Source of the DNA: an uncultured virus (IMG/VR IMGVR_UViG_3300048836_000122)
Taxonomy: Duplodnaviria; Heunggongvirae; Uroviricota; Caudoviricetes
Length of the DNA: 64,000 nucleotides
Direction: 5' to 3' (one strand)
Virus record (IMG/VR): IMGVR_UViG_3300048836_000122
The notes beneath the pieces were generated by a model. The model saw only the letters and a list, made by a program, of their open reading frames with translations. It was not told the DNA's origin and did not search any database. Positions 1 through 64,000 of this stretch are shown in pieces; within the stretch, counting starts at the first letter, position 1; every line of letters starts with the position of its first letter. The translations under genes and the position numbers were made by a program.

Positions 1-714
1 GACTTCATTGCAAACTTTACATGGACGACGACAAAGCTATTTCAGTTCATCTGTAACACATCATTGAATGCTATTTCAAAGTGCTACGAGGAGAAAATTG
101 CTTTAATAGAAGCCAAAGCTTGTGCGGTAGGAGGATACCAAGCCTTGTCAAAGGAAATGCGTGATCTGATGACGACTTTGCAAAATCTGTACACCATGTA
201 CCAGATGGCGAAGGAGTGCGGAGACTATGACAAGATGACTACTCACTTCAATTCGCTTAAACAGGTGCTTAATTGTGACTGTTGTGGAACCGATGGCATA
301 TCAGAGACAACCCCACTTGAGGGAACCATAACCATAACCCAAGACATTCCATGGTCAGATGTTCCTGATGACATGCTTATGGATGGATGGGCCAAAGCCG
401 CAGGGGTTGGCGTAGATAGCTTTTTGAAGTGGAAAGTGGTCAACGGAGTATTCTACATGTATGGACGAATTCAGAAAGCAGGTGTAGCGATCAATATCTT
501 ACCCAAAGCATTTTTGAGTACGGCATTTTTGACTTCTATTGGAGTAAATGTAACAAACCTATTTCGTTCACCAGTTCACCAAGAGCCTACAGCAGGAAGT
601 GTAATTGGAAACGTTGGATGGGTATTTGCAAATGGAACTTCATTCTACATAACTGTGAATCCTGACTTTGACACGGCATTTCCCGTGGCAATAAATGCAG
701 CAATACCGCTATGA
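1..714 (+). CDS. 5'-partial putative virion structural protein
   Basis: Frame is open from position 1 through the listed ORF 64..714; Cys-rich LNCDCCG segment; directly upstream of the tail genes. Confidence 0.45.
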   Translation, partial: DFIANFTWTTTKLFQFICNTSLNAISKCYEEKIALIEAKACAVGGYQALSKEMRDLMTTLQNLYTMYQMAKECGDYDKMTTHFNSLKQVLNCDCCGTDGISETTPLEGTITITQDIPWSDVPDDMLMDGWAKAAGVGVDSFLKWKVVNGVFYMYGRIQKAGVAINILPKAFLSTAFLTSIGVNVTNLFRSPVHQEPTAGSVIGNVGWVFANGTSFYITVNPDFDTAFPVAINAAIPL

Positions 715-1373
715 TACCTATAAACAGGCCATTTGAACGAGTAAAAGACCTTGCCAAAAAAGATGCTGCAGGGTACACGGATCCGGATGAATACAACCGG
801 CACATCCGAGACGTTCAGAATATCCTGATGTCATATTACATTGCGCTCATGGAAGAAACCCAAGATGTTCCAGAGAGTTTAAATCCGTTCATCACAAGAG
901 CGTTATCTGTAACCAACAGCGGAACAGCTACAAGGCCCTCAGATTTGAGATACTTTTTGGAAGTATATGCAGGCCATCCCCAGCAAGTCGATTGCAAGAC
1001 AATGATCGCTTACTACCAGGCGACTTACGCCGGCAGCCGGGAAGTAGGCAGAAGGCAGTCTTCACCAATTCGGAAAGCGACATTGGAAAAACCGGTTTAT
1101 CACTACGAAGGCTCAACGATTATTTTGCTGCCTTCGGATATCACACATACCACAATAAGGTATATCCGATATCCAAGCGAAGCGATTTACGCCTACACAG
1201 AAGACGAAGAAGATGACCACATCATATTTGATGCAGGCAATTCAGTAAATTTAGAATGGCTGCCACAGGACGAGCACAACATTGTAGATTTACTATTATT
1301 TTTCAAAGGACTTGAAACAAGAGACACGGCAATAATACAATGGGTGGCTGGTAAAAAACAACTAACCTCATGA
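711..1373 (+). CDS. putative tail tubular / head-tail ring protein
   Basis: 220 aa; C-terminal IRYIRYP..A.YAY..D and LEW pattern resembles ring proteins of Bacteroidota podoviruses; gene position. Confidence 0.55.
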   Translation: MIPINRPFERVKDLAKKDAAGYTDPDEYNRHIRDVQNILMSYYIALMEETQDVPESLNPFITRALSVTNSGTATRPSDLRYFLEVYAGHPQQVDCKTMIAYYQATYAGSREVGRRQSSPIRKATLEKPVYHYEGSTIILLPSDITHTTIRYIRYPSEAIYAYTEDEEDDHIIFDAGNSVNLEWLPQDEHNIVDLLLFFKGLETRDTAIIQWVAGKKQLTS

Positions 1374-1374
1374 C

Positions 1375-1992
1375 ATGCCAGGATATCCAAAAAACAAACT
1401 TATAGAGCAGGTTTACCTAAGAGTAACCGGCGGTTCTACTAATAAGGACTCTGACGTGGAGACCGTGGACATCGAGCCGTATGTCGAAGCAGCTATACGA
1501 TTTGTCCATACAAAGCACTACTACGAATTCAGACAAGCAGAGGGCTATGGATTTGACGAATCTTCGTTGGAAACCTACACCGCTACTCTTGCCGATACCG
1601 AGCGAGGGTTCAAGACAATAAACTTAGGATTCACACCGCTTATCCTTCCAGGGGGCATGGCCATTGACAGCATTATTCCTGAAGAAGGCTATGTACCACT
1701 TGTAAGGATTCGAGGACAGCAATGGCTTAGCGGATTAGACAGGTTGTGCAATACAACATTTTACTGGATAGAAGGCTCCAAGGCTTTTGTGTATAATGCA
1801 GGAAAAATGTGCAACCTAATAATAAGGGCCATCCCTGATCCGGGATCACTTGGTCCGGAGGATATCGTTAAGTTACCAGCAGGAAAGGACATAGAGGTGG
1901 TAAATATAGCAACCGAATATTTCACAGGTCAGCGCACCATGCCAGCCGACATAACTCCAAACAACCGAGATGAGGTTAATCAGCGTACATGA
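1375..1992 (+). CDS. putative tail ring/structural protein
   Basis: 205 aa, tightly packed in the structural operon; similar size to the neighbouring ring proteins. Confidence 0.45.
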   Translation: MPGYPKNKLIEQVYLRVTGGSTNKDSDVETVDIEPYVEAAIRFVHTKHYYEFRQAEGYGFDESSLETYTATLADTERGFKTINLGFTPLILPGGMAIDSIIPEEGYVPLVRIRGQQWLSGLDRLCNTTFYWIEGSKAFVYNAGKMCNLIIRAIPDPGSLGPEDIVKLPAGKDIEVVNIATEYFTGQRTMPADITPNNRDEVNQRT

Positions 1993-2893
1993 TATAGCCC
2001 TGGACGTATGTTCCCAGATAGGCGATGAAAGTGCCAAGAATCTTCATAGAGTGATGAGGATGGGTGCAAGGGCCGCCGAGCAACTGAACCTTCGGTTTAA
2101 TGTGCAAGTGCGTACAGAAATGTTCCGGTTATCTGAAAGCAATACAATCACGCTCCCTGAGAAGGCACTCAAGCCAATAAAAACCGGAAAAGTAGTCAAT
2201 GGGAAGCTCGATCTCTTTGATTTAACAGGAAGCCTATTCACAGAAAGTCAGATTGAAGGATGTGTTTGTGAAGAAACGGTGAACTACGACATTTTGTGCC
2301 CGGTACATACCATGAATAATTGCTGTTCTGGTCACAGTATTTATGGTTCGTTCATGGGAACTGGCTCACGTTTGTATATTGGATGCGCTCGGTGGAAACC
2401 GGAGAACAACACCATTTATTATGACAGCGCAGGACTTGATGTTGGCGAATATTTATTGGTAGAGTATCAACTCGAAGGAGACGAGCAAGCCTGCATGATA
2501 CCTTCAGTACTTCGGGAAGGAATGATCCAAAGAATATTAATGTGGTTCAACCAAGAATCAAATCCAAGGGCTTCGATGCTCAATGAGCGCAGGTTCGTCA
2601 TAGAACTAAATGAGGCCAAGCGCACAATGGAAACGTGGACCTACGATGACCTGGTAAAGGCATTGCGTGGCACATACAGTCCTCGCACATATAGAAGACC
2701 CAAGGCAACACCGCCGCAGATTATAAACAAGACATACGAATACGTTGATCCAACAAGCACAACAACTCCCGGTCCGTTTTATGACGATTCAGAAGCCTTG
2801 GCGAACGGAGTATTGCCTGGTCAGCAGTATTATGTAGGAGAAAACAATTATTGGTCACTACCGCCAAACGTGGTAAGAATATTAGGAGCATGA
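1970..2893 (+). CDS. putative tail ring/structural protein
   Basis: 307 aa, overlaps both neighbours; structural module context. Confidence 0.45.
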   Translation: MRLISVHDIALDVCSQIGDESAKNLHRVMRMGARAAEQLNLRFNVQVRTEMFRLSESNTITLPEKALKPIKTGKVVNGKLDLFDLTGSLFTESQIEGCVCEETVNYDILCPVHTMNNCCSGHSIYGSFMGTGSRLYIGCARWKPENNTIYYDSAGLDVGEYLLVEYQLEGDEQACMIPSVLREGMIQRILMWFNQESNPRASMLNERRFVIELNEAKRTMETWTYDDLVKALRGTYSPRTYRRPKATPPQIINKTYEYVDPTSTTTPGPFYDDSEALANGVLPGQQYYVGENNYWSLPPNVVRILGA

Positions 2894-5800
2894 GGTATAT
2901 CTTAATTTTCATGTTATTCACGTCCGGTCTGTTCGCCCAGCAGCAGAGTGAGACTATTCGAGGTTCAATGATAACCATCACTAAGGTACCACCGACATTC
3001 GTACCAGGACCGGGTGCGCCGTGGTTTGCAAAGGTGATCACTACGGGAGACTTCTACGAATGGGATTGGAATGAGAATACATGGCACAACACAGGAGCGA
3101 GGCTGTATGAGACTGGAACAAGCGGTGTACCTGCCTATGTACCGGGCGTATCACGGAAGGAATTTGCTATAAATTTAGAAGGGGAACTGTATTATTGGAC
3201 GGGTTCTTGGAACTTGATCACACCTGATTTAAGTGGTTATGTACAGTATTCTGACAGTTTGGCAACGTTTGTCACACCATCGCAGCTTTCAGATAGCTTA
3301 GATGGACATCTTACGTGGGCTGATACAGCCACGATAGCCACACAGTACTATGTGAATTCCCAAGGGTTCTTAACCGTAGAATTGGATGGAGACCCAACTA
3401 ACGAACTTCAAACATTGAGTATCTCAAATGATACTCTTTACCTGACAAGTGGGGGATTCGTTGTTTTACCGCCAAGTACAGATACATCTGGGTATAATCA
3501 AAGTTTGACATATAGCGGAGATACTCTGTATTTAACAGATGATGCAGGAACTATTTTCACGGTAATCCCTTCAGTTGATTTAACTGGATATTTAACTTGG
3601 TTAGATACTGTAACACTCGCTACTCAGAATTTTGTTTTATCTCAGGGATTTCTAACTGCGGAACTTGATGGCGATCCTACAAATGAACTTCAAAATATAT
3701 CTATTAATGTAGATACAGTCTTTCTTTCAAACGGAGGGTTTATTATTCTACCCCCTTCGGTATCAACAGATACTTCGGGATATAACATAGCGCTTTCGTA
3801 TAGTGGGGATACCTTGTATCTAACAGATGCAAACGGTACTTTAACGACTAAGATTCCTTTATCCGACAGTATAGCATCTGTTCGAGCAGAAATACCAGAT
3901 GTATCTATTTTTGTAGAATATGGAGACTCAAATATAGTATTTGTAACTCCTACGCAATTACAAGATACAAGTATCGCCATCCGTGCAGATTTCCCTATCA
4001 ATACAGATACGTCAGGATATAATCAGTCTTTGATTTTTAGCGGTGACACGCTATACCTTATAGACGGGAATGGCACATTGTTTGCCGTTATTCCTTCGGT
4101 AGATTTAACGCCTTACGTTCAATACACAGATAGCCTAACCGTATTTGTCACACCCTCTCAATTAGTGGATTCTATTAACGCTATCCCTCAGATTGATTTA
4201 ACACCATACGTTCAGTATGCAGACTCCTTAACGACTTTCGTTACCCCAAATATGCTTACGGATTCAAGCATTGCGATAAGAGGGGATTTTCCGGTCAATA
4301 CAGACGACCAAGCTATATCAATTGATTCAGTAGGGCGGTACTTCACCATCACACTTGAGGACGGAGGTATTGTTACTTTTCAAGACCAAGTTGGAATACC
4401 AGGAGGCGGTGACGATTGGGGAGCGCAGACCGTTGTAAGCGATGGAACATTGTCAGGAGTAGGTATAACGGGAGACGCTTTGAAAGTTGATACCACGATA
4501 ATCGCAACCAAGTCAGATATTCCAGTATTAACGGGGTACGTTCAATTTAGTGATTCACTTACTAGGTTTGTCACACCGGATATGTTAGACGACAGCACGG
4601 CAGCGGTTAGGGGTGATTTTCCCGTTAATACCGACACGCAAGATTTAAGTATTGATAGTACGGGGAGGTTTTTTACAATCAGTTTAGTAGATGGTGGTTC
4701 GGTGACTTTTGAAGACACGAATACAGAATACGATTTATCGGGGTACGTTGAATACGGTGACAGCCTTACTACATTTGTGACACCATCCCAACTTGTAGAT
4801 TCAATCAACGCAATACCCGCAGTTGATTTAAGTGGATATGTAGAGTTCTCAGATTCACTAACTACGTTTGTCACACCCACAATGCTAAACGATTCAGCCG
4901 ACGCAATACGGGGTGACTTTCCAGTCAACACGGACGAACAAGATTTAACCATCGGGGGAACTGGCCCAACTTACACCATAGATATAAGCGGTGGCAATGA
5001 CGTAACTATTTCAGCCGCTGGGATAGCAACACTAAGCGAACCAACGGCAAACACCTTGCTAATTACAGCCACAGAAGTAGATGGTTCGGTTACGAATGAA
5101 CTGCAAACCATAAGCACGTCCGGTGCTGCGGGTAATATTACGTTAAGTGATGGAGGTGGTACATTAAACTTAAATGTAAATGATGCAGATGCGAGTTCAA
5201 CAAACGAACTACAAACTTTGTCATGGTCTGCAGGAACAGCCGGTCAGGACGAAATAACGTTATCGAACGGAGGAGGTACAGTTACAATAACAGACGACAA
5301 TACACAACTAACAGACGAACAGGTACAAGATATTGCCGGTGGTATGGTTACAGGTAATACCGAGACCTTGATTACGGTAACTTATCAGGATGCAGACGGC
5401 ACGATTGACTATGTTGTAGATAATAATCTCGCTAACTATTCAAATGCAACGAGTCAATTTCTTACAGCAAATCAGTCTATAACATTAACCGGAGACGTTA
5501 CGGGCACAGGAACAACAGCGATAACGACAACAATTGCTACGGGCGCAGTTGGTTCAGATGAACTCGCAAGTACAGCGGTGACACCTGGCGCGTACACAGC
5601 GGCAAATATTACGGTAGATGCTGATGGAAGGATTACGGCAGCATCAAACGGAAGCGGAGGCGGAGCGGCAACGGGAAACATTGCAACCTTATCTGTCTAT
5701 AAAACCACAGACCAAACACTAACTACAACATATACTGATATTACATCATGGGCAACACCTCAAATTGAGGATGCACCATATACAATGAATACAACTTCTG

Positions 5801-7581
5801 GTATAGTTGTAATAGACAGCGCAGGGAGATACTTAATCACATCAAACTACCAACTTTATGCCACAGGCGTAAGGTGTAATGGGTATATAAGGCCGTATGT
5901 GGCAACAGGGAGTGGCTTTGTTGGACTATCAGAGGAGTCTATTAGCTATGTAAGAGGTACCGCCAATCCTGATAATTTATACTATGGATCTGCGTCGATC
6001 ACTTTTAATTATGATTTTAGCGCAGGAGATTCACTTGTTTTTCGTGGAAAATATGAGGGCACGGTTGGTGACATTCAAGACATAAATTTAGTAATGTATA
6101 AAATGGAGGGGGTTATTGGACCAGAAGGTCCAGCAGGTGCAGACGAGCAAGACCTTTCATATACAGCGGCAACGGGGGAAATGGCTATATCTGGAGGTGC
6201 AGCCGCCACGATACCTGTAATGACAGCATCGGTCAGGGGATTAACTCCAGACGGTGATGGGGCGGGAACTGACGAGTTTCTACGAGAAGATGGTACATGG
6301 GCAATTCCACCTGATACAGATACTCAACTAACCGAGGAGCAAGTAGAAGATTTTGTTGGTGGAATGGTAACTGGAAATACCGAAACACTAATAACGGTCA
6401 CATATCAGGATGCAGATGGTACGTTAGATTTTGCGGTGGACAACAACTTAGCTAACTACTCTAACGCCACAAGTCAATTCTTAACATCCGAGGTTGATGG
6501 CAGTACAACTAATGAATTACAAACAGTCGCCAATACAAGTGATGCAACATCACATACAGCCACCTTATCAAATAGTGGAGGGTCTATACAGTTGGTTGAA
6601 GGTGCTAACATAACGCTTACAACCACAGGCACGGGATTAGATGGCATCGTTACAATAGCCTCAACGGGCGGTGGTATAGGCGGGTCGGGTACGACTAACT
6701 ATATGCCTAAGTTTACAGCCGCCACAACGATAGGCAATGGCCCTGTATTTGTAAATGGCTCATCCATCGGTGTGAATACGACAAATACAGATGGTTATGT
6801 TACTATTGGAGGCGCAGGTGCGGGAGCAAAAGAGTTTTTAAAAATAATCCACACTGACGGGGCGGGAAGGCCAATTACATTTTATGACAATACGAACTTT
6901 GTCGGCGGTATAGATTACAATTTTGCAGGAAATTATTTTAGCTTTGACGTTACAAACGCCTCCAATTCAAGAATATCAGATGCGTTTGTAATAATGTCAG
7001 AAAGTAATACCAATACAGTTAGTGTTGGCAGTGCAACACCTCCATCAAGTTCAATATTAAATGTATCATCAACCTCGAAGGGATTTGCTCCCCCGCGAAT
7101 GACTACTTCCCAAAAAAATGCAATAGGAAGCCCTGTAGCGGGTCTGCAAGTGTATGACTTAACGCTAAATCAGATGCAGCACTATAACGGCGCATCATGG
7201 GTGAACGAAGGTATTGACAGAGTTGTGTATGACACAATATACACACCAACACCAAGCGGAATAGCTAATGTTACTACTGTCACATCAGGGAAGTGGCGAG
7301 CAACAAGAATTGGTAACATTGTAGAGTTTTCAGGAGATATAAGTGTGACTCCAACAGCCGCAGCGAATACAACTACTACAATAGCTATAACCTTACCAAT
7401 AGCATCTGACTTTGTGGTAGGAAACGAAGCGGCAGGAACAGCGGTATGTGATGTAATAAATATGTTTAGATCAGGAATTGTACAAGCTAATACACCAACT
7501 GATAGACTTGTTTTAAATTTTTCATCCAATACCACATCACCAACAACTATAACTATAACAGGTTCTTATGAAATCCTTTAA
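2890..7581 (+). CDS. long fibre/adhesin-like repeat protein with N-terminal signal peptide
   Basis: ATG at 2890 overlaps the previous stop; MRYILIFMLFTSGLFA|Q signal-like start; repeats DGDPTNELQ, YxDSLTxFVTP and GMVTGNTETLITVTYQDADGT; SSTSKGFAPPRMT motif. Confidence 0.7.
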   Translation: MRYILIFMLFTSGLFAQQQSETIRGSMITITKVPPTFVPGPGAPWFAKVITTGDFYEWDWNENTWHNTGARLYETGTSGVPAYVPGVSRKEFAINLEGELYYWTGSWNLITPDLSGYVQYSDSLATFVTPSQLSDSLDGHLTWADTATIATQYYVNSQGFLTVELDGDPTNELQTLSISNDTLYLTSGGFVVLPPSTDTSGYNQSLTYSGDTLYLTDDAGTIFTVIPSVDLTGYLTWLDTVTLATQNFVLSQGFLTAELDGDPTNELQNISINVDTVFLSNGGFIILPPSVSTDTSGYNIALSYSGDTLYLTDANGTLTTKIPLSDSIASVRAEIPDVSIFVEYGDSNIVFVTPTQLQDTSIAIRADFPINTDTSGYNQSLIFSGDTLYLIDGNGTLFAVIPSVDLTPYVQYTDSLTVFVTPSQLVDSINAIPQIDLTPYVQYADSLTTFVTPNMLTDSSIAIRGDFPVNTDDQAISIDSVGRYFTITLEDGGIVTFQDQVGIPGGGDDWGAQTVVSDGTLSGVGITGDALKVDTTIIATKSDIPVLTGYVQFSDSLTRFVTPDMLDDSTAAVRGDFPVNTDTQDLSIDSTGRFFTISLVDGGSVTFEDTNTEYDLSGYVEYGDSLTTFVTPSQLVDSINAIPAVDLSGYVEFSDSLTTFVTPTMLNDSADAIRGDFPVNTDEQDLTIGGTGPTYTIDISGGNDVTISAAGIATLSEPTANTLLITATEVDGSVTNELQTISTSGAAGNITLSDGGGTLNLNVNDADASSTNELQTLSWSAGTAGQDEITLSNGGGTVTITDDNTQLTDEQVQDIAGGMVTGNTETLITVTYQDADGTIDYVVDNNLANYSNATSQFLTANQSITLTGDVTGTGTTAITTTIATGAVGSDELASTAVTPGAYTAANITVDADGRITAASNGSGGGAATGNIATLSVYKTTDQTLTTTYTDITSWATPQIEDAPYTMNTTSGIVVIDSAGRYLITSNYQLYATGVRCNGYIRPYVATGSGFVGLSEESISYVRGTANPDNLYYGSASITFNYDFSAGDSLVFRGKYEGTVGDIQDINLVMYKMEGVIGPEGPAGADEQDLSYTAATGEMAISGGAAATIPVMTASVRGLTPDGDGAGTDEFLREDGTWAIPPDTDTQLTEEQVEDFVGGMVTGNTETLITVTYQDADGTLDFAVDNNLANYSNATSQFLTSEVDGSTTNELQTVANTSDATSHTATLSNSGGSIQLVEGANITLTTTGTGLDGIVTIASTGGGIGGSGTTNYMPKFTAATTIGNGPVFVNGSSIGVNTTNTDGYVTIGGAGAGAKEFLKIIHTDGAGRPITFYDNTNFVGGIDYNFAGNYFSFDVTNASNSRISDAFVIMSESNTNTVSVGSATPPSSSILNVSSTSKGFAPPRMTTSQKNAIGSPVAGLQVYDLTLNQMQHYNGASWVNEGIDRVVYDTIYTPTPSGIANVTTVTSGKWRATRIGNIVEFSGDISVTPTAAANTTTTIAITLPIASDFVVGNEAAGTAVCDVINMFRSGIVQANTPTDRLVLNFSSNTTSPTTITITGSYEIL

Positions 7582-7622
7582 ATCAATTAATATGAAGTAC
7601 TTATTATTTAAATAACAGCAAA

Positions 7623-10600
7623 ATGAGAGACATAGCGATCAACACCTTTCAAGGAGGACTTAACACAGATGTGGACCGGAGAATGACACCGGAGGGTGAT
7701 TGGATTGCTTCAAAGAACATCGTAAACTACCACCAAGGAAAAGACGGAGTAGTAAAGCCACTTTTGGGGAATGCAGAAATCCCATTAGCACCAATAAGCC
7801 TTCCAGACGGAATCAATCAATGCATTGGCAGCTATGAAGATGAACAAACAAAAAGTGTCATCTGGTTCAACTACAACTCCAACAACCAACACGGAATATA
7901 CCGGTACTGGCATGAGCAGTTCAAAGTGGACCAGGTAAAAATCTGGCCCAACTTTGACTTTGACCCTTCCAGGAAAATCACTGGTATCGCAGTAGTCGAT
8001 GGCCGCTATTTAATTTGGACAGATGTCCGGGCCACCCCGACAGAACTATCCGGTCAGCCGCTTGGAACGAATGCCGGGAATCAACCAAGATGTTTGGACA
8101 TGGAATATGCTACCTTAATCGGAGGAACATTCCTTGCGAATACAGGTAATGCATACAAGGCGTTGAGCTATGAGTTATTCATACACTTCAACCTTATCAC
8201 AGTTGAATCCATCCCGGACCCAATTCTAATCCAAGCAAGATTTACCAATATAGATGGAACAGTAGAACTAACACCGTTCACAACAATAGCGAGTATTCCA
8301 GCACAATCGATTCCGGACTTTGAAAACACCAAGGATGGAATCTATAACCAACTGGCACTTGCGATAGAAGCCCTCATTGCTGGATCGGTCGCCGAGGATA
8401 AACGAAAATATACAGAAATAACAATACCGCCTGGACTCATAGGCAGAAGGATGGAGGTTCAAGTTTTAAATAGTACAGAAGTAGTCGCTTACCTAAAACC
8501 TACAAATCATTACTACTTCCCACACATTGACGAGCAGTTTGACCTACACAAGCCAATGCCGCTTGATCACATTGATGCCGCCTACATTAAGCACGTCACG
8601 CAATTTGACGGACCGGATCCTATTTACAAAGACAATAGGTATAATTATGGGCGAAACACTCAATTCACATACAGATACATCTACTACGACAACAGCAGGA
8701 GTCCGTGGGCACCGTACAGCATTGTGCCAACGAACTATCAAACCAAAGACGACAACCCATTTGAGATAAAAGTGCGCAGGGAGTTCAGCGATATACTATT
8801 AAGGCTTCAAGACGATAAGTTGGTGGAAGCATGGACAGGATACATCAAGCAAGTAGAGATTGCGTACAGAACTTCCATAAACAACCCAATAGTAAGTATT
8901 GGTCGATTTTATCCATGGGATTTAAATGAGACCTTAGTTTACGGAGACACGCAGTACGCAAATGACGGATGGCAGAAGGTGTTCAAAGGAAACGAAACAG
9001 CGGTAGCTGTTGCGAGTGACGAAGTCGGGAGTACAGGCGACACGCAAGTATTAAAACTCTTTGATTGGATGCCAAAGCGAGTCAATGGGCTAACCACAGT
9101 GGCCGATGAATCTGGGCAATCCAGGATAATGATTGGAGGCGAAGCAATGGGATATGAAAACCCAATCGTAAAAGCCAATATAGAAGTGATATCCGCATTC
9201 ATACCATTGAGTTTTGGCATATCATTTGAACAACGGTCAAGAAAGTTCTTAAAGAAAGGCGGTCGATATGCCGTGTATATCAACTATTACGACAAAAAGG
9301 GATTTAGCCCTGGATCGATAAGAATAGGATATGCAGAAATACCTTACGATGGACAAGCACAGAACGTTCACTATCTACGAGTCACATTTGAAACACCAGC
9401 GCCATCATGGGCGGTTAGGTGGAGAATTGGTATAAGTAGAAACTTGACACAAGGAATTTATCAGCAAATGATAGGTGCTCGTGCATCAGCATTGTTAGTA
9501 TCCGAAAACGGAGCAGTTGTAACACCAACTACCTTCGACAATGCAACGCATCTTCAGATAAGGCTTGGAAGAAATAAGGTACCTGATCTTGCCGAGCAAG
9601 TAACACTATTTGATTGGGGGGAAAACACAACCGGTCAGATATATTGGGCAGCAGGACCGAAGGATAGGGTGCAGCTTGTTTTATATGGTATAGGCTTTAC
9701 GTTTGCGCCAAACCCGGGTGGATACTATGGCGAACCAAGGAATGTGCCATTTACAAACAGCTTAGACTCCCCACACTTCAATGCGCCTATTGTTGGGTAC
9801 ATGAGCGATGTAGGAACGAATTTTATATGGAGGTACTTGCTTATTGAAAAAGACGAAATATACAGAGAATGGTATGAATTTGATTATGCAGGAATAAATC
9901 TTGGTATAGCCCAGATGCTTGAGGTTTATAGACCATCTACCGTGTCCGAGGAGTTCGCGCATGAAACAACAGCCGACGGCAGAGTATATTTGGATGGAAA
10001 TACATACACACACTTACCTCAAGGAGATCCTCAGCGAATTGATGTTTTAGGAGGCGACACGTATTATCAATCCCCTAAGTTTGAAAGATCATCAGATACA
10101 TACTACTCTAACTTGTATTTGGAAACAAAAACACAGTACAACTGGAATGACGAGGAACTTGACGACTTTGGACGAGTATTTACACCGGAAGATGGTCGAG
10201 AAGAATACAACTACCAGCGGATAAGAATATCCGATGCATACACGCCATCAACCCGGATCAATGGATTGAGTGCTTTTCGAGGGCTTAATTTCATTGACAT
10301 AAACAAAAACTTTGGCCCGATCATGGCGCTGAAGAACATCCGGGATGACGTGGCGGCTATTTGTTGGAACAAGATTCAGCCTATTTATATAGGAAAAGGC
10401 CGAGTGCTTCAATTAGACGGACAAGAGCAAGTCGGAAGAAGTTCATCCTTGATGACACTTGCAGCACCTCTTATGGAGGATTTGGGAACACAGAACCCTG
10501 AAAGCCTGGTCAGTACCGGTCGATTAGTTTACGGCGTAGATAAGCGCATGGGCGTAGTATGGAGATATTCCAATGACGGACTTACGCCGATATCCTACTA

Positions 10601-11312
10601 TAAAAACATGAACAAGTTTAAGGATCTTCTTGTCGCTTCTGAAAGTTCATACACAGTAGGATTGTTTATACTTGGAGGATATGACCCAAGGCTAAAGATG
10701 TATTTCTTTTCATTAACGGCACATACATTATACGCTGATTCACGTGAACCTGTTCAAGTAGCTGGCAGGACATTTGGGTTTTGCGAAACCGACAACAATT
10801 GGAAGGACGAGTTCTCGTTTATTCCGGAAATGTATGGCGTAGGCGGTATTCACATGGTCAGCTTCAAAAATGGATCTCCATGGAAGCACAATCAAGCACT
10901 TGATGAAAACTTAGTAGCGATACCTCCATGTAATTTCTATGGGGGTCAGTATGTTCCGGAGTTGACCTATGTAGTCAATAAAAACCCGGGAACAACGAAA
11001 GTCTGGCAAAATTTAAGAATGCAGTCCAAAGCAAAATGGGAAGCTATTCAAATTATAATCCCGCCAAATGACAAATATCCACTTGGGATGTTGTCCAGGC
11101 TAAAGGCATCCAACATCACAAACAGAGAAGGGATGTTTTTGGCAGACTTCCTTCGAGACATTTATGATCCGGAGTTCAATACTGTGATATCCGCACTATT
11201 GAGAGGTCGGGTATTGCGAGGTGAGATTTTAATCGTATCTTTACAAGGCGAATTAGACAATGATTTGGTTCGCATAGACACTGAATACTTTCCATCAATG
11301 AAAACCAATTGA
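7623..11312 (+). CDS. tail stabilisation / nozzle protein (P22 gp10-like, crAss muzzle-like)
   Basis: 1229 aa; N-terminal NTFQGGLNTD..R..PEGDW..SKNI and C-terminal CNFYG..Y...L..VVN..P...KVW motifs typical of this family. Confidence 0.7.
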   Translation: MRDIAINTFQGGLNTDVDRRMTPEGDWIASKNIVNYHQGKDGVVKPLLGNAEIPLAPISLPDGINQCIGSYEDEQTKSVIWFNYNSNNQHGIYRYWHEQFKVDQVKIWPNFDFDPSRKITGIAVVDGRYLIWTDVRATPTELSGQPLGTNAGNQPRCLDMEYATLIGGTFLANTGNAYKALSYELFIHFNLITVESIPDPILIQARFTNIDGTVELTPFTTIASIPAQSIPDFENTKDGIYNQLALAIEALIAGSVAEDKRKYTEITIPPGLIGRRMEVQVLNSTEVVAYLKPTNHYYFPHIDEQFDLHKPMPLDHIDAAYIKHVTQFDGPDPIYKDNRYNYGRNTQFTYRYIYYDNSRSPWAPYSIVPTNYQTKDDNPFEIKVRREFSDILLRLQDDKLVEAWTGYIKQVEIAYRTSINNPIVSIGRFYPWDLNETLVYGDTQYANDGWQKVFKGNETAVAVASDEVGSTGDTQVLKLFDWMPKRVNGLTTVADESGQSRIMIGGEAMGYENPIVKANIEVISAFIPLSFGISFEQRSRKFLKKGGRYAVYINYYDKKGFSPGSIRIGYAEIPYDGQAQNVHYLRVTFETPAPSWAVRWRIGISRNLTQGIYQQMIGARASALLVSENGAVVTPTTFDNATHLQIRLGRNKVPDLAEQVTLFDWGENTTGQIYWAAGPKDRVQLVLYGIGFTFAPNPGGYYGEPRNVPFTNSLDSPHFNAPIVGYMSDVGTNFIWRYLLIEKDEIYREWYEFDYAGINLGIAQMLEVYRPSTVSEEFAHETTADGRVYLDGNTYTHLPQGDPQRIDVLGGDTYYQSPKFERSSDTYYSNLYLETKTQYNWNDEELDDFGRVFTPEDGREEYNYQRIRISDAYTPSTRINGLSAFRGLNFIDINKNFGPIMALKNIRDDVAAICWNKIQPIYIGKGRVLQLDGQEQVGRSSSLMTLAAPLMEDLGTQNPESLVSTGRLVYGVDKRMGVVWRYSNDGLTPISYYKNMNKFKDLLVASESSYTVGLFILGGYDPRLKMYFFSLTAHTLYADSREPVQVAGRTFGFCETDNNWKDEFSFIPEMYGVGGIHMVSFKNGSPWKHNQALDENLVAIPPCNFYGGQYVPELTYVVNKNPGTTKVWQNLRMQSKAKWEAIQIIIPPNDKYPLGMLSRLKASNITNREGMFLADFLRDIYDPEFNTVISALLRGRVLRGEILIVSLQGELDNDLVRIDTEYFPSMKTN

Positions 11313-11313
11313 C

Positions 11314-11994
11314 ATGGATCCGATAACAATAGGTCTAATGGCCAAAGGAATAATAGGTGGCACGCAGTTAATGGGTGGTCTCTTTGGGGCGGCTACAAAC
11401 AAGCGGCCTAAATACAAAACACCGGGAGCAGCAACGGGTGCGCTTGCAATTGCTCAAGAGCAAGCAAACAGGATGGAAATGCCTGGTGAAAGCACCATGT
11501 ATGGTAAGATAGACCAGCAAGGAGCCAATATGCTTGAGGCCGCAAGAGAATACGGCATGGCCGGACTTGCTTCGTTACCTGCTATTCAAGCAAAGATGCA
11601 AGGCAGTAAATTGGATGTAGGGATGCAAGCTGCCAAATGGCGGGATCAAAAACAAGCAGCACTACAACAAGCCCTTGGCACTTATGCAGGATATCAAGAC
11701 CAAGAGTTCCAAATGAATGAGTTTGCACCATTCAAAGACAAACAACAGCGGTCACAGAATGCCATAGGAGCCGGAGCGCAGAACCTAATAGGAGGTATCG
11801 ACACTTACTCAATGCTTTCGCTGTTGAATCCGGAAGCGGGAGCATCACCAGCACCGACAGCCAACACAGCATTTGGAGGACTACCTGGTCATGGGTTTGC
11901 TGACATATTCAAAGGAATGACACCGGAGATGTTGAGCGGAGGAAAAGGCCCGTCAAAGTGGCAAAGCATGTTATCAATCTTTAAACCAAAATAG
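11314..11994 (+). CDS. putative internal virion (ejection) protein
   Basis: MDPITIGL start, Gly/Ala/Gln-rich helical composition; follows the nozzle gene as in podoviruses. Confidence 0.55.
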   Translation: MDPITIGLMAKGIIGGTQLMGGLFGAATNKRPKYKTPGAATGALAIAQEQANRMEMPGESTMYGKIDQQGANMLEAAREYGMAGLASLPAIQAKMQGSKLDVGMQAAKWRDQKQAALQQALGTYAGYQDQEFQMNEFAPFKDKQQRSQNAIGAGAQNLIGGIDTYSMLSLLNPEAGASPAPTANTAFGGLPGHGFADIFKGMTPEMLSGGKGPSKWQSMLSIFKPK

Positions 11995-13560
11995 ATGTAT
12001 CCCGTAGGCGGTTCACAAGGGCAGACATGGAACTTCAACGAAGGTCAAGGAGAGGCGACAATCCTAAAAACCCCACTCACGGATAATTACATATCCAATG
12101 AGGTTCTACTGCAATCGAGAGAGCGCAAGGAACAGGCCAAGAAGGATGCAGACGACTTCCAGAAGAGGATTGATGCCATGAATACAGCGTATCAGTCCGC
12201 TGACATAGAAGCCCAACACGCACTACGAGAGGGCGTAATGGACTACATTTCAGATGTGAGTGATTACCGGGCGAAAACCGGAAAGAATCCATTGCTGGCA
12301 TCGAGCGTCGATCCTGATTCAAAAAAGTATCAAGACGGCTACCAGCAGCTTATGGCATTGCCGCAAATGGCTAAACAGTTGACGACGGAAATTAAAGGCC
12401 AAATCGACTTATATAAAGCAAATCCTGAAAAATACCTTGCAGATGAAAACTTGGAAACGCTCCAAAAGGGATTGTCAGATGGCCAACTTCAAAGATATCT
12501 AAGCGGCCAAGACAAAGTACCTTCGCTGCAACTCAAAGCACCGACCGTGGATGTAATTGGAGGGCTTTCCAAAGGACTTACAGGCATGGGTGTTGATTTG
12601 AATAATTCCGCATCAGTTACAGCAGGAACACCGCTTGTTGTTGAATCTCTTTTAGCTGGTCCGGACAAAGAAAAGTACGAAAACTCCGCATCTCAAGCAA
12701 TATCAAGAATGTCACCGGAATACCAAGATGCGTTAAAAAAACGTGCAGAGGAGTCAGGCGTATCCCCGATAGCGCAGTACATGGTAGAAGTTGGCAATTC
12801 ACTGGCAGACACGAAATACACGTTTGACAGTAGAGAAAACGACTTCTATGAAAAAGCCAAGCAAAAAGTAGCGATAGTTACAACAGACACATATTCTGGT
12901 CCGAAGGTGGATGAAGCATTGAGACTCATGAAAGAGTATGCAGAGGCCGATCCAAAGTTCATGGCTGATCTTGAGCGAAAAGGAATGACTTTAGATCAAT
13001 GGTCAAAAGGATGGGGTGCAAAGAAAGTTCCATGGGGCCCGACATCATCTACCGCCCCGAAAGACGACAACGAAAATGGTGGCGGTGGTGATACTAACCG
13101 GATGCATGTAGAGGACAGAATACAAGCATTAGAAAAAGGCGATGCGCTGGCTCAAGGAATTGTTGCCAATTACAAATTCCCAGGGAACCCATCTGTAAAA
13201 GATATACTTGGGAATACGGTAGCAGCACTTCCAGGCACATTCGTATCAGTACACACAACCACGAAGGAAAACGAGAACTTTGGAGGTAAAATTCAGCCAG
13301 GCGAGTCTGTATTTAAAATACAGATTAGGGTAGAAAAAGATATAGATGTACCTACAACAAAGGCAGGTGCAAAGCCTGAACTACGTAAAGATTCAGGTGT
13401 GTTTAAGAAAGAGGGGGGAGTCAACTACCAAATAATCACAGTCGGACGAGAGGAAGCTATAAAGATTTTGGGACCTGCATTTGTGAGTGAATTAAAAGCA
13501 AAGCAAGGGCAATCCGAGGCCGGGCAAGCGTCCAACACCAATGTTAATATGTTAGACTAA
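11995..13560 (+). CDS. putative internal virion (ejection) protein
   Basis: 521 aa, helical, between the small ejection-like gene and the giant protein. Confidence 0.5.
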   Translation: MYPVGGSQGQTWNFNEGQGEATILKTPLTDNYISNEVLLQSRERKEQAKKDADDFQKRIDAMNTAYQSADIEAQHALREGVMDYISDVSDYRAKTGKNPLLASSVDPDSKKYQDGYQQLMALPQMAKQLTTEIKGQIDLYKANPEKYLADENLETLQKGLSDGQLQRYLSGQDKVPSLQLKAPTVDVIGGLSKGLTGMGVDLNNSASVTAGTPLVVESLLAGPDKEKYENSASQAISRMSPEYQDALKKRAEESGVSPIAQYMVEVGNSLADTKYTFDSRENDFYEKAKQKVAIVTTDTYSGPKVDEALRLMKEYAEADPKFMADLERKGMTLDQWSKGWGAKKVPWGPTSSTAPKDDNENGGGGDTNRMHVEDRIQALEKGDALAQGIVANYKFPGNPSVKDILGNTVAALPGTFVSVHTTTKENENFGGKIQPGESVFKIQIRVEKDIDVPTTKAGAKPELRKDSGVFKKEGGVNYQIITVGREEAIKILGPAFVSELKAKQGQSEAGQASNTNVNMLD

Positions 13561-16500
13561 TGGATAAAGAGCTATATAAGTGGGTCACAGACAGAAGGCT
13601 TTACAGTAAGTCCTATGAAGAGTTCGTACAACAGTACGGAGGTGACAACTACAAAGGGCTTTACCAGAAATTAAAGGCTAACAATATTATTGATGCCGAG
13701 TCGCCCGAACAATTTTTGAAAGGATTTACAGGTGGTAAGGACCCATTGAGAAGGGATGAAGATATGGGGCAAGTGCAGCAGCAAGAAGCGCCTGAAACGC
13801 CTACTCCATTAATCCCGCAAGAGGAAATTCCGCAGGAAGCACCGCAGGAAACACCACAGGAAGCACCACAAGAAGGACTGCCTGGTTCATGGGATGGCAT
13901 GGAAGTTCAAGAACTACCTGTAACGCCTACGCCCATAAATCCTGAATGGAAACCGGAATCACCATCTGGAAGGGGATTTGTTACATCTGACTACGATCCA
14001 TTGGTGAAGCCCAAAAAATTAAGGCTGTCAGAGCAGTACGACATGGTACGAAGTGGCACGGCACCAAGACCAGACGGTCAGCGGTCGGTATTTGACCAAG
14101 CAGCTTATGATGCAGAGCAAGGCATTGGCACACAAGTCAGCATGGATTTGGTCAATCAGATCACCAAAGGTGTTGATGTAGATGATCAGTCCAAGGCAGA
14201 AGTTGCCGACTACCTCACCAAAAACCCGGATGTTTATGCCCGTACAGCCCAGCGCCTCATGTATGAAAAGGCGGGATCATTTGGCCTGTCAGAGGAATCA
14301 CCGGTAGATTTTGAACTTCCGGCTATTCAAAGATTAGACAAACGACTCAGAATACGAAATGACGAAAAAGCCATAAAAGAACACAACGAGTTCAGGCAAA
14401 ACAACGAAGCAGTCAACCGGGAGTTTGCACGGATACATGCCCAGGCGATTAAGTCCAACATGCAAACCAAGGAAGAAGATGCAAAGATTTTGCAGGAGAG
14501 AATTGGACCGGAGCGAATCAATGAGTATTACAGTGCAAAGCAATTTGACCGATTAATGACCAACGTATTTGAAGGTGAGTCGGTAAAATTAGAGGACGAG
14601 GAGGACGAGAACGTAAAAGAATCCTACAACAACGCAGGGTCAATAACCGACCTTGAAAAGTTCATGGAACAGTATCCTGAAAGTCCATTGGCTAAAAAGG
14701 CGGCATTTGACGTGGCCATGGAACTCGACATGGACTTCGACAAAGCAAAACAACAGCAAGAAGCTACACGCAAATCATTAGGCAATTACAAAGATGTAGA
14801 TGAATTTTCTGGTGTGTTGGAATCAATCGACCAAGACTTTCACCGGCACGAAAAAGCCATGGAAAAGTTGGGAAGGTTGCCACAAGTAGCCCCCAGGGGA
14901 ATGCGTGATGAAATCCAAAACCTAAAGAATGCGATAACCCAAACCAAGTACGCTTCGATAGCAAGTTATAATTCCGCTGCAGCACTGATGACCGCAGCTA
15001 TGAAGGGAACCGGTGATCCAAATGATCCGGTCTATCAAAAAGCCTTGGCGATGAACGAAGAACAGCGCACAAGGTATTTGGCCCGGCACAAAAACGCAGC
15101 AGAGAAAGCCGCACAGTTTGAAGTAATCACCCAACAGATAGAAGATATCGACGACATTGGAGACTTCACCAGGTGGGGTATAAACGTATCTGTACAGATG
15201 GTTCCCATTGTCTCTACGATAATGGCTGGGGGGTTATTAGGTGCTAAAGTTGGAAGCATTGGAGGCCCTGTTGGTGCAGCGGCAGGCTCGTTCACCGGAT
15301 CATTTTTAGTTGGGTGGGCGGCATACGGAGGTGATATGTACACCGCCATGCTTGAGGGAGGCGTAGAGACAGATGTAGCGAAAAATGCTGCAATGAAGTA
15401 TAGTGTTCTTCCATCCGCAGTTTCTATTCTGTTTCCGGCATCCGTCACATACGGCATGACCAGGGTACTTGGACGGGAGTATTTAAAAAATCAAGTCAAG
15501 AAGCAACTGCAAGCGGGACTAACAGGTAAAGCAGCCCAACAATCTGCACAATCAGCTATTCAAAAGGAGACTATAAAGCGAGGATTAAAGACCGTAGGGA
15601 TAGGTATTCCATCGGAGGGCATGGCCGAACTCATTGCCCAGCGCATGGTGATTGATGGAAAGATGCGGACGATTCCAGGTTTTCACATGACCCGGGATGA
15701 AATCAGATCAGAGATATTGAACGCCGGAGCTGCAGGCCTGTCATGGGGTGGAGCGATGGGTGCAGGAGCATTCGTATCGCAGAAAGCTACAAAAGCGGCC
15801 TTTGACGATGCGAAGTTTGGTTTAGAGATGGACAAGTATCTCAACCAATTGCAAGAAATGGACCACTGGGATCCATACATGGCCAAGCGAATAATCACCC
15901 AACTCAAGAGTCAGAAAAAACTAAATCCAGAGCAAAAGAAAATACTGGCCCATCTTCAAGCCGCCAAGGATCCAAATCCTCAACTAAGCGAGGCGTTAAA
16001 CGAAATGAACTTCTGGAAAGACAAGGTCTATCACAGAGGCAATAAAACAAATCTGTCACGCTTCACAGAACTTTGGAATAAGCAGCAGAAGGGTGATACG
16101 ACTTATGCAGAGGACACCGAGTTGATGATGATCGCCATGAATAAAGGCGAAGTGGTCGCCGGTGAATATCAAAAACTTTACACAGTCACGACCAAGGACG
16201 GTCAGGAATATACAATTATAGCCCATAGCGTTCAACACGCAGAAGCTTTGACCAAGGACCTTGATGATGTGGTAAGTGTCGTAAAGAGGGAATACAATGC
16301 CAATGACCAGGCAGACGATGTAACTCAAGAACCGGCCTATATTCGAGCACTAAAGGAAGTATTCAATTCGGACTTTGTTCCTCAAGAATTTACGGCCGGA
16401 GAAAAAACGTTCAAGGATGCTACCATGGACGAGTTGTTGTTTAGTGTTGAGGCAGACCTTGCACAAGCAACAGAAAAAACCCATCGAGACGAACTACGAG

Positions 16501-19500
16501 CTGCAATGGCATCTGGCGACTTCATGGCACAAATCAATGCCGGAGAGATAACGTTTGAGCGAGGCCAGGAGATAGCGGATAGCATGGGATTGGAGAAAGA
16601 GTTTGATGCAGCTATTTTGGCAGCCCGGGAGCAGATGGCGAAGGATTATGCAACGGAAGCCGAGACGGAAGCCGAGACGGAAGCGGAGACGGAAGCGGAA
16701 GCCGAGACCCAAGCCGAGACGGAAGCGGAAGCCGAGACCCAAGCCGAGACGGAAACTGAGACCGAAACAGAGGCTGCAACCGAAACTGATGCAGAAGTTG
16801 AGACGGCTGAGACAAAAGTTGAGACAAAAGTTGAGACAGAACTTGAGCGAATCGATCAAGAGATAAAGGACTACTACAAGCAAGTAGATGCACTGCGCAG
16901 TAACACCGATCCTGCAAAGCGGGAGCAAGTACAATCGGAAATAGCAGCACTTCAAGAAAAGAAGGCAGCGAATACAAAGCGCCGGGCAGAAATCCTCAAG
17001 GCGCAAGCGGATATGAAGATGCAGAAGATTGAGGCCGTCACAGAGGCTACAACGGATGCGAAGGACGCAGCGGAGAAAAATGAAACACCAAACTTTAATG
17101 ATGTCAAAAATGAACAAGGAAAAAAAACCATACGAAGATTATCGGAAGAAAGTGAACGAGGAAGGAGCGAAAGCGGTGAAGCTAATGCAATCGCAACCAT
17201 TATCGTTAGCCGAATCCACAGAGATGTTCAAACGCAACAAGGAGTTAGCAATCCAAATGCGTATGGAAAGATCAAAGAATTAGAAGAAAGTGCGCTGCGA
17301 GATTACGCAAATAAAAATGGACTAATAATTCCCACACCAGAAACTGAAATAGTTTCGGATGGTAATGAGAGCGACATCTACATAACAGGAGATAACGTCA
17401 CAAAAGTCACTACTGTAAATAATTACAATAGTTGGTTAGAGTTATTTGATAGTATAGCAATCCACAATGCGGAAAACCCAAACACGCAATATACCATTAA
17501 GGGTTTCGCTGAAAACAAAGAGGGGATGTTTTCGATAGTGGTTGAGCAGAAAATGATTCATGGTAATCCAGCTAAACTCGATGTGATTCACGCAGACCTT
17601 CTAAGTAAAGGGTACGAACTATCGGGGGCGTATGGAGACGGACGGTATATTCATAAAGATAAGAATATAGTTCTTGAGGATATAAAAGAAGACAATGTTC
17701 TTGTAGATAGCAATGGAAACTTATTCTATATTGATACAGACTATTACCCCTATGACGCTCAGAGGGGGGGTGAGTTGATTGTAGATTATGCCGACATTGC
17801 GCAAGAGTCATCAAGTAAATCCACCGACTACCGGGTGCCAATCACGGGAATAGCTGTAAAGGAGGATGTATTTCAAAACAGAGACGGAGCAGATGGCAAG
17901 CCATTGACTTTGGACGACATGATCAACAACCCAGAAAAGGCGGGGCGAGCATTTGTTCGGGTAGATCGTATGGCTAAAAACTGGTCTGATGCGAAGCAAG
18001 ACCCCATTCATATATGGAGAGATGTTGAAGGACAATTGGGACCAAAGAACCAAGCCTATGTATTATCCGGGCACCATCGTCTTGCCGCAGCAACCAAAGC
18101 TGGGCGCACTGATGTGTTGGTTAGAGACCGTACAGAAGACTTCGGAACAGACTATGCCGCCGCAGCAGAGTTTGCGAAAGTAGAGGCTAACACGTTGTCC
18201 GAGGCAGAAACTGGATTAGAGAGATCTAAGGTGTATCGCAAGATGCGAGCGGATGGGAAATCCAAGTCAGAAATCAAAGCACTTGCGGCTGAGATAGAGG
18301 GCAGTAATGCAGCAAGGATATTAAAGTGGAGCAATCTTAACCCGGAAGGAAATCTTCTCAAAGACATGGCCAAGGTCAAAGATGAAGATGGAATCACGAA
18401 TATGGAGAAGCTGGCTGCATGGATTGGAGCGGCCCGGGACCGGGTGCCAATGAGTGACATCCAGGAAAATCAGTTATATGCATGGGCTACGGAAAACTTC
18501 AAGAAGTATTCCAATGAAGATCATTTTGTAGCGAATGTTCGGGAGGCTTTTGAGAATGCCGATACACCATTGAAGTTAAAATACAAGGAGCAAGAAGTTA
18601 CTGGCTCGCAGAAGCTAAAAGAACTCAAGGAAGAATCAGCCAGGCTAATGAGTGAGCTGGGGGATTTGTCAAGCCGGTTAATTGACCCAACAAACGAAGG
18701 GTATCTAAAACCGGACTCACCGACCTACCAAGAAGACCTTACCAGGCTGACTGAACTCCAAGCGCAAAAGCAAAAAGAAGTACAGGCCATTAATGCTCGG
18801 ATATACGAACTAAGCAAAAAGCCAAAAGAAGAATCAGGGCAGTCAGAATTGTTTAGTGTAGGCGAAAAGACTGCAAAAACAAAGCAAGCCAAGGGTGAAA
18901 TGCTATCTGAATTCCTCAAAGGAAAAGGCGTTAATATTCGAGTAGCAAAATCAGCCAAGGACTGGAATGCTATGTTAAATAGCGTAGCAAGTGATTCGGA
19001 AGTATTATTTAGTATCCTTGATGAAATAGATTTATTCACAGGAGACGTAGAAGCATCGAAAGCCTTCATAGATAAAGTATTTTCCACGATAAGCAAAGAA
19101 GATGGTAAGACAGCCTTCAAGAAAATGGCAATCAAATACCATCCAGACAAAGGCGGTGCGCTCGAAGTCATGCAACATCTTGTAGCAACGTATGACAAGT
19201 TCAAGGCCGGAGAGCCAATAAACAGACAGTCCAAAGATTGGGCGCAGGAGCAGCGACAATGGCAGGAATCTACTCGGAGTAGAGAAGAAGCCAACCGTGC
19301 AAAAGAGCAAGCCAAGCGCCAACAGCGAGAGTCACAGGAAAGGGCCCAGCGAGAGCAAGCCCGTAAAGCCCAGGAAGAAGCGGAGCGCAAAGCACGGGAA
19401 GAAGTAGAAAGGATCCTTCGAGAAATGAAAGAGGAGGGCGAAGCATTGCAAGCGGAAATCGATGCAGACAGAGCGAGATCGGCAGCCAACATGGATCAGT

Positions 19501-22500
19501 TGATCAAAGAACTGAACAAGGGTAAAAAACCGTGGTGGAGATTCCAATATAACCAAGGGCAGATCGCAGGATTTGTCAAAGACGGTGTAATGTTCCTGAA
19601 CCCGGCTACATTAAACACCAAGACTGTTCTCCATGAAAACCAGCATATATGGCAGCAAGCTGTAAAAGATGCGGCAAGAAACGGTGATGCAGATGCCCAA
19701 GCGATCATGCAAAAGCGCCAGGAGTTGTTTGGCAAAATGGCCGACAGCACCATGGCAGGCCGTCCACCCGTTGCAGAACTATCAAATGCGGTTTACAAGC
19801 AAAAAACAGGCGAATCGAAAGATGCATGGAGAAACCGGCTAATTGACGAGATCGAAGCCTACATGACCAGCGAAGCTATGCAAGGCAGGTTAGATGCTTT
19901 AGAGAAAAAGAACCCAAGTCTATTCCAACAAGTGAAAGACTTCATTGCAGCATTGAATGAGTGGTTATCAGGACTTATCGGACTAAAAGGCCAGGATGTA
20001 CTGAACATGACCATGGATGAGTACATTGATGCAGCAGGGGCCAGCGCACTGAAAGGAGAATTTAATTCACAAAAAAAATCAACAAATGAAAAATTCAACA
20101 GACAAGAATGGGAAATCCTTAGTGAAGGAAATGGAATCCTACGACTCATCCAAGATGACCTTGGATTATATGAAGGAAAGTATTCAGAAACGGATGTCTT
20201 TAATAAGCTCAGGGCAAAGTATCAAGACCAAGGAATAGTATTGGACAATATTGACACAAGATTAGGTGCAGAAATAGGCAACGGAACTGAATCTTTAATA
20301 TGGGGTAACCCTGAGAACAAATCAGTTATAAAGGCGATGTCATACGACATGGAGGGTGGAATCGCAAACTTGATAGACAAGATTGTAATTCATAATTCCG
20401 TATTCCCAGAAACAAAAATAAGTTTACTTGGGATAGGGAATTTATCCGACGGGACCAATGTATTTATAGTCGAGCAGCCATTTGTCGATTACAATAACGA
20501 TGTTGTAATGAATAGCGATGATATTGTGGACTTTATGAAGTCAAAAGGTTTTGATAAAATCACAAATGACAAATACCCTGTATTCTCAAATGGCAGATAT
20601 GAATTAAAAGACTTACATGAAGGGAATATAGGAATAACAAAGGCGGGAAATATTGGGGTGATAGATTTTTTTGCGGATATAGTTAGGGAGGCTGAAACGG
20701 GAGGCGAGACGCTGTTTGTTGAGGAAAGCCAGGTAAGTTCCGGGGGTGAGCAAGAAGCACAAGCCGTAGTCGATCAGGTGTCCAAAGCATTTCCGAACAT
20801 CGCCGTAGTAACGGATGGCGCAGAAGTCGCCAAAGCAAAAGTTGCAGCCGGAGTGGAGGGCGCTCTTGGATTTGTGTATCAGGGTAAAGTGTTTATCGAT
20901 ATGAAAATCGCAAGGCCCGACACGCCAATACACGAATTTGGCCATATATGGGGTCTGTGGGCAAAGATGAATGATAACGCACACTACCAAAAAGGATTGC
21001 AGTTAGTCGAGGGTAGTGTTTACGAAGCCAGGGTCCGTGAGTCTGGAAAATACGAAGGACTAAGCAAAGAAGAAATCCTTGACGAAGCCTTAATGATGGC
21101 TATTGGAGAGCGAGGTGCAGAAATAACCAAGGGAGGATTTAAGCAATGGCTTAAAGAACTTTGGGACAGCGTGAAGGCTCTGTTCATGGGCAAGCCGGAC
21201 ATCGAGAACATGACCTTGGAACAGTACGTAGATGCTGTTGCAACACAGTTACTTGATGGCACACCGATAAGCAATGTAACATCTGAACAGATTGCAAAGG
21301 TCCAGGAGCGAACCAAGCCAATGTTCTTTGAAGAAAAGAGCGCAATGGAACTTGGGTCAATGGTAGGGAATACAGTAATTGCCAGGCAGCTTGAAGAATC
21401 CGGACGAAGTGGTGCAGAAATTGAAGCCATTACTGGATGGCACAAAGGACCGGATGGCAAGTGGCGGGTATTTGTACCTCAATCCTCCAATGTTTCAAAA
21501 GGAGAAACGCTGGGTCAGATGATGGATATTCCTCACTTGTACAAGTTGTATCCAGAGGCGAAAGACCTACCTATTAAGATAGTAGATCATACTGACTTTA
21601 CAGCAGCTTATAATTTTGATGGACACATTGAAGTAAGCAGGGCTGCAATGGAAAGTCCGTCACTCGCATCGCATTTGATACATGAGGCTCAACACTTTGT
21701 GCAACATCAAGAAGGATTAATCAATCCGGACAATGCCGCAGACCTGACCAATGCAGAGCAAGTTATGTGGAATGCTATCGGCGGTTTCCCTGATGCATGG
21801 AGAGGTTGGAGCGATGGCATGATCAGGACCGGATTGGAAAACATGGTAAATGACCTGGCAGCTAAAAGGTACACAAAGTCCATGGTCGATGGGAAAACCT
21901 ACACTCATGCAGATGTAAGGGGATTGTTCCATATTCCCATTGAAGTTGATGCAAATGGTAATTTCCGAGAGATTAGTCAAGAGCTGTTCGATGCAGCCAC
22001 CGAATATTCACAAGACAGAAAACCGTATGAAGGACAAGAACAAAATGTTGCTGACAGAGTTGCGCAAGCCAAAGAACGGTACGAAAAAGCGCTCAAAGCA
22101 GAAACCAAAATATCCAATTTTTCCGGAGGTACTAAGTCAAGAGGACGAACCACAGGCCATATATCGCAAACGGTAACGACCAACCCAATAATAACCACCT
22201 TACTGTCAATGTACACCGGTGACAAATCCAAGGGATATGTTTCTCAGTACACAGAACAGCAAGCAGAAGCGGCGGCCAACCAAATTGAACTCTACCAGTC
22301 CATGGAAAACATGGGAGTTGATCCGGCAGAGGTATGGTGGATTCGCAGTAAAATGGAAGCCAAATCAACTAATGTCGAAGCGCAAAGTATTTGGGAGCCA
22401 ACAGGCGCATACTTAGAGTCGGTAAAGGTATTTGCAAATGAATACAAAGCACGGACAGCCGATATAGATCCAGTACTGCAGAAGAAATTAATGGATCACA

Positions 22501-25451
22501 TTCAAATCGCAAGAACGAATGGCGTAAACACGCTTCCCCGGTATTTGGAAGTATATGGGCTAAAAAACACCCAAGAGGTAGGTATTGCCTGGGGATTGGT
22601 GCAGAAAGCCATGAAAGCAAACGACAGTCCTTATTGGGGGCAAAATATGCTGTCATGGAGAGAGCAAATAGAAAAGACCCACTTTGACGATAAGATTGCT
22701 ATAAAGTCATGGCTTAATGCAGCCCGGGACGAGATGGGAATTGATACATCCCAAACATTTGCCGACCAAGAACTATTTAAGTCAAGAGCGGAAGCCCAAG
22801 CAGCCCGTGTTTCTGAAAGCATCATAGGTGAGACGAGAGGCAGCTTCTTCGGCAACGAAACAAGAATGGCCGAACTTACATTCGACAAAACCAGTGTAGC
22901 TGGCCGGGCAAAGCAAGATGGTATATCCATGAACGATCTTGGCACACTTGCGGTGGCAGATCACGCCTTCAGTAGAAATGAGCGTGTTGCGGAAATCATT
23001 CAAAAGAACCAGGATGCGTATGTAGATAAATTAAACGATGCCCTTGATCTTGCAATTTCTCAGAAAAATGCAGAAAAAGCACAGTTCATCCGAGATATAA
23101 TCGAAGAAGTATTAAATAACAACTACACGCATGAACTGTGGACTAAATACAAGAGTTTGGCGGCGACAAGCGAAGTCGTGGTGGTTCAAGATGGATCCGG
23201 AATATCCAATGAAGATGCACAGGCCATAATTGATAGCTTCCAGGCAAAGGGAGTCTTAGATAAGATGCGAGCCTATAACAAGGAAATCAGAGACAAACTA
23301 ATCACCGGCAGAGTCCAGATGTTATTTGACAACGGAATTATTTCCAAAGAGTCTTATGATGCACTTATGAATGGTACCCGGGATGGATACAATTCTGTAT
23401 TGAAAGACTATGTTCCTTTGACTGTGGATGATGAAGTCTTTGGAATAAACGAGGAGGGCGAAGCGAACTACTCCGGAACAGGAATACATTCGCTGGTGGG
23501 AACCGGCAAGTATGGTCTTGACAAACGCCACAATCCGATTGCAACACTTCTGAATCAATATGCTGCTTCGGTAAAACTGGTCCAACGGAACAATTTTGCA
23601 AGAGACTTTGCAAAAAATGCCAAAGATGCAGCGGAGGCTGCCGAGCAGCAAGGCAAAAACTCATATTACAAATTCAACACAGATAAGACAAACGATAGCG
23701 CAGGAACAGTACGTGCAGATGGCACGATAGTAATCGGTCGGGAGAAGATCAAGGAAAACAGTATTGTATATTTTGAGAATGGCGTAGAACACTACATTAC
23801 ATTCCCCATGGTTATGAGGCATGGCAAAAAAGTTCCCAACCCGGTCGTGCAAGCATTTGGCGCATTACCTCAGATGGCATTAAACATGGATCATCCATTT
23901 TGGAAAGGGTGGAATGCTGTGACGAACCTCAAACGAGCCATGTACACACAGTACAATTTCTGGTTTGGTGCCAACAACTTCATGCGAGACAATCAGGCGA
24001 AGTGGGCAAATATCCCAACGCTCAGTAAAATCAACTTTGGAGATGTCATAATAAATGAACTAAAGTACGGCACCGCAGTACGAGGTGTACTTGGGATTAT
24101 GGCAGGAAAGAAAATAGACCCGGTCACAAGCGCCGCCATGCAGCGAATGGAGGAGAATGGCGCAATGATGTCATGGATGGCTGCTGGAAAGATTGGCAAG
24201 GACGTTGTGGCATATCAGAAACTATTGGATGCATTAGAAAAAGGTGGTCCGGATAAGTTCACACCCTGGAACATCATGCAAAAAGGCCTCAACTTAATAG
24301 GAGCGTTCAACGATGCAATGGAAATGGGCACCAGGGTTGCCACATTTATTGCAGCAGAAAAAGCAGGGGCCACAACCAAAGAAGCTGCATGGTTGGCTAA
24401 AAACATCACGATCAACTTTGAGAAAAAGGGATCCTTGAGTCGGCAAGTAGAGCCAGCGTATCTGTTTTATTCAGTAGCATTCCAAGGCGCATATTTAGGC
24501 GGTAAAGCACTGACCAATAAACGTGCATGGAAGTTCTTGGGCACAGCGGCATTTGTTTCAATGTTCTTCCGATCAATGTTCCACATGGATGATGATGAAG
24601 AAAAACTTACAAAATACATTCTATCTGGCCAAGGTGATAGAAAAACAATTATATCAATGCCAGGCATGGAAACAGCCTTTACGATTCCAAAACCTTACGG
24701 ACCGGTTAGGATCATGCAAGCCCTTGGGGAAGGGGTGGCCGATGTAGCCTTTGGTATAAAGCCGTGGCAACATGCAGCATTAGAAGTTGCCGGTGAGTCC
24801 TATGCAGCGCTGTTCCCTGTTATGGGTGAGGCAGCCAATCCATTGAGTGCAATTATGCCGACACACGCCAAGCCATTTGCGGAAATATTAATGGATATGG
24901 CATGGTACGGCAAGCCAATTAAATCAGAGTACCCTGGTAAACCGGAGAAAGAAGTAGAGGGCGGTGGATGGCGCAGAAGCCAACACTACAATGCAACGAC
25001 AGCACCATGGGCAGTTGATTTGGCTCAAGCCATTGAGAAGAATACCCGATTTGGTGGTGGAGAGCAGGGTCTTGACATGCATCCAACTCAAATTCAATAT
25101 GCTATCAAACAGCACACAGGTGGAATGATGATGCAGAGCTGGGAGGCATTAATGGCCTTCGAGGATTTGCGGAACATCTTTGAAGAAGATGAAATGACCA
25201 AGGGCTTTGACATGACCAGGTTCCCGATAACGAAGTCATTTTGGCAAGACTTGAGCAATACAGATAAGCCTAAAATGTGGGCAGTTAGAAATGCTGTGGA
25301 TCGTCCAGCGACCACGCCGATGACGGTGAAGGAATACCGGGCAATCAGCAATGCATTAGAGGATTTGAACGAAAAAGGTTTCTTTACGAAAAGGGCCTAT
25401 TCAGAAACCAAGAGAATGCTTAGTAGGAAGTACCCGAACTTTGAGTGGTGA
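13560..25451 (+). CDS. giant polyvalent (probably ejected) protein: two kinase-like domains, ParB-like, J-domain-like, three HExxH motifs, LPD23- and LPD38-like regions
   Basis: 3963 aa. Kinase-like DIKEDNV..YID and DLHEGNI..VID; ParB-like VLSGHHRLAAA; KYHPDKGG; HENQH, HEFGH, HEAQH; TGWHKGPDGKWR; NITINFEKKG..IPKPY. Confidence 0.75.
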   Translation: MDKELYKWVTDRRLYSKSYEEFVQQYGGDNYKGLYQKLKANNIIDAESPEQFLKGFTGGKDPLRRDEDMGQVQQQEAPETPTPLIPQEEIPQEAPQETPQEAPQEGLPGSWDGMEVQELPVTPTPINPEWKPESPSGRGFVTSDYDPLVKPKKLRLSEQYDMVRSGTAPRPDGQRSVFDQAAYDAEQGIGTQVSMDLVNQITKGVDVDDQSKAEVADYLTKNPDVYARTAQRLMYEKAGSFGLSEESPVDFELPAIQRLDKRLRIRNDEKAIKEHNEFRQNNEAVNREFARIHAQAIKSNMQTKEEDAKILQERIGPERINEYYSAKQFDRLMTNVFEGESVKLEDEEDENVKESYNNAGSITDLEKFMEQYPESPLAKKAAFDVAMELDMDFDKAKQQQEATRKSLGNYKDVDEFSGVLESIDQDFHRHEKAMEKLGRLPQVAPRGMRDEIQNLKNAITQTKYASIASYNSAAALMTAAMKGTGDPNDPVYQKALAMNEEQRTRYLARHKNAAEKAAQFEVITQQIEDIDDIGDFTRWGINVSVQMVPIVSTIMAGGLLGAKVGSIGGPVGAAAGSFTGSFLVGWAAYGGDMYTAMLEGGVETDVAKNAAMKYSVLPSAVSILFPASVTYGMTRVLGREYLKNQVKKQLQAGLTGKAAQQSAQSAIQKETIKRGLKTVGIGIPSEGMAELIAQRMVIDGKMRTIPGFHMTRDEIRSEILNAGAAGLSWGGAMGAGAFVSQKATKAAFDDAKFGLEMDKYLNQLQEMDHWDPYMAKRIITQLKSQKKLNPEQKKILAHLQAAKDPNPQLSEALNEMNFWKDKVYHRGNKTNLSRFTELWNKQQKGDTTYAEDTELMMIAMNKGEVVAGEYQKLYTVTTKDGQEYTIIAHSVQHAEALTKDLDDVVSVVKREYNANDQADDVTQEPAYIRALKEVFNSDFVPQEFTAGEKTFKDATMDELLFSVEADLAQATEKTHRDELRAAMASGDFMAQINAGEITFERGQEIADSMGLEKEFDAAILAAREQMAKDYATEAETEAETEAETEAEAETQAETEAEAETQAETETETETEAATETDAEVETAETKVETKVETELERIDQEIKDYYKQVDALRSNTDPAKREQVQSEIAALQEKKAANTKRRAEILKAQADMKMQKIEAVTEATTDAKDAAEKNETPNFNDVKNEQGKKTIRRLSEESERGRSESGEANAIATIIVSRIHRDVQTQQGVSNPNAYGKIKELEESALRDYANKNGLIIPTPETEIVSDGNESDIYITGDNVTKVTTVNNYNSWLELFDSIAIHNAENPNTQYTIKGFAENKEGMFSIVVEQKMIHGNPAKLDVIHADLLSKGYELSGAYGDGRYIHKDKNIVLEDIKEDNVLVDSNGNLFYIDTDYYPYDAQRGGELIVDYADIAQESSSKSTDYRVPITGIAVKEDVFQNRDGADGKPLTLDDMINNPEKAGRAFVRVDRMAKNWSDAKQDPIHIWRDVEGQLGPKNQAYVLSGHHRLAAATKAGRTDVLVRDRTEDFGTDYAAAAEFAKVEANTLSEAETGLERSKVYRKMRADGKSKSEIKALAAEIEGSNAARILKWSNLNPEGNLLKDMAKVKDEDGITNMEKLAAWIGAARDRVPMSDIQENQLYAWATENFKKYSNEDHFVANVREAFENADTPLKLKYKEQEVTGSQKLKELKEESARLMSELGDLSSRLIDPTNEGYLKPDSPTYQEDLTRLTELQAQKQKEVQAINARIYELSKKPKEESGQSELFSVGEKTAKTKQAKGEMLSEFLKGKGVNIRVAKSAKDWNAMLNSVASDSEVLFSILDEIDLFTGDVEASKAFIDKVFSTISKEDGKTAFKKMAIKYHPDKGGALEVMQHLVATYDKFKAGEPINRQSKDWAQEQRQWQESTRSREEANRAKEQAKRQQRESQERAQREQARKAQEEAERKAREEVERILREMKEEGEALQAEIDADRARSAANMDQLIKELNKGKKPWWRFQYNQGQIAGFVKDGVMFLNPATLNTKTVLHENQHIWQQAVKDAARNGDADAQAIMQKRQELFGKMADSTMAGRPPVAELSNAVYKQKTGESKDAWRNRLIDEIEAYMTSEAMQGRLDALEKKNPSLFQQVKDFIAALNEWLSGLIGLKGQDVLNMTMDEYIDAAGASALKGEFNSQKKSTNEKFNRQEWEILSEGNGILRLIQDDLGLYEGKYSETDVFNKLRAKYQDQGIVLDNIDTRLGAEIGNGTESLIWGNPENKSVIKAMSYDMEGGIANLIDKIVIHNSVFPETKISLLGIGNLSDGTNVFIVEQPFVDYNNDVVMNSDDIVDFMKSKGFDKITNDKYPVFSNGRYELKDLHEGNIGITKAGNIGVIDFFADIVREAETGGETLFVEESQVSSGGEQEAQAVVDQVSKAFPNIAVVTDGAEVAKAKVAAGVEGALGFVYQGKVFIDMKIARPDTPIHEFGHIWGLWAKMNDNAHYQKGLQLVEGSVYEARVRESGKYEGLSKEEILDEALMMAIGERGAEITKGGFKQWLKELWDSVKALFMGKPDIENMTLEQYVDAVATQLLDGTPISNVTSEQIAKVQERTKPMFFEEKSAMELGSMVGNTVIARQLEESGRSGAEIEAITGWHKGPDGKWRVFVPQSSNVSKGETLGQMMDIPHLYKLYPEAKDLPIKIVDHTDFTAAYNFDGHIEVSRAAMESPSLASHLIHEAQHFVQHQEGLINPDNAADLTNAEQVMWNAIGGFPDAWRGWSDGMIRTGLENMVNDLAAKRYTKSMVDGKTYTHADVRGLFHIPIEVDANGNFREISQELFDAATEYSQDRKPYEGQEQNVADRVAQAKERYEKALKAETKISNFSGGTKSRGRTTGHISQTVTTNPIITTLLSMYTGDKSKGYVSQYTEQQAEAAANQIELYQSMENMGVDPAEVWWIRSKMEAKSTNVEAQSIWEPTGAYLESVKVFANEYKARTADIDPVLQKKLMDHIQIARTNGVNTLPRYLEVYGLKNTQEVGIAWGLVQKAMKANDSPYWGQNMLSWREQIEKTHFDDKIAIKSWLNAARDEMGIDTSQTFADQELFKSRAEAQAARVSESIIGETRGSFFGNETRMAELTFDKTSVAGRAKQDGISMNDLGTLAVADHAFSRNERVAEIIQKNQDAYVDKLNDALDLAISQKNAEKAQFIRDIIEEVLNNNYTHELWTKYKSLAATSEVVVVQDGSGISNEDAQAIIDSFQAKGVLDKMRAYNKEIRDKLITGRVQMLFDNGIISKESYDALMNGTRDGYNSVLKDYVPLTVDDEVFGINEEGEANYSGTGIHSLVGTGKYGLDKRHNPIATLLNQYAASVKLVQRNNFARDFAKNAKDAAEAAEQQGKNSYYKFNTDKTNDSAGTVRADGTIVIGREKIKENSIVYFENGVEHYITFPMVMRHGKKVPNPVVQAFGALPQMALNMDHPFWKGWNAVTNLKRAMYTQYNFWFGANNFMRDNQAKWANIPTLSKINFGDVIINELKYGTAVRGVLGIMAGKKIDPVTSAAMQRMEENGAMMSWMAAGKIGKDVVAYQKLLDALEKGGPDKFTPWNIMQKGLNLIGAFNDAMEMGTRVATFIAAEKAGATTKEAAWLAKNITINFEKKGSLSRQVEPAYLFYSVAFQGAYLGGKALTNKRAWKFLGTAAFVSMFFRSMFHMDDDEEKLTKYILSGQGDRKTIISMPGMETAFTIPKPYGPVRIMQALGEGVADVAFGIKPWQHAALEVAGESYAALFPVMGEAANPLSAIMPTHAKPFAEILMDMAWYGKPIKSEYPGKPEKEVEGGGWRRSQHYNATTAPWAVDLAQAIEKNTRFGGGEQGLDMHPTQIQYAIKQHTGGMMMQSWEALMAFEDLRNIFEEDEMTKGFDMTRFPITKSFWQDLSNTDKPKMWAVRNAVDRPATTPMTVKEYRAISNALEDLNEKGFFTKRAYSETKRMLSRKYPNFEW
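16650..16840 (+). repeat. coding tandem repeats (ETEA/ETQA/ETKV) in the giant protein
   Basis: Repeated gccgagacggaa, gagacccaagcc and gttgagacaaaa units. Confidence 0.85.
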
Positions 25452-26764
25452 ACTACCCACCCACGGCAGAGCCGATGGGATGGGCTTCAAGGGTCAACGC
25501 TCCAACTAATGTTGGCAACTTACCTTGATTTTTCCTATCCGTTCCAGATAAGATGTTTTTTAATGCAAATGATTTGATATTTATGGCAGCGTTTACATCT
25601 CTTGAAACCACCTCACCACACTTAGGACAAATCCATTCCCTATCTGATAGGGTTAGGTCTTTGTTTATGTGTCCGCAATTTGCGTGTAGTTTCGATGAAG
25701 GCTCAAACCTCCCAATTTTCAGAATGTTTTTGCCGTACCATTCTGCTTTATATTCCAGCATTGTAACAAAAGTTGACCACCCTGCATCACTTATTGCTTG
25801 CGCTAAATTGTGGTTCTTTACCATATTAGAAACTGCTAAATCTTCAATAGCTAAACTATCGTGGTTCTTGATTAGTTCGCTTGAAGTTTTGTGTAGAAAG
25901 TCTTTTCTTTGGTTTGCTACTTTTTCGTGGAGTATAGCTAATTTTTGTTTTGTCCTCTTACCCTTGTGTTTTGAGTATTTGCGCTGTACATATTTTAATT
26001 TACTTTGTGCTTTACGAAGAAATTTGGGATTATCATATTCTTTTCCGTCAGATGAAACAAGATATGTTTTAATTCCTAAATCAATTCCAACTGTTGTATT
26101 TTCTTTAACTTTTGCTTTTGGTTGTATTGCTTCTCCTGTTTCACATAGTATCGAAACAAAATATTTGCCCGTTGATGTACGGGATATAGTAGCTTGTCTT
26201 ATCACACCTTTAATTGGTCGGTGTAGAATGATACTGATTCCCTTCTTAAACTTAGGAATAATTAGTTTATCGTTTTCTAAAAGTACATTTTGTGGTATAT
26301 TAAAACTACCACCATTTGATTTCTTTTTGAAGTTTGGGAAACTATTTTGTCCTTTAAAAAAGGCTGTGTATGCCTTATCTAAGTTGGTTATTGATTGTTG
26401 CAGAGATTGGCTATTGATTTCTTTTAGCCATTCACATTCAGTTTTAAGGTCTTTTAATTGGCTGTGTAGTGCAAAGCAACTTAAATTAACCTTATTACCA
26501 GCCCAAGCCATCTGTTTACATTCTAAGGCTAAATTATACACAAAACGACTAGCTCCAATATGCTTATTAAGCAGAATGGTTTGTTCTTTTGTTGGATTAA
26601 TTTTGTATTTAAAAGCCTTTAGCATCAATTATAAATATATGCAAATATACAAAAGTTTAAAGAAGAAACGATATTTATTTAAAATAATTACTAACATTTA
26701 GCGGATGATGTCGCTTTCATCCCACCCACAGCAAAGCTGATGAGTGGGCTTTCGCTCCAAGTAT
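25448..26764 (-). mobile_element. non-autonomous IS200/IS605-family (IS1341-like) element carrying tnpB only
   Basis: Related subterminal hairpins at 25456-25484 and 26721-26748; on the minus strand the element follows TTAC (26765-26768) and ends in TCAC (25448-25451); no tnpA. Confidence 0.8.
25453..26628 (-). CDS. tnpB: RNA-guided endonuclease TnpB
   Basis: N-terminal KAFKYKINPT; RuvC motifs GIDLG, AIEDL and RDVNAA; Zn finger HxxC...CPKCG. Confidence 0.95.
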   Translation of the reverse strand: MMLKAFKYKINPTKEQTILLNKHIGASRFVYNLALECKQMAWAGNKVNLSCFALHSQLKDLKTECEWLKEINSQSLQQSITNLDKAYTAFFKGQNSFPNFKKKSNGGSFNIPQNVLLENDKLIIPKFKKGISIILHRPIKGVIRQATISRTSTGKYFVSILCETGEAIQPKAKVKENTTVGIDLGIKTYLVSSDGKEYDNPKFLRKAQSKLKYVQRKYSKHKGKRTKQKLAILHEKVANQRKDFLHKTSSELIKNHDSLAIEDLAVSNMVKNHNLAQAISDAGWSTFVTMLEYKAEWYGKNILKIGRFEPSSKLHANCGHINKDLTLSDREWICPKCGEVVSRDVNAAINIKSFALKNILSGTDRKNQGKLPTLVGALTLEAHPIGSAVGG

Positions 26765-26836
26765 GTAAATTTGTAATGTCCAGGCCATTCTTTGTTTCAA
26801 ATACATAGTGGCCAGGTTTTTCGATTGTAACTTCCA

Positions 26837-27256
26837 TTACTTAGCAAGTTTAAAGACATTACCCTGCCTTTCAGGAGCGGTAAGAGGTCGGTGATAGATA
26901 ATTTCTCCGGTCGGCGTGACGTACTGCATACGTCCTAATTCATGATCGGCCACAAGGAATACTTCCCCGGTGACGCTTTCGGTACGGTTGCGAAGCGAAT
27001 AAAGAATAGATCGCACTTCTGCTTTGTGCTTTTTGATTGAAGCATTCAACTGATTGCGAAACGCTACCAGTTCGTCCTGCAGGTTAGCGAGCTTGATCGA
27101 TTCGCTTTCCAAATTAAATCGCAAGGCAGCCATCTCGTCATCTGACAAACTTCTGCTGTAGCTGTGTTCGGAAATGGTATCATCTGCGATACTTTCCAAT
27201 GCCAGCCTCCGTTCGTGTTCGGGGATGGACATCAACTCTTCTAAAATCATAGTCAA
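26837..27256 (-). CDS. hypothetical protein
   Basis: 139 aa ORF in the leftward operon. Confidence 0.6.
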   Translation of the reverse strand: MTMILEELMSIPEHERRLALESIADDTISEHSYSRSLSDDEMAALRFNLESESIKLANLQDELVAFRNQLNASIKKHKAEVRSILYSLRNRTESVTGEVFLVADHELGRMQYVTPTGEIIYHRPLTAPERQGNVFKLAK

Positions 27257-27268
27257 TAGTTTTGGTTA

Positions 27269-27547
27269 TTAAAAACGGTTACTCTTCATCGAAATATAAC
27301 TACCGAGTAGTCCTCCAAACAAGGAGCACAGCACAATCGGTAAGTACGACCATTCGAAATTTGTTATTATTTCATGCATCGATATCGCTCCAATGGCGAT
27401 GGAAACCAGCCACGACAAGTGGACAAATGTGCCAGATATCAACACATGAGGTATGTTCTGTTTGGCGATCGCCTTGACGTTCCAGGTACGGCATCCAATG
27501 AAAATCAATTGGGTGACGAAAACAATTAGGGAGTAGTATAGGATCAT
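27269..27547 (-). CDS. small membrane protein
   Basis: About three hydrophobic segments from MILYYSLIVF; ATG overlaps the stop of the upstream gene. Confidence 0.5.
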   Translation of the reverse strand: MILYYSLIVFVTQLIFIGCRTWNVKAIAKQNIPHVLISGTFVHLSWLVSIAIGAISMHEIITNFEWSYLPIVLCSLFGGLLGSYISMKSNRF

Positions 27548-28074
27548 TCGACTTTTTTTGAATAGATAGTGTCTTTTTGCTCTCTCCAAGTTCCTGCCTT
27601 TTGCATTTCGCAATACTGCTCAAAGGTAGGAAATGACACAAAGAACGGAGGGCCGCTGTAATCTGCAATAATTTGCTGCTCGTACCTGTCGATAAATTCG
27701 CTGTCAGTCATTGATGTCGTGGTGCCTGGTATTTTATACACATCACCGGTGCTTATACAGTAAACCGTAATTGGGTTGTAGATGAACTTCATCACGGTGT
27801 GAATCTCCTCGGTTGTTTGTGCTGTCCTGTCGCCTATTTGGAACCGGTGACCAACCTGGGCCAACATACAGTGCATTACACAGTCAAAATAGTACTTGTA
27901 CTTCTTTGGAGTGCGCTTGTGCTTTTCCTTGACCATAAATTCATGATCACCGGGATTGAGACTATCCCACATCTGACGAAATGCGACCTTGTCTTTCTGC
28001 GACATGGTACCATCATCGTTTTTGAATATGTCAAGCTTGTGCATCAGTCTCTTTATGGCAGTTCCTATCGTCAA
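27544..28074 (-). CDS. NinB-like protein
   Basis: KRT..KYKYYF and TTTSMTDSEFIDRYEQ pattern of NinB-like phage proteins. Confidence 0.45.
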   Translation of the reverse strand: MTIGTAIKRLMHKLDIFKNDDGTMSQKDKVAFRQMWDSLNPGDHEFMVKEKHKRTPKKYKYYFDCVMHCMLAQVGHRFQIGDRTAQTTEEIHTVMKFIYNPITVYCISTGDVYKIPGTTTSMTDSEFIDRYEQQIIADYSGPPFFVSFPTFEQYCEMQKAGTWREQKDTIYSKKVE

Positions 28075-28465
28075 TTATTTCAAAACCAATTCGAGTATCC
28101 ATTTTAACCAAACGAGTGAAGTACTTTTTCTTCTGCGTCAAGTATTTCTGTATTCTTCTGCGATCTTCCAAAACCGGCTGTGTAATCCTATTCGGACCAA
28201 AGTGATTGGCCGAGTGACCGCACATGGAGGCAAAGAAGGAAACATTTACCCGGCCTCTAAACGGAAATACATCACCACGGGCTTGCATGTCATCCATTAT
28301 GGTGCGAATCCAGCGAACACACAACGCCCATTCCTCCCGGTTCATGGGAAGACCTTTTTGCAGACGTTGATAGGATATGCCTGTTTCCTTGGCCATCGCT
28401 GTCACATTTATCCAAGTTAGCTTCTCGGATTGGATGAATTTTATGATGTTAACTCGCTTTCTCAT
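28031..28465 (-). CDS. hypothetical protein with HTH-like N-terminus
   Basis: INVTAMAKETGISYQRLQKG resembles a helix-turn-helix. Confidence 0.4.
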   Translation of the reverse strand: MRKRVNIIKFIQSEKLTWINVTAMAKETGISYQRLQKGLPMNREEWALCVRWIRTIMDDMQARGDVFPFRGRVNVSFFASMCGHSANHFGPNRITQPVLEDRRRIQKYLTQKKKYFTRLVKMDTRIGFEIIDDRNCHKETDAQA

Positions 28466-29166
28466 TCAATTAATTTGATGTCAGGTGCCGATAACATATC
28501 ATTTTGCTGCTGATTTGCCATGTCACAATTCAGCGTTACAATAGGATAAGACTTGGCTTGCCCAGAAGTATTAGAAACGTGTTTTTCCACATCCAGGGTA
28601 AAGGTTACACCAACAACAGACCCACGGACTTGCATAACAAGGTCGAAGGTGCCTAATAGTTTAGGTATAGTCGTTTCTTTGCCGGAAGAAACAAACTCCC
28701 AATAGCCTATAATTTGGGTGCCGGGGATTAAAAACCGGATACGGCACACTTCCTTCCAAGGCTTATGCCTGTCAGTGGTGTACGCCTTAACCAGTGGTTT
28801 AACATGGGTGTTGATAGTTTCGGGTGACGAAGCCTCTAACCATGTGCCATCCGGCTGAATGACTCTGTACGATTCGCCATCTCCAACGGCAATCATTTTG
28901 CCAGCCTTATCCCGGAGTTCATAAAAGTGACTTAGAGACTGTTCTTCTTCGTCACTATAAAACTGAATAGGGATCGATGTCGGTTTTTCACCATAAAGGG
29001 CTTTGACCCTCATAGCTTTCACTTCATCTGCGTCAATCACAAAGTAGTCTGTGGAGGCTGGATACTCTGCGCCACCTTGTGACTGCCGCTTCTCTCCGAT
29101 CTTAATCCGACCGGCGAGGGGCAGACTTCTTCTGAGGACTCTTGCCTCGGTGTTTTTTATTCTCAT
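28462..29166 (-). CDS. Gp3-like / recombination directionality factor-like protein
   Basis: LAGRIKIGEK...YP.STDYFV N-terminus and CRIRFLIP..IGYW motif. Confidence 0.55.
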   Translation of the reverse strand: MRIKNTEARVLRRSLPLAGRIKIGEKRQSQGGAEYPASTDYFVIDADEVKAMRVKALYGEKPTSIPIQFYSDEEEQSLSHFYELRDKAGKMIAVGDGESYRVIQPDGTWLEASSPETINTHVKPLVKAYTTDRHKPWKEVCRIRFLIPGTQIIGYWEFVSSGKETTIPKLLGTFDLVMQVRGSVVGVTFTLDVEKHVSNTSGQAKSYPIVTLNCDMANQQQNDMLSAPDIKLIE

Positions 29167-29349
29167 TTGATATTTTTAAGAATGTTTGTTAGCAATGCCC
29201 AAATCACAATTAAAGGCCATAATACAAGGACAACTTTACGCTGCCAAGAAAACGACACATCAACATTTATACATTGGAAATATAGGTGCGTAGCGCCCAT
29301 ACCAAGCATATAAATAGCGATTATGAGAAAATTAATTAAAAACATAGCG

Positions 29350-29387
29350 CAAAGATAGTACACTTTTGGAAACTTTTACTACCTTTG
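29350..29387. promoter_or_regulatory. divergent Bacteroidota sigma70 -7 boxes
   Basis: TATCTTTG on minus (29350-29357) and TACCTTTG on plus (29380-29387) between divergent operons. Confidence 0.7.
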
Positions 29388-29406
29388 TAAAAATATTATA
29401 AAAAAC

Positions 29407-30348
29407 GTGTTTATGGAACTAAAGGAAGCTGGACTAATTAAGGAGGTGAAACCGGAATTCTGCAAGTATGTAGAGCCGGAATTTTACCTATGGAGGTATG
29501 ATGCAGGCAATGATCGTTTTTACATGAGACTTGCCCAGGATGGAACAATTCTATCTCATTATTTATCGGTGACGGCATTTTGCAAAATGTCACTTTCTAC
29601 CTCTCCACACTTAATTGACTGGATGTTGAAACATGGCGACCAGGCAGTTAATATAAGAGACGAACGAGCTGCCTATGGAACCTTGCTTCACAAGCTGGCA
29701 GTAGATGGCATCTTGACACAGCGAGTGTCTTTTCAAGAAGCGAGAGAACATGCACTGATTGAAGCCAATACTACCGGATTTCCGGGTATGGCTATGAAGT
29801 GGCAAATGGATGTATGTGCTGACCTATGTGCGTTCTTCTTGTTTTACAAAGAGAAGGTCACGGACATAATCGGACTTGAGTTTCCCGTGGCATCGGACAC
29901 CTTCGGATTGGGAGGTACGATTGACATTATAGGAATGGTCCGGTTTAATCGCCGAGTAGTTCCTGCAATAATTGACATCAAGTCCGGCCGCAAAGGGTTT
30001 TGGGAAGCCCATGAACTTCAACTCCAAGTGTATAAAAAGATATGGAATGAAATGTTCCCAAATCTTCCAGTTTCGCATGTATTCAATTGGGCCCCGGCTG
30101 CATGGAAAACTGTTCCGAAATATAAGTTTGTCAATCAAACAGACAGCAAGTATTCTACCACGGTAGTCAGTAGAATGCGAATAGCCAAGAATGAAGCATG
30201 GAATAAACCTCCCAAGGAGCGTCTATGGTTGGATGGTGAGTTCAACGTCAGAGACTTCGTTCCAGAAAGACATATCAAGATGCTTTCACTGAAAGAGATC
30301 GAAGCAGAAGCCGCATTTTTCCCTGAAACTGAAAGCGATGAATCTTGA
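29407..30348 (+). CDS. PD-(D/E)XK exonuclease
   Basis: YGTLLH, GGTIDII, IIDIKSG and ELQLQVY motifs. Confidence 0.75.
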   Translation: MFMELKEAGLIKEVKPEFCKYVEPEFYLWRYDAGNDRFYMRLAQDGTILSHYLSVTAFCKMSLSTSPHLIDWMLKHGDQAVNIRDERAAYGTLLHKLAVDGILTQRVSFQEAREHALIEANTTGFPGMAMKWQMDVCADLCAFFLFYKEKVTDIIGLEFPVASDTFGLGGTIDIIGMVRFNRRVVPAIIDIKSGRKGFWEAHELQLQVYKKIWNEMFPNLPVSHVFNWAPAAWKTVPKYKFVNQTDSKYSTTVVSRMRIAKNEAWNKPPKERLWLDGEFNVRDFVPERHIKMLSLKEIEAEAAFFPETESDES

Positions 30349-30586
30349 ACACCAATACCAGCTCTATTTGGAGCGAATGGGATTATCCGAGGACAGAATG
30401 CATCCCGTTCAAAAGATGCAATTGAAACAGACCTTTTACGGTGCCTGTGGACAAATGCTTACCCTTTTACGGGATGAAGTAGGCGCACTTGAAGAAGATG
30501 AAGCCGTTGAAGCCGTTGAAGCCCTTGCAAGTATGCTGAACCAAGTGAGGAACTTTTTTCTAAAGGAGACGAATAAACTAAATTAA
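30338..30586 (+). CDS. hypothetical protein
   Basis: 82 aa, translationally coupled. Confidence 0.55.
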   Translation: MNLEHQYQLYLERMGLSEDRMHPVQKMQLKQTFYGACGQMLTLLRDEVGALEEDEAVEAVEALASMLNQVRNFFLKETNKLN

Positions 30587-30588
30587 TT

Positions 30589-31530
30589 ATGCAAATTATT
30601 TCATTAGAAACCGGGATACGTCCCGATGACTCGAAAGAGATTAAAAGCGCCTTTGAGGAGTTTGTAGAACAGACACACGAATGGGCAAATAAGGCCATGG
30701 CTATTATTGTCTTGGCAGAGGACGACATTCAAGGCATGGAGCAAGCAGCCAAGGCAGACAAAGCATTGCGAGCCCTTCAAAAAGAAGTGGAGGACACGCA
30801 TAAGAGGATGAAGGCTGATTCCCTTGCGTATGGCCGGGCATTGGACGAGGTGAAACGCAACTTCAATGCAGTCATTGAACCTGCACGAACACATTGCAAG
30901 GAAATGGCTTCGTTCGCAGAAACCATGGAAAAGAAACGGCAGGAAGAATTGAAAGCTAAGCGCATGGAGGAGATGAAAGACCTCAATGTGAATTTGGCCC
31001 ACTATGATCTTGCTACTATGCCGGAGGATCTGTACCAAGCAACTTTGAGTGGGCTACGGATGCAGAAGAAAGCAGCAGAGGCTGCGAAGAAAGCCGCTGA
31101 GAAGGAAGAGGCTGAACGCAAAGCAGAGGCTGCGAAATTGGCAGCAGAGAACAAAGCATTGCAAGAGCGAGCCAAAGAAGCTGAGGCGAAGGCCAAAAAA
31201 GCTACGGAAGATGCCAAAGCTGCCAAGGCACGAGAGACTGCAAGAGATCGCCAGTCAAACCTTCTGAAAAAAGGATATTTCTATGACGGCACTAATTTTG
31301 TACTTGGAGACAACAAAATCAGTCCGGCTGAACTGTTGTCGCTGTCTAATGCAGAATACACACAACGGGCCAAGGTCACAGGCAATCAGGACAAGGCTTT
31401 ACTATTGGCTTATGCAACGAACATAAAGTATGTTCCCAAACTAAAGGATGCAACGCTTCATGCACGAATTCAGGAAGATGTCACCAAACTTGTTCAATCC
31501 ATAGAAGCGGTAGCCAATGGTCTTCTTTGA
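30589..31530 (+). CDS. coiled-coil protein (DUF1351-like)
   Basis: Ala/Glu/Lys-rich helical protein in the recombination module. Confidence 0.5.
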   Translation: MQIISLETGIRPDDSKEIKSAFEEFVEQTHEWANKAMAIIVLAEDDIQGMEQAAKADKALRALQKEVEDTHKRMKADSLAYGRALDEVKRNFNAVIEPARTHCKEMASFAETMEKKRQEELKAKRMEEMKDLNVNLAHYDLATMPEDLYQATLSGLRMQKKAAEAAKKAAEKEEAERKAEAAKLAAENKALQERAKEAEAKAKKATEDAKAAKARETARDRQSNLLKKGYFYDGTNFVLGDNKISPAELLSLSNAEYTQRAKVTGNQDKALLLAYATNIKYVPKLKDATLHARIQEDVTKLVQSIEAVANGLL

Positions 31531-32230
31531 CTTAGAAGCAACGGGCACGGATGTCAAGACTGATCGCATTACCCAGATTGGTATTGTGTTGGTGACAAAG
31601 GACGGCACCGAGGAGTGGGAGACCCTGGTTAATCCAGGGATCCCCATTTCCCCGGGTGCAATGGAGGTTACAGGCATCACCGACGAAATGGTTGCCAATG
31701 CACCATCCTTTGCGCAAGTGGCCAATACAGTACTGCAGAAGTTTTCGAATCATCCGTTGGTAGGCTTCAACTCGAATCGGTTTGATATTCCCATGTTGGC
31801 GCATGAGTTTCACCGTATAGGAATGGCATGGACACCGACAAACAAGTTTATTGACGTAGGCACGATGTATATGCGCCTCAATCCACGAACTTTGAGTGCT
31901 GCTTATGCAGAGTATGTTGGAGGTGAGTTTGCAGCACACGATGCACTATCTGACGTTAGAGCCACTATTGACGTATTCAAAAAGATGCTTGAAAAACACG
32001 AAGAGCTTCCTCGCACAAAGTCAGAATTGGAACTGTATTCCAACTATGATGCCATGCGAGCCGACATATCAGGATGTTTTACATACGTTGATGGTGAAAT
32101 AATGCTTAACTTTGGGAAACACAAAGGGCAACCGGCAAAGAATCATACTGATTTTTTGATGTGGATGTACGGTAAGGACTTCCTGCCAGACACCATTGCG
32201 ATTGTTCAGGACATCTTAAAGGATAACTAA
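31517..32230 (+). CDS. DnaQ-like DEDDh 3'-5' exonuclease
   Basis: FDLEATG, FNSNRFDIP, AHDALSDV motifs; C-terminal NFGKHKG. Confidence 0.9.
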   Translation: MVFFDLEATGTDVKTDRITQIGIVLVTKDGTEEWETLVNPGIPISPGAMEVTGITDEMVANAPSFAQVANTVLQKFSNHPLVGFNSNRFDIPMLAHEFHRIGMAWTPTNKFIDVGTMYMRLNPRTLSAAYAEYVGGEFAAHDALSDVRATIDVFKKMLEKHEELPRTKSELELYSNYDAMRADISGCFTYVDGEIMLNFGKHKGQPAKNHTDFLMWMYGKDFLPDTIAIVQDILKDN

Positions 32231-32293
32231 AAAACCCCGGCAACGCAAGTTAACCGGGGTCATCCCAAAACCGGGGCAAAGGTAAAAATTAAT

Positions 32294-32656
32294 ATGAAGA
32301 AATCGGTAAAAGCCATAAGACATTCAGACAAGAAATTGGATGAACTGTTTCGCAAGAAGCTAAAGCATGGTCTTGGAAGAGTAAAGTGTGTCACATGCTC
32401 AACGGTCTTGGATGCTAAGGAAATGACCGTGGGCCATTGGATAGGCCGGACAAAATATCCAACCAGGTGGGACCCGATGAATGCTGAACTGCAATGCTGG
32501 ACGTGCAACTCGACACATGGAGGCAGACCGGAAATCATGGAGGCATTCCTCCGAGAAAAATACGGAGACCTCGCCATTGACCAAATGATTATTGAAAGCA
32601 ACACCGGACATGTGGACCGGGATTTAATTTACAAAGAACTGACATTTGAACCATGA
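32294..32656 (+). CDS. NinG/Rap-like nuclease
   Basis: CVTC, GHWIGR, TRWDPMNAELQCWTCN. Confidence 0.75.
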   Translation: MKKSVKAIRHSDKKLDELFRKKLKHGLGRVKCVTCSTVLDAKEMTVGHWIGRTKYPTRWDPMNAELQCWTCNSTHGGRPEIMEAFLREKYGDLAIDQMIIESNTGHVDRDLIYKELTFEP

Positions 32657-32686
32657 GAACGTTTCAAATATACACAGGCTTTACAG

Positions 32687-33145
32687 ATGCGAACAATTGA
32701 TATTGAGTTGGCCATAATGAAGGAGTACAAATACCATGTAAACCTAATAGTGCCTGGCATTACTGCCATGATGGAATTAATGGATTTTGAGGTGGACATG
32801 TTCGTGCTTACAAAATCGGACCTTGGGTATGGCTTTGAAATCAAAGTTACCCGGGCTGACTTGCTTAGGGAATTAAAAAAGATACATTACTTCAAGCGGG
32901 AGTATTATCGGAAATTCCGATTTTTCTTTTACGTGGTTCCTGCTAAGTTAGAAGAGTTGGCACATGAGATAGTGCCGGAGTTTTGCGGCATTTGGGTTGT
33001 TGATGACCAACGGAAAATGAAACTTGTTAGGAAACCGACTGTATTGTCTCGGAACAGATGGACAGCCGGTGAAAGGTATGAAATAGCACGATTAGGGGCT
33101 ATGCGTATTTATAATCTAAAACGGAAAATAGCAGCACATGGTTAA
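32687..33145 (+). CDS. MmcB-like PD-(D/E)XK protein
   Basis: EVDMF..GFEIKVTRADL..FFYVVP. Confidence 0.6.
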   Translation: MRTIDIELAIMKEYKYHVNLIVPGITAMMELMDFEVDMFVLTKSDLGYGFEIKVTRADLLRELKKIHYFKREYYRKFRFFFYVVPAKLEELAHEIVPEFCGIWVVDDQRKMKLVRKPTVLSRNRWTAGERYEIARLGAMRIYNLKRKIAAHG

Positions 33146-33680
33146 GATTTACAGTTTGGACGAATTCAATGAACTCTACGACACGGAGCAAAAAAAGCGC
33201 CGGATATATGTCAAGAAAGTGTTCAAACTTGAAAAGACTAAAGTTCTCAAGAAGCGAGTGACTGCGACTGTTGTAGAAAACGGCATTCCATCTATTGTAG
33301 TGGTTAGTCCGGCAATAACCAAAAAGGCACCGGACACGAATGCGTTTCAAGCCCTGATCATGGCATATCTAAAAACAGTCCATGGGTTTAAATGTCGAAG
33401 GATTAGTTCTGAAGGACGTTGGAGGCGTGACAAGTCCTTACCGGAGGGAGGGAAGTTTATTCCCGGTCTCAACAAAGGGATGGAAGATATTCAGGCTATT
33501 GGACCTGGTGGACGAATAATAGCCATTGAAGCAAAATTCACACAGAGTGATAGAATGCGAGACAAGCAATTAGAGCGAGAGCAAGACATTCTATCGTCCG
33601 GTGGGATTTACATAAGAGCAAAAAACTTTGAAACTTTCCAGCGTGATTTGTTGAAAGCGCTGGGTATTACTCACTTTTAA
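33138..33680 (+). CDS. VRR-NUC-like nuclease / resolvase
   Basis: GMEDI..IAIEAK..Q...GGIY motif. Confidence 0.65.
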   Translation: MVKIYSLDEFNELYDTEQKKRRIYVKKVFKLEKTKVLKKRVTATVVENGIPSIVVVSPAITKKAPDTNAFQALIMAYLKTVHGFKCRRISSEGRWRRDKSLPEGGKFIPGLNKGMEDIQAIGPGGRIIAIEAKFTQSDRMRDKQLEREQDILSSGGIYIRAKNFETFQRDLLKALGITHF

Positions 33681-33689
33681 TTAATTTTT

Positions 33690-33860
33690 ATGAACACAAT
33701 TGAAAAGCTGGAAAAAGCATTGGCAACAGCAAAATCAGAAGCAAGTAGCTTTTTTGAGAAAGGCAACAAATCGGCAGGCACCCGGGCGAGAGTTGCTTTA
33801 CAAGAAGTAAAGAACCTTGCACAGGTGTTACGGATTGAGATCCAGGACGCAAAGAAGTAA
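33690..33860 (+). CDS. histone H1-like Hc1 family protein (56 aa, not in the ORF track)
   Basis: Translates as MNTIEKLEKALATAKSEASSFFEKGNKSAGTRARVALQEVKNLAQVLRIEIQDAKK; KGNKxAGTRAR is the Bacteroidota Hc1-like signature. Confidence 0.75.
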   Translation: MNTIEKLEKALATAKSEASSFFEKGNKSAGTRARVALQEVKNLAQVLRIEIQDAKK

Positions 33861-33874
33861 AGTTTTCTAATCTG

Positions 33875-33908
33875 GCCCTGCGCTCGTAAAGACTTGCGCA
33901 GGGCTTTT
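33875..33908 (+). terminator. probable intrinsic terminator
   Basis: gccctgcgc...gcgcagggc stem followed by tttt. Confidence 0.5.
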
Positions 33909-33919
33909 AAATCTTAACC

Positions 33920-34333
33920 ATGACACAAATAAGTGGAACAATCCATAAGTTATCCGACACCGAACAGGTGACGGAGAAATTTCAAAAGCGAGATATTGTA
34001 ATTACAGTCCAGGATGGTCAGTTTTTGCAGTATGTAAAAATTCAATTCTGTCAAGACTATGCCGATTTGTTGGATAGTTTTTCAGAAGGACAAGAGGTCA
34101 CCATTGACTATTCTTTAAAGGGAAGGCCCTACCAAGACAAGTTCTTTACCAATGTTGATGGTTGGCGTATCCAGTTGGCACAACCGGCACAAGCGGCACA
34201 AGCGGCACAAGCGGCACAACCGGCACAAGCGGCACAAAATTTAGCAGAAGTAGTAGAGCCGGTTGATTTCTCCACCCACATCCCTCCGGATCCAAAGGTC
34301 GTTGTAGAGGATGATGATGATCTACCTTTCTAA
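33920..34333 (+). CDS. single-stranded DNA-binding protein (DUF3127-like)
   Basis: FQKRDIV..KGR..FTNVDGWRI and C-terminal DDDDLPF; 9-bp AQA/AQP repeats in the linker. Confidence 0.85.
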   Translation: MTQISGTIHKLSDTEQVTEKFQKRDIVITVQDGQFLQYVKIQFCQDYADLLDSFSEGQEVTIDYSLKGRPYQDKFFTNVDGWRIQLAQPAQAAQAAQAAQPAQAAQNLAEVVEPVDFSTHIPPDPKVVVEDDDDLPF

Positions 34334-34596
34334 TGGACTACAAAGAGCTAAAAAAGAAGGACATCAACTTAACGCCTACCTGTTTTAAAATACTGATGGC
34401 GATTAAGGACAAGCCCATGACATCCCGGGACATCATGGCCACAGGTATCTTGAAAGGATCGTATTACCGGGGCATTGAAGAACTGGAAGCGGGTGAATAC
34501 ATTGTACAGATTCACCCGGAGTACAAGCAGTATGCATCGACACGTCAGCCAATGCTGATACAATTGACAGAAAAAGGCCAAAAACTTTTGAGATGA
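34333..34596 (+). CDS. winged-helix protein
   Basis: MarR-like C-terminus IQLTEKGQKLL. Confidence 0.5.
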   Translation: MDYKELKKKDINLTPTCFKILMAIKDKPMTSRDIMATGILKGSYYRGIEELEAGEYIVQIHPEYKQYASTRQPMLIQLTEKGQKLLR

Positions 34597-34938
34597 AATA
34601 TCAAGTAGAAGTGATGAACATTTTAAACCGCTGGGGTCATGGAGTATCCTTGCTGAATATTGGAGAGGAGATCGGACTTCCTGGTCCTCCTGACTTAATC
34701 AGGCAAACGCTACGTCCAACCATGCTTGGCTTGATTAAGTCCGGCAAAGTGGAGAAGGTCGGCAGGGGAATGAACATTACATATAGAGCACGGGGATAGA
34801 ACGCTGTATGTGGCCTCGCATACGTGTAACAAAGGATAATCTGTTAGGTGCCCCACGTAAAGCATATCACCGAAGATCATCAGGGGCGTAGCCAGTCATG
34901 CGAGAAGCTGGCAATTTGTAATTTCTAAATCTTTTTAT

Positions 34939-35181
34939 ATGAAAATTTTATTATTTGTGTTGTTGTTCGCAGCAACGAGTCCGGCAACACCGGCTTGGGA
35001 AACTGAATTTTGCAAAGGCTGGAAAGACGGCTATTGTGAAGGCTACAAGGACGTAAAGGGTCAGATGGCTCTTTGTCCATTGACACCACTTTGTCCATTG
35101 CCTGACATCGGCGAAAACACCTACAAAGGTGGTTATCACCGGGGATTTAAGGCAGGGATGAAAAAAGCGAAGGAAGAATAA
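34939..35181 (+). CDS. small secreted Cys-containing protein
   Basis: Signal peptide MKILLFVLLFAA; FCKGWKDGYCEG..CPLTPLCP. Confidence 0.55.
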   Translation: MKILLFVLLFAATSPATPAWETEFCKGWKDGYCEGYKDVKGQMALCPLTPLCPLPDIGENTYKGGYHRGFKAGMKKAKEE

Positions 35182-35314
35182 AATAATTTATTACCTTTGC
35201 ATCAGTATTTGGTTTGAACAACCCTTGGTCCTTGGATATGGTACTCCTTGGGCCATTTTTTTTAAAAAAAACTATTGTAGTTTAAAACTATTTAATATCT
35301 TTGCTACATCAACG

Positions 35315-35514
35315 CATTATTCCTGGTCGAAGCAAGAATAATGGTACAGGTTTCAGAACCTAAAGCCCCGGGACCTTCGACATCTTGGGGCTTTGTTTTA
35401 TTCCTTTGTATGGGAATTTTTATGCCTTTAATGGACTCCATCATTCCTGGTACCAGCAAGAATGATGGTTTTTGAACATAGTGTTGGCCCTTGGAACTGG
35501 TACTCCTTGGGCCA
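35315..35514 (+). ncRNA. two tandem structured elements with complementary (kissing) loops upstream of the replication initiator
   Basis: Unit 1 loops GTCGAAG (35326) and CTTCGAC (35375); unit 2 loops GTACCAG (35450) and CTGGTAC (35497); preceded by a TATCTTTG box at 35296. Confidence 0.6.
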
Positions 35515-35532
35515 TTTTTTTAACCATCACTT

Positions 35533-36147
35533 ATGAAACACATAATCGACGCTCACCATGCCCAAGTCTTGGGCCACCTACCCGCTGCGGTACTATTTGA
35601 AAGTATTCAGTTCTGGGTAGAGAAAAACACCCTCAACGGACACAATTTTAGAGATGGAAGGTACTGGACGTATAACACACGAAAGGCTTTCACGGAAATG
35701 TTTCCATACATGACCACGGCTCAATTGCGGTTTGCATCAGAGCTCCTGCATCAAAAGGACTACATTAACCTTGATCAAAAAGGCTTTGACCAAACACTGT
35801 GGTACACGATAGGAGACAGCGTACCAACCCCAGAGAAAAGACTTAAACACATTTTTGACCCGGAGATAGCTGTAGTGACGAAAAGCATTCAAGCAGCCAT
35901 TCTATTTGAGAATGTGAGGCATTGGGTCCACAAGAATAAGAGTATGGATATTAACTGCATAGACGGGGAATATTGGACATATAACACCTACCGAGGACTT
36001 GGGAAAATCTTCCCGTATGCAACGTCAAAACAGATACGAACAGCCATTAACAAGCTCGAAAAAATGGGGTTGATACGGAAGGAAGGAGGTATCAATAACA
36101 TGGGGCTCACAATGGGGGTCAATTTAACAAAACGCACATATATCTGA
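35533..36147 (+). CDS. replication initiator-like protein with two tandem winged-helix domains
   Basis: Two copies of KHIxD..AAxLFE..WVxKN..DGxYWTYNT..FPY; followed by iterons, then DnaB downstream. Confidence 0.7.
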   Translation: MKHIIDAHHAQVLGHLPAAVLFESIQFWVEKNTLNGHNFRDGRYWTYNTRKAFTEMFPYMTTAQLRFASELLHQKDYINLDQKGFDQTLWYTIGDSVPTPEKRLKHIFDPEIAVVTKSIQAAILFENVRHWVHKNKSMDINCIDGEYWTYNTYRGLGKIFPYATSKQIRTAINKLEKMGLIRKEGGINNMGLTMGVNLTKRTYI

Positions 36148-36183
36148 TACTCAATGGCATTTGCGATCCGAATTTTGGTAGGG

Positions 36184-36325
36184 GGTCTGCCCTCTATCGC
36201 AATTGGTCTGCCCTCTATCGCAATTGGGTCTGCCCCCCATCGCAATTGATAACAGTTATAACCATACAGTTATAACCAGATAAGAAACAATATTATTAAA
36301 GATATTTTTTTTTTTTTAATTTAAA
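36184..36325 (+). repeat. iteron array and AT-rich tract (probable replication origin)
   Basis: 21-bp ggtctgccctctatcgcaatt at 36184 and 36205, variant at 36227; acagttataacca twice; then a poly-T/AT-rich stretch. Confidence 0.7.
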
Positions 36326-36336
36326 ATTGAGTTAAT

Positions 36337-36813
36337 ATGAATTACTATCCGGAATACACAGAGCTCTACGGAAGCTTGGCGGTCGGGGTAATTCTCAGCT
36401 ATATTGCAGATCACCCAGAGGACGAGTTCACCCTCACTAATGCCGAGTTAAGATTGATGGGCATACCGTATGAAAAACTCAAGGTGATAAGAAAGAGGCT
36501 TGGGCGGTTCCCATTTCTCACAGAGGTAAAGAGAGGGGTATCTTCAACCTACATAGTGGACAGAAGAAAGATGCCGAACTTCAGGTGTTTGCATGACGGA
36601 TCAATCTTGTCCATGAGTGATGAAAACCTGGTGATACTGAAAGGCCATATCCGGCAGATGCTTGAGATTATGAAACTAAAGGAAACGAAACTACTGAATG
36701 TAAAGCACATCATCACGTTTATGCAAGAGACGGATGTGGATATTCAGATGGTGCCAAACAAAATGCCAAAAGGAATGCGGCAGATTATTAACGATTACAT
36801 TGCAAGCGAATGA
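36337..36813 (+). CDS. hypothetical protein (possible winged-helix)
   Basis: 158 aa in the replication module. Confidence 0.5.
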   Translation: MNYYPEYTELYGSLAVGVILSYIADHPEDEFTLTNAELRLMGIPYEKLKVIRKRLGRFPFLTEVKRGVSSTYIVDRRKMPNFRCLHDGSILSMSDENLVILKGHIRQMLEIMKLKETKLLNVKHIITFMQETDVDIQMVPNKMPKGMRQIINDYIASE

Positions 36814-37358
36814 AACCAAGCCCAAAACAACTACAACTTACAGGAGGCGGTCGAAAAGAAGACAGAAGGCCCTTAGATTTTTACCCAACACCACCAGAAG
36901 TAACTATTGCATTGATGGAGTTCTTGAAATTGGAGCCAATGACGATATGGGGACCTGCATGTGGGAATGGAGCTATGTCCGATGTATTGAAAGACTATGG
37001 ACATATAGTGATTGAAACCGATCTGATTACCGGAAGTGACTACCTGCACACTTCAATTATTTCAGATGCTATCATTACAAATCCTCCATTCAATCAGTCA
37101 GCGGCATTCATTGAAAAAGCAGTAGGCGAAGCGCATCTCGTTGCAATGTTGCTTAAAAGTCAGTATTGGCACGCCAAAAGCCGGTACGAATTATTCAACA
37201 AGTATATTCCTTCGTACATACTTCCTCTTACATGGAGGCCCGACTTTTTGTACCAAGAAAGAGATAAACCGGGATCGCCAACCCTTGAAATGATATGGAC
37301 TGTTTGGATTACAGGCAATACTGATGCGAAATACATCCCACTAAAGAGGCCACAATGA
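36810..37358 (+). CDS. DNA amino-methyltransferase
   Basis: DFYPTP, PACGNG (SAM-binding) and ITNPPF catalytic motif. Confidence 0.85.
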   Translation: MKPSPKQLQLTGGGRKEDRRPLDFYPTPPEVTIALMEFLKLEPMTIWGPACGNGAMSDVLKDYGHIVIETDLITGSDYLHTSIISDAIITNPPFNQSAAFIEKAVGEAHLVAMLLKSQYWHAKSRYELFNKYIPSYILPLTWRPDFLYQERDKPGSPTLEMIWTVWITGNTDAKYIPLKRPQ

Positions 37359-37933
37359 CCACAGAAGAAATCATAAACGCACTCAAAGACCTTGGATACA
37401 AGTTCCCGGACGACATCGTAGAACAAGTAGAACACAGTCTATGGGGCGAGAAGCAAGAAGAATGGACCGGCGCACAGCGGCAAGTATTAGCCAAGGCAGT
37501 AGAAAAAGAGCTTAAGAAGTTCTCAACCCGATTTGAGGAGAAAGCCTCTCACATCAAGATGGACGTAGTTGATCAGCTATGGAGAAGTGGTTGGGATTTG
37601 CAAATTAGATACAATCAGTCCGTGGTGGGGATTGAGATCGCTGTCAAAAACTATGTAGATCACAATTATCCAGAAAAACTCAGTCAGACAAATTTGGATG
37701 ATCCGTATTTAGTCCAGGTGGAAAACTACTTCAAGGCTGAACACCACAAATTTGAAGAACAAGACAAGCGCATGATACTCCGAGCTAAAGATGAAGTAAA
37801 AGTACATCTGTATCAGTATGTGATTGCCTGGCTAAAGGAGAATGGAAAACCGGAAGCATATTGGAGTGGATCCAGTGTGGTACGGATAGCGAAACAAATA
37901 CAACAGGAACTCAATAAACCCCAGCTATTTTGA
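37355..37933 (+). CDS. hypothetical protein
   Basis: 192 aa, coupled to the helicase gene. Confidence 0.55.
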   Translation: MTTEEIINALKDLGYKFPDDIVEQVEHSLWGEKQEEWTGAQRQVLAKAVEKELKKFSTRFEEKASHIKMDVVDQLWRSGWDLQIRYNQSVVGIEIAVKNYVDHNYPEKLSQTNLDDPYLVQVENYFKAEHHKFEEQDKRMILRAKDEVKVHLYQYVIAWLKENGKPEAYWSGSSVVRIAKQIQQELNKPQLF

Positions 37934-39237
37934 AAAGGATTGAACACGAACAGGCGATCATAGGAACGCTGCTGAATGCACCGGAGTACATACAGTTCAT
38001 CGAAGGACTATTGCGACCGCATCATTTCTTTTTGATGGAGAATCAGAAAGTATATGAGGCCATATTAGCATTAAGTTCCAAGGGCAAGGTGCCTTCATAT
38101 TTGAACGTATCGGACATGGTTGGTTCCGATTTGGAACTATTTGTAAAGGAAAGCAAAGGCATTTACAGCTTTGAAGAACTGAAGGATGCCGTTGAGAGTG
38201 TTATAAACCAATGGATGCTCCGGGAAGTCAAGACAATGGGCATGGACATTGCAAAAGTCAAGGACACAACTAATCCATGGCAGGTAGTGGACGAGTTGAG
38301 TGCAAAGCTGTACACGATTTCTCAAAACAAGGTAGGAACGTTCAAGCCGCTGTCTCAAGGCACTGAAAAGATACTAAAGCGAGCAGAGGACTACCGGGCA
38401 GGTATTCGTCCGAGTATAAAAACTATGTACGGACTACCGGAGTTTGAAACCCAAATGGAAGGCATTAATGACGATGAAGGAGAACTCATTGTCGTATCCG
38501 GTCGTCCAGGGCATGGTAAGTCTTCCCTATTCAACAATCACTTGGTAGCTACTGCACGGCGAGAAGAACCTATTGCAATGTGGTCTGGGGAGATGTCAGA
38601 AACCGGAACCTTGCTCAGGTATTTCGCAGCTTCCACGGGAATTCCGTCTGCGAGAATCAAAGATGGATCCTTCTTGGATAGTCCGGACTTAAATGCAGAA
38701 TTTCAAAAAGCCAGGAAACGTCTGACAGAAAAAGTATTGTACAACTTTGGGCCCATGACCTGGGAGCAGCTAAAACCCTTGATGATTCATTACCATGTCA
38801 CCATGGGCTGCCGGGACTTCATCATTGACCGATTGGAATTATTGTTCACCGATGCTAAAATGACCGAGGAGGAACGGATTAAAAGGATCTGTGGAGAATT
38901 GCGGTTAGTGACTACGAAGTATCAAATGAGAATCGAACTGGCTATTCAAATGAGGAAAAGTTCAGAAGACAACAGAGGTGGTCGTCCGGTCCTTGCCGAC
39001 GTATTGGGAGGAACAGCCAGCACCAACGATGCGACTAAAGCGATATTACTGTATAGACCAGAGGCTCGTAACTGTGTAGTCTTTCCTGATGGAGACTCTT
39101 GCATAGGAAAAGGCGAGTTAATTGTTGCAAAGAACACGTTCGGACCAACCCATGAAGGGTATCGGCTGGATTATTTGAAACAAATGCAAGTATGGAAGGA
39201 AAGCTCTATGCTGCCAGGAGAAGAAGCACCGTTTTGA
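37930..39237 (+). CDS. dnaB: replicative DNA helicase (DnaB-like)
   Basis: EQAIIGTLL N-terminal domain; Walker A GRPGHGKS; SGEMS, IIDRL, LIVAKN..GP. Confidence 0.9.
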   Translation: MKRIEHEQAIIGTLLNAPEYIQFIEGLLRPHHFFLMENQKVYEAILALSSKGKVPSYLNVSDMVGSDLELFVKESKGIYSFEELKDAVESVINQWMLREVKTMGMDIAKVKDTTNPWQVVDELSAKLYTISQNKVGTFKPLSQGTEKILKRAEDYRAGIRPSIKTMYGLPEFETQMEGINDDEGELIVVSGRPGHGKSSLFNNHLVATARREEPIAMWSGEMSETGTLLRYFAASTGIPSARIKDGSFLDSPDLNAEFQKARKRLTEKVLYNFGPMTWEQLKPLMIHYHVTMGCRDFIIDRLELLFTDAKMTEEERIKRICGELRLVTTKYQMRIELAIQMRKSSEDNRGGRPVLADVLGGTASTNDATKAILLYRPEARNCVVFPDGDSCIGKGELIVAKNTFGPTHEGYRLDYLKQMQVWKESSMLPGEEAPF

Positions 39238-39962
39238 GGGATAAGATATTACAGCGATTAGTATCCGAGGAGGAACGCAGGGATAAGTACCGCTACTCCA
39301 TGCTACAAAAGCATGAAGGAGGCAGCGACTTAGTATTTCCTGCAGAGTACCGGGTAACAAAAATGCCCACCGACCGGGAGATAAACAATGCATTAAGTGA
39401 TCTGCAGTATGTGACGATGCTTTGCGAAGCGGCATTCAGTACGATGAAAGGCAGCGACATTGAACTGTTTTGCTATGAGAAGATGTACAAGGCCCGGAGA
39501 GACATCATACAGTTCATGTGTACGAGTAGGCCTTATGACTTAGACCCAGATATACGGAGACTGATAATAGAGCTGATCATGGGTCAACTCAAAAAGGCAA
39601 AGGCGTTTGACTACAAAGAACTGGATGCAAAGTTGTCAGACTTGCGAGCCATGGTCAAGGTCAAAGAGTTGGAGGAACTTGACGATCCGGCTGAATGGTA
39701 CAATTCTGGAAGAAAGCTACCGTACAGTATTTTCAAGTTCATCAAAGACAAAAAAATACCACCAATAGAATCAGTACAGGGGATATGCGCAGACTATTCC
39801 AAGCGATACAGGCACATAGAATTAAGAATACGCATAGCCCGGGATGATGTAATGAGTGAGGGTCAATGGCGAAAGTTATTCGAAGAAAAAGAATCAATTA
39901 CCAAGCAATGGAAGGATTCAATGCTGATAGTATGTGGAAAAGACCGTATATTTGCAACATAA
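39192..39962 (+). CDS. hypothetical protein
   Basis: Long ORF after the helicase; start codon uncertain. Confidence 0.5.
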   Translation: MEGKLYAARRRSTVLRDKILQRLVSEEERRDKYRYSMLQKHEGGSDLVFPAEYRVTKMPTDREINNALSDLQYVTMLCEAAFSTMKGSDIELFCYEKMYKARRDIIQFMCTSRPYDLDPDIRRLIIELIMGQLKKAKAFDYKELDAKLSDLRAMVKVKELEELDDPAEWYNSGRKLPYSIFKFIKDKKIPPIESVQGICADYSKRYRHIELRIRIARDDVMSEGQWRKLFEEKESITKQWKDSMLIVCGKDRIFAT

Positions 39963-40009
39963 ACTACCCATCGGCTAAAGACCGAATGGGTTTTAGACAA
40001 TAACTAAGA

Positions 40010-40729
40010 ATGCAAAGAGCAATACACAAAGCAATCGGAGGATTCATCGTCTTGGGCGCTATCTTGTTTTTCGCTCATGGATGCATTAAGCGGCAACACA
40101 TCGCCGAAGTAAACAAACTCAAGGAGGAACTTTTTGCCAGGGACACCATGGTTCTACATGCCGACAGTATAGCGAGTATTCTTGTGAGGGATAATAAAAC
40201 ACTCAAACAGCTTACAGACAGCCTCAGCAACACAATCAAATCATATTTAGCCAACAGGCCATTGAAGCCGGAGGTAGTGACAGAGATCGTATTTGTTCCC
40301 AAGGAAAAGCACGATACAATCTATGTAGGCGACAACAAAGAGATTATTACCTATTATCCGGACGAGAACGATTGGGTTATAAAGCACCGGCTACAAACAA
40401 TGGACGAGGGGTATTATTACAACGATTGGGGCTTTAACAAGATAGGAATCGACCTGGTGATCAGCGAAACAGAATCGGGATTATATGAAGCAGCAGTCTT
40501 TGGCCCGGAGTTTGTGCAGATTAAAAAACTGGAAGTAAATGCGCTACCACGCACACAGATCAACACAGAGCGACGAAAAGGCATCACGGTAGGCGTAGGT
40601 GCGCAATTCGATTGGAAGTCACGGAGAGGCTTTCCAGTAGCCTCGGTGGGGTATAATTGGAACAAGCACTATGTGATGGTCATGGGATGGCATTCCGGGG
40701 CTGGTTTGCACTACATGAGAAGATTATGA
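40010..40729 (+). CDS. membrane-anchored protein, possible spanin/Rz-like
   Basis: N-terminal hydrophobic segment with Cys, coiled coil, C-terminal beta-strand-like VGVGAQFDW..VGYNW. Confidence 0.45.
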   Translation: MQRAIHKAIGGFIVLGAILFFAHGCIKRQHIAEVNKLKEELFARDTMVLHADSIASILVRDNKTLKQLTDSLSNTIKSYLANRPLKPEVVTEIVFVPKEKHDTIYVGDNKEIITYYPDENDWVIKHRLQTMDEGYYYNDWGFNKIGIDLVISETESGLYEAAVFGPEFVQIKKLEVNALPRTQINTERRKGITVGVGAQFDWKSRRGFPVASVGYNWNKHYVMVMGWHSGAGLHYMRRL

Positions 40730-41080
40730 CGGAGGAGGATTACAGGAGGATAGGTTTTGCCGTAGCTCAAGTGATTGCCAAGAGCGATATTACATTAAAC
40801 GAATACATTACATTATCATACATGTATTACAAGGGAGGAGCATCAAGCAAAACGGTACATGGTATTTACCAGGGAGCATTGTTTTTGAATTTGGAAAAGA
40901 AAAAGTATGTGCAGCCTTATGGGACATGGATGAAAATAAGCAAGAACGGTCATAAGTTATTGCTTGATATTCATAACAAGGCCATGCACCTATCCTCAGA
41001 GGTAGAAAAAACAGATTTCGTAGATTAAAAAAGTTGTATATTTGTCATGGAATTGATTAATCACCCCAAAAAAACAAAAC

Positions 41081-41554
41081 ATGAAGTATCGAATTCTAAT
41101 GATCGTAGCCGTTTTGGCGGTTGCATTGGTCGGCTGGGTATCCTCGGAGGATGATCAGACGGTCACAACCAACAGCGTCCAGTATTTTGACGCTCTTGTA
41201 AGCGTCGATGACGCAGCCCCAACGTACTTGCCATGGACCAATGATGCCTTGAAGAAAGGAACAGGTTATTGGCTGATTAATTTGGCTAAAGGCGCTGTTG
41301 CTGCGGATACGGCCAAACTGGTAACGGTTATCGTCCAACAGTCCGCACAGACTGAACCATTACGAGGCGTTACTCAGCGATGGTACAATACGGATACGAT
41401 AACAGTCCTTTCAGGTAAATTTGGAGAAACTCCGTCCACATGGAATGGTTCTTACACGCACACAATGTCCGGCAGAGAGGTTAGACTTGCACTTGTAGCC
41501 TCCGATTCAGTCCGAGTAACGGGTACTGTAGATTTCGTTTACAGGCCGGATTAG
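41081..41554 (+). CDS. secreted beta-rich protein
   Basis: Signal peptide MKYRILMIVAVLAVALVG; TATATTTG box at 41037. Confidence 0.6.
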   Translation: MKYRILMIVAVLAVALVGWVSSEDDQTVTTNSVQYFDALVSVDDAAPTYLPWTNDALKKGTGYWLINLAKGAVAADTAKLVTVIVQQSAQTEPLRGVTQRWYNTDTITVLSGKFGETPSTWNGSYTHTMSGREVRLALVASDSVRVTGTVDFVYRPD

Positions 41555-41556
41555 AA

Positions 41557-41769
41557 CTACCTTAGCACCTTTTTTTGAGAAGAGGATCCGGAGGGGTCCT
41601 CTTTTTTATTTACACTGCCCTGCTTTATTATTCCAATCATAATTCCTATTTCCTCAGACAATCGCATTTCAGTGTTAGCTGTTGGTTGTCCACTACGATC
41701 ATCCACGGAGTCGGAGCGGTCGTCCATGTAGTCTTGTAGCTCAAAGAGCAATTCTAATAGTCCATTCAT
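41557..41769 (-). CDS. hypothetical protein
   Basis: Short ORF downstream of the recombinase; ATG taken at MNGLL. Confidence 0.4.
   Translation of the reverse strand: MNGLLELLFELQDYMDDRSDSVDDRSGQPTANTEMRLSEEIGIMIGIIKQGSVNKKEDPSGSSSQKKVLR
41575..41612. terminator. bidirectional terminator between convergent operons
   Basis: aagaggatcc ggag gggtcctctt stem with a T-run. Confidence 0.55.
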
Positions 41770-41770
41770 G

Positions 41771-42274
41771 TTACAAAGTTTGATAAACGTTTTCAATTAC
41801 TTCATCAGTAAGTCCGATATACCTGCGAGTAGTTTTCTCGCTGTCATGGTTAAGAAGGTGAGAGGCTACGGTGATCCCGTGCTTTCTATAAACTTCCTTG
41901 GCAAAGGTCTTTCGCAGGAAGTGAGTGGACTGTTCAGGCAGTTTAAGTTTAGCCTGGATAGCCTTTATCCGGTGGTTAGCTCCTTGGATGGTTAGCCGTT
42001 GACCTGGCTTTCTTTTCGGATGCAAAATGTATCCATTTCCGGAGTGAGATTGGAGAATTTTCCGTAACTTGTGGTTCACGGTGATGATTGCTGTCTTGCC
42101 GGTTTTCTGTTCTTTGACAACAATCTTATCTTCGAAAATATCCTCCCACCGGAGATTGGACACATCGCTGAACCTCCTTCCGGTGTACAGCATAAGAGCG
42201 AATAAGAGCTGGTCTTGTCCATCGAGCATATCGAGGCATTGCTCGGCATGGTTAAAGTCTATGGGCGTGGTCAT
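41771..42274 (-). CDS. small tyrosine recombinase (catalytic domain only)
   Basis: YTGRRFSD (R), EQKTGK (K), THFLRKT (HxxR), LNH (H), TRRYIG (Y). Confidence 0.9.
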   Translation of the reverse strand: MTTPIDFNHAEQCLDMLDGQDQLLFALMLYTGRRFSDVSNLRWEDIFEDKIVVKEQKTGKTAIITVNHKLRKILQSHSGNGYILHPKRKPGQRLTIQGANHRIKAIQAKLKLPEQSTHFLRKTFAKEVYRKHGITVASHLLNHDSEKTTRRYIGLTDEVIENVYQTL

Positions 42275-42459
42275 TCAGTTACAAATGGCTGGTTAATTGA
42301 ACGAGTAGTCTTAGCGGCCTACTCATACCGCTAAATAAGCTGTTTGCATTTCATACATACCGTTCCTCCGCCAAATGTGGATTCTTGATCCTTCCAAGGA
42401 TGGACGCAATCCGATTTGCTAACAGCAGTTTGGCAAGATGCACGTTCCATTGTAAGTTT

Positions 42460-42813
42460 TCATGATTTTCTGATTCTAAATACAAACTCAACATCCCCGG
42501 AGGTGTCACCTAAGATACAAGCAGTTTCACCGATTATGACAATTACCTTCTCACCATCGGCCATATTATCACATATATAAGTGTGAATATACTCCTGCAT
42601 AGCGTCTGAATAGCCTTCGGTTTCAGTCCGAATCTTAAAGTTGATTTTGACCTTTCCGATAGCCAAAACAATTACGCCATCACGATTGACTATGGCGCCA
42701 GGCACATAATCCCAATCATCTTTGGTTTCATTCAAAATACCAGTAATATCCCAAGCCTGAGAATATCCGGCACAAGAGGCCAGCATAAGAATTGCAAATA
42801 ATAACGTTTTCAT
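42460..42813 (-). CDS. secreted hypothetical protein
   Basis: MKTLLFAILMLASCAGYSQ signal-like start. Confidence 0.5.
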   Translation of the reverse strand: MKTLLFAILMLASCAGYSQAWDITGILNETKDDWDYVPGAIVNRDGVIVLAIGKVKINFKIRTETEGYSDAMQEYIHTYICDNMADGEKVIVIIGETACILGDTSGDVEFVFRIRKS

Positions 42814-43010
42814 ACAGAATAGTTTAGCCACAAATCTACGACATTTTGCGCAGACTTGTGGCGATTAGAGTGAAATATACCTTATTTATGGTAGTGGAAT
42901 CTGCATCTCTGTGTAAATTACATAGAAGATCAGCAGAAAACCGGCCAACATAAACCACTTGGTCCATTTTGACTTCTTCTCCCAAAGGAATAGGCCTATA
43001 CAGATAATCA

Positions 43011-43565
43011 TCATAGCAAAGTATGCCATTGTATTGAAGGTTTGTTGTTAATAAATCTTTTCCATTCCAGTGATCCGGACAATTGATCCTCGGTAAGGTC
43101 AATTAGTTCGATAGGTGTCAATAGGGTTGAACAGAAGTTCAGCATTTTCTGAAAGTCACTATAAACCGCCACGGGTTTATCGTAATCAAACAGGACGTAC
43201 AAGATGTTTTCACGGATATTTCGTTGAGCGATGGTTAGCTCGAAATATTCAGAAATTGAATCTTCAGGGAAATAGTGAAGTTGCCCGGTCGGATCCATTA
43301 CGCAAAAGTCAGCATCATCAATCAGGTAGTAGTAATTACCAGCTACCAGGTTAACAGCAGATTTCTTGCAAAGGATGTGCGAGGTGCCCATTTGATCAGG
43401 GTGCAGGTATTGCACTCCAACACTGCGATTTTTCTCATAGGGCGTAACCATAGGCACCGGATATCGACCGTTTATCGGTTGCAGCCGGGATATTTGGTTC
43501 AACACAACATCTTGAATAGCTTCTTCTTTGGTCTTAAATTGACCATTGGTAGTTGAATAAATCAT
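43011..43565 (-). CDS. hypothetical protein
   Basis: 184 aa, coupled to the ligase gene. Confidence 0.5.
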   Translation of the reverse strand: MIYSTTNGQFKTKEEAIQDVVLNQISRLQPINGRYPVPMVTPYEKNRSVGVQYLHPDQMGTSHILCKKSAVNLVAGNYYYLIDDADFCVMDPTGQLHYFPEDSISEYFELTIAQRNIRENILYVLFDYDKPVAVYSDFQKMLNFCSTLLTPIELIDLTEDQLSGSLEWKRFINNKPSIQWHTLL

Positions 43566-44152
43566 AGTTTATAATTTAAGGTAGGTTTACGAAATTTTAA
43601 CATTCCTTCGGTATGTTTATCCGGAGAAGTTCCGTATCTTAGCGGCGCGGAAAGCTTCTTAACAACAAGTCCTTCCACAACGTCGATTGCAGAGAGTCTG
43701 CAATATTCACGAACAAAATGGTCTTTGAAATTTCGGATTAATTTAATGCCATCGGATACCGGTAACACATAGTCACCGGTATCCGGTTGGCATAAGTCAG
43801 CCAGGGCCTCATATCGAGTTTGATAGGTTTCTCCGTACATATATTCGCCATCAAGCTGCAATATATCGTGCAGAGCCAAATATGTAGGGATCATGCCGGA
43901 TTCATCAGGTAGGGCCTTGTTTAAGATTTCGCCACATAGGATCGTATCACCTTTCATCAGGTGCCTACAATCCGGGACCTGAAATGTAGCGTGTTGCCTT
44001 AATCGGTTCCAGACAATGTATTCAGAACCGATAAGCTGGATAACAGCATAGGAGCCGTTCAATTTTGCCTGGGCAATGTATTTAGGATCATCCCAAGCAG
44101 ATAGATTATCCGGTGGGCATTTCTTAGTTGGTCGTGGTGGGTAGAATAGCAT
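43562..44152 (-). CDS. ATP-dependent ligase, adenylation domain only
   Basis: AKLNG (motif I), LCGEIL, LHDIL, EGLVVK; ends at MLKFR with no OB domain. Confidence 0.75.
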   Translation of the reverse strand: MLFYPPRPTKKCPPDNLSAWDDPKYIAQAKLNGSYAVIQLIGSEYIVWNRLRQHATFQVPDCRHLMKGDTILCGEILNKALPDESGMIPTYLALHDILQLDGEYMYGETYQTRYEALADLCQPDTGDYVLPVSDGIKLIRNFKDHFVREYCRLSAIDVVEGLVVKKLSAPLRYGTSPDKHTEGMLKFRKPTLNYKL

Positions 44153-44196
44153 ATAAGAGAAAATTATGGCCCGGAGCAAGTCCGGGCCAGGTGAAG

Positions 44197-44779
44197 TTAA
44201 GCATTTTTCAAAATAGTAACTGGGTTGATCACCGGATAGAGTTTTTCAGGATCGCCCCATTCTGCGAGGCGTTCGATCGCTCCTTTTTCAATATGGAAGC
44301 CAGATTTAGCCGTCAATAGATTGGCCTTATCTTCAGCAGGAATTGGTAGAGCTTCAATAGCCGCTCCAATCTGATCAATGTAGCGTTCCAAAATTTCAGA
44401 ATTGAATGAATAGACTACTTTTTCAGTCGCCACAGTTCGTCCGGCCAGGTTATTGATAAACTTTGCCTGGTTTTCATCCAGGACCGGATAACGATCTGTA
44501 GGTATGAATTGGAGCGTTTCTCCATCATCGGAGCGAAAGCGGATACTGCCAGGGTGACGACCGATAGATTTGTATTCCTTGAGATACTTATCAGTTACGA
44601 CCGTTTTGATTTCCGCTGCCAGTTCAGACGTTTCAGCTTCAAATTTAGCGGTCTCTTTTTTCAACTTTGCCCATCTTGATAGGATAAAGTTGAAACGTTC
44701 ACCGTGGACGGTTAGATACTCTTTCGGAGATCCTTTGGAGTTTGATTTTGCGACCTTCGCCGCTGCAAAAATAGACATA
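44197..44779 (-). CDS. hypothetical early protein
   Basis: ATG at MSIFAAAK behind an aaaattttct translation-initiation region. Confidence 0.55.
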
Positions 44780-44797
44780 TAGAAAATTTTAATGGTT

Positions 44798-44846
44798 AGC
44801 ACCCTGCCCGGTAACGATCCGGGAATGCCTCCGACAGGTCAGGGTT
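44798..44846 (-). ncRNA. tRNA-like (acceptor stem + T-arm) element, copy 1
   Basis: Minus strand: accctg...cccgg ATCGTTA ccggg cagggt. Confidence 0.5.
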
Positions 44847-44851
44847 GAAGG

Positions 44852-45118
44852 TTAGAAGTGCGATAACAAGTCAGGGAATGAAGATCCTTGCGTATCAACA
44901 GCAAATAAAAAATAATCATTTTGCGTATTGTCAACGATCAACGAAAAGCGAACCACATCGGCACATCCAGCAAGGATAGTTTCAACATATTCAATTGGAG
45001 CAAAGGAGCCAATATCACTAAGGTACTTGGACTTATTTGAATTGGTTTGAGTTACTTTGTACCTACCTGAATTACGCAGCCAGCGAAATTTAATACCAGT
45101 TACATTTTGAGTTCTCAT
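44852..45118 (-). CDS. hypothetical protein
   Basis: 88 aa ORF. Confidence 0.5.
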   Translation of the reverse strand: MRTQNVTGIKFRWLRNSGRYKVTQTNSNKSKYLSDIGSFAPIEYVETILAGCADVVRFSLIVDNTQNDYFLFAVDTQGSSFPDLLSHF

Positions 45119-45120
45119 GA

Positions 45121-46071
45121 TTAATCCTTTGTAGAGTTAAAAATAGGCATAGCCAAAGCGATCATGCCTGGTTTACGAATTACAGCAGCACGATTGGAAG
45201 CAGATACTTCAAATTCTGTTCCGAGTTCAGCGACCTTCTTAAAGATTTCAGAGTTAAAACCAATCGTAGGCAGTCCGGGAGCCGGGATTGAGATTTCAAA
45301 GCCAAGTTCAATATCAGACATGGTAAAAACGCCTTCGTCGATATAGAACCGTTTTAGGTTATTGTCGATTAAACAAGGCAGAACCGGACCAAATTCATAC
45401 TTTGTATCCACCGGAGCGGGAATTACATCCTGAACTTGCGGATACTTCCCTTCGCATTGGCGAAAAGTTAGATCGTATTCATCTGAATAGAAACATCCAT
45501 GTGTTTCATTATTCGCAAGTTCGTTTGTGGCTAATTTGCAGACGTTCTGCGGAATGATAATTGCACCAGGGTAACAATGGTCAGTAAACCATACAAGCGC
45601 ATAACAGTCAGTAGCACATGATCCGTTTGCACCTAAAAATACCCCAGTTAATTGTGGTCGGAGTTGATCTTTGCTTACAAACTTACTTAGTGTTTGAATT
45701 TTTGCAGGATCCACCGGGTGACGGTCTGAATCAATTGGGTCAAAAGTTGGCCAAATAGGTAGGCCATCATCATCATCGGTTGGTGCAGTTGAAACAGTCA
45801 CCGATCCGTTTCCGGTCAAAATAAGTTGACCATCGGCAAACGTCACCACCGGTTCCGGGATAAGGGTAAGAGCAGTCGTTAATTGCTTTATATCAACAAT
45901 AACGGACATATCCGGCCAGGTAGATTTGAACCTTCCGAGATACTGAGATTGGAGGTCAGTCGCTTGAATAGTTCCGGCACCACCGGAAATGTTAATCCAT
46001 ACTTGACCGTCTATGTATGGGATAACTGAATTTTTGGATACCAATTGGCACCGTTTTAAATGTTTGAGCAT
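45121..46071 (-). CDS. dnaN: DNA polymerase III beta sliding clamp-like protein
   Basis: ATDL, SKDQLRPQLTGV, ATDCYAL, EGKYPQVQDVIP, IGFNS, ALAMPI motifs. Confidence 0.85.
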   Translation of the reverse strand: MLKHLKRCQLVSKNSVIPYIDGQVWINISGGAGTIQATDLQSQYLGRFKSTWPDMSVIVDIKQLTTALTLIPEPVVTFADGQLILTGNGSVTVSTAPTDDDDGLPIWPTFDPIDSDRHPVDPAKIQTLSKFVSKDQLRPQLTGVFLGANGSCATDCYALVWFTDHCYPGAIIIPQNVCKLATNELANNETHGCFYSDEYDLTFRQCEGKYPQVQDVIPAPVDTKYEFGPVLPCLIDNNLKRFYIDEGVFTMSDIELGFEISIPAPGLPTIGFNSEIFKKVAELGTEFEVSASNRAAVIRKPGMIALAMPIFNSTKD

Positions 46072-46090
46072 TACAGAAAATTTTAAAAGT

Positions 46091-46140
46091 TAGTACCCTG
46101 AACGGAATCGAACCGTTTAAACTTCCGGCAAGTCAGGGTA
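46091..46140 (-). ncRNA. tRNA-like (acceptor stem + T-arm) element, copy 2
   Basis: Minus strand: taccctg actt-gccgg-aagt tta aacgg TTCGATT ccgtt cagggta. Confidence 0.55.
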
Positions 46141-46146
46141 AAGAGT

Positions 46147-46425
46147 TTATATAAAAAACTCCATTAACTCATAATCACCGTCGATCAGAGCATTTTCAAG
46201 CATGCATTCCCGGTCCGGATCGCTATAATTAGCGTTCGATCGAAGCCATTCAATTGACTTTCCGGTTTCTTCTGCATAGTAAAACCAATCAGCACTACTA
46301 AACATATCGCAGTTACTTGTCAAAAAATCTTCCAGTGCTTCCTGTGATTGACGAACAGCAGCCTGGTCCTGTTCTTTATAACGAGCCTGATTAAATATGG
46401 CATCGTGTAAATGTATTTCAGACAT
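46147..46425 (-). CDS. acidic hypothetical protein
   Basis: 92 aa, D/E-rich. Confidence 0.5.
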   Translation of the reverse strand: MSEIHLHDAIFNQARYKEQDQAAVRQSQEALEDFLTSNCDMFSSADWFYYAEETGKSIEWLRSNANYSDPDRECMLENALIDGDYELMEFFI

Positions 46426-46583
46426 GATAAAGGTTTTTAAAAGTTATTCAGGAGTATCTTCAAACTCTTTTCGAGCCACATAAGCAGCGAATCCAAAGGT
46501 TATGATACATAGGACAAGCCCCAAAGGGAAATATGCCGTCCTGGTCAAAAAAAACAGACCGACAAAGATTAAGATTAGAGTTC

Positions 46584-46772
46584 TCATGGTTTATAGTAGT
46601 CATCAGATTTAAGAAATTGGTTCCAATCATCCTGAGTATTATTCAAGCAAGAGTTAAATTCATCTTTGCTTAACCGGATAGTGCGGTATTTACTTCCGGT
46701 ACTTGTGCGAAGGGTAAACGTCCGTCTAGAATAATTTGGCTTTGCATCAATTGTGCGAATTTTGGGTCTCAT
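46584..46772 (-). CDS. hypothetical protein
   Basis: 62 aa ORF in the early operon. Confidence 0.45.
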   Translation of the reverse strand: MRPKIRTIDAKPNYSRRTFTLRTSTGSKYRTIRLSKDEFNSCLNNTQDDWNQFLKSDDYYKP

Positions 46773-46900
46773 GGTTATTTGTTATGGAGGTGACAAAAAG
46801 AGTTTTTAGAGCGATTCCGGCACCGGTTCGGCCGCTCAAGTTAAAAGCGACCATTAAAAATAAGGATACAAATAGAGTTTTCATAATAGAAATTTTAATG

Positions 46901-46948
46901 ATTAAGACCCTTTTCAGGGTTTCGGCTATTCAAGCCTCCTCAGTTAAC
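46901..46948 (-). ncRNA. type I hammerhead ribozyme
   Basis: Minus strand: gttaa CTGAGGA ggct-tgaat-agcc GAAA ccc-tgaaaa-ggg TC ttaat; complete core and stems I-III. Confidence 0.8.
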
Positions 46949-47293
46949 CTCTTTGCAGTATTCCCTAAGATCATCCACCGTATCACAGTCGGCCTCGTTT
47001 AAAAATTTTTCGCCAAAAATATAAGCCAACATATTAACGGTTGCCTCGCTATTTTTATAAAACTTACTTTGTCCAAAATTTTCAACTTCATAATCTTGGC
47101 AAATTTGAATTGCCTCAAAGGCATCAAATTTATGTTCAACCAACCAATCGGAGGCATTCCCATATCCTACGATATAATAATCTTCATTAAATGCGTGGTA
47201 ATGCCATTCGTCACGGTTATCGTCCGTCAATACACGATCAGAGATCAGATCTAAGAGGTAGGCTGCGAGTTCTTGTTTAATGCTGTTTTTCAT
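46940..47293 (-). CDS. acidic first early protein
   Basis: 117 aa from ATG 47293, behind a TATCTTTG box at 47324-47331. Confidence 0.6.
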   Translation of the reverse strand: MKNSIKQELAAYLLDLISDRVLTDDNRDEWHYHAFNEDYYIVGYGNASDWLVEHKFDAFEAIQICQDYEVENFGQSKFYKNSEATVNMLAYIFGEKFLNEADCDTVDDLREYCKEVN

Positions 47294-48253
47294 GATGAAA
47301 GGTTTAAAAGTGATTTGATAATGCAAAGATATAGATATTGTACGAATTTTGCGCAGAAATATTTAAAAATAATCAAAGAAATCTTATCTTTACGAATAAT
47401 TCAATCCATAAGGACAAGGCAATCAACAAGATAAATAGATCAAATTAAAAGAAAAAAAATATATAGAAATCGTCACAATTTCACAGAACCAATCTATTTG
47501 CCATCCACTCCATACACAACTCCTTAATATACACCATATCTATACTCCTTATATTGATACCAATTCCTCATGTGCCTTTTTTGCAACAAACACGACGTGG
47601 GCAGACCGAACCACACACCACCACATAGACCACATCTATCGTAGCCCACAGATCATAGATGGAATCTATTTGGAGCGGTTTAGTTACTTTCGTTTTTGAT
47701 AAAAGTGAAAGTAGTGCAGAGTGCGTAACAAGTTGATAAATAGTTGATTAGCGATATAGATCTGTAAGAATGCGGTAATTATGCGATATGTGACATGAAA
47801 TCGGAATTGGTGACCCCAGGGGGGCAAAAGGTTTGCGTTTTATTTCAGCTAAGGCTCCCCCCCGCACATATATATCGGCCCCACGGGAGTGGTATTAATC
47901 AATCTGGGTGTTGTATTAGGAAGGCAGAGGGAAATGTATTTCTGTCTGAGAGTATAAATCGTTGATAATGAGTGAGTGGGTAAACTTAAAGGGATATATA
48001 GATAGTGTCTATGAGAGATAAGGGAACGGGGAGTATAAAAAATGGTTAAAAAGAGGGGGTTTTCGGAATAAGTGCGTGTACTGCACGGTGGGAAAAGTTG
48101 CCTTTGGGGGTTTTGTGGGTGTATAAACTTTGCGAATATTTGGTAAATAGGGGGATAATCGGAACAAAAAAAAGTATAAGGGAAAACTACCCTAAAAGAG
48201 GTATATTTGGGGATAAGGTGAGCAAGAATAATAATAAACAGTATCTTTGAGGC

Positions 48254-48631
48254 ATGGAATACAAGGTAAAGGATCGAGTAGCAACGGACGTCTGGGGAGA
48301 CGGGGTAGTGACGATGGTAACAGAGTCGGCGGTTATTGTTGAATTTGCATCAGGGTACCGCCAGGTATTTGAGCCAGATGGGAGGTGGAATAAGAAGTGT
48401 CCGGTCAGTTTGCGGAAGACAGTTTCGTTATGGATAGAGGGGTATGTAGCGACGGGAGAAAAAGGGGAAGTACAATGTATAGGCACGTATAATGCTATAG
48501 ACATAGACGATGCAGTTAAGCAGTATATGAAGGATCATCCGAATAGCGTTGCATGGGATAGATTTGGCAGAGGGCGGCATGCTATATGGGCGAGTGAAAT
48601 ATATGATAACGAATCAGATGCAAAGTCATGA
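48254..48631 (+). CDS. hypothetical protein
   Basis: 125 aa, TATCTTTG box at 48242. Confidence 0.5.
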   Translation: MEYKVKDRVATDVWGDGVVTMVTESAVIVEFASGYRQVFEPDGRWNKKCPVSLRKTVSLWIEGYVATGEKGEVQCIGTYNAIDIDDAVKQYMKDHPNSVAWDRFGRGRHAIWASEIYDNESDAKS

Positions 48632-48856
48632 AAAAGTACACGGTACACATACATCAGGATCCAACAAACGGTGTATATTTCATTACGGTGGAAGAGCATA
48701 TTGGACTTGTAGCGTCGGGGATCGGGGAAGTGTTGGGAAAGGTAGAGGGCCGGATAAAGCAAATTGAGGACTTATTAAAATCACAAGGATACAAATTAAA
48801 ATGACACCAGGGGTCAGACTGGACTTCTTTTGGAAAAATAAATGTAAATTTGCAAT

Positions 48857-49198
48857 ATGCTAAAAGAACTATGTGCGAGAATTGAAAGTCGTCTGATGTA
48901 TGCGGACAAGATGTATCCGGGGATTGTGTATCATGCGAGTGTAACGTATGACTGCTCAGAAGTAGAATGGGCGTTAATCGTAGCGGAGTTACCGGAGAGC
49001 GGGAAAGACTATGTGTACAGTGAGCGGATGATTAATGGGGACATGGTAATGACCTGTGAGTTTGACCACGAGGTAAATGTCCGGTTAGGTCATTGGTTAG
49101 TGCCGGTCTCTGTGCAGGTAGGCGACTTGGGCTTGGACATAGACTACTTTAGAATAAAGGACGAAATCAAAACGATGTTAACCGTAAAATCAAACTAA
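48857..49198 (+). CDS. hypothetical protein
   Basis: 113 aa, TAAATTTG box at 48845, coupled to groEL. Confidence 0.5.
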   Translation: MLKELCARIESRLMYADKMYPGIVYHASVTYDCSEVEWALIVAELPESGKDYVYSERMINGDMVMTCEFDHEVNVRLGHWLVPVSVQVGDLGLDIDYFRIKDEIKTMLTVKSN

Positions 49199-50628
49199 TG
49201 ATCACAATTAATGACGACAAGAAGGAGGTTTATGCCGGTATTCAGAAGAATGCAGACATAGTAGGAAGCACGATGGGCCCTTATGGGCGAAACGTGACAG
49301 TTGACTTAGGGCATGGGATGGCAACGTTTAAGGACGGAGTAGGTGTCTCCAAGTTAATGAAGTTTGCAAATCCCTGGGAGCGGATAGGTTCTCATATAGT
49401 AACCACGGCATGTAGGCGGACAGTCGAGTTGGCAGGAGACGGAACAACAGCCACGGCGGTACTTGTGAGAGAGCTGTGTAAAGAGTATCGGAATGAAGCT
49501 GAATTGCGAGACGAGATCGACATGATTTGTGAGCGAATCCGAGAATTAGCTATACCGATAGTACGGGATGGATTTATTGACCGGGGAATGCTTTATGATA
49601 TAGCGATGATCAGTTCAAACGGACGAGCGGATATATCTAAGTTGATCACGGATGTGCGGATGAAGATTGGAGTGTATGGCCAGATAAAGGTGGAGCATGG
49701 CGACAAGCTCGAGAGTGAAATCTTGAGCGGGTATGCATATCGGGGAAATGTGCTGGCGCATCAGTTTTTCAATGGAGCGAATAAGTTGGAGTTGGAAAAT
49801 TGCAGAGTAGTTTTGGTGAATGAAGAAATCCAGAAGATTGAGAAACTGAAGGAGGTACTTGGTAAGAACGCTGCTCGAGTATCTAAGGGGTCCACAGAAC
49901 CGCTGGTAATAGTATGTGGAGCAACAGGAGGAGCGTTGAGTACACTTGCGGGGAACATTCAGCGGTTTAAAAATGGTGAAAAAGTTCCGGAAATCTACTT
50001 GGTAAGTTTACCGGAGTTTGGGGAAGAGCGGCATGAAATGATGGACGACATGGCAGCAATTTACGGCACCCGGGTGTTCAATCACATGCGAGGCATGGAG
50101 TTAAAGACATTCGTAGATGCGGATTTCGGGTCTGGACGGCTGAGTGTAAAGAACGGAATGGTCTTTTGCTTCTCAGATCGAAATATCGATTCCCATATCG
50201 AATTCGTGAAAGAGCAAGGCCGGGCAAAGCGGTTGGCACTTCTGACCGGTGGGATAGGCATTATTCGAATTGGAGGTGAAACCGAGTTGGAGTCCACGAA
50301 CAATCAAGAAATCATTGACGATACAGTTCGAGCCGTAGGAAGCGCAATGGAATCGGGAGTAGTACCTGGCGGCGGCCGGTGTTTGGAATCACTTGGTATA
50401 AAATGGCTGCGAGGTCCGAAGGAACAGATATGGAAAAATGCTGATAAAAAATGCCCGGTAGAAAAATGCTCTCCATGGCGAGGGCGGGTAATAGGCGGTG
50501 AAGAAGTGGACTTGTTAAAGGAAGGGATCATAGATCCAGCGAAAGTAGTAATCAGTAGTGTTCGCAGTGCAGGCAGCGCAGCAATACAATTCATGACGAC
50601 AAAATATTTTTTGAAATATGACGCCTAA
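49198..50628 (+). CDS. groEL: phage chaperonin, GroEL-like (divergent, 476 aa)
   Basis: STMGPYGRNV, TFKDGVGV, AGDGTT, GVVPGGG, GIIDPAKV. Confidence 0.9.
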   Translation: MITINDDKKEVYAGIQKNADIVGSTMGPYGRNVTVDLGHGMATFKDGVGVSKLMKFANPWERIGSHIVTTACRRTVELAGDGTTATAVLVRELCKEYRNEAELRDEIDMICERIRELAIPIVRDGFIDRGMLYDIAMISSNGRADISKLITDVRMKIGVYGQIKVEHGDKLESEILSGYAYRGNVLAHQFFNGANKLELENCRVVLVNEEIQKIEKLKEVLGKNAARVSKGSTEPLVIVCGATGGALSTLAGNIQRFKNGEKVPEIYLVSLPEFGEERHEMMDDMAAIYGTRVFNHMRGMELKTFVDADFGSGRLSVKNGMVFCFSDRNIDSHIEFVKEQGRAKRLALLTGGIGIIRIGGETELESTNNQEIIDDTVRAVGSAMESGVVPGGGRCLESLGIKWLRGPKEQIWKNADKKCPVEKCSPWRGRVIGGEEVDLLKEGIIDPAKVVISSVRSAGSAAIQFMTTKYFLKYDA

Positions 50629-50881
50629 TAAAGGAATGGTACTCGTAGAAGTACTTGAACAAGACTCCTACAACCCGGAAACGGGTATCACAGAGTCCTA
50701 TACGTCCGAAGTAAGCCCGACAGCTATAATAATGGCTATTGGAGAACCGGACATGATGGGCGAGTGTGTTGGAAAGATCGGCCAGAAGGTACATGTACCT
50801 ACAAGCGGAGCCGACCAGCTTACGATTGAAGGAAAATTATGTGCGGTAGTACATCACAGTAAAATTCGTTTATTCTTTTAA
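50618..50881 (+). CDS. groES: co-chaperonin GroES-like
   Basis: P....VLVE, IMAIG, KIGQKV, IEGK pattern; adjacent to groEL. Confidence 0.65.
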   Translation: MTPNKGMVLVEVLEQDSYNPETGITESYTSEVSPTAIIMAIGEPDMMGECVGKIGQKVHVPTSGADQLTIEGKLCAVVHHSKIRLFF

Positions 50882-51133
50882 AATCATTACTCATGGAAAA
50901 AAAATTGAAAGCAGCCGGATTTGTCCGGCATGGATCAGGTTTCCGCAAAGGAGACACGGAAGTTGTTATTTCAGACGGCAGACTGTATCGAAAGGTAGCG
51001 GATGCGAAATCTCGAAAAGGCTACCGATTGGAGTTGTTTGAGTTACCCGGCGAGGAATAATTCGTAGTCAACGCAGATGGTGGGGGTAGCGAGGGGCTGC
51101 CCCCAATTTAAAAAATCAGGAAAACAATTTAAT

Positions 51134-51334
51134 ATGGATGCTTTTTTAGAAAGGTTGATTAACGAAGAGAAAGAACTCGGTGAAAAAATCACTGGTTTAA
51201 CTAAGGCTCTTCACAGTGACGGATTTAGTCAAAAGGTTGGAGATTATCAATTTTCGCTTTTGTCTTTGCAACACAGCACAATGATTGCGTACCGTCAAGT
51301 TTTGATTATGAGAATAGCTGACCTCAAAATTTAA
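51134..51334 (+). CDS. crAss001 gp48-like helical protein
   Basis: FLERL..E..EL..KI..L...LL..Q...M..Y..VL..RI pattern. Confidence 0.55.
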   Translation: MDAFLERLINEEKELGEKITGLTKALHSDGFSQKVGDYQFSLLSLQHSTMIAYRQVLIMRIADLKI

Positions 51335-51810
51335 TACGAAGCAATGAATATAGCTGTTATAGGTAGTATTTTGAGGTGGGGTTTCAGAATAATAAACTGG
51401 AATCACTTTAGAATAAAAGCCCATAATGGCAAACCGAGAATAAAGCGGATAATCAAATTGAAAGGATTTAGAACAGCGTTGATTGAAGAATATAACGGTA
51501 ATAGATGTACTTCACGATTTTACTGGCGTGTCGGCATTTGGTTAGGTGCTGTTATGTGCCGTTTATTTCATCCGATTGAAACGCTTGAAAACTGTTCATT
51601 TGTGGATAGTGTATCAGGTAAATCAGTAGGTAAATTTCGGTGCAAAAAATGTAATGCAGAATGCTAATGGTAAAAGAGATATTTTTAGGTGCTACGTTTA
51701 AATGGCACATAACGTATAGGTATATGGTTTGTGCCTTTTGAAAAACAAACCTTTGAATTATTAACCGACCCTTTTTCTTTTATTTTTTGAGCGAGGGCAA
51801 AAAACAAATT

Positions 51811-52164
51811 ATGAAACTAAAAACACGAATTAAACGAGCATTAGCAGGTTTTTTAAGAGAGGAATTACTGGAATATATTGGGTATAATCACCGAATACCT
51901 TATATGGGTTTGAATGACCGATTTAATGTTCAAAACCTGCCATTTGAAACTATGGTAATGGAAGTTGAAATACCTATTGAAATGGATAGTAGAATGGGGT
52001 ATGAAGACCCTACAAGACTTGAAAAGCATATTGAAGATTGTAAACGCAGATTTGCTGAACAGGTAATGGAACACATTCACGTTGATGCTCAAAACCTGAC
52101 GACAAGAGAGCATTTTATGAGACGAAGTGTTCGTTTTGTTTTACGTGTGCAGGGGAAAAAATAA
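51811..52164 (+). CDS. hypothetical protein nested in the loop of an attC-like hairpin
   Basis: ATG 51811; flanked by a perfect 18-bp inverted repeat at 51771 and 52156. Confidence 0.65.
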   Translation: MKLKTRIKRALAGFLREELLEYIGYNHRIPYMGLNDRFNVQNLPFETMVMEVEIPIEMDSRMGYEDPTRLEKHIEDCKRRFAEQVMEHIHVDAQNLTTREHFMRRSVRFVLRVQGKK

Positions 52165-52318
52165 AAGAAAAAGATTGAAAGCACGAAACTTTGATACAGC
52201 ACGGACTTTAGGCATAAACTATATACCGTGTTGTAGCATCGTTTTAATGTGCTACAACGGTAGGTAGCTAACCGAAGGCGGTGATTTAAAAACAGAAATA
52301 ATTAAATAACACAGAAGT

Positions 52319-52531
52319 ATGAATACAGAAGAAACTTTCAAAGAAAAACGACACCACCGCTTTTGGTTAGGTGCTGTTATGTGCCGTTTATTTCATCCGA
52401 TTGAAACGCTTGAAAACTGTTCATTTGTGGATAGTGTATCAGGTGAATCAGTTGGTAAATTTCGGTGCAAAAAGTGCAATGCAGAATACCTTGCTAATAG
52501 TAAAAGAGATATGTTTAGGTGCTACGTTTAA
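52319..52531 (+). CDS. cassette protein with Zn-ribbon (a degenerate duplicate lies at 51551-51713)
   Basis: CRLFH...CKKC; near-identical DNA at about 51537-51715 with a small frameshifting deletion. Confidence 0.6.
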   Translation: MNTEETFKEKRHHRFWLGAVMCRLFHPIETLENCSFVDSVSGESVGKFRCKKCNAEYLANSKRDMFRCYV

Positions 52532-52801
52532 ATGGCACATAACGTTGAGTGTAACCGCAGTAGGCACACTTGACAAACCCCGACAATAGGCACAGGCAGC
52601 GTTTGTAAAATGATGAACGAACAAATTTTAGAACGATTAAGAAAGGAATTTGCCTTTGTTGGTGATGAAAAAATATCAGGACATACGGCAATGAAGTTTC
52701 GGAGAAAGCCCGAAGGGATTTCTCCGAAACGGCATCTGGCTTGGCGATGCTGCCGAACACAAATGTTAATTAGAATTACAAAACTTTAAATTATAGATAA
52801 A

Positions 52802-53122
52802 ATGTCAAACGAAGAACAAAACGGCAATATTGCCAAACCCGTGTTATGCGATGATTTGCGTGGGCTTATTAAAGGCTCGTTTGGAATAGCAATGAACGCC
52901 AATGATTTTTTTAATTATGCGTGTGCTGATATGGTATTGATAGATTCACAAGATTTGGAATGGGTGCTTCCTATTTACAAAAAGTATAGTTGGAAAGGTG
53001 TAGATGCTTGTATGGCTTTTATAGCAAAGCAAATGCCGATAAAACCACACATTACAAAAGAGTTTGAAGAAGCGTATGCAGAAATTGAAAAAATCAACCC
53101 TAAAGTTTATTCGGAGTATTGA
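52802..53122 (+). CDS. cassette hypothetical protein
   Basis: Starts in the hairpin loop and reads through GTTATGCGA at 52843. Confidence 0.65.
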   Translation: MSNEEQNGNIAKPVLCDDLRGLIKGSFGIAMNANDFFNYACADMVLIDSQDLEWVLPIYKKYSWKGVDACMAFIAKQMPIKPHITKEFEEAYAEIEKINPKVYSEY

Positions 53123-53252
53123 GCGTGATAAGCAAATTTTCGCATAACGTTGAGTATATGGTGCGTAGCCGACACCTTAAACCTGGCTATTTAACACAAA
53201 TGTTTAATCGGCTATGCACTATATACAGTGTTAGCCATAGTACGGTATAATT

Positions 53253-53840
53253 ATGAAAATATTAGTTGCGTGTGAAGAATCACAAACAGTATGTAAAGCA
53301 TTAAGGGCAAAAGGTCACGAAGCTTATTCTTGTGATATAATTGAATGTTCTGGTGGCAAACCCGAATGGCACATCCAAGATGATGCTATAAAAGTGGCTT
53401 ATGACAAAAGTTACAATTGGGATATGATGATAGCACACCCACCGTGTACTCACTTGGCTGTAAGTGGTGCGAGATGGTTTAAAGAAGGTGTAAAGCCAAT
53501 CTCATTACAAATTGAAGCCGCAGAGTTTTTTATGAAATTGGTTAATGCTCCAATTGAAAAAATTGCAGTTGAAAATCCAATATGTGTAATGAGCACGAAA
53601 TACAGGAAGCCCGACCAAATTATTAACCCTTTTCAATTTGGGCATCCTGAGCAAAAGAAAACTTGTTTGTGGTTAAAGAATTTACCAAAACTAAAGGAAA
53701 CAAATAATGTTTATGATTACATGATGACCTTGCCTATTAAAGAGCGAACAAGAATACATTGGTTAGGTAGTGGTAAAAGTAAAGAGCGTTCAGTAACTTA
53801 CCAGGGGATTGCTGATGCTATTGCGGAACAATGGACGTAG
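53253..53840 (+). CDS. cassette-borne C5 DNA methyltransferase-like protein
   Basis: ILVACEES, SCDI, AHPPCT (catalytic PC), VENP, QFGH..KKTCLW. Confidence 0.75.
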   Translation: MKILVACEESQTVCKALRAKGHEAYSCDIIECSGGKPEWHIQDDAIKVAYDKSYNWDMMIAHPPCTHLAVSGARWFKEGVKPISLQIEAAEFFMKLVNAPIEKIAVENPICVMSTKYRKPDQIINPFQFGHPEQKKTCLWLKNLPKLKETNNVYDYMMTLPIKERTRIHWLGSGKSKERSVTYQGIADAIAEQWT

Positions 53841-54005
53841 TATTATGGCTAACGTTTCGCATATTGCCGAAGGTGGCAATTTCGGAGCAGAAAACTTGAA
53901 ACTTAAATAAATGTTTAACCGAAGCAAAAATGTTCACTTAACCACAGACCTGCCACTTTTGGCAATATGCTGTTATGTGCCGTTTTTCTTCACAAATTAA
54001 TAAAT

Positions 54006-54263
54006 ATGAACTGGAAAAGATACCGTTTAAAAACTTATGCTGTTAGCGACAACAGACCGTTAATCTTCAATCCTAAATATCCTTGGTGGTGTTCAGGTTA
54101 TGGTGAAGATGAAAAAGGCGAATACTCTGTAATAATTGCGTATTTACCAAAGGATGAAGATTTATTAAAGTATTGGGATGATGCTTTTGATGTGGAATTT
54201 ACAGAAGAAGAAAGCATAAGTTTTTCTGATAGATTTCCGAAACCGAGTTACTTCGTGTCTTAA
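54006..54263 (+). CDS. cassette hypothetical protein
   Basis: YPWWCSGY..YW..F.DRFPKP; stop lies just before GGCACATAAC. Confidence 0.65.
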   Translation: MNWKRYRLKTYAVSDNRPLIFNPKYPWWCSGYGEDEKGEYSVIIAYLPKDEDLLKYWDDAFDVEFTEEESISFSDRFPKPSYFVS

Positions 54264-54464
54264 AATGGCACATAACGTTTTGCGGCTTGGCGAAGGCTGC
54301 CTAACGATATTTTTAATATTCGCACGAATTTCATGGCAGCTTTTGCCAAACCGCTGTTATGTGCTTCAAGAATACAAGCAATGGTTAATTGATAAACGTC
54401 TGGTTAAGGAGGTTCAGTAGCCTTGCAGGTAACGTTTAGTATAAAAAACAATAAACTTTCGGAT

Positions 54465-54740
54465 ATGACAAACGATAATAAAAAACAAAAACTTTCGGAC
54501 AGCACGGACACCGCTATTGACGGTTATACATTGTTACCTGCCGTTTTTTGTCACAGGATTAGAGCAGGAAAGTATTATGTCAAAATTGGCGAACACGAAT
54601 ACGAAATTTACAATCACGGGTATTATCCACCTGATAAATGTATTTGGTGGGAAGCGACAAACTTGAAAACGAATGAAGCTGATTTTCACGAACACACCAA
54701 ATTTCAACTATTAGAAACTATGAAACGTGAACTGTCTTAA
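54465..54740 (+). CDS. cassette hypothetical protein
   Basis: ATG in the spacer, reads through GTTACCTGCC; stop just before GGCAGGTAAC. Confidence 0.6.
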   Translation: MTNDNKKQKLSDSTDTAIDGYTLLPAVFCHRIRAGKYYVKIGEHEYEIYNHGYYPPDKCIWWEATNLKTNEADFHEHTKFQLLETMKRELS

Positions 54741-54894
54741 AATGGCAGGTAACGGCTGACGCTATACGAAGGCAGGGGTTAAGATGCACTCCCTTTCAGC
54801 CTTGCATAAATGATAAAAGATGCACACCGCTCACTTTAGCAGTACGCCCCTGCTTTTGTATAGCGTATGTTATAGGGCGTTTTATTTTAATTGT

Positions 54895-55116
54895 ATGGAA
54901 TTTTACGGAAGTATCAGAATAAAAAAAGCTGCCACTTTACAAAGTTGGATTGATAAGGGATGGTATCAAAAAGAGATTGATAAGGGATATACATTTGCAC
55001 CTGCTTGTGGTAGATTTCGTATTGGCAAGTGCGAATGTTCAAGATGTCAAAGACCTAACGGTGGATGGGAGAAGAAAGCTGTTTTGGAGCGTAACGGTCT
55101 TTTAAATGCCCTATAA
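54895..55116 (+). CDS. cassette hypothetical Cys-rich protein
   Basis: CECSRC; the TAA stop lies inside GCCCTATAAC. Confidence 0.6.
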   Translation: MEFYGSIRIKKAATLQSWIDKGWYQKEIDKGYTFAPACGRFRIGKCECSRCQRPNGGWEKKAVLERNGLLNAL

Positions 55117-55168
55117 CTCCTATATGTATCAAACCCTCACAATTTATTATAAACCAAACAATTGCATT

Positions 55169-55393
55169 ATGAATATCGGAAAGTATGTACAACAGTATTC
55201 CGAAGACCTTCGGCTCAAGAATTACGCTGAGAATACCATCAGGAATTATGCCGCGCAGGTGGATTCCTTTCTTAGACATTTCCAGTCGGTGGCTACCAAA
55301 CCCAGCGAAATATCTGAGCGACAGATCAAAGCATGGTTGGCTAAGACAATTAATACGCGTAAACATCGCTTATCAGTATTGGAAAGGTGTTAA
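55169..55393 (+). pseudogene. truncated tyrosine integrase (N-terminal SAM-like domain only)
   Basis: EDLRLKNYAENTIRNYAAQVDSFLRHF..PSEISERQIKAWL matches integron-type/Xer-like integrase N-termini; stops after 74 aa with no catalytic residues. Confidence 0.75.
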
Positions 55394-55456
55394 AGATGCG
55401 ATTTCGTCTTTTTAGCATTTCCGATAACTTTCTAAACAGTTCAAAAAATTGAACCA

Positions 55457-55864
55457 ATGAAAGCAATACTAATTAGTATAATTTTCCTACCAATACTCGG
55501 ATATGGACAGATGATGGACGATTTTAGACGTTACATCCGGGCAGATACGGTGAAGTTTGACACTATAAGGTATTTAGAGGATATGGTTCGAGAGTCATGG
55601 TGTGATTCATCAGCAGATATAAGATATGATTTAGAGGATTTGATTATTATTGACAAGTGCGAAATAAGAGGCCATGTATGGACACCCCACTATGTTACTG
55701 ACTTAGTGTATTATCCAAACGAGGCAAGACTGGTTGATTCCGATAGCATGACAGTAATGATTTACCCTGCAAAATACTCGTTTGAGAAGTGTGTGAGGTG
55801 TGGGGAAATCAAAAAAACGAAGGAAAGTGATGAAATTCACAAATTACTTTGGAGGAAAAAGTAG
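55457..55864 (+). CDS. secreted hypothetical protein
   Basis: MKAILISIIFLPILGYG|Q signal; C..GH.W and CVRCG. Confidence 0.55.
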   Translation: MKAILISIIFLPILGYGQMMDDFRRYIRADTVKFDTIRYLEDMVRESWCDSSADIRYDLEDLIIIDKCEIRGHVWTPHYVTDLVYYPNEARLVDSDSMTVMIYPAKYSFEKCVRCGEIKKTKESDEIHKLLWRKK

Positions 55865-55914
55865 TATCTTTGAGTACGCAACCATAACGAGTTTAGAATA
55901 GGAAAATAAGAAGC

Positions 55915-57111
55915 ATGATTAAGTCACACGTCATAAAACTACACCCCACAAAGGGGCAGGAGGCTTTCTTCCGAAAGTCCTCTGGCGTGTCACGTTTTGC
56001 CTACAACTGGGCTTTACAGCGATGGAAAGAGATTTACGAAGAAACAGGAAAGGGTACATCGGCTTATAGCCTGATTAAGGAGTTGAATAGTATAAAGCGA
56101 GAGGAGTTTCCATGGATGATGGAGGTTGGGAAGTGTGCGCCACAATATGCAATTCATAACTTGGAAAGTGCATTTAAGCGATTCTTCAAGAAAAACGCCA
56201 AGTACCCTGTATTCAAGAAGAAGGGTCGGAAAGATTCTTTTGTGGCGGTTGAGAATAAAGAGCAATTCAAGCAGTCTGGACTAAAATTATGGATACCAAG
56301 ATTGGGATGGGTGAGATGTGCGGAGGAGTTACGATTTAATGGGAAGGTAAATAACATGACGGTGAAGCGCATAGCAAATATGTGGTTTGCCGTGGTAAAC
56401 GTAGATACCCAGGTACAACCTACAGTATGTGAGAACCAAACTGTTGTAGGCGTGGACTTGGGTATTAAATATATGGCTGTGTGTAGCGATGGACGAGTAT
56501 TCGAGAACCCCAAATCTCTTTCTAAGAGATTAGAGGCGTTGCGGACAGCGCAGCGAAAGTTGAGCCGGAAGCAGAAAGGTTCCTCCAATTGGAAAAAGCA
56601 GGTAGCACGAGTTGGCAGGATTCACTACAAAGTGACTTGCGCTCGAAAGAATGCAATACACCAAGCAACGTCAGAGATAGTAAAATCGGCAGGCGTAATC
56701 GTATTGGAGGACTTAAATGTTAAGGGAATGGCCCGAAACAAAAAGTTGGCCAGAGCGGTTAGCGATGCAGGGATGGGTGAATTTCGCAGACAGATCGAGT
56801 ACAAAGCATCATGGGCCGGAGTAGAGGTAGTAATTGTAGATCGGTGGTTTCCATCATCTCAATTAGACCACAAGACCGGAGAGCGACACAGCATCACACT
56901 AAAAGACCGAATGATATATCATTCGGATGGAACAAGTACATGCCGGGACTTAAATGCGGCAATGAACTTAAAGAACTACTATACCGGGAAAGTCTCGGGA
57001 ATAAACGCCTCCGGAGTTGATGTAAGACCTGTTTTACAGGCAAGCGACGATGAACGAGGAATTGGATTTGTTAACAATAAAATCTTAAAACTTTGGCTAA
57101 GATCATCTTAA
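55915..57111 (+). CDS. tnpB: TnpB-family RNA-guided endonuclease, Zn finger degenerate
   Basis: SRFAYNWAL; RuvC motifs GVDLG, VLEDL and RDLNAA; CxxC pairs absent. Confidence 0.9.
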   Translation: MIKSHVIKLHPTKGQEAFFRKSSGVSRFAYNWALQRWKEIYEETGKGTSAYSLIKELNSIKREEFPWMMEVGKCAPQYAIHNLESAFKRFFKKNAKYPVFKKKGRKDSFVAVENKEQFKQSGLKLWIPRLGWVRCAEELRFNGKVNNMTVKRIANMWFAVVNVDTQVQPTVCENQTVVGVDLGIKYMAVCSDGRVFENPKSLSKRLEALRTAQRKLSRKQKGSSNWKKQVARVGRIHYKVTCARKNAIHQATSEIVKSAGVIVLEDLNVKGMARNKKLARAVSDAGMGEFRRQIEYKASWAGVEVVIVDRWFPSSQLDHKTGERHSITLKDRMIYHSDGTSTCRDLNAAMNLKNYYTGKVSGINASGVDVRPVLQASDDERGIGFVNNKILKLWLRSS

Positions 57112-57695
57112 ACGCAGGTCACGGAGGGATTACTTTAAAGAAAGGCTATGTAACGCCTGGGAAAAGAGGCCCACTTGGACACCGAGGACAAATCTTTGAA
57201 GGCATGAGCAACCGAGGCTTAGTACATGAGCTGGCGTATTTTCTTTCCTTAAAAGGCCATACAGTAGAAGTAATAAGTCACAGCACTCTTGATACATCAG
57301 TTGGATCAAGAGGTCGCTATGCCCAAGAAATCAAAGGAGACTTACTGTTGGACTTTCACTCGAATGCCATATCAGATGTAGAGTTCAGAGACTATACAGG
57401 CTTTGAACTATGGACAACCGAAGGAGAAACGCCAAGTGATCACTTTGCAAAGCACATAGCCAAGGGATTAAAATCATCCTATCCTCATGTAAGATGGCGG
57501 CATGGTCCGGGGATGGAGGACGACAAGGAAAAGAACTTTTCGTTAATTTACATGGCCGAAAAAGTCGGCACGAAAGCCGTCTTAGTAGAAACCTTGTTTA
57601 TGGACGGAGTTCAGGACTACAATTATTTGACGGACGCTATGTGGAGGGCGAAGTATGTAGAGAATTTTTGCAACATAATTCACAAATACCAATGA
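57093..57695 (+). CDS. N-acetylmuramoyl-L-alanine amidase (Amidase_3 endolysin)
   Basis: LNAGHGG, E, FHSNA, GFELW, VLVETLFMD. Confidence 0.85.
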   Translation: MAKIILNAGHGGITLKKGYVTPGKRGPLGHRGQIFEGMSNRGLVHELAYFLSLKGHTVEVISHSTLDTSVGSRGRYAQEIKGDLLLDFHSNAISDVEFRDYTGFELWTTEGETPSDHFAKHIAKGLKSSYPHVRWRHGPGMEDDKEKNFSLIYMAEKVGTKAVLVETLFMDGVQDYNYLTDAMWRAKYVENFCNIIHKYQ

Positions 57696-57738
57696 AAACA
57701 CTAATCCTATTCGTCCAAGCATCTGCAAAGCGAGTGAA

Positions 57739-58296
57739 ATGACGGCGGGTATTAATTATGTCCTTATCGAACCGGACCCGGATAATACCGATTTACATGG
57801 AGTGCGCATGAGTGGCGAATTTGACCAAGAACGAATGTGGTCGGTTTATGGCACGGTAAAAGCACTGCCATCAAAGCTGTGGTTTCATCCACTTACCGGC
57901 AACCTGGAAATTGATCGCTGGATCACCGACAAGAGTTTGGAATGGGAAACGGACATGGAACTCAAAATAGGCGACCGAGTGCTATTCAGGTACAATGCCT
58001 GGATGGACGAAGAAGGCCTAAGCACCTCCGGCATGATGGTAAAATACGATGCGATATATGCCAAGCTGGATCCAGTTACTCCTTTAAACGGATATGTATT
58101 CGTAGATGACGAAGGGAATGTCAAGTATAAGGGAGGGTTAAACAAAAGGTATCTTCACTATCCAGAAAGGGAAGATGGGGAAATCGGAACTAAAATATAT
58201 CCTGTGAGGCGTAGCGTTCGCATGGAAGCAGACGAGTTTGCTAAAATGGGGTTACGCAGGATGCAACGAAAAGAAATTTTGTGTTATGAAAAGTAA
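57739..58296 (+). CDS. GroES-like-fold phage protein
   Basis: NYVLIEP, GTVKALP, LKIGDRVLF, then a second PLNGYVFV repeat. Confidence 0.5.
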   Translation: MTAGINYVLIEPDPDNTDLHGVRMSGEFDQERMWSVYGTVKALPSKLWFHPLTGNLEIDRWITDKSLEWETDMELKIGDRVLFRYNAWMDEEGLSTSGMMVKYDAIYAKLDPVTPLNGYVFVDDEGNVKYKGGLNKRYLHYPEREDGEIGTKIYPVRRSVRMEADEFAKMGLRRMQRKEILCYEK

Positions 58297-58522
58297 AAAC
58301 GAAAGCTGGCCGACAGCAAAACCGACAATTGGAGAAGAAAGAGTACGGACGGACTTCAACCCCTTAAAGAACGGCAGGATTGATGAAATTAAGCAAAAGA
58401 CCGCTGAATTGATTAATTTGTGCGAAGAATTAAAGGCGAGGGACGGTCGATTAGCTTCATTGGCTCAAACAGCTTATGAGGAGGCGGCAATGTGGGCGGT
58501 AAAAGCGACTTCAACCCCTTAA
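58286..58522 (+). CDS. Acb2/Tad1-like helical-hairpin protein (candidate anti-defence sponge)
   Basis: RLASLAQTAYEEAAMWAVKA resembles the R.xSLA.T..EEA.MW motif. Confidence 0.55.
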   Translation: MKSKNESWPTAKPTIGEERVRTDFNPLKNGRIDEIKQKTAELINLCEELKARDGRLASLAQTAYEEAAMWAVKATSTP

Positions 58523-58588
58523 AGGACGGCACGATCAAGATACAAGAATTAAGATGAACTTATTTCTCCCGTGGATTACGAGAGAGCG

Positions 58589-58623
58589 GAGGGGATAGTC
58601 TGAGCAGCTATCCCCTTTTTTTT
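58589..58623 (+). terminator. intrinsic terminator
   Basis: ggggatag...ctatcccc followed by a T-run. Confidence 0.7.
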
Positions 58624-58657
58624 GCTATGTATGAAATAATATATATATCTTTGTACG

Positions 58658-59215
58658 GTGAAGTACCCAATAGTAAACGGAATGGCAAAGGCATATCCTG
58701 AACTTCAACCGTTACAGGACTACTACATGCGCGACATGTCTGCTAAAGAAGCAGATGGGTTGCTAAAATACTTCTCAGTCCTAACGGACAGAGAGAACAA
58801 AGAAAGGACAATCAAAGGGAGAGAAAACCTGGCGCTGAAAGCATCACCGGGAATTGAGATCATCGTAAACGGATCCAGAGAACAAGGAGAAGCAAAGTAC
58901 TCAAACAAGTACAATGAATATCTGACTTCATGGTTCAAAATCGTTTACGATATCAAATTAAGTATATGGTTTGGGCTCAAGACAGCACTACACAACCAGG
59001 TCAATTACTTATTACAACCATTGGACCAGACCGATGTAAATCGAGAGGCCGAAGGACGTAAGAAAATTGCAAAAGAAATCGAAGACCTGCAAGCCCGTGT
59101 AGAGCGAATGGAGCGAGACCTGTTTAATCCCGAACAGAAAAAGATTGTCAATGAAACTTTGGAGAAACATAGTTTTGCTGGTTATAGCGAGCTTTTTGCT
59201 ATCAACCGTAACTAA
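58658..59215 (+). CDS. hypothetical helical protein
   Basis: 185 aa behind a TATCTTTG box at 58646. Confidence 0.5.
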   Translation: MKYPIVNGMAKAYPELQPLQDYYMRDMSAKEADGLLKYFSVLTDRENKERTIKGRENLALKASPGIEIIVNGSREQGEAKYSNKYNEYLTSWFKIVYDIKLSIWFGLKTALHNQVNYLLQPLDQTDVNREAEGRKKIAKEIEDLQARVERMERDLFNPEQKKIVNETLEKHSFAGYSELFAINRN

Positions 59216-62200
59216 AGGTCAAGAACTGATTAAAATAAATGACACGCTCTATCGTGCCACTAAAGACGTACCGATTATCATATCGGTAAACAGCACCTCC
59301 GTATATTTAGAAACCACAAATTTCGGCAGAGAACAGGCCAATGTTCCGCTGGACACAATCCTCGCAAGAGCATGCACTAAATATTTCAAGGCAACCCTTC
59401 AAGACGGAAGGGTTTATGCATTTAATAAAGACTTTGTGAGGCGAGTAGCATCCCGGACCAACAACCGGTCGTATGTGTATATGATACACACTCCCACAAG
59501 GTATGACATTATAGAAAGCGTATCCGTATTGGCACAGCGAATGGCATTATGCGGAGGCGTAGATGTGTTTGAGTATCAAGAACTGTACTTACAAGGCGAT
59601 TCATTATACATAACCAACGGAAACGGTGTACCATTGGATAGCATGCTCGAAGGAATAAGCTACACCGCCGGAACAGGGATAGACATTACCGCTAACCGGA
59701 TTACAAACACCGGAGACACTAATCCGCTGGATGACGTGCTAAAGACCACAAACCACGACGGAGACGTAACCGGAGTATATAATATGCTGGTCGTTAAAGA
59801 TGGGGCTATTACGATAAATAAGCTGGACAGTCTAAACGTGCTTACATGGATCATCGATAATTTCCCACTGATTGATTCAACAAGGTTCGACACTACAAAC
59901 ATTCTCACATGGATATACAACCACGTAGATACAACGGATTTAGACGAGCAAACCTTATACATTCAAGGCGATTCGCTCTACATAACCAATGGCAACGGTA
60001 TTCCATTAGATTCCATCAGAAGTGGCGAACTGCCTGGTGGTGAAAGAGGAGAGACTTTATGGTACGATGGAACTGATTGGATTGTAGATAGCTCGATTTA
60101 CAACGATGGCGCTCAAGTAGGCGTACATGCACCGTTGATATGGCCTGGAACGATGACGGTCTATGGAGACACGATCATGACATTTTCGGGAGACACGACC
60201 TACATGCGAGTGATCACGAAAGGAAACAATATCTGGTTTGACTACAAAGGCGAATGGTTTATAATTAAGGATTCTACTGAACTCACGGGAGGTTTTGGAG
60301 TCCGAAGTGGAACGCTAAAGCCACGGTACGAAGTAGCTATTCCAGGTCGAATAACCATTGGAGGCATCCACGACAACTCTACAGGAGAATCAAATGCGAT
60401 GTTCTTTGGCCAAGATGCCATGACAGGGTCTATTTTAGATGCCGCTCCAACAGGAACATCTACGTACAACACGATCAAAATAGCTGGACAAATCAACCAG
60501 TTCAGCGGAACAGGCGTAACGAGGGGAATTCTAATCCAACCAGCTATCAACGGAGCCGCAGATTATAGAGGTATAGAAATCGCCAACAGTTCAGGTATAG
60601 GCATAAGACAGTCCGGAGAACTTGTCACCAATAGAATATTTGGGAAAACATCATTTGGATCACTACTAACCCCAGCGAGAGCAGTACACAACTATGGACA
60701 GACCCGGCTACAAACACCGGTCACCGGAGCCGATGGACTTGCCGGGATTCACCTGGCTAACGGAGACGTAGCACACGTTGCGTTAGGAGGAGGTCTGTAC
60801 ATGAGTGGAGACACCTTGTATAGCACAGCATTTGGCGACGATGGCTTAAACGGAGAAGGAGTACCGAATTACCTTGCAAAATGGACCCCGGATTCAACAT
60901 CACTTGGGATAAGTCAGTTTTATGACAACGGTACCAACATGGGTCTGAACAACACTGCGCCGGTGCGAAAACTTGATGTAACCGGTGACATGCGAGTAAG
61001 TGGATCGGTAGATACGGCATCCGCATCAAAGGTATGGGTCGGAAATGCAGCCGGAGACTTGCGGAAAGTGAACATGGGCTCAGACTTAATTGTCCAAGGT
61101 GATTCCATAAAAGTAGTAGGCGGAGTGGCCGGAGATGGAAGTCCATACTACCTGGCACGATGGGCACCAGACTCCACCACTCTGAATACATCCACGGTAT
61201 ATGACAGTTTCAGAGTAGGGATAAACACGAAAGTGCCGGATGCCGCATTAGAAGTGCGAGGAGACGCAAACGATGTCAATCTATTCAGAATAGCCAGACA
61301 AGAAGGAGATAAACTGTACGAAGTGGACAGCACAGGCGCCATGTTCATCGGAAACGCCAGTACAAGGTCATATATTTACCCATACGGAGGGTCTTCAACG
61401 CCAAACATCAACAATAGAGGGATTGGTTTTTATTCAAGATCCACAGTTACGTTGGGGCATTATTTCGGAGGAATCAATGTAGGTAATTCAGCCGGAACAT
61501 ATCCATCAATACTTGCAGAAAGGACATGGAACCCGGCATCAGGATCAGGAACATTCAAATTACTTGAACTAAAACCTACCATAAACCAAGGCGGCAGCGC
61601 AACCGGGCGATCCTATGGATTGTATATCGAGCCAGTGCTTACAAGTTCAGCAGAATGGATAGGAGCCTATACAACCGGGACAGACGGCACCGGATTCCTG
61701 CAAGAAGGGTCATCCCAGACAAACCGATTTGAAGGGAACACAACCATTGGTTCCGCAATTGCAGGAGTAAGAACAGGGCAGATTACCGGAGATTTCCGAG
61801 TAACAGAGGATGTAGATACTGCAACGGTATCAAACCTTTGGGGGGCGAATACACTTGGCGACTTCAATAAAGTATTAATTGGGTCAGGCTTAGACGTGAC
61901 AGGAGACAGCATCTCCGCAAGTTATTATTGGTCATTGGAAGATGGAGCAGAAGCCACGTCATTTTTGGAGGGTGATGTGTTGACAGTACTTGGAACAGGA
62001 AGCGTAACAGCTACTTTGGACACAGCAACCAAGACCCTAACTATAAACGGAGCAGGACCGGCCGGAGATGGAGGAGAAACGAACTTGGGGCTAAATGTTG
62101 GCCCGGGTGAAGAAATTTATAAAGGGAAAACCGACACTACGCTGTTGTTTAGGACATTGGTGGACCAAGGTATTGCAGAGGTCAACCAGGTTGGAGATTC

Positions 62201-63707
62201 AGTCATTATAAATGTACCGGCTCAAACATTGTCGGTTAGTAATGATTCAATTTTCATAAGTTTAGGAAATGGCGTAAAGGTGCCAAATGTTCCGGCAAAT
62301 GGCACGGTTTTGAATTCGACATTAAGATGGAGCGGATCGGCATGGGTTGAAAACGATTCTCTATTGGTGAATGCAGACGGAGAAGCCGCAGCCGGGGGAG
62401 CAGCGATAAATACAGCAAGGAGCATAGTCACGACCAAGGATGTAGAAATAAATACGATAAGAGTAGGAACAGGAAACAGCAGTGTTCCAGGTAATACGGC
62501 CGTAGGCGTAAGGGCGCTGAACGTGATTGGTGCTTTGGGAGGAGATAATACAGCAATTGGATACGAAACATTGCAAGGATTAACAGGAAATGCTTCAAGG
62601 AATACAGCTGTGGGCATGGAAGCGCTGAGAACGGCGAATTCCGGCGGTGCCAACACAGCCATAGGTCGCCAAGCATTAAGAAGCTCCACAAACGCCTCCG
62701 AGAATACAGCATTGGGAGGACTTGCACTATTCTCTACATCAACGAGCGGATCAAATGTTGGAGTAGGATACGAAGCCGGGCGCACATTGTCGGGAGCAGG
62801 GAGGACATTTAATACAGTCATGGGGCATAATGTTGGGCGCAATGGATTGTATGCAAATTCCACCTTTTTAGGAGCCGCAGCGGGATTCAATTCCAGTTCA
62901 AGTAATAGCGTATTTATCGGAAGAAATGCCGGGTTTAGCGTAAACAAGGACTCGACCTTACTTATTGACGTGACCAGCGATACTGTTGCGACCATCGTAG
63001 GCGATTTCAGAGGCAGAAAAGTAGGTATTAACCGCAACCCTTTCGGGATTGCTCGAAGGCTGGATGTAGGCGGTGACTTGCGGGTTCGGGATGACGTTGA
63101 TAGCACCACGGTCACGCAGTTTTGGGCAGGGAACTTGGAAGGCGATTTAAAAAGAATGTATATTGGAGATGGTCTTGGAATTGTTGGCGATACGATTAAG
63201 GTGACGTATGTTGAGCAGCCTCCAAGTCCATATATTCTAGCACAGAACGAAAGTATATCGCCATATACAGATACGATTGCAAGTAACAATTCCAAGAATA
63301 TACGATTTCCAAATATTGGTCCTTCGCAAGATTGGGTGCTGTCAGCCAATCAAATTGAATACCAAGGTTTAGACTCACTTATGTCAAAAATACATGTAGA
63401 GGTTGACTTATCTGCATCAAACGGTACCTTGATAGAGTTTCGATTAAGAGCAAACGTATTTGGAGGCACCTCAATGGACGTGATACATCGCAGAAGAATA
63501 AGCCTAAACGGAGATATTACTAATATTTCGTTGGATTATTTGTATGGGGTAGCACCTGATGGTCTATTTTGCCCTAGCTCAGGTGCGGCCAGTTTGTTTG
63601 ATGTCGAGATAACCAATGTGTCCGGAGATCAACGAACATTTACCATTTACACAGCGAGTATATCCAATATAAAGGTTGGAGAATACGAACCTACCTGCCC
63701 ACTTTAA
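59151..63707 (+). CDS. long fibre/adhesin-like protein with N-terminal signal peptide
   Basis: MKLWRNIVLLVIASFLLSTVTKG|Q; YTAGTGIDIT neck motif; NTAVG/NTAIG beta-roll repeats; YLAKW/YLARW repeats. Confidence 0.7.
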   Translation: MKLWRNIVLLVIASFLLSTVTKGQELIKINDTLYRATKDVPIIISVNSTSVYLETTNFGREQANVPLDTILARACTKYFKATLQDGRVYAFNKDFVRRVASRTNNRSYVYMIHTPTRYDIIESVSVLAQRMALCGGVDVFEYQELYLQGDSLYITNGNGVPLDSMLEGISYTAGTGIDITANRITNTGDTNPLDDVLKTTNHDGDVTGVYNMLVVKDGAITINKLDSLNVLTWIIDNFPLIDSTRFDTTNILTWIYNHVDTTDLDEQTLYIQGDSLYITNGNGIPLDSIRSGELPGGERGETLWYDGTDWIVDSSIYNDGAQVGVHAPLIWPGTMTVYGDTIMTFSGDTTYMRVITKGNNIWFDYKGEWFIIKDSTELTGGFGVRSGTLKPRYEVAIPGRITIGGIHDNSTGESNAMFFGQDAMTGSILDAAPTGTSTYNTIKIAGQINQFSGTGVTRGILIQPAINGAADYRGIEIANSSGIGIRQSGELVTNRIFGKTSFGSLLTPARAVHNYGQTRLQTPVTGADGLAGIHLANGDVAHVALGGGLYMSGDTLYSTAFGDDGLNGEGVPNYLAKWTPDSTSLGISQFYDNGTNMGLNNTAPVRKLDVTGDMRVSGSVDTASASKVWVGNAAGDLRKVNMGSDLIVQGDSIKVVGGVAGDGSPYYLARWAPDSTTLNTSTVYDSFRVGINTKVPDAALEVRGDANDVNLFRIARQEGDKLYEVDSTGAMFIGNASTRSYIYPYGGSSTPNINNRGIGFYSRSTVTLGHYFGGINVGNSAGTYPSILAERTWNPASGSGTFKLLELKPTINQGGSATGRSYGLYIEPVLTSSAEWIGAYTTGTDGTGFLQEGSSQTNRFEGNTTIGSAIAGVRTGQITGDFRVTEDVDTATVSNLWGANTLGDFNKVLIGSGLDVTGDSISASYYWSLEDGAEATSFLEGDVLTVLGTGSVTATLDTATKTLTINGAGPAGDGGETNLGLNVGPGEEIYKGKTDTTLLFRTLVDQGIAEVNQVGDSVIINVPAQTLSVSNDSIFISLGNGVKVPNVPANGTVLNSTLRWSGSAWVENDSLLVNADGEAAAGGAAINTARSIVTTKDVEINTIRVGTGNSSVPGNTAVGVRALNVIGALGGDNTAIGYETLQGLTGNASRNTAVGMEALRTANSGGANTAIGRQALRSSTNASENTALGGLALFSTSTSGSNVGVGYEAGRTLSGAGRTFNTVMGHNVGRNGLYANSTFLGAAAGFNSSSSNSVFIGRNAGFSVNKDSTLLIDVTSDTVATIVGDFRGRKVGINRNPFGIARRLDVGGDLRVRDDVDSTTVTQFWAGNLEGDLKRMYIGDGLGIVGDTIKVTYVEQPPSPYILAQNESISPYTDTIASNNSKNIRFPNIGPSQDWVLSANQIEYQGLDSLMSKIHVEVDLSASNGTLIEFRLRANVFGGTSMDVIHRRRISLNGDITNISLDYLYGVAPDGLFCPSSGAASLFDVEITNVSGDQRTFTIYTASISNIKVGEYEPTCPL

Positions 63708-63717
63708 ACAACAAAAC

Positions 63718-64000
63718 ATGAAGTACTTATTTTTAATTATCGCATTATTTGGAGCATTCGGACTAACAGCACAAGTCACGGACGCATCACCAATTGACAC
63801 CGCCTATGTTCTTGTAGAAACAGGCGAAGTTGAATCAGAACTGTACAGTAGGTTAAACTACGTCACAGTATCCGGGGGCTACATAACCCAGGAGCGGACA
63901 CCTCCGGAGTTAGCCACACCATTTATGGTCCGGCTACTGGCAGATCAAGCGCAATGGGGACAAGCAATAACAAACATCGATGCAGAGATAGCGGCATTAC
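63718..64000 (+). CDS. 3'-partial secreted protein
   Basis: MKYLFLIIALFGAFGLTA|Q; frame open to the window end. Confidence 0.55.
   Translation, partial: MKYLFLIIALFGAFGLTAQVTDASPIDTAYVLVETGEVESELYSRLNYVTVSGGYITQERTPPELATPFMVRLLADQAQWGQAITNIDAEIAAL

Follow-up and report, generated by a model that had tools for sequence, protein, structure and literature searches.

A partly worn cassette array in an uncultured phage genome probably belongs to an integron-like system of Bacteroidota phages

The window analysed here, a stretch of 64,000 nucleotides from an uncultured virus, very probably carries between 51.35 and 55.4 kb a partly worn cassette array belonging to an integron-like system of Bacteroidota phages. 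This system is integron-like in its working, yet it is no IntI integron, and it is widespread and barely described. The original prediction, of phage integron-like cassettes whose sites are defined by structure, together with an attI-like end and an integrase truncation, is supported with three corrections, concerning the type of recombinase, the orientation of the genes and the location of cargo.

The strongest evidence for a cassette system comes from Polaribacter phage Freya, seven isolates of which differ solely by nested sets of units located directly upstream of the recombinase gene. Array lengths in Freya_1, 2, 5, 6, 8, 9 and 10 are 40, 882, 1784, 2256, 4080, 4675 and 4982 nt, respectively, a variation that explains the differences in genome length exactly. 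Five of the variants terminate at the attI-like site, the insertion point, which precedes the recombinase start by a few tens of nt, and one represents an internal AAC-to-AAC deletion. All junctions occur directly after ...AAC with an overlap of 3 nt and are unlike on both sides, so that homologous exchange within repeats fails as an explanation. Comparison of related phages, which had been suggested as a check, thus shows, in the Freya isolates, cassettes being gained and lost at the core and beside the recombinase. In phage Danklef the recombinase is 5'-truncated and isolates 1 and 5 show 100% identity across 7.2 kb of array, a contrast between an intact, variable and a truncated, invariant system that is drawn from one phage species each and, for Danklef, from two isolates.

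In the window, the nine predicted GTT.../...AAC end pairs are all exact reverse complements (9/9), the listed cassette end TATGGCTAAC lying at 53844-53853. GTT+6 words with a reverse complement at most 700 nt away number 12 in the whole 64 kb, nine of them within 51.5-55.1 kb, and 100 first-order Markov simulations of the window yielded 3.3 such pairs on average and never more than 8. The conserved start GTTANNNNSCGTTT is present in five copies, all inside the array region (expected 0.37), and the end motif TTAAA(A)TGnnnnnTAAC (repeat family D3) also occurs five times. Three hairpins given as examples have the predicted arms (53859-53878/53951-53970, 54282-54301/54335-54354 and 54759-54778/54847-54866), and their proposed similar geometry of AAC, 5 nt, arm, loop, arm, 1-3 nt and GTT was borne out. 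A custom covariance model of the hairpins, also suggested as a check, was built from 70 members of a strongly covarying stem family and identifies seven sites, all on the + strand and confined to 52.2-54.9 kb, with no comparable site found on scanning the rest of the window. Of the nine listed cassettes, two (52230-52258 and 52696-52730) are short hairpins, representing empty cassette stems. Degraded units occupy 51.35-51.7, 52.54-52.73 and 54.43-54.54 kb.

All units lie on the + strand. The degraded left end (51344-51550; weak covariance-model match at 51435-51560, 13.7 bits) retains a GTTATAGG start at 51357, TAAC at 51495-51498 and, of its hairpin, solely the right arm (51534-51549), with direct-repeat family D1 beginning at 51532. 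Cassette copy A, GTTATGTGCC...GGCACATAAC (51551-51713, end pair verified), duplicates 52376-52543 at 96% identity (repeats D2 and D5), a small deletion having shortened its ORF. In the next unit (51714-52258) the cargo is located within the hairpin loop, a 117-aa ORF (51811-52164) being enclosed by arms at 51719-51735 and 52211-52227 (15/17 complementary, read by eye); the unit includes the first empty stem, GTTGTAGCA-TCGTTTTAATG-TGCTACAAC, whose TCGTTTTAATG loop recurs in empty stems of IMG/VR loci L012, L080 and L058. Copy B, GTTATGTGCC (52376)...GGCACATAAC (52543), belongs to unit 52259-52543 (match 52249-52385, 92.8 bits; arms 52264-52283/52355-52374) with a 70-aa ORF (52319-52531) starting in the loop, and 52266-52545 is covered by a metagenome contig. 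A degenerate unit in which the first stem is not clear (52544-52730) ends in the second empty stem, GTTTCGGAGAAA...TTTCTCCGAAAC, and is followed by a unit with a worn hairpin (52731-53148; match 52721-52852, 61.3 bits; arms 52736-52755/52822-52841), in which CGATGC/ATATTG replaces CGAAGG/CTTTTG and cassette GTTATGCGA (52843)...TCGCATAAC (53148) carries a 106-aa ORF (52802-53122), again starting in the loop.

The right half begins with a DNA methyltransferase unit (53149-53853; match 53139-53239, 24.7 bits), whose hairpin, of a second subfamily (arms 53154-53171/53210-53227), matches Cellulophaga phage phi18:3 at 76% and whose cassette GTTAGCCATA (53230)...TATGGCTAAC (53853) contains the methyltransferase gene (53253-53840; phrog_757, E 9e-64). 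Exactly 53153-53853 matches a 7.4-kb metagenome contig at 91%. Unit 53854-54276 (match 53844-53981, 110.4 bits), with the first of the three example hairpins, carries GTTATGTGCC (53972)...GGCACATAAC (54276) and an 85-aa ORF (54006-54263), metagenome contigs spanning 53968 or 53992 to 54277. The second example hairpin, with a short loop, belongs to unit 54277-54433 (match 54267-54365, 70.9 bits), in which a 5'-truncated cassette, GTTATGTGC joined to TTCAAG...GCAGGTAAC, is observed; the untruncated form, GTTACCTGC...ORF...GCAGGTAAC, lies behind the same hairpin in the 642-kb phage LR756502.1, the cassette (54357-54433) matching at 97% and homology stopping exactly after ...GGTAAC. A unit with a degenerate hairpin follows (54434-54753; match 54424-54542, 34.9 bits), with cassette GTTACCTGCC (54533)...GGCAGGTAAC (54753), end pair verified, and a 91-aa ORF (54465-54740). 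The last unit (54754-55117; match 54744-54878, 88.6 bits) has the third example hairpin and cassette GTTATAGGGC (54869)...GCCCTATAAC (55117) with a 73-aa ORF (54895-55116), and 54750-55117 recurs with 0 differences within a 29-kb contig from another metagenome, where both flanks are unlike. Metagenome contigs used in these comparisons each hold at most 9% of the words of the window.

The sites belong to a large family. The search pattern TAAC-N13-14-CGAAGG-N60-90-CTTTTG-N10-GTTA (allowed length 114-145 nt) matches at least 129 stretches in IMG/VR, 123-128 nt long among the matches listed, and at least 124 stretches in genomes, nearly all of Bacteroidota. Compensatory changes are observed in 12 of 18 stem pairs, and 95.2% of cells are paired, compared with 71.2% in shuffles (0/500 attaining the observed value) and 44-52% with the partner slid. 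Two G.T pairs on the sense strand fall within CGAAGG/CTTTTG in 70/70 sequences, although these motifs, with TAAC and GTTA, are preset in the pattern, so that part of their invariance in alignment A1 follows from the search itself; a third, at end-stem position 11, is conserved at 77%. Sites are co-oriented within 122 of 123 loci. Freya sites form a divergent subfamily, scoring merely 22-28 bits with model R1.

In a rival explanation, which we regard as unlikely, the hairpins and the pairing cassette ends act in RNA between early genes, for instance in processing, termination or the control of translation, and modular differences between phages arise from ordinary homologous recombination between repeats, in the manner of the PeSL motifs of T4-like phages. 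Every site lies on the sense strand of genes, ORF starts are frequently found in the A-rich loop, the three conserved G.T pairs would as G.U suit RNA structure equally, and the sense strand scores 71-110 bits versus 19-22 for the antisense. However, end-stem G.T pairs (∼0.4 per 8) hardly exceed A.C (0.28), position 11 aside, and similarity between contigs ends 1-5 nt from TAAC with no decay inside the repeat. A role in RNA may nevertheless exist alongside recombination.

The cassette reading is further supported by the boundaries of the mobile unit, which consists of a hairpin and its downstream gene, although cargo is also found inside the hairpin loop. In 148 of 153 pairs of hairpins from different loci (at least 85% identical), similarity is lost directly upstream of TAAC, while in 88 of the same 153 it continues at least 10 nt beyond GTTA. 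Identity around TAAC in 146 pairs falls from 1.00 to 0.21-0.37 at positions -1 to -5 and is still 0.78-0.94 at +4 to +12. Contig-to-contig homology breaks exactly at TAAC. Indels between the near-identical IMG/VR loci L010/L067 and L017/L051 lie outside the arrays and neither is at such a site. Cassette starts pair with their own ends and not with those of neighbours, with a mean of 5.0 Watson-Crick pairs of 8 in 132 cassettes and at least six in 73; control means are 2.9 across the hairpin and 2.8 for random pairs, 2.6% reaching six or more. As the hairpin travels with the gene downstream, ORFs are oriented opposite to those of classical integrons, facing the attI-like site and the recombinase.

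The last TAAC (55114-55117) is, as predicted, not followed by a hairpin, and a truncated recombinase begins 51 nt further on (55169-55393, + strand; Pfam PF13495, Phage_int_SAM_4, E 2.7e-10). The intervening attI-like docking region, TCCTATATGTATCAAACCC... (55118-55168, +), has counterparts: in most of 8 IMG/VR loci the last TAAC is followed by a similar AT-rich TATATATGTAA-like motif, with the recombinase ATG a comparably short way beyond, and such a motif is also present in the 29-kb contig sharing 54750-55117. Only the N-terminal 74 aa survive, a core-binding SAM-like domain aligning to positions 1-62 of the array-recombinase HMM; no continuation was found in any frame. The array is therefore frozen unless a homologue acts in trans, as had been proposed. 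Full-length homologues occur at the same array end, preceded by the same motif, in nine IMG/VR loci and Freya. The recombinase is on the TAAC side in 18/18 loci, comprising nine phage loci (266-289 aa, co-oriented with the array) and nine genome loci (305-546 aa in stop-to-stop frames, opposite strand), and, the window fragment included, is seen in only 10 of the 65 IMG/VR loci that have 1 kb or more of downstream sequence. Most sites were found without a recombinase; many loci are short pieces.

The array recombinase, at the downstream end, is a Xer-like protein of ∼270 aa, and its best relatives of solved structure are XerA. An IntI-type insertion, which was to be sought, is absent: TIGR02249 gives a two-part match that leaves out profile positions ∼181-238, with scores of 96-168 bits where the cut-off is 265. 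This indicates that the system is no IntI integron. It also weighs against ordinary bacterial integron cassettes with attC, acquired by phages as a CALIN and mobilised by IntI integrases of the host, a reading proposed for Polaribacter phage P12002L that we consider very improbable here. Such an origin would account for the AAC/GTT cores, hairpins and cassette-specific ends. Against it, genes are oriented the opposite way relative to the site, the sites have conserved motifs of their own, typical attC sites are about half the length of the sites described here, and the family occurs in phages and genomes almost all of Bacteroidota. Qi et al. 2023 (PMC9892861), in the available text, call a CALIN that includes two methyltransferases in P12002L; of its two sites, one was recombined by IntI1 in E. 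coli. The P12002L_attC1 oligo there reads TAAC-5 nt-hairpin-GTTA with a TCGTTTTAATG loop, and weak model R1 matches lie beside the P12002L methylase genes; P12002L_attC1, the site belonging to the present family, however failed to recombine with IntI1 (PMC9892861).

Recurrent neighbours among 1438 ORFs from 131 sources are methylases (35 loci), an unannotated cluster without a Pfam family (11) and the recombinase (8). Cargo consists mainly of DNA methyltransferases and small uncharacterised genes, with likely anti-restriction and accessory functions. It is exceedingly doubtful that another hairpin-recognising enzyme, of IS200/IS605 type with TnpB or the Freya HNH, moves the units past a bystander tyrosine recombinase: IS200/IS605 elements do rely on hairpins near their ends and on short cleavage motifs, TnpB is encoded 0.8 kb downstream of the array (55915-57111) and an HNH gene lies directly 3' of the recombinase in Freya and Danklef, but no recurrent TnpB or Y1-transposase cluster was found among these ORFs and the Freya hot spot is only tens of nt ahead of the recombinase.

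In the cassette system, a unit comprises a 5-nt spacer, stem A, whose left and right arms enclose loop X, and 1-3 nt, followed by GTTA+N6(+CGTTTT), segment Y and (AAAATG+)N6'+TAAC, with cargo in Y, as is usual here, or in X, and units joined head to tail after TAAC. A circularised unit would have its own-end stem (GTTA.../...TAAC) stacked on stem A, which would place the exchange point in the middle of one long, imperfect palindrome resembling a folded attC. We infer that the Xer/XerA-like recombinase exchanges strands at or beside AAC, inserting units at the attI-like site and deleting units between sites. Since partner sites share AAC only, exchange probably involves one strand of folded single-stranded DNA. 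Expression of the genes, which face the recombinase, would rely on read-through or start from the A-rich loops. The array recombinase could also be an ordinary lysogeny integrase that happens to lie beside the array, as it is read in the available part of Bartlau et al. (PMC8776804).

Among known systems, phage CALINs include attC-like sites around methyltransferase genes in P12002L, a Flavobacteriia phage, and the layout of P12002L_attC1 is that of the window (PMC9892861). The available text treats the two sites, in one such phage, as bacterial integron sites lacking an integrase and, unlike the present analysis, describes no family, unit structure, linked recombinase or isolate-level turnover (PMC9892861). 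Integrons share with the phage system an array of single-gene cassettes joined at AAC/GTT cores, structure-defined sites with covarying stems, cassette starts pairing with their own ends, a docking site beside a tyrosine recombinase pointing away from the array, and variants differing chiefly at the recombinase-proximal end. Unlike integrons, the phage system has a XerA/Xer-like recombinase without the IntI insertion, hairpins upstream of genes that consequently face the docking site, sites of ∼90-140 nt with CGAAGG/CTTTTG, CGTTTT/AAAATG and three conserved G.T pairs, end stems of 10-15 bp, possible loop cargo and Bacteroidota phages as carriers. The pdif sites are XerC/XerD sites of 28 bp, double-stranded and alternating in orientation, that are used by host XerCD. 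Dif modules of Acinetobacter plasmids resemble the phage system in accessory modules, short sites and Xer-type shuffling, as far as the available texts go (PMC6449649, PMC13141974). The phage system differs in its co-oriented hairpins, cassette-specific covarying stems and dedicated array-end recombinase. Shuffling of PeSL is attributed to homologous recombination between repeats. In the accessible portions of two reports, the PeSL (promoter/stem-loop) cassettes of T4-like phages are likewise small accessory genes with repeated stem-loop motifs on their flanks, swapped between relatives (PMC2839356, PMC4122927). In the phage system described here, in contrast, junctions share AAC only, stems covary and a recombinase is linked.

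The array at window 51.35-55.4 kb (+ strand) has the organisation given in the original prediction: all nine pairs of segment starts and ends are exact reverse complements located where they had been proposed, and the hairpin arms and their geometry are likewise found in the sequence. GTT+6 words with a reverse complement no more than 700 nt away occur 12 times in the 64-kb window, nine of them within 51.5-55.1 kb. Simulated windows averaged 3.3 such words and never exceeded 8. The GTTANNNNSCGTTT start motif is present in five copies, where 0.37 are expected, all of them in the array. A custom covariance model, proposed as a check and now built, detects seven sites in the window, on the + strand only and all at 52.2-54.9 kb, together with a remnant at 51.4-51.6 kb and no sites elsewhere in the 64 kb. 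Rfam searches of window 50.5-57.5 kb (E ≤5) gave no match except a chance rox1. The long hairpin loops (e.g. window 53879-53950; columns 36-115 of the hairpin alignment, A1) carry three to four copies of a ACAAAnGTTnAA-like motif, ∼20 nt apart, which could be accessory-protein binding sites or promoter elements. Many ORF start codons also lie inside the hairpin loop.

These hairpins belong to a widespread family. A pattern derived from the three best window hairpins (TAAC-N13-14-CGAAGG...CTTTTG-N10-GTTA, with a middle of 60-90 nt allowed) matches at least 129 IMG/VR stretches, and the matches listed are all 123-128 nt long, which argues against chance. Species-representative genomes yield at least 124 stretches with the same pattern, nearly all from Bacteroidota (Flavobacteriales, Chitinophagales, Sphingobacteriales and Cytophagales, with a few MAGs labelled otherwise). 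Aligning 70 diverse copies reveals compensatory changes at 12 of 18 stem pairs, the six invariant pairs being fixed by the search pattern itself. Paired cells amount to 95.2%, versus 71.2% in shuffles, none of 500 reaching the observed value, and 44–52% when the partner is slid. Structure is thus conserved over sequence around AAC...GTT cores, as in integrons, the TAAC/GTTA cores being set by the pattern. A profile search detected 273 sites in the first 131 sources, at a density of up to nine per 10 kb. All sites of a locus lie on one strand in 122 of 123 loci, the gene strand is identical, and by the covariance model the sense strand of the sites folds far better than the antisense strand.

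The limits of the mobile unit were defined with 153 hairpin pairs, at least 85% identical and from different loci. Similarity ends directly upstream of TAAC in 148 of the 153 pairs and continues for at least 10 nt past GTTA in 88. In 146 pairs, per-position identity is 1.00 within TAAC, drops to 0.21–0.37 at positions -1 to -5, and remains at 0.78–0.94 at +4 to +12 after GTTA. The upstream break combined with downstream continuity shows that each hairpin moves with the gene following it and that the joint is TAAC. The two ends of a unit also pair with each other: over the eight positions after GTTA, 132 cassettes lying between two sites form a mean of 5.0 Watson-Crick pairs, with six or more in 73, compared to means of 2.9 for the start of the next cassette across the hairpin and 2.8 for random ends, 2.6% of which form six or more. 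Position 11 of this own-end stem is a conserved G.T in 77%. Combined, boundaries and pairing indicate a unit consisting of spacer, stem A, loop X, stem A', GTTA-N6..., segment Y and ...N6'-TAAC, with Y the usual place of the cargo. On circularisation, the stem formed by a unit's own ends would stack on stem A and place the joint centrally. In the unit at 51714-52258, an ORF (51811-52164) instead lies inside stem A (51719-51735 with 52211-52227), next to an empty own-end stem (GTTGTAGCA-TCGTTTTAATG-TGCTACAAC). Cargo inside stem A with an empty own-end stem accounts for the two 'mini-cassettes' of the original prediction, and the same layout is apparent, by eye, in the array sequence of several units of the Polaribacter phage Freya. 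A perfect 18-nt inverted repeat (51771-51788 and 52156-52173, CTTTTTCTTTTATTTTTT and AAAAAATAAAAGAAAAAG) flanks the loop-borne ORF of unit 51714-52258.

Individual window units recur in foreign surroundings. Window 54750-55117 is present without any difference in a 29-kb contig of another metagenome, where the flanks are unlike the window on both sides and attI-like sequence (ATACAATATGTGAG) again follows the unit. A 7.4-kb contig matches exactly the span 53153-53853 (hairpin and methyltransferase) at 91%, and shorter contigs span 52266-52545 and 53968-54277. The 642-kb phage LR756502.1 carries the hairpin of 54277-54354 together with a full cassette of which the window retains only the last 77 nt, homology stopping directly after ...GGTAAC. 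In other loci, window hairpins are found at 77–96% identity, the similarity running from TAAC until some 10-40 nt beyond GTTA, with unlike cargo. The sequencing-run comparison was made with contigs only, no run holding more than 9% of the sampled window words. A comparison of IMG/VR or genome loci sharing at least 93% identity revealed two natural indels (L010/L067 and L017/L051), both outside arrays and neither at TAAC; the one inspected closely shows a short direct repeat. In LR756502.1 (reverse complement of 573434-585770, at ∼5930-6400), a 70-nt segment opening with the attI-like motif TACTTTGTATGTATGC and closing with ...GCGCATAAC is present in duplicate, on either side of one hairpin and cassette unit.

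Related recombinases were detected by tblastn in cultured flavobacterial phages, of which Freya provides array states from near-identical genomes. Ten isolates of 43,978-48,920 bp have been sequenced, and the seven compared (Freya_1, 2, 5, 6, 8, 9 and 10) are 99.7–100% identical in their common parts. The distance from a fixed left anchor to the recombinase start is 40, 882, 1784, 2256, 4080, 4675 and 4982 nt, respectively, and the differences between these distances equal the differences in genome length exactly. Each difference is a block bordered by ...AAC, with a 3-nt AAC overlap, the partner sites having 3 nt in common. In Freya_1, TTGTTTACAAC is directly followed by ACCCCTATAAC..., some tens of nt ahead of the recombinase ATG. 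In coordinates of the Freya_10 array, the arrays of Freya_2, 5, 9 and 10 stop at 863, 1765, 4656 and 4960, with one common ACCCC... sequence joined to each. Precisely the stretch 864-1765 is absent from Freya_8, and Freya_6 carries different cassettes beyond 1765. These junction positions place five variants at the recombinase-proximal attI-like site and one between two internal sites, which, judged from the genome sequences, is the pattern that attI x attC and attC x attC events would be expected to leave. Thus, the predicted exchange of cassettes at their cores is seen among Freya isolates, precise at AAC and with a preference for the attI-like site. The junction hairpins score weakly, 22-28 bits, with R1, the covariance model from 70 family hairpins. 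Danklef, the sister phage of Freya, has a recombinase minus its first third; Danklef_1 and _5 share 7.2 kb of array at 100% identity, and a block common to Danklef and Freya ends at Freya junction 4656. The annotated 'integrase' of both Danklef isolates is a remnant that the array enters mid-gene (...ACACACAAC/GTGCG...), with a reverse-oriented ORF there. The Freya paper (PMC8776804) describes genomes of 44.0-48.9 kb with one integrase, taken as a sign of a temperate lifestyle, and its main text uses none of the terms 'cassette', 'indel' and 'insertion'.

The clusters that recur among the 1438 ORFs near sites are DNA methyltransferases at 35 loci (N6_N4_Mtase, with C5 methylases as well), a cluster lacking annotation at 11 loci and a small tyrosine recombinase at 8. 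Homologues of the 74-aa window integrase fragment were obtained by profile search, after tblastn with the fragment against the first 131 sources had matched nothing but itself. Nine IMG/VR loci encode proteins of 266-289 aa with catalytic R...HxxR...H...Y, all downstream of the array in the gene sense and co-oriented with it, and nine genome loci encode 305-546 aa (stop-to-stop frame), also on the downstream side but on the opposite strand. The anticipated linkage of full-length homologues to arrays is therefore found, 18 of 18 lying on the TAAC side. With the window fragment included, the recombinase was detected in 10 of the 65 IMG/VR loci that have 1 kb or more of downstream sequence. In most recombinase loci a similar AT-rich motif (TATATATGTAA-like) follows the last TAAC, some tens of nt ahead of the start codon, and the window reads TAAC-TCC-TATATGTATC and then the 74-aa fragment, corroborating the proposed attI-like end. 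The IntI-specific insertion for which a check had been suggested is another matter, as six full-length array recombinases lack the additional segment. Their TIGR02249 scores are 96-168 bits against a cut-off of 265, in two stretches, up to profile position ∼171-180 and again from ∼239, skipping about 58 positions which we take to be the I2 region of IntI. The best family is NF040815 (XerA), at 146-207 bits and under the cut-off of 220, and the closest PDB relatives are archaeal XerA (4A8E and 5HXY), followed by IntI4 (2A3V, in two stretches) and XerD. Together, these matches indicate that the recombinases are Xer/IntI-like but not IntI.

In the window itself the integrase is truncated, as predicted, to 74 aa (55169-55393), with no continuation in any frame. 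It is followed 3' by an unrelated ORF and then a TnpB gene (OrfB_IS605; 55915-57111, +), 0.5 kb after the truncated recombinase, the 3' end of which overlaps the start of an endolysin ORF (Amidase_3; 57093-57695, +). TnpB and ORF 55457-55864 may have replaced the 3' part of the recombinase. The left part of the array comprises a duplicated cassette, half a hairpin and degenerate units, and the array is probably frozen unless a recombinase homologue acts in trans. A 167-aa ORF at 41771-42274 (-) encodes a lone tyrosine-recombinase catalytic domain (Phage_integrase, E 3e-19) without an N-terminal domain. Splitting of the array recombinase into the 74-aa fragment and this ORF by a 13-kb inversion was considered and rejected, as HMM positions 63-98 are absent from every frame, divergence is very unequal between the two pieces and the breakpoints lack inverted 10-mers; this ORF is not the missing half. 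Assignment of the window to a phage is upheld by virion proteins, a DNA polymerase exonuclease subunit, DnaB, GroEL/GroES, an endolysin and a crAss001_48-like protein. A 3963-aa ORF (13560-25451, +) lies beside two others (1576 and 1229 aa) that match virion proteins, which with the crAss001_48-like gene suggests a large crAss-like or related Bacteroidota phage. A search for relatives through GroEL in IMG/VR gave 29 pattern matches, 0 of which were confirmed.

We consider the chances to be even that these arrays represent a second kind of integron, built on short Xer/XerA-like recombinases without the IntI insertion, phage-borne and active in nature today. Such a system would recombine dumbbell-shaped single-stranded units at TAA/C and draw on a cassette pool common to Bacteroidota phages of lakes, sludge, guts and the sea and to their hosts, from which phages would restock DNA methyltransferases and other counter-defence genes. 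Present-day activity is suggested by the Freya isolates, sampled in one bloom. If correct, capture of folded-DNA cassettes would be possible without the IntI-specific domain. The arrays themselves give phages of a major phylum a parallel gene-capture platform, with another recombinase, inverted gene polarity and larger sites, stocked with methyltransferases and many small genes of unknown function. The 'hyperplastic' accessory regions of phage genomes thereby gain a concrete mechanism, and counter-defence genes a possible route between unrelated phages, one window unit being identical in the foreign 29-kb contig. With seven array states sequenced among its isolates, Freya is a ready experimental system.

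Of the known systems, an IS200/IS605-TnpB element does not correspond, as TnpB occurs in the window only and no Y1-transposase/TnpB cluster recurs among the 1438 ORFs. Modules mobilised by XerC/XerD at dif sites do not correspond either: pdif sites are 28-bp XerC-spacer-XerD sequences placed in alternating orientation around the modules, whereas the phage sites are hairpins of 90-140 nt, co-oriented in 122 of 123 loci. For Polaribacter phage P12002L, Qi et al. 2023 (PMC9892861) report from HattCI/IntegronFinder calls a 'CALIN' (a cluster of attC sites without an integrase) that has two sites and includes methyltransferases. The attC1 oligonucleotide listed there has the same layout as the phage sites described here and was the one site without IntI1 recombination. 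Apart from this two-site CALIN (Qi et al. 2023), no trace of phage integron-like systems was found in the literature searched.

The integron-like system originally proposed is supported. Structured sites, the AAC core, own-end pairing, a docking site by a tyrosine recombinase and turnover at that site are all as in integrons; two defining features, the IntI insertion and the gene polarity, are not. Integrons are the textbook gene-capture platform, bound to one integrase clade and to bacteria, and their attC sites are unlike the phage sites in size and internal motifs. In integrons, ORFs point away from attI, with its promoter Pc, and attC lies downstream of the ORF. Neither is the case in the phage arrays, in which the hairpin is linked to the downstream ORF and the ORFs face the attI-like site and the recombinase.

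Follow-up and report, generated by a model that had tools for sequence, protein, structure and literature searches.

We propose, with moderate confidence, that the interval between 51.5 and 55.4 kb of the window (the whole 64,000-nucleotide stretch of viral DNA that was analyzed) is what remains of an integron-like platform for gene capture, carried by a phage, in which the folded coding strand was recombined at AAC. The window phage is a crAss-like phage. A polarity opposite to that of canonical integrons had been suggested by the initial annotation from the wobble pairs of the hairpins, and this reversed polarity is now supported by sequence evidence that is independent of the wobbles.

Organization of the Array

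All array features described in this section, and the recombinase gene that follows them, lie on the plus strand. The array begins with a duplicate cassette copy (51537–51713), a 5′-truncated, frameshifted version of the cassette at 52259–52543, in which a partial 3′ arm, an R′ box (GTTATGTGCC, 51551–51560), and an R″ box with its AAC end at 51711–51713 remain. Identity between the copies starts within the 3′ arm (tttggttaggtgctgttatgtgcc) and stops at cacataacgt, two bases past the AAC; the truncated copy lacks the 5′ arm and loop and has a 5-base deletion. The initial annotation described this duplication as diverging two bases after the AAC, which is accurate, but the duplicate is weaker proof of a crossover than was implied, given that its left end is an irregular truncation and not a crossover site. 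The AAC is followed by E1 (51714–51745), a short R″/R′-like palindrome without a long stem, a cassette ORF of 117 aa with no family match (51811–52164), and an "empty cassette" mini-hairpin (52230–52258) composed of R′ GTTGTAGCA, loop TCGTTTTAATG, and R″ TGCTACAAC, the loop of which recurs in loci L004, L006, and L021 and in phage P12002L. Hairpin site E2 (AAC to GTT, 52256–52378) has a 16-bp stem with two G.T pairs and matches the hairpin model with 39 bits (E 1.6e-07); a 70-aa cassette ORF (52319–52531) starts in its loop and crosses its 3′ arm and R′, and this cassette shares ∼76% DNA identity with a cassette family of L044, L064, and L076. The AAC at 52541–52543 leads into a degenerate unit (52544–52727) with a 5′-arm-like sequence whose partner is absent, and a 59-aa ORF (52610–52789) runs from this unit into the next hairpin, E3′ (52728–52845; 15-bp stem, two G.T and one C.A; 46.6 bits), which is 89% identical to a hairpin of L055. 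The 106-aa cassette ORF that starts in the E3′ loop (52802–53122) lies between two matched boxes, GTTATGCGA and TCGCATAAC.

Hairpin site E4 (53146–53232; 19-bp stem, two G.T; arms 53154–53172/53208–53226), which scores 66.5 bits on the plus strand and 13.6 bits on the minus strand, precedes a DNA methyltransferase cassette gene (53253–53840; phrog_757, E 9.2e-64) that matches methyltransferase genes of other phages. E5 (53851–53974; 20-bp stem, two G.T, CGAAGG/CTTTTG; 46.9 bits) is followed by a 98-aa cassette ORF (53967–54263) with a likelier start at a later ATG (54006); L082 has both the upstream hairpin and this gene (88.8%), and L041 has the gene only (95.6%). Joined directly onto the R′ box of E6 (54274–54358; 20-bp stem, two G.T and one C.A; arms 54282–54301/54335–54354; 75.2 bits on the plus and 18.6 bits on the minus strand) is a 3′ remnant of a cassette gene (54357–54433); an intact cassette gene of phage record LR756502 ends in nearly the same sequence (97.4% identity over 77 nt). 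The weak hairpin site E7 (54431–54535), with matched boxes GCAGGTAAC and GTTACCTGC, contains in its loop the start of a cassette ORF (54465–54740). Finally, E8 (54751–54871; 20-bp stem, two G.T; weak model match, E 0.12) and an ORF that ends at 55116 make up the complete attI-proximal cassette (54750–55117), whose final AAC, followed by TCCTATATGTATC, forms an attI-like junction (55115–55130) upstream of a truncated Xer-like tyrosine recombinase gene (55169–55393) that encodes the first 74 of ∼278 residues. A TnpB gene is located near the array at 55915–57111. The R-box motif TGTTATGTGCCGTTT, with up to three mismatches, occurs 11 times in the window versus 2.49 expected (0 of 100 shuffles reach 11), and 10 of the 11 occurrences are inside 51550–54882. 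No RNA genes were detected in the window by Rfam (gathering cut-offs) or by tRNA scanning, and no single sequencing run contained more than 11% of the sampled words of 51300–55400. Four runs were aligned to the region; all consist of contigs, and the one marked as possible RNA is probably DNA.

Wobble Pairs and Strand Bias

The non-Watson–Crick pairs of the six window hairpins (52256–54871) comprise 12 G.T and 2 C.A on the plus, or coding, strand, in agreement with the annotated preference for G.T wobbles on that strand. The hairpin finder is strand-symmetric, accepting G.T and C.A equally; it identified 10 G.T and 2 C.A on the plus strand in five elements, and E2 adds two G.T. A repeat search recovered all three of the previously quoted arm pairs where they had been placed (20, 20, and 16 nt; 90%, 90%, and 88% complementary) and two more long hairpins, E4 and E6. 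The initial annotation also proposed folding both strands as single-stranded DNA; when this was done, the plus strand was the more stable for each of the five hairpins with a long stem, the difference ranging from 1.0 to 5.5 kcal/mol (4.7 to 13.6 kcal/mol with RNA parameters). Nine segments were folded in total; six favored the plus strand, and E3, E7, and E9, which did not, have no long stem. The window wobbles are not independent events: those of four hairpins fall within one conserved motif, CGAAGG paired with CTTTTG, and the wobbles are thus a fixed feature rather than scattered tolerated mismatches.

For comparison we assembled 141 unique related hairpins from other phage contigs, the loci counted being chosen by a single R′ motif; the percentage of paired positions in this set is partly built in because the hairpin finder demands pairing. 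These elements contain 220 pairs with G on the 5′ arm and T on the 3′ arm versus 14 T.G, along with 52 C.A and 16 A.C. In 125 of the 141 elements a G.T occurs at a distance of 14 nt from the GTT, always with G on the 5′ arm; a second G.T is 11 nt from the GTT in 49 elements and 9 nt in 34, and a C.A is 5 nt from the GTT in 40. Using DNA parameters, the plus strand is more stable in 110 elements, with a mean gain of 1.6 kcal/mol, and the minus strand is better in 29. In a multiple comparison of 22 elements the AAC and GTT are invariant (22/22), both partners vary in 18 of the 20 stem pairs, and one pair is G.U throughout (22/22). The premise that the bottom strand of attC is the better folder is supported by Nivina et al. 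2016 (PMC5027507), who report that, over 263 attC sites, folding favors the bottom strand by 2.12 kcal/mol, with 1.24 G:T pairs on bottom strands versus 0.39 on top strands. The DNA energy bias of the plus strand is about the size of that reported for recombined attC strands.

It is conceivable, although we consider it unlikely, that the cassettes are mobile as described here but that the G.T bias was selected in the transcript, with hairpins of the 5′-UTR or intergenic mRNA acting in stability, processing, or translation control, in which case the bias would be uninformative about the recombining DNA strand. Since the plus strand is also the mRNA strand, selection for G.U in RNA would yield the same bias: the longer ORF is on the wobble strand of the hairpin in 72 of 74 units, the mean gain over the 141 elements is 3.1 kcal/mol with RNA parameters versus 1.6 kcal/mol with DNA parameters, many ORFs start within the hairpin loop, making the hairpin part of the message, and the hairpin and leader up to the start codon are often common in front of different genes (186 shared blocks extend from AAC beyond GTT). 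Simple G.U tolerance does not predict the recurrence of C.A at one position on the same strand (40/141), however, and the wobbles are positionally fixed in one orientation, with G on the 5′ arm in 220 cases compared with 14 T.G. The resemblance of the bias in size to that of recombined attC strands and the crossover at the 5′ AAC, which indicates the same strand independently, also speak against this explanation.

The Mobile Unit

The positions at which shared sequence begins and ends show that the mobile cassette starts at the C of one AAC and extends through the AAC that follows. Its order is a spacer of 5–6 nt, a stem of 18–21 bp, a variable loop, a spacer of 1–2 nt, an R′ box (GTT...), the gene, and an R″ box that matches the R′ of its own gene and ends in AAC. 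Each cassette carries one small gene, and with this composition the hairpin belongs to the gene downstream of it. The view that the mobile unit consists of the upstream hairpin and the gene, formulated initially from the window alone, held in a comparison of 26 contig pairs that share a cassette gene in different contexts: the upstream 100 nt are common in 18 pairs and the downstream 100 nt in none, that is, the breakpoint mapping across genomes that had been suggested never found a cassette traveling with its downstream hairpin (0/26). BLAST blocks between loci start at the AAC of a hairpin in 544 of 636 cases. The ends of shared blocks coincide with a hairpin's 5′-side AAC, and they do so on both sides across genomes, consistent with the proposed crossover at AAC. 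For example, L030 and L114 are 100% identical over 287 nt with TAACGG at either boundary, and the window cassette 54750–55117 matches positions 44–411 of a 29,267-nt contig from another sample (run X5) with 100% identity and no gaps, the match running exactly from AAC to AAC between flanks that differ on both sides. In the eight pairs that do not share an upstream hairpin, blocks start at GTT or near the start codon, indicating that a second exchange point exists.

These counts already contradict the reading of the array as an ordinary integron fragment without integrase and with canonical polarity, in which each gene owns its downstream hairpin and the noncoding strand recombines between the G and the TT; we regard it as very improbable. 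The AAC/GTT cores, variable stems, and 85–125-nt size do resemble attC, and Qi et al. 2023 (PMC9892861) class the sites of phage P12002L as attC in an integrase-less cluster. However, the downstream hairpin is common in none of the 26 gene-sharing pairs, none of the 636 blocks passes from a gene into the downstream hairpin to end at its GTT, the wobbles favor the coding strand, and the recombinase is downstream and has no IntI insertion.

A further alternative dispenses with a dedicated site-specific reaction and invokes ordinary homologous recombination, in which phages exchange genes at short conserved blocks. Gene shuffling by homologous recombination has been proposed for the promoter/stem-loop modules of T4-type phages, and in our data set R boxes of 15–17 nt and whole hairpin families are common to many contigs and some blocks stop at the GTT box or near the ATG instead of at AAC. 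Nevertheless, we judge this explanation improbable: the best junctions (L030 versus L114 and the X5 contig) share only TAAC(GG) between otherwise unrelated flanks, which is too short for homologous exchange, the block ends are strongly one-sided (544 of 636 left ends at AAC), and the arrays occur together with a conserved attI-like site and a recombinase gene.

The attI-like Site and the Recombinase

The array ends in a conserved attI-like site, AAC followed immediately by TACTATATGTA, and this motif precedes the recombinase gene both in the window and in each of 16 related loci (16/16). The recombinase is an Xer-like protein of 266–278 aa, encoded after the attI-like site and codirectionally with the array, that does not contain the IntI-specific insertion: TIGR02249 scores 139–169 bits (cut-off 265) with the match split into two stretches, and in an alignment to IntI4 (2a3v) 18 query residues take the place of 61 in IntI4. 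In all 16 of the recombinase loci searched that have more than 1 kb of upstream DNA, every model match is upstream of the recombinase gene and none is downstream, and all are on the recombinase strand except one reverse reading of a plus-strand match. Given that the attI-like site and the recombinase gene are downstream of the arrays and in the same direction, the cassette genes point toward attI, as the initial annotation had anticipated.

In the window phage the recombinase gene ends after residue 74 and the rest was not found anywhere in the window, so that the array is probably frozen unless a coinfecting phage provides the enzyme. A second recombinase fragment on the minus strand (41771–42274) was considered as the missing half and is unrelated (25% identity over 32 aa). 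GenBank phage records contain no close relatives of the recombinase, the best of seven records at E up to 1e-20 having 34% identity, and DNA matches in these records are mostly to methyltransferase cargo. About a quarter of the cargo genes tested encode DNA methyltransferases, and RNA ligases are also present. The Bacteroidota promoter pattern TTTG-N17-21-TAnnTTTG, a weak guide to transcription, is absent from both strands of 50501–55500.

The conserved recombinase is also relevant to the idea that an IS200/IS605-type HUH transposase moves single-stranded cassettes by insertion 3′ of TAAC, with the neighboring TnpB as part of the system. As in IS200/IS605 elements, the hairpins are strand-specific and insertion takes place 3′ of a short target sequence, which is restored at the end of the element, the units being inserted after TAAC and ending in TAAC; in addition, the TnpB gene (55915–57111) is close by. 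Those elements use an HUH (Y1) transposase and two end hairpins, neither of which is seen in the window: no TnpA (Y1) gene is present among the 53 ORFs scanned, and there is one hairpin per unit instead of a left-end and right-end pair. With a tyrosine recombinase rather than TnpB as the conserved neighbor in 16 of 16 loci, we give a transposase of this type hardly any weight.

Proposed Mechanism

From the strand bias of the wobbles and the place of the crossover, we infer that the coding strand folds as single-stranded DNA, the state in which integron sites recombine before replication resolves the product. The recombinase would cut this strand at the 5′-AAC-3′ of the 5′ arm of the hairpin, as IntI does with attC bottom strands, and would exchange one strand with attI or with another hairpin. 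IntI cuts the 5′-AAC-3′ of the folded strand (Nivina et al. 2016, PMC5027507), and a crossover at the plus-strand AAC therefore indicates the plus strand. The fixed G.T wobbles, together with the frequent C.A, may mark at set distances from the core the strand that is able to form a usable site and may thereby do the work of the bulges in classical attC. Phage transcription from upstream would presumably read through the cassette genes. Several observations weigh against this mechanism. First, the sites have the longer spacer (5–6 vs. 1–2 nt), and hence extra unpaired bases, on the AAC arm, a geometry that in classical attC is that of the nonrecombined top strand (Nivina et al. 2016, PMC5027507). 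Second, the gain in DNA folding energy is small, and the minus strand is favored in 29 of the 141 elements. Third, the recombinase does not contain the IntI insertion that is thought necessary for attC hairpins.

Relation to Integrons and Other Systems

Like integrons, the phage arrays consist of one-gene cassettes set between imperfect palindromes that have AAC/GTT cores, stems that vary and covary, and loops that are variable; each cassette has matching R boxes at its ends, the insertion site adjoins a tyrosine recombinase gene oriented away from it, and G.T pairs favor one strand by approximately the amount reported for attC bottom strands. Unlike integrons, the phage arrays have a recombinase of 266–278 aa, hairpins that belong to the downstream gene, genes that face attI, stems with fixed G.T (or C.A) pairs instead of bulged bases, extra unpaired bases on the AAC arm, and phage carriage with methyltransferase and RNA ligase cargo. 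The attC-type build (an imperfect inverted repeat with AAC at the end of R″, GTT at the start of R′, L boxes that pair, and a variable loop) is present, and the window contains at least six sites that are attC-like by this build, in addition to a recombinase gene of 74 residues; it is thus a candidate for a cluster of attC sites lacking an integrase (CALIN), a class defined by two or more attC sites and no functional integrase in the vicinity. The system is not a canonical integron because its recombinase is without the IntI insertion: in place of an IntI-type integrase with an extra domain in the catalytic domain we find the compact enzyme, in place of a gene followed by its own attC with crossover between G and TT of R′ we find the reverse order and AAC, and the cassettes are upstream of the attI-like site and read toward it rather than away.

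The closest record that we found in print is that of Qi et al. 2023 (PMC9892861), which deals with integrase-less attC clusters of virulent phages and reads them as canonical. In one of these, Polaribacter phage P12002L, hairpins of the window's family flank methyltransferase genes on the coding strand, and the oligonucleotide P12002L_attC1 of that study is a member of this family. It was tested with the bacterial IntI1 and was the only one of six sites that did not recombine (Qi et al. 2023, PMC9892861), a result that weighs against the mechanism proposed here. A phage recombinase, an attI-like site, and reversed polarity are not described in the available portion of that account. The layout is also similar to that of rAID-1 in Bacteroidales (Ross et al., 10.1101/471110), where an XerD-like tyrosine recombinase is associated with a codirectional row of small accessory genes separated by repetitive sequences that were termed reminiscent of integrons, and the host phylum is Bacteroidota. 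This likeness is one of layout; rAID-1, as presented there, is a bacterial locus with immunity genes and not a phage array, and its recombinase is 5′ of the row of genes, in contrast to its 3′ position in the window and 16 of 16 loci.

A reaction on folded DNA by an enzyme of the Xer type without an IntI insertion has a precedent in XerCD, which integrates the folded single-stranded attP of CTX phage with exchange of one strand pair. That reaction inserts a whole phage genome into the chromosomal dif site and involves no gene cassette array.

Implications for Phage Biology

A broader joint reading, which we hold more tentatively and for which the balance falls slightly short of even, is that Bacteroidota phages run their own mirror-image integron, with a compact Xer-like recombinase, folded coding-strand hairpins, and strand identity encoded in G.T wobbles; its carriers would be crAss-like phages, a 642-kb phage, and cultured flavobacterial phages, and counter-defense genes could move as hairpin-plus-gene units between unrelated phages. 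If true, single-stranded DNA hairpins can be recombined without the IntI insertion, and this ability either predates integrons or evolved twice; the arrays would provide a natural test of the requirements for folded-DNA recombination, with an enzyme that lacks the supposedly essential domain and wobbles that stand in for bulges. Tools for finding integrons would assign the wrong polarity to such sites or overlook the platform, and a small recombinase with structure-defined sites could serve as a genetic tool. Virulent phages would possess a dedicated site-specific exchange of single genes, which would help to explain the mosaic "accessory" regions and fast turnover of counter-defense genes in phages, and unrelated phages may trade counter-defense genes as swappable small genes separated by hairpins.

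Architecture of the Cassette Array

By its Pfam content, the window belongs to a crAss-like phage, encoding a crAss muzzle protein (7623–11312), a polyvalent protein of 3963 aa, a DnaB helicase, and a crAss001_48-related protein (51077–51334). Nearly all of its long ORFs lie on the plus strand, and the array is a block of small plus-strand ORFs directly preceded by chaperonin-like (GroEL-like and weakly GroES-like) genes (49198–50881). GC skew on the plus strand is positive in 28 of 32 windows of 2 kb across positions 1–64000; if the skew reflects replication direction, the plus strand would be the lagging-strand template and thus transiently single-stranded.

Read along the plus strand, each unit begins with a gene's stop codon within a box that terminates in TAAC; next come a G and about four unpaired bases, a stem of 18–21 bp interrupted by a loop of 30–110 nt, one or two unpaired bases 3′ of the return arm, GTTA with the remainder of the box, and the next gene. 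In six of the seven window cassettes, the two boxes flanking the gene agree (e.g., GTTATAGGGCGTTT ... AAATGCCCTATAAC), and the match between boxes flanking one hairpin is often limited to TAAC/GTTA. The exception among the seven, at 54357–54433, is what remains of the 3′ end of a gene whose complete copy is found in phage record LR756502. Several cassette ORFs start within a hairpin loop (52319, 52802, and 54465), with the 3′ arm and the R′ box (the box starting with GTT) translated, and blocks common to different contigs sometimes have a boundary at the GTT or the start codon, which together suggest that protein N-termini are swappable at this point.

Site lengths are bimodal in the related loci L001–L138, at 85–88 and 122–124 nt. 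Mini-hairpins with the loop CGTTTTAATG occur in the window (52230–52258), in three related loci (L004, L006, and L021), and in L219 (about 29990–30060 and 30870–30930, minus strand); these look like cassettes from which the gene has been lost, in which R′ abuts R″, the box ending in AAC.

The cargo scan covered 52 of the 66 distinct cassette ORFs and identified ten MT-A70 methyltransferases, one D12 class methyltransferase, one Dam methyltransferase, two RNA ligases, and one DUF1660 protein, with no family assignment for the other 37 of the 52. The window ORF at 53253–53840 encodes a DNA methyltransferase.

Wobble Pairs and Strand Asymmetry

The initial annotation reported that mismatches in the window hairpins favor G·T pairs on the plus strand and proposed from this a polarity opposite to that of integrons. 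The arms that it quoted are present as inverted repeats of 16–20 nt with 85–90% complementarity, and the preference is borne out by a symmetric hairpin finder, which treats G·T and C·A alike and defines an element as AAC, stem, loop, stem, and GTT: five plus-strand elements in the window contain 10 G·T and 2 C·A pairs, and the hairpin site E2 contributes two more G·T pairs based on the inverted-repeat listing and its sequence. A covariance model of 22 elements matches the window five times (52256–54358), on the plus strand only; an unfiltered search gives the top two sites 66.5 and 75.2 bits on the plus strand, compared with 13.6 and 18.6 on the minus strand. In the 22-element alignment, both sides change at 18 of 20 stem pairs, one pair is G·U in 22 of 22, and the 96% pairing is partly built in because the elements came from a finder that demands pairing.

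Scanning viral contigs for a 15-base R′ motif yielded at least 120 loci. Among the matches listed, 74 units have the motif and, no more than 1.6 kb beyond it, the reverse complement (at most one mismatch), with the longer ORF on the motif strand in 72, and the finder recovers 216 hairpins (201 unique) in 84 of 120 loci, containing 306 G·T and 102 C·A pairs when oriented by the longer spacer. In the 141 well-formed unique elements among the matches listed, the non-Watson–Crick pairs (5′ arm·3′ arm) are position-specific: G·T (220 pairs) lies 14 nt from GTT in 125 elements, 11 nt in 49, and 9 nt in 34; C·A (52 pairs) lies 5 nt from GTT in 40; and the 14 T·G and 16 A·C pairs have no fixed position. 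Hairpins of this family are present in LR756502 (642 kb), Cellulophaga phage phi18:3, and Polaribacter phage P12002L, in the last of these on the coding strand and adjoining methyltransferase genes. Clusters of attC sites in virulent phages including P12002L have been read as parts of canonical integrons (Qi et al. 2023, PMC9892861).

The premise that the recombined bottom strand of attC sites is the better-folding one is supported by Nivina et al. (2016, PMC5027507), who give bottom strands as 2.12 kcal/mol more stable and as having 1.24 G:T pairs versus 0.39. When both strands of the window hairpins are folded as single-stranded DNA, as the initial annotation proposed, the plus strand folds better in all five long-stem hairpins, by 1.0–5.5 kcal/mol; the bias is absent in three stem-poor window segments. 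The plus strand also folds better in 110 of the 141 elements among the matches listed, by a mean of 1.6 kcal/mol. The main rival explanation is that the wobbles are maintained for the mRNA: RNA parameters give the plus strand a gain of 4.7–13.6 kcal/mol in the five long-stem window hairpins and better folding in 107 of the 141 elements among the matches listed (mean 3.1 kcal/mol). We infer that the wobbles serve strand choice.

The Upstream Hairpin Moves with the Gene

An all-versus-all comparison of the loci, with minimum thresholds of 100 nt and 78% identity, left 636 blocks. Among the matches listed, 544 of these have their start no more than 30 nt from the AAC of a hairpin; 336 extend from AAC to GTT and hold the hairpin alone, 186 continue from AAC beyond GTT, reaching the leader or gene, 8 extend from AAC to the next AAC, and 4 from GTT to AAC, and none of the 636 spans a gene and stops at the GTT of the hairpin downstream of it. 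A flank test used 69 units with 100 nt on both sides, which gave 30 gene-sharing pairs, in four of which both units represent the same genomic region; the remaining 26 pairs, from 9 gene families, were scored. Among the matches listed, none of the 26 pairs rises above background in the 100 nt downstream of the gene; in the 100 nt upstream, identity reaches 85% or more in 18 pairs and stays at background in 8. The upstream background is itself high (95th percentile 0.91), since the loci have one R′ type in common. These results show that the mobile unit is the upstream hairpin plus gene, as the initial annotation proposed; cassettes traveled with their downstream hairpin in 0 of 26 pairs among the matches listed.

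The breakpoints of shared cassettes, including the 544 block starts among the matches listed, place the main junction at AAC. Among the clearest cases are L003 versus L075 and L030 versus L114, the latter sharing 287 nt at 100% identity with TAACGG at both ends. A 29,267-nt contig from sequencing run X5 shows gapless identity to window positions 54750–55117 and differs in both flanks; the first base of the shared segment is the T preceding AAC at hairpin site E8 and its last base is the C that closes the final AAC, after which comes the attI-like ATACAATATGTGAG. For the window gene at 53967–54263, one locus (L082) has hairpin and gene (88.8%, from AAC) and another (L041) has the gene without the hairpin (95.6%, from GTT), and these block ends identify AAC as the main junction and GTT as a minor one. 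The duplicated cassette (51537–51713 and 52362–52545) exists as initially described, but it does not itself pinpoint a crossover, because on the left it is cut off irregularly within the 3′ arm.

An attI-Like Site and a Xer-Like Recombinase

A Xer-like tyrosine recombinase gene, co-directional with the cassettes, starts downstream of the array and breaks off after 74 residues (55169–55393). An ORF of 135 aa without assignment and a TnpB (IS605 OrfB) gene follow directly (55457–57111), and the missing part of the recombinase gene may have been deleted by an insertion element. Of the 16 viral loci with a relative of the fragment, 15 encode it at full length (260–278 aa); in the other, L129, the gene leaves the contig end. 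The window and all 16 loci share an attI-like site, composed of a variable box ending in TAAC and a conserved T(A/C)CTATATGTA, located 50–115 nt upstream of the recombinase start codon. In the 16 loci with more than 1 kb of upstream DNA (14 viral, L138, and L139), the covariance model places hairpins upstream of the recombinase gene in every case and none downstream (up to 7.4 kb searched). These hairpins lie on the strand of the recombinase gene, with the sole exception of a reverse reading of a plus-strand match in L138. In rAID-1 rows, the recombinase is at the 5′ end (Ross et al., 10.1101/471110). Among prokaryotes (185,579 genomes, one per species), only about seven contigs encode relatives with at least 38% identity, three of which retain the array layout. 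A catalytic-domain fragment of a tyrosine recombinase elsewhere in the window (167 aa, 41771–42274, minus strand) is unrelated to the array recombinase and was ruled out as part of the array enzyme.

In LR756502, the attI-like sequence together with the recombinase leader to ATG occurs twice inside the array (about 5690–5770 and 6085–6160). Both copies are bounded by AAC and look as if a remnant of the platform, the attI-like site and recombinase gene, had turned into a cassette.

The recombinase relatives fall below the cut-offs of the XerA, XerC, XerD, and integron-integrase models, and the closest matches among solved structures are to archaeal XerA (E 6.8e-38) and to IntI4 (E 9e-33). The IntI4 alignment falls into two stretches separated by 18 phage residues versus 61 in IntI4; the IntI insertion is therefore absent from the phage protein. 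Our literature searches turned up no published account in which a phage recombinase accompanies an attI-like site and cassettes of reversed polarity.

IntI cleaves within 5′-AAC-3′ on the folded strand, and the recombined attC strand has bulged bases opposite the AAC arm (Nivina et al. 2016, PMC5027507). The phage sites genuinely differ from classical attC sites in this respect, with their extra unpaired bases on the AAC arm itself. We posit that the folded substrate in these phages is coding-strand DNA, with cleavage inside its 5′ AAC.
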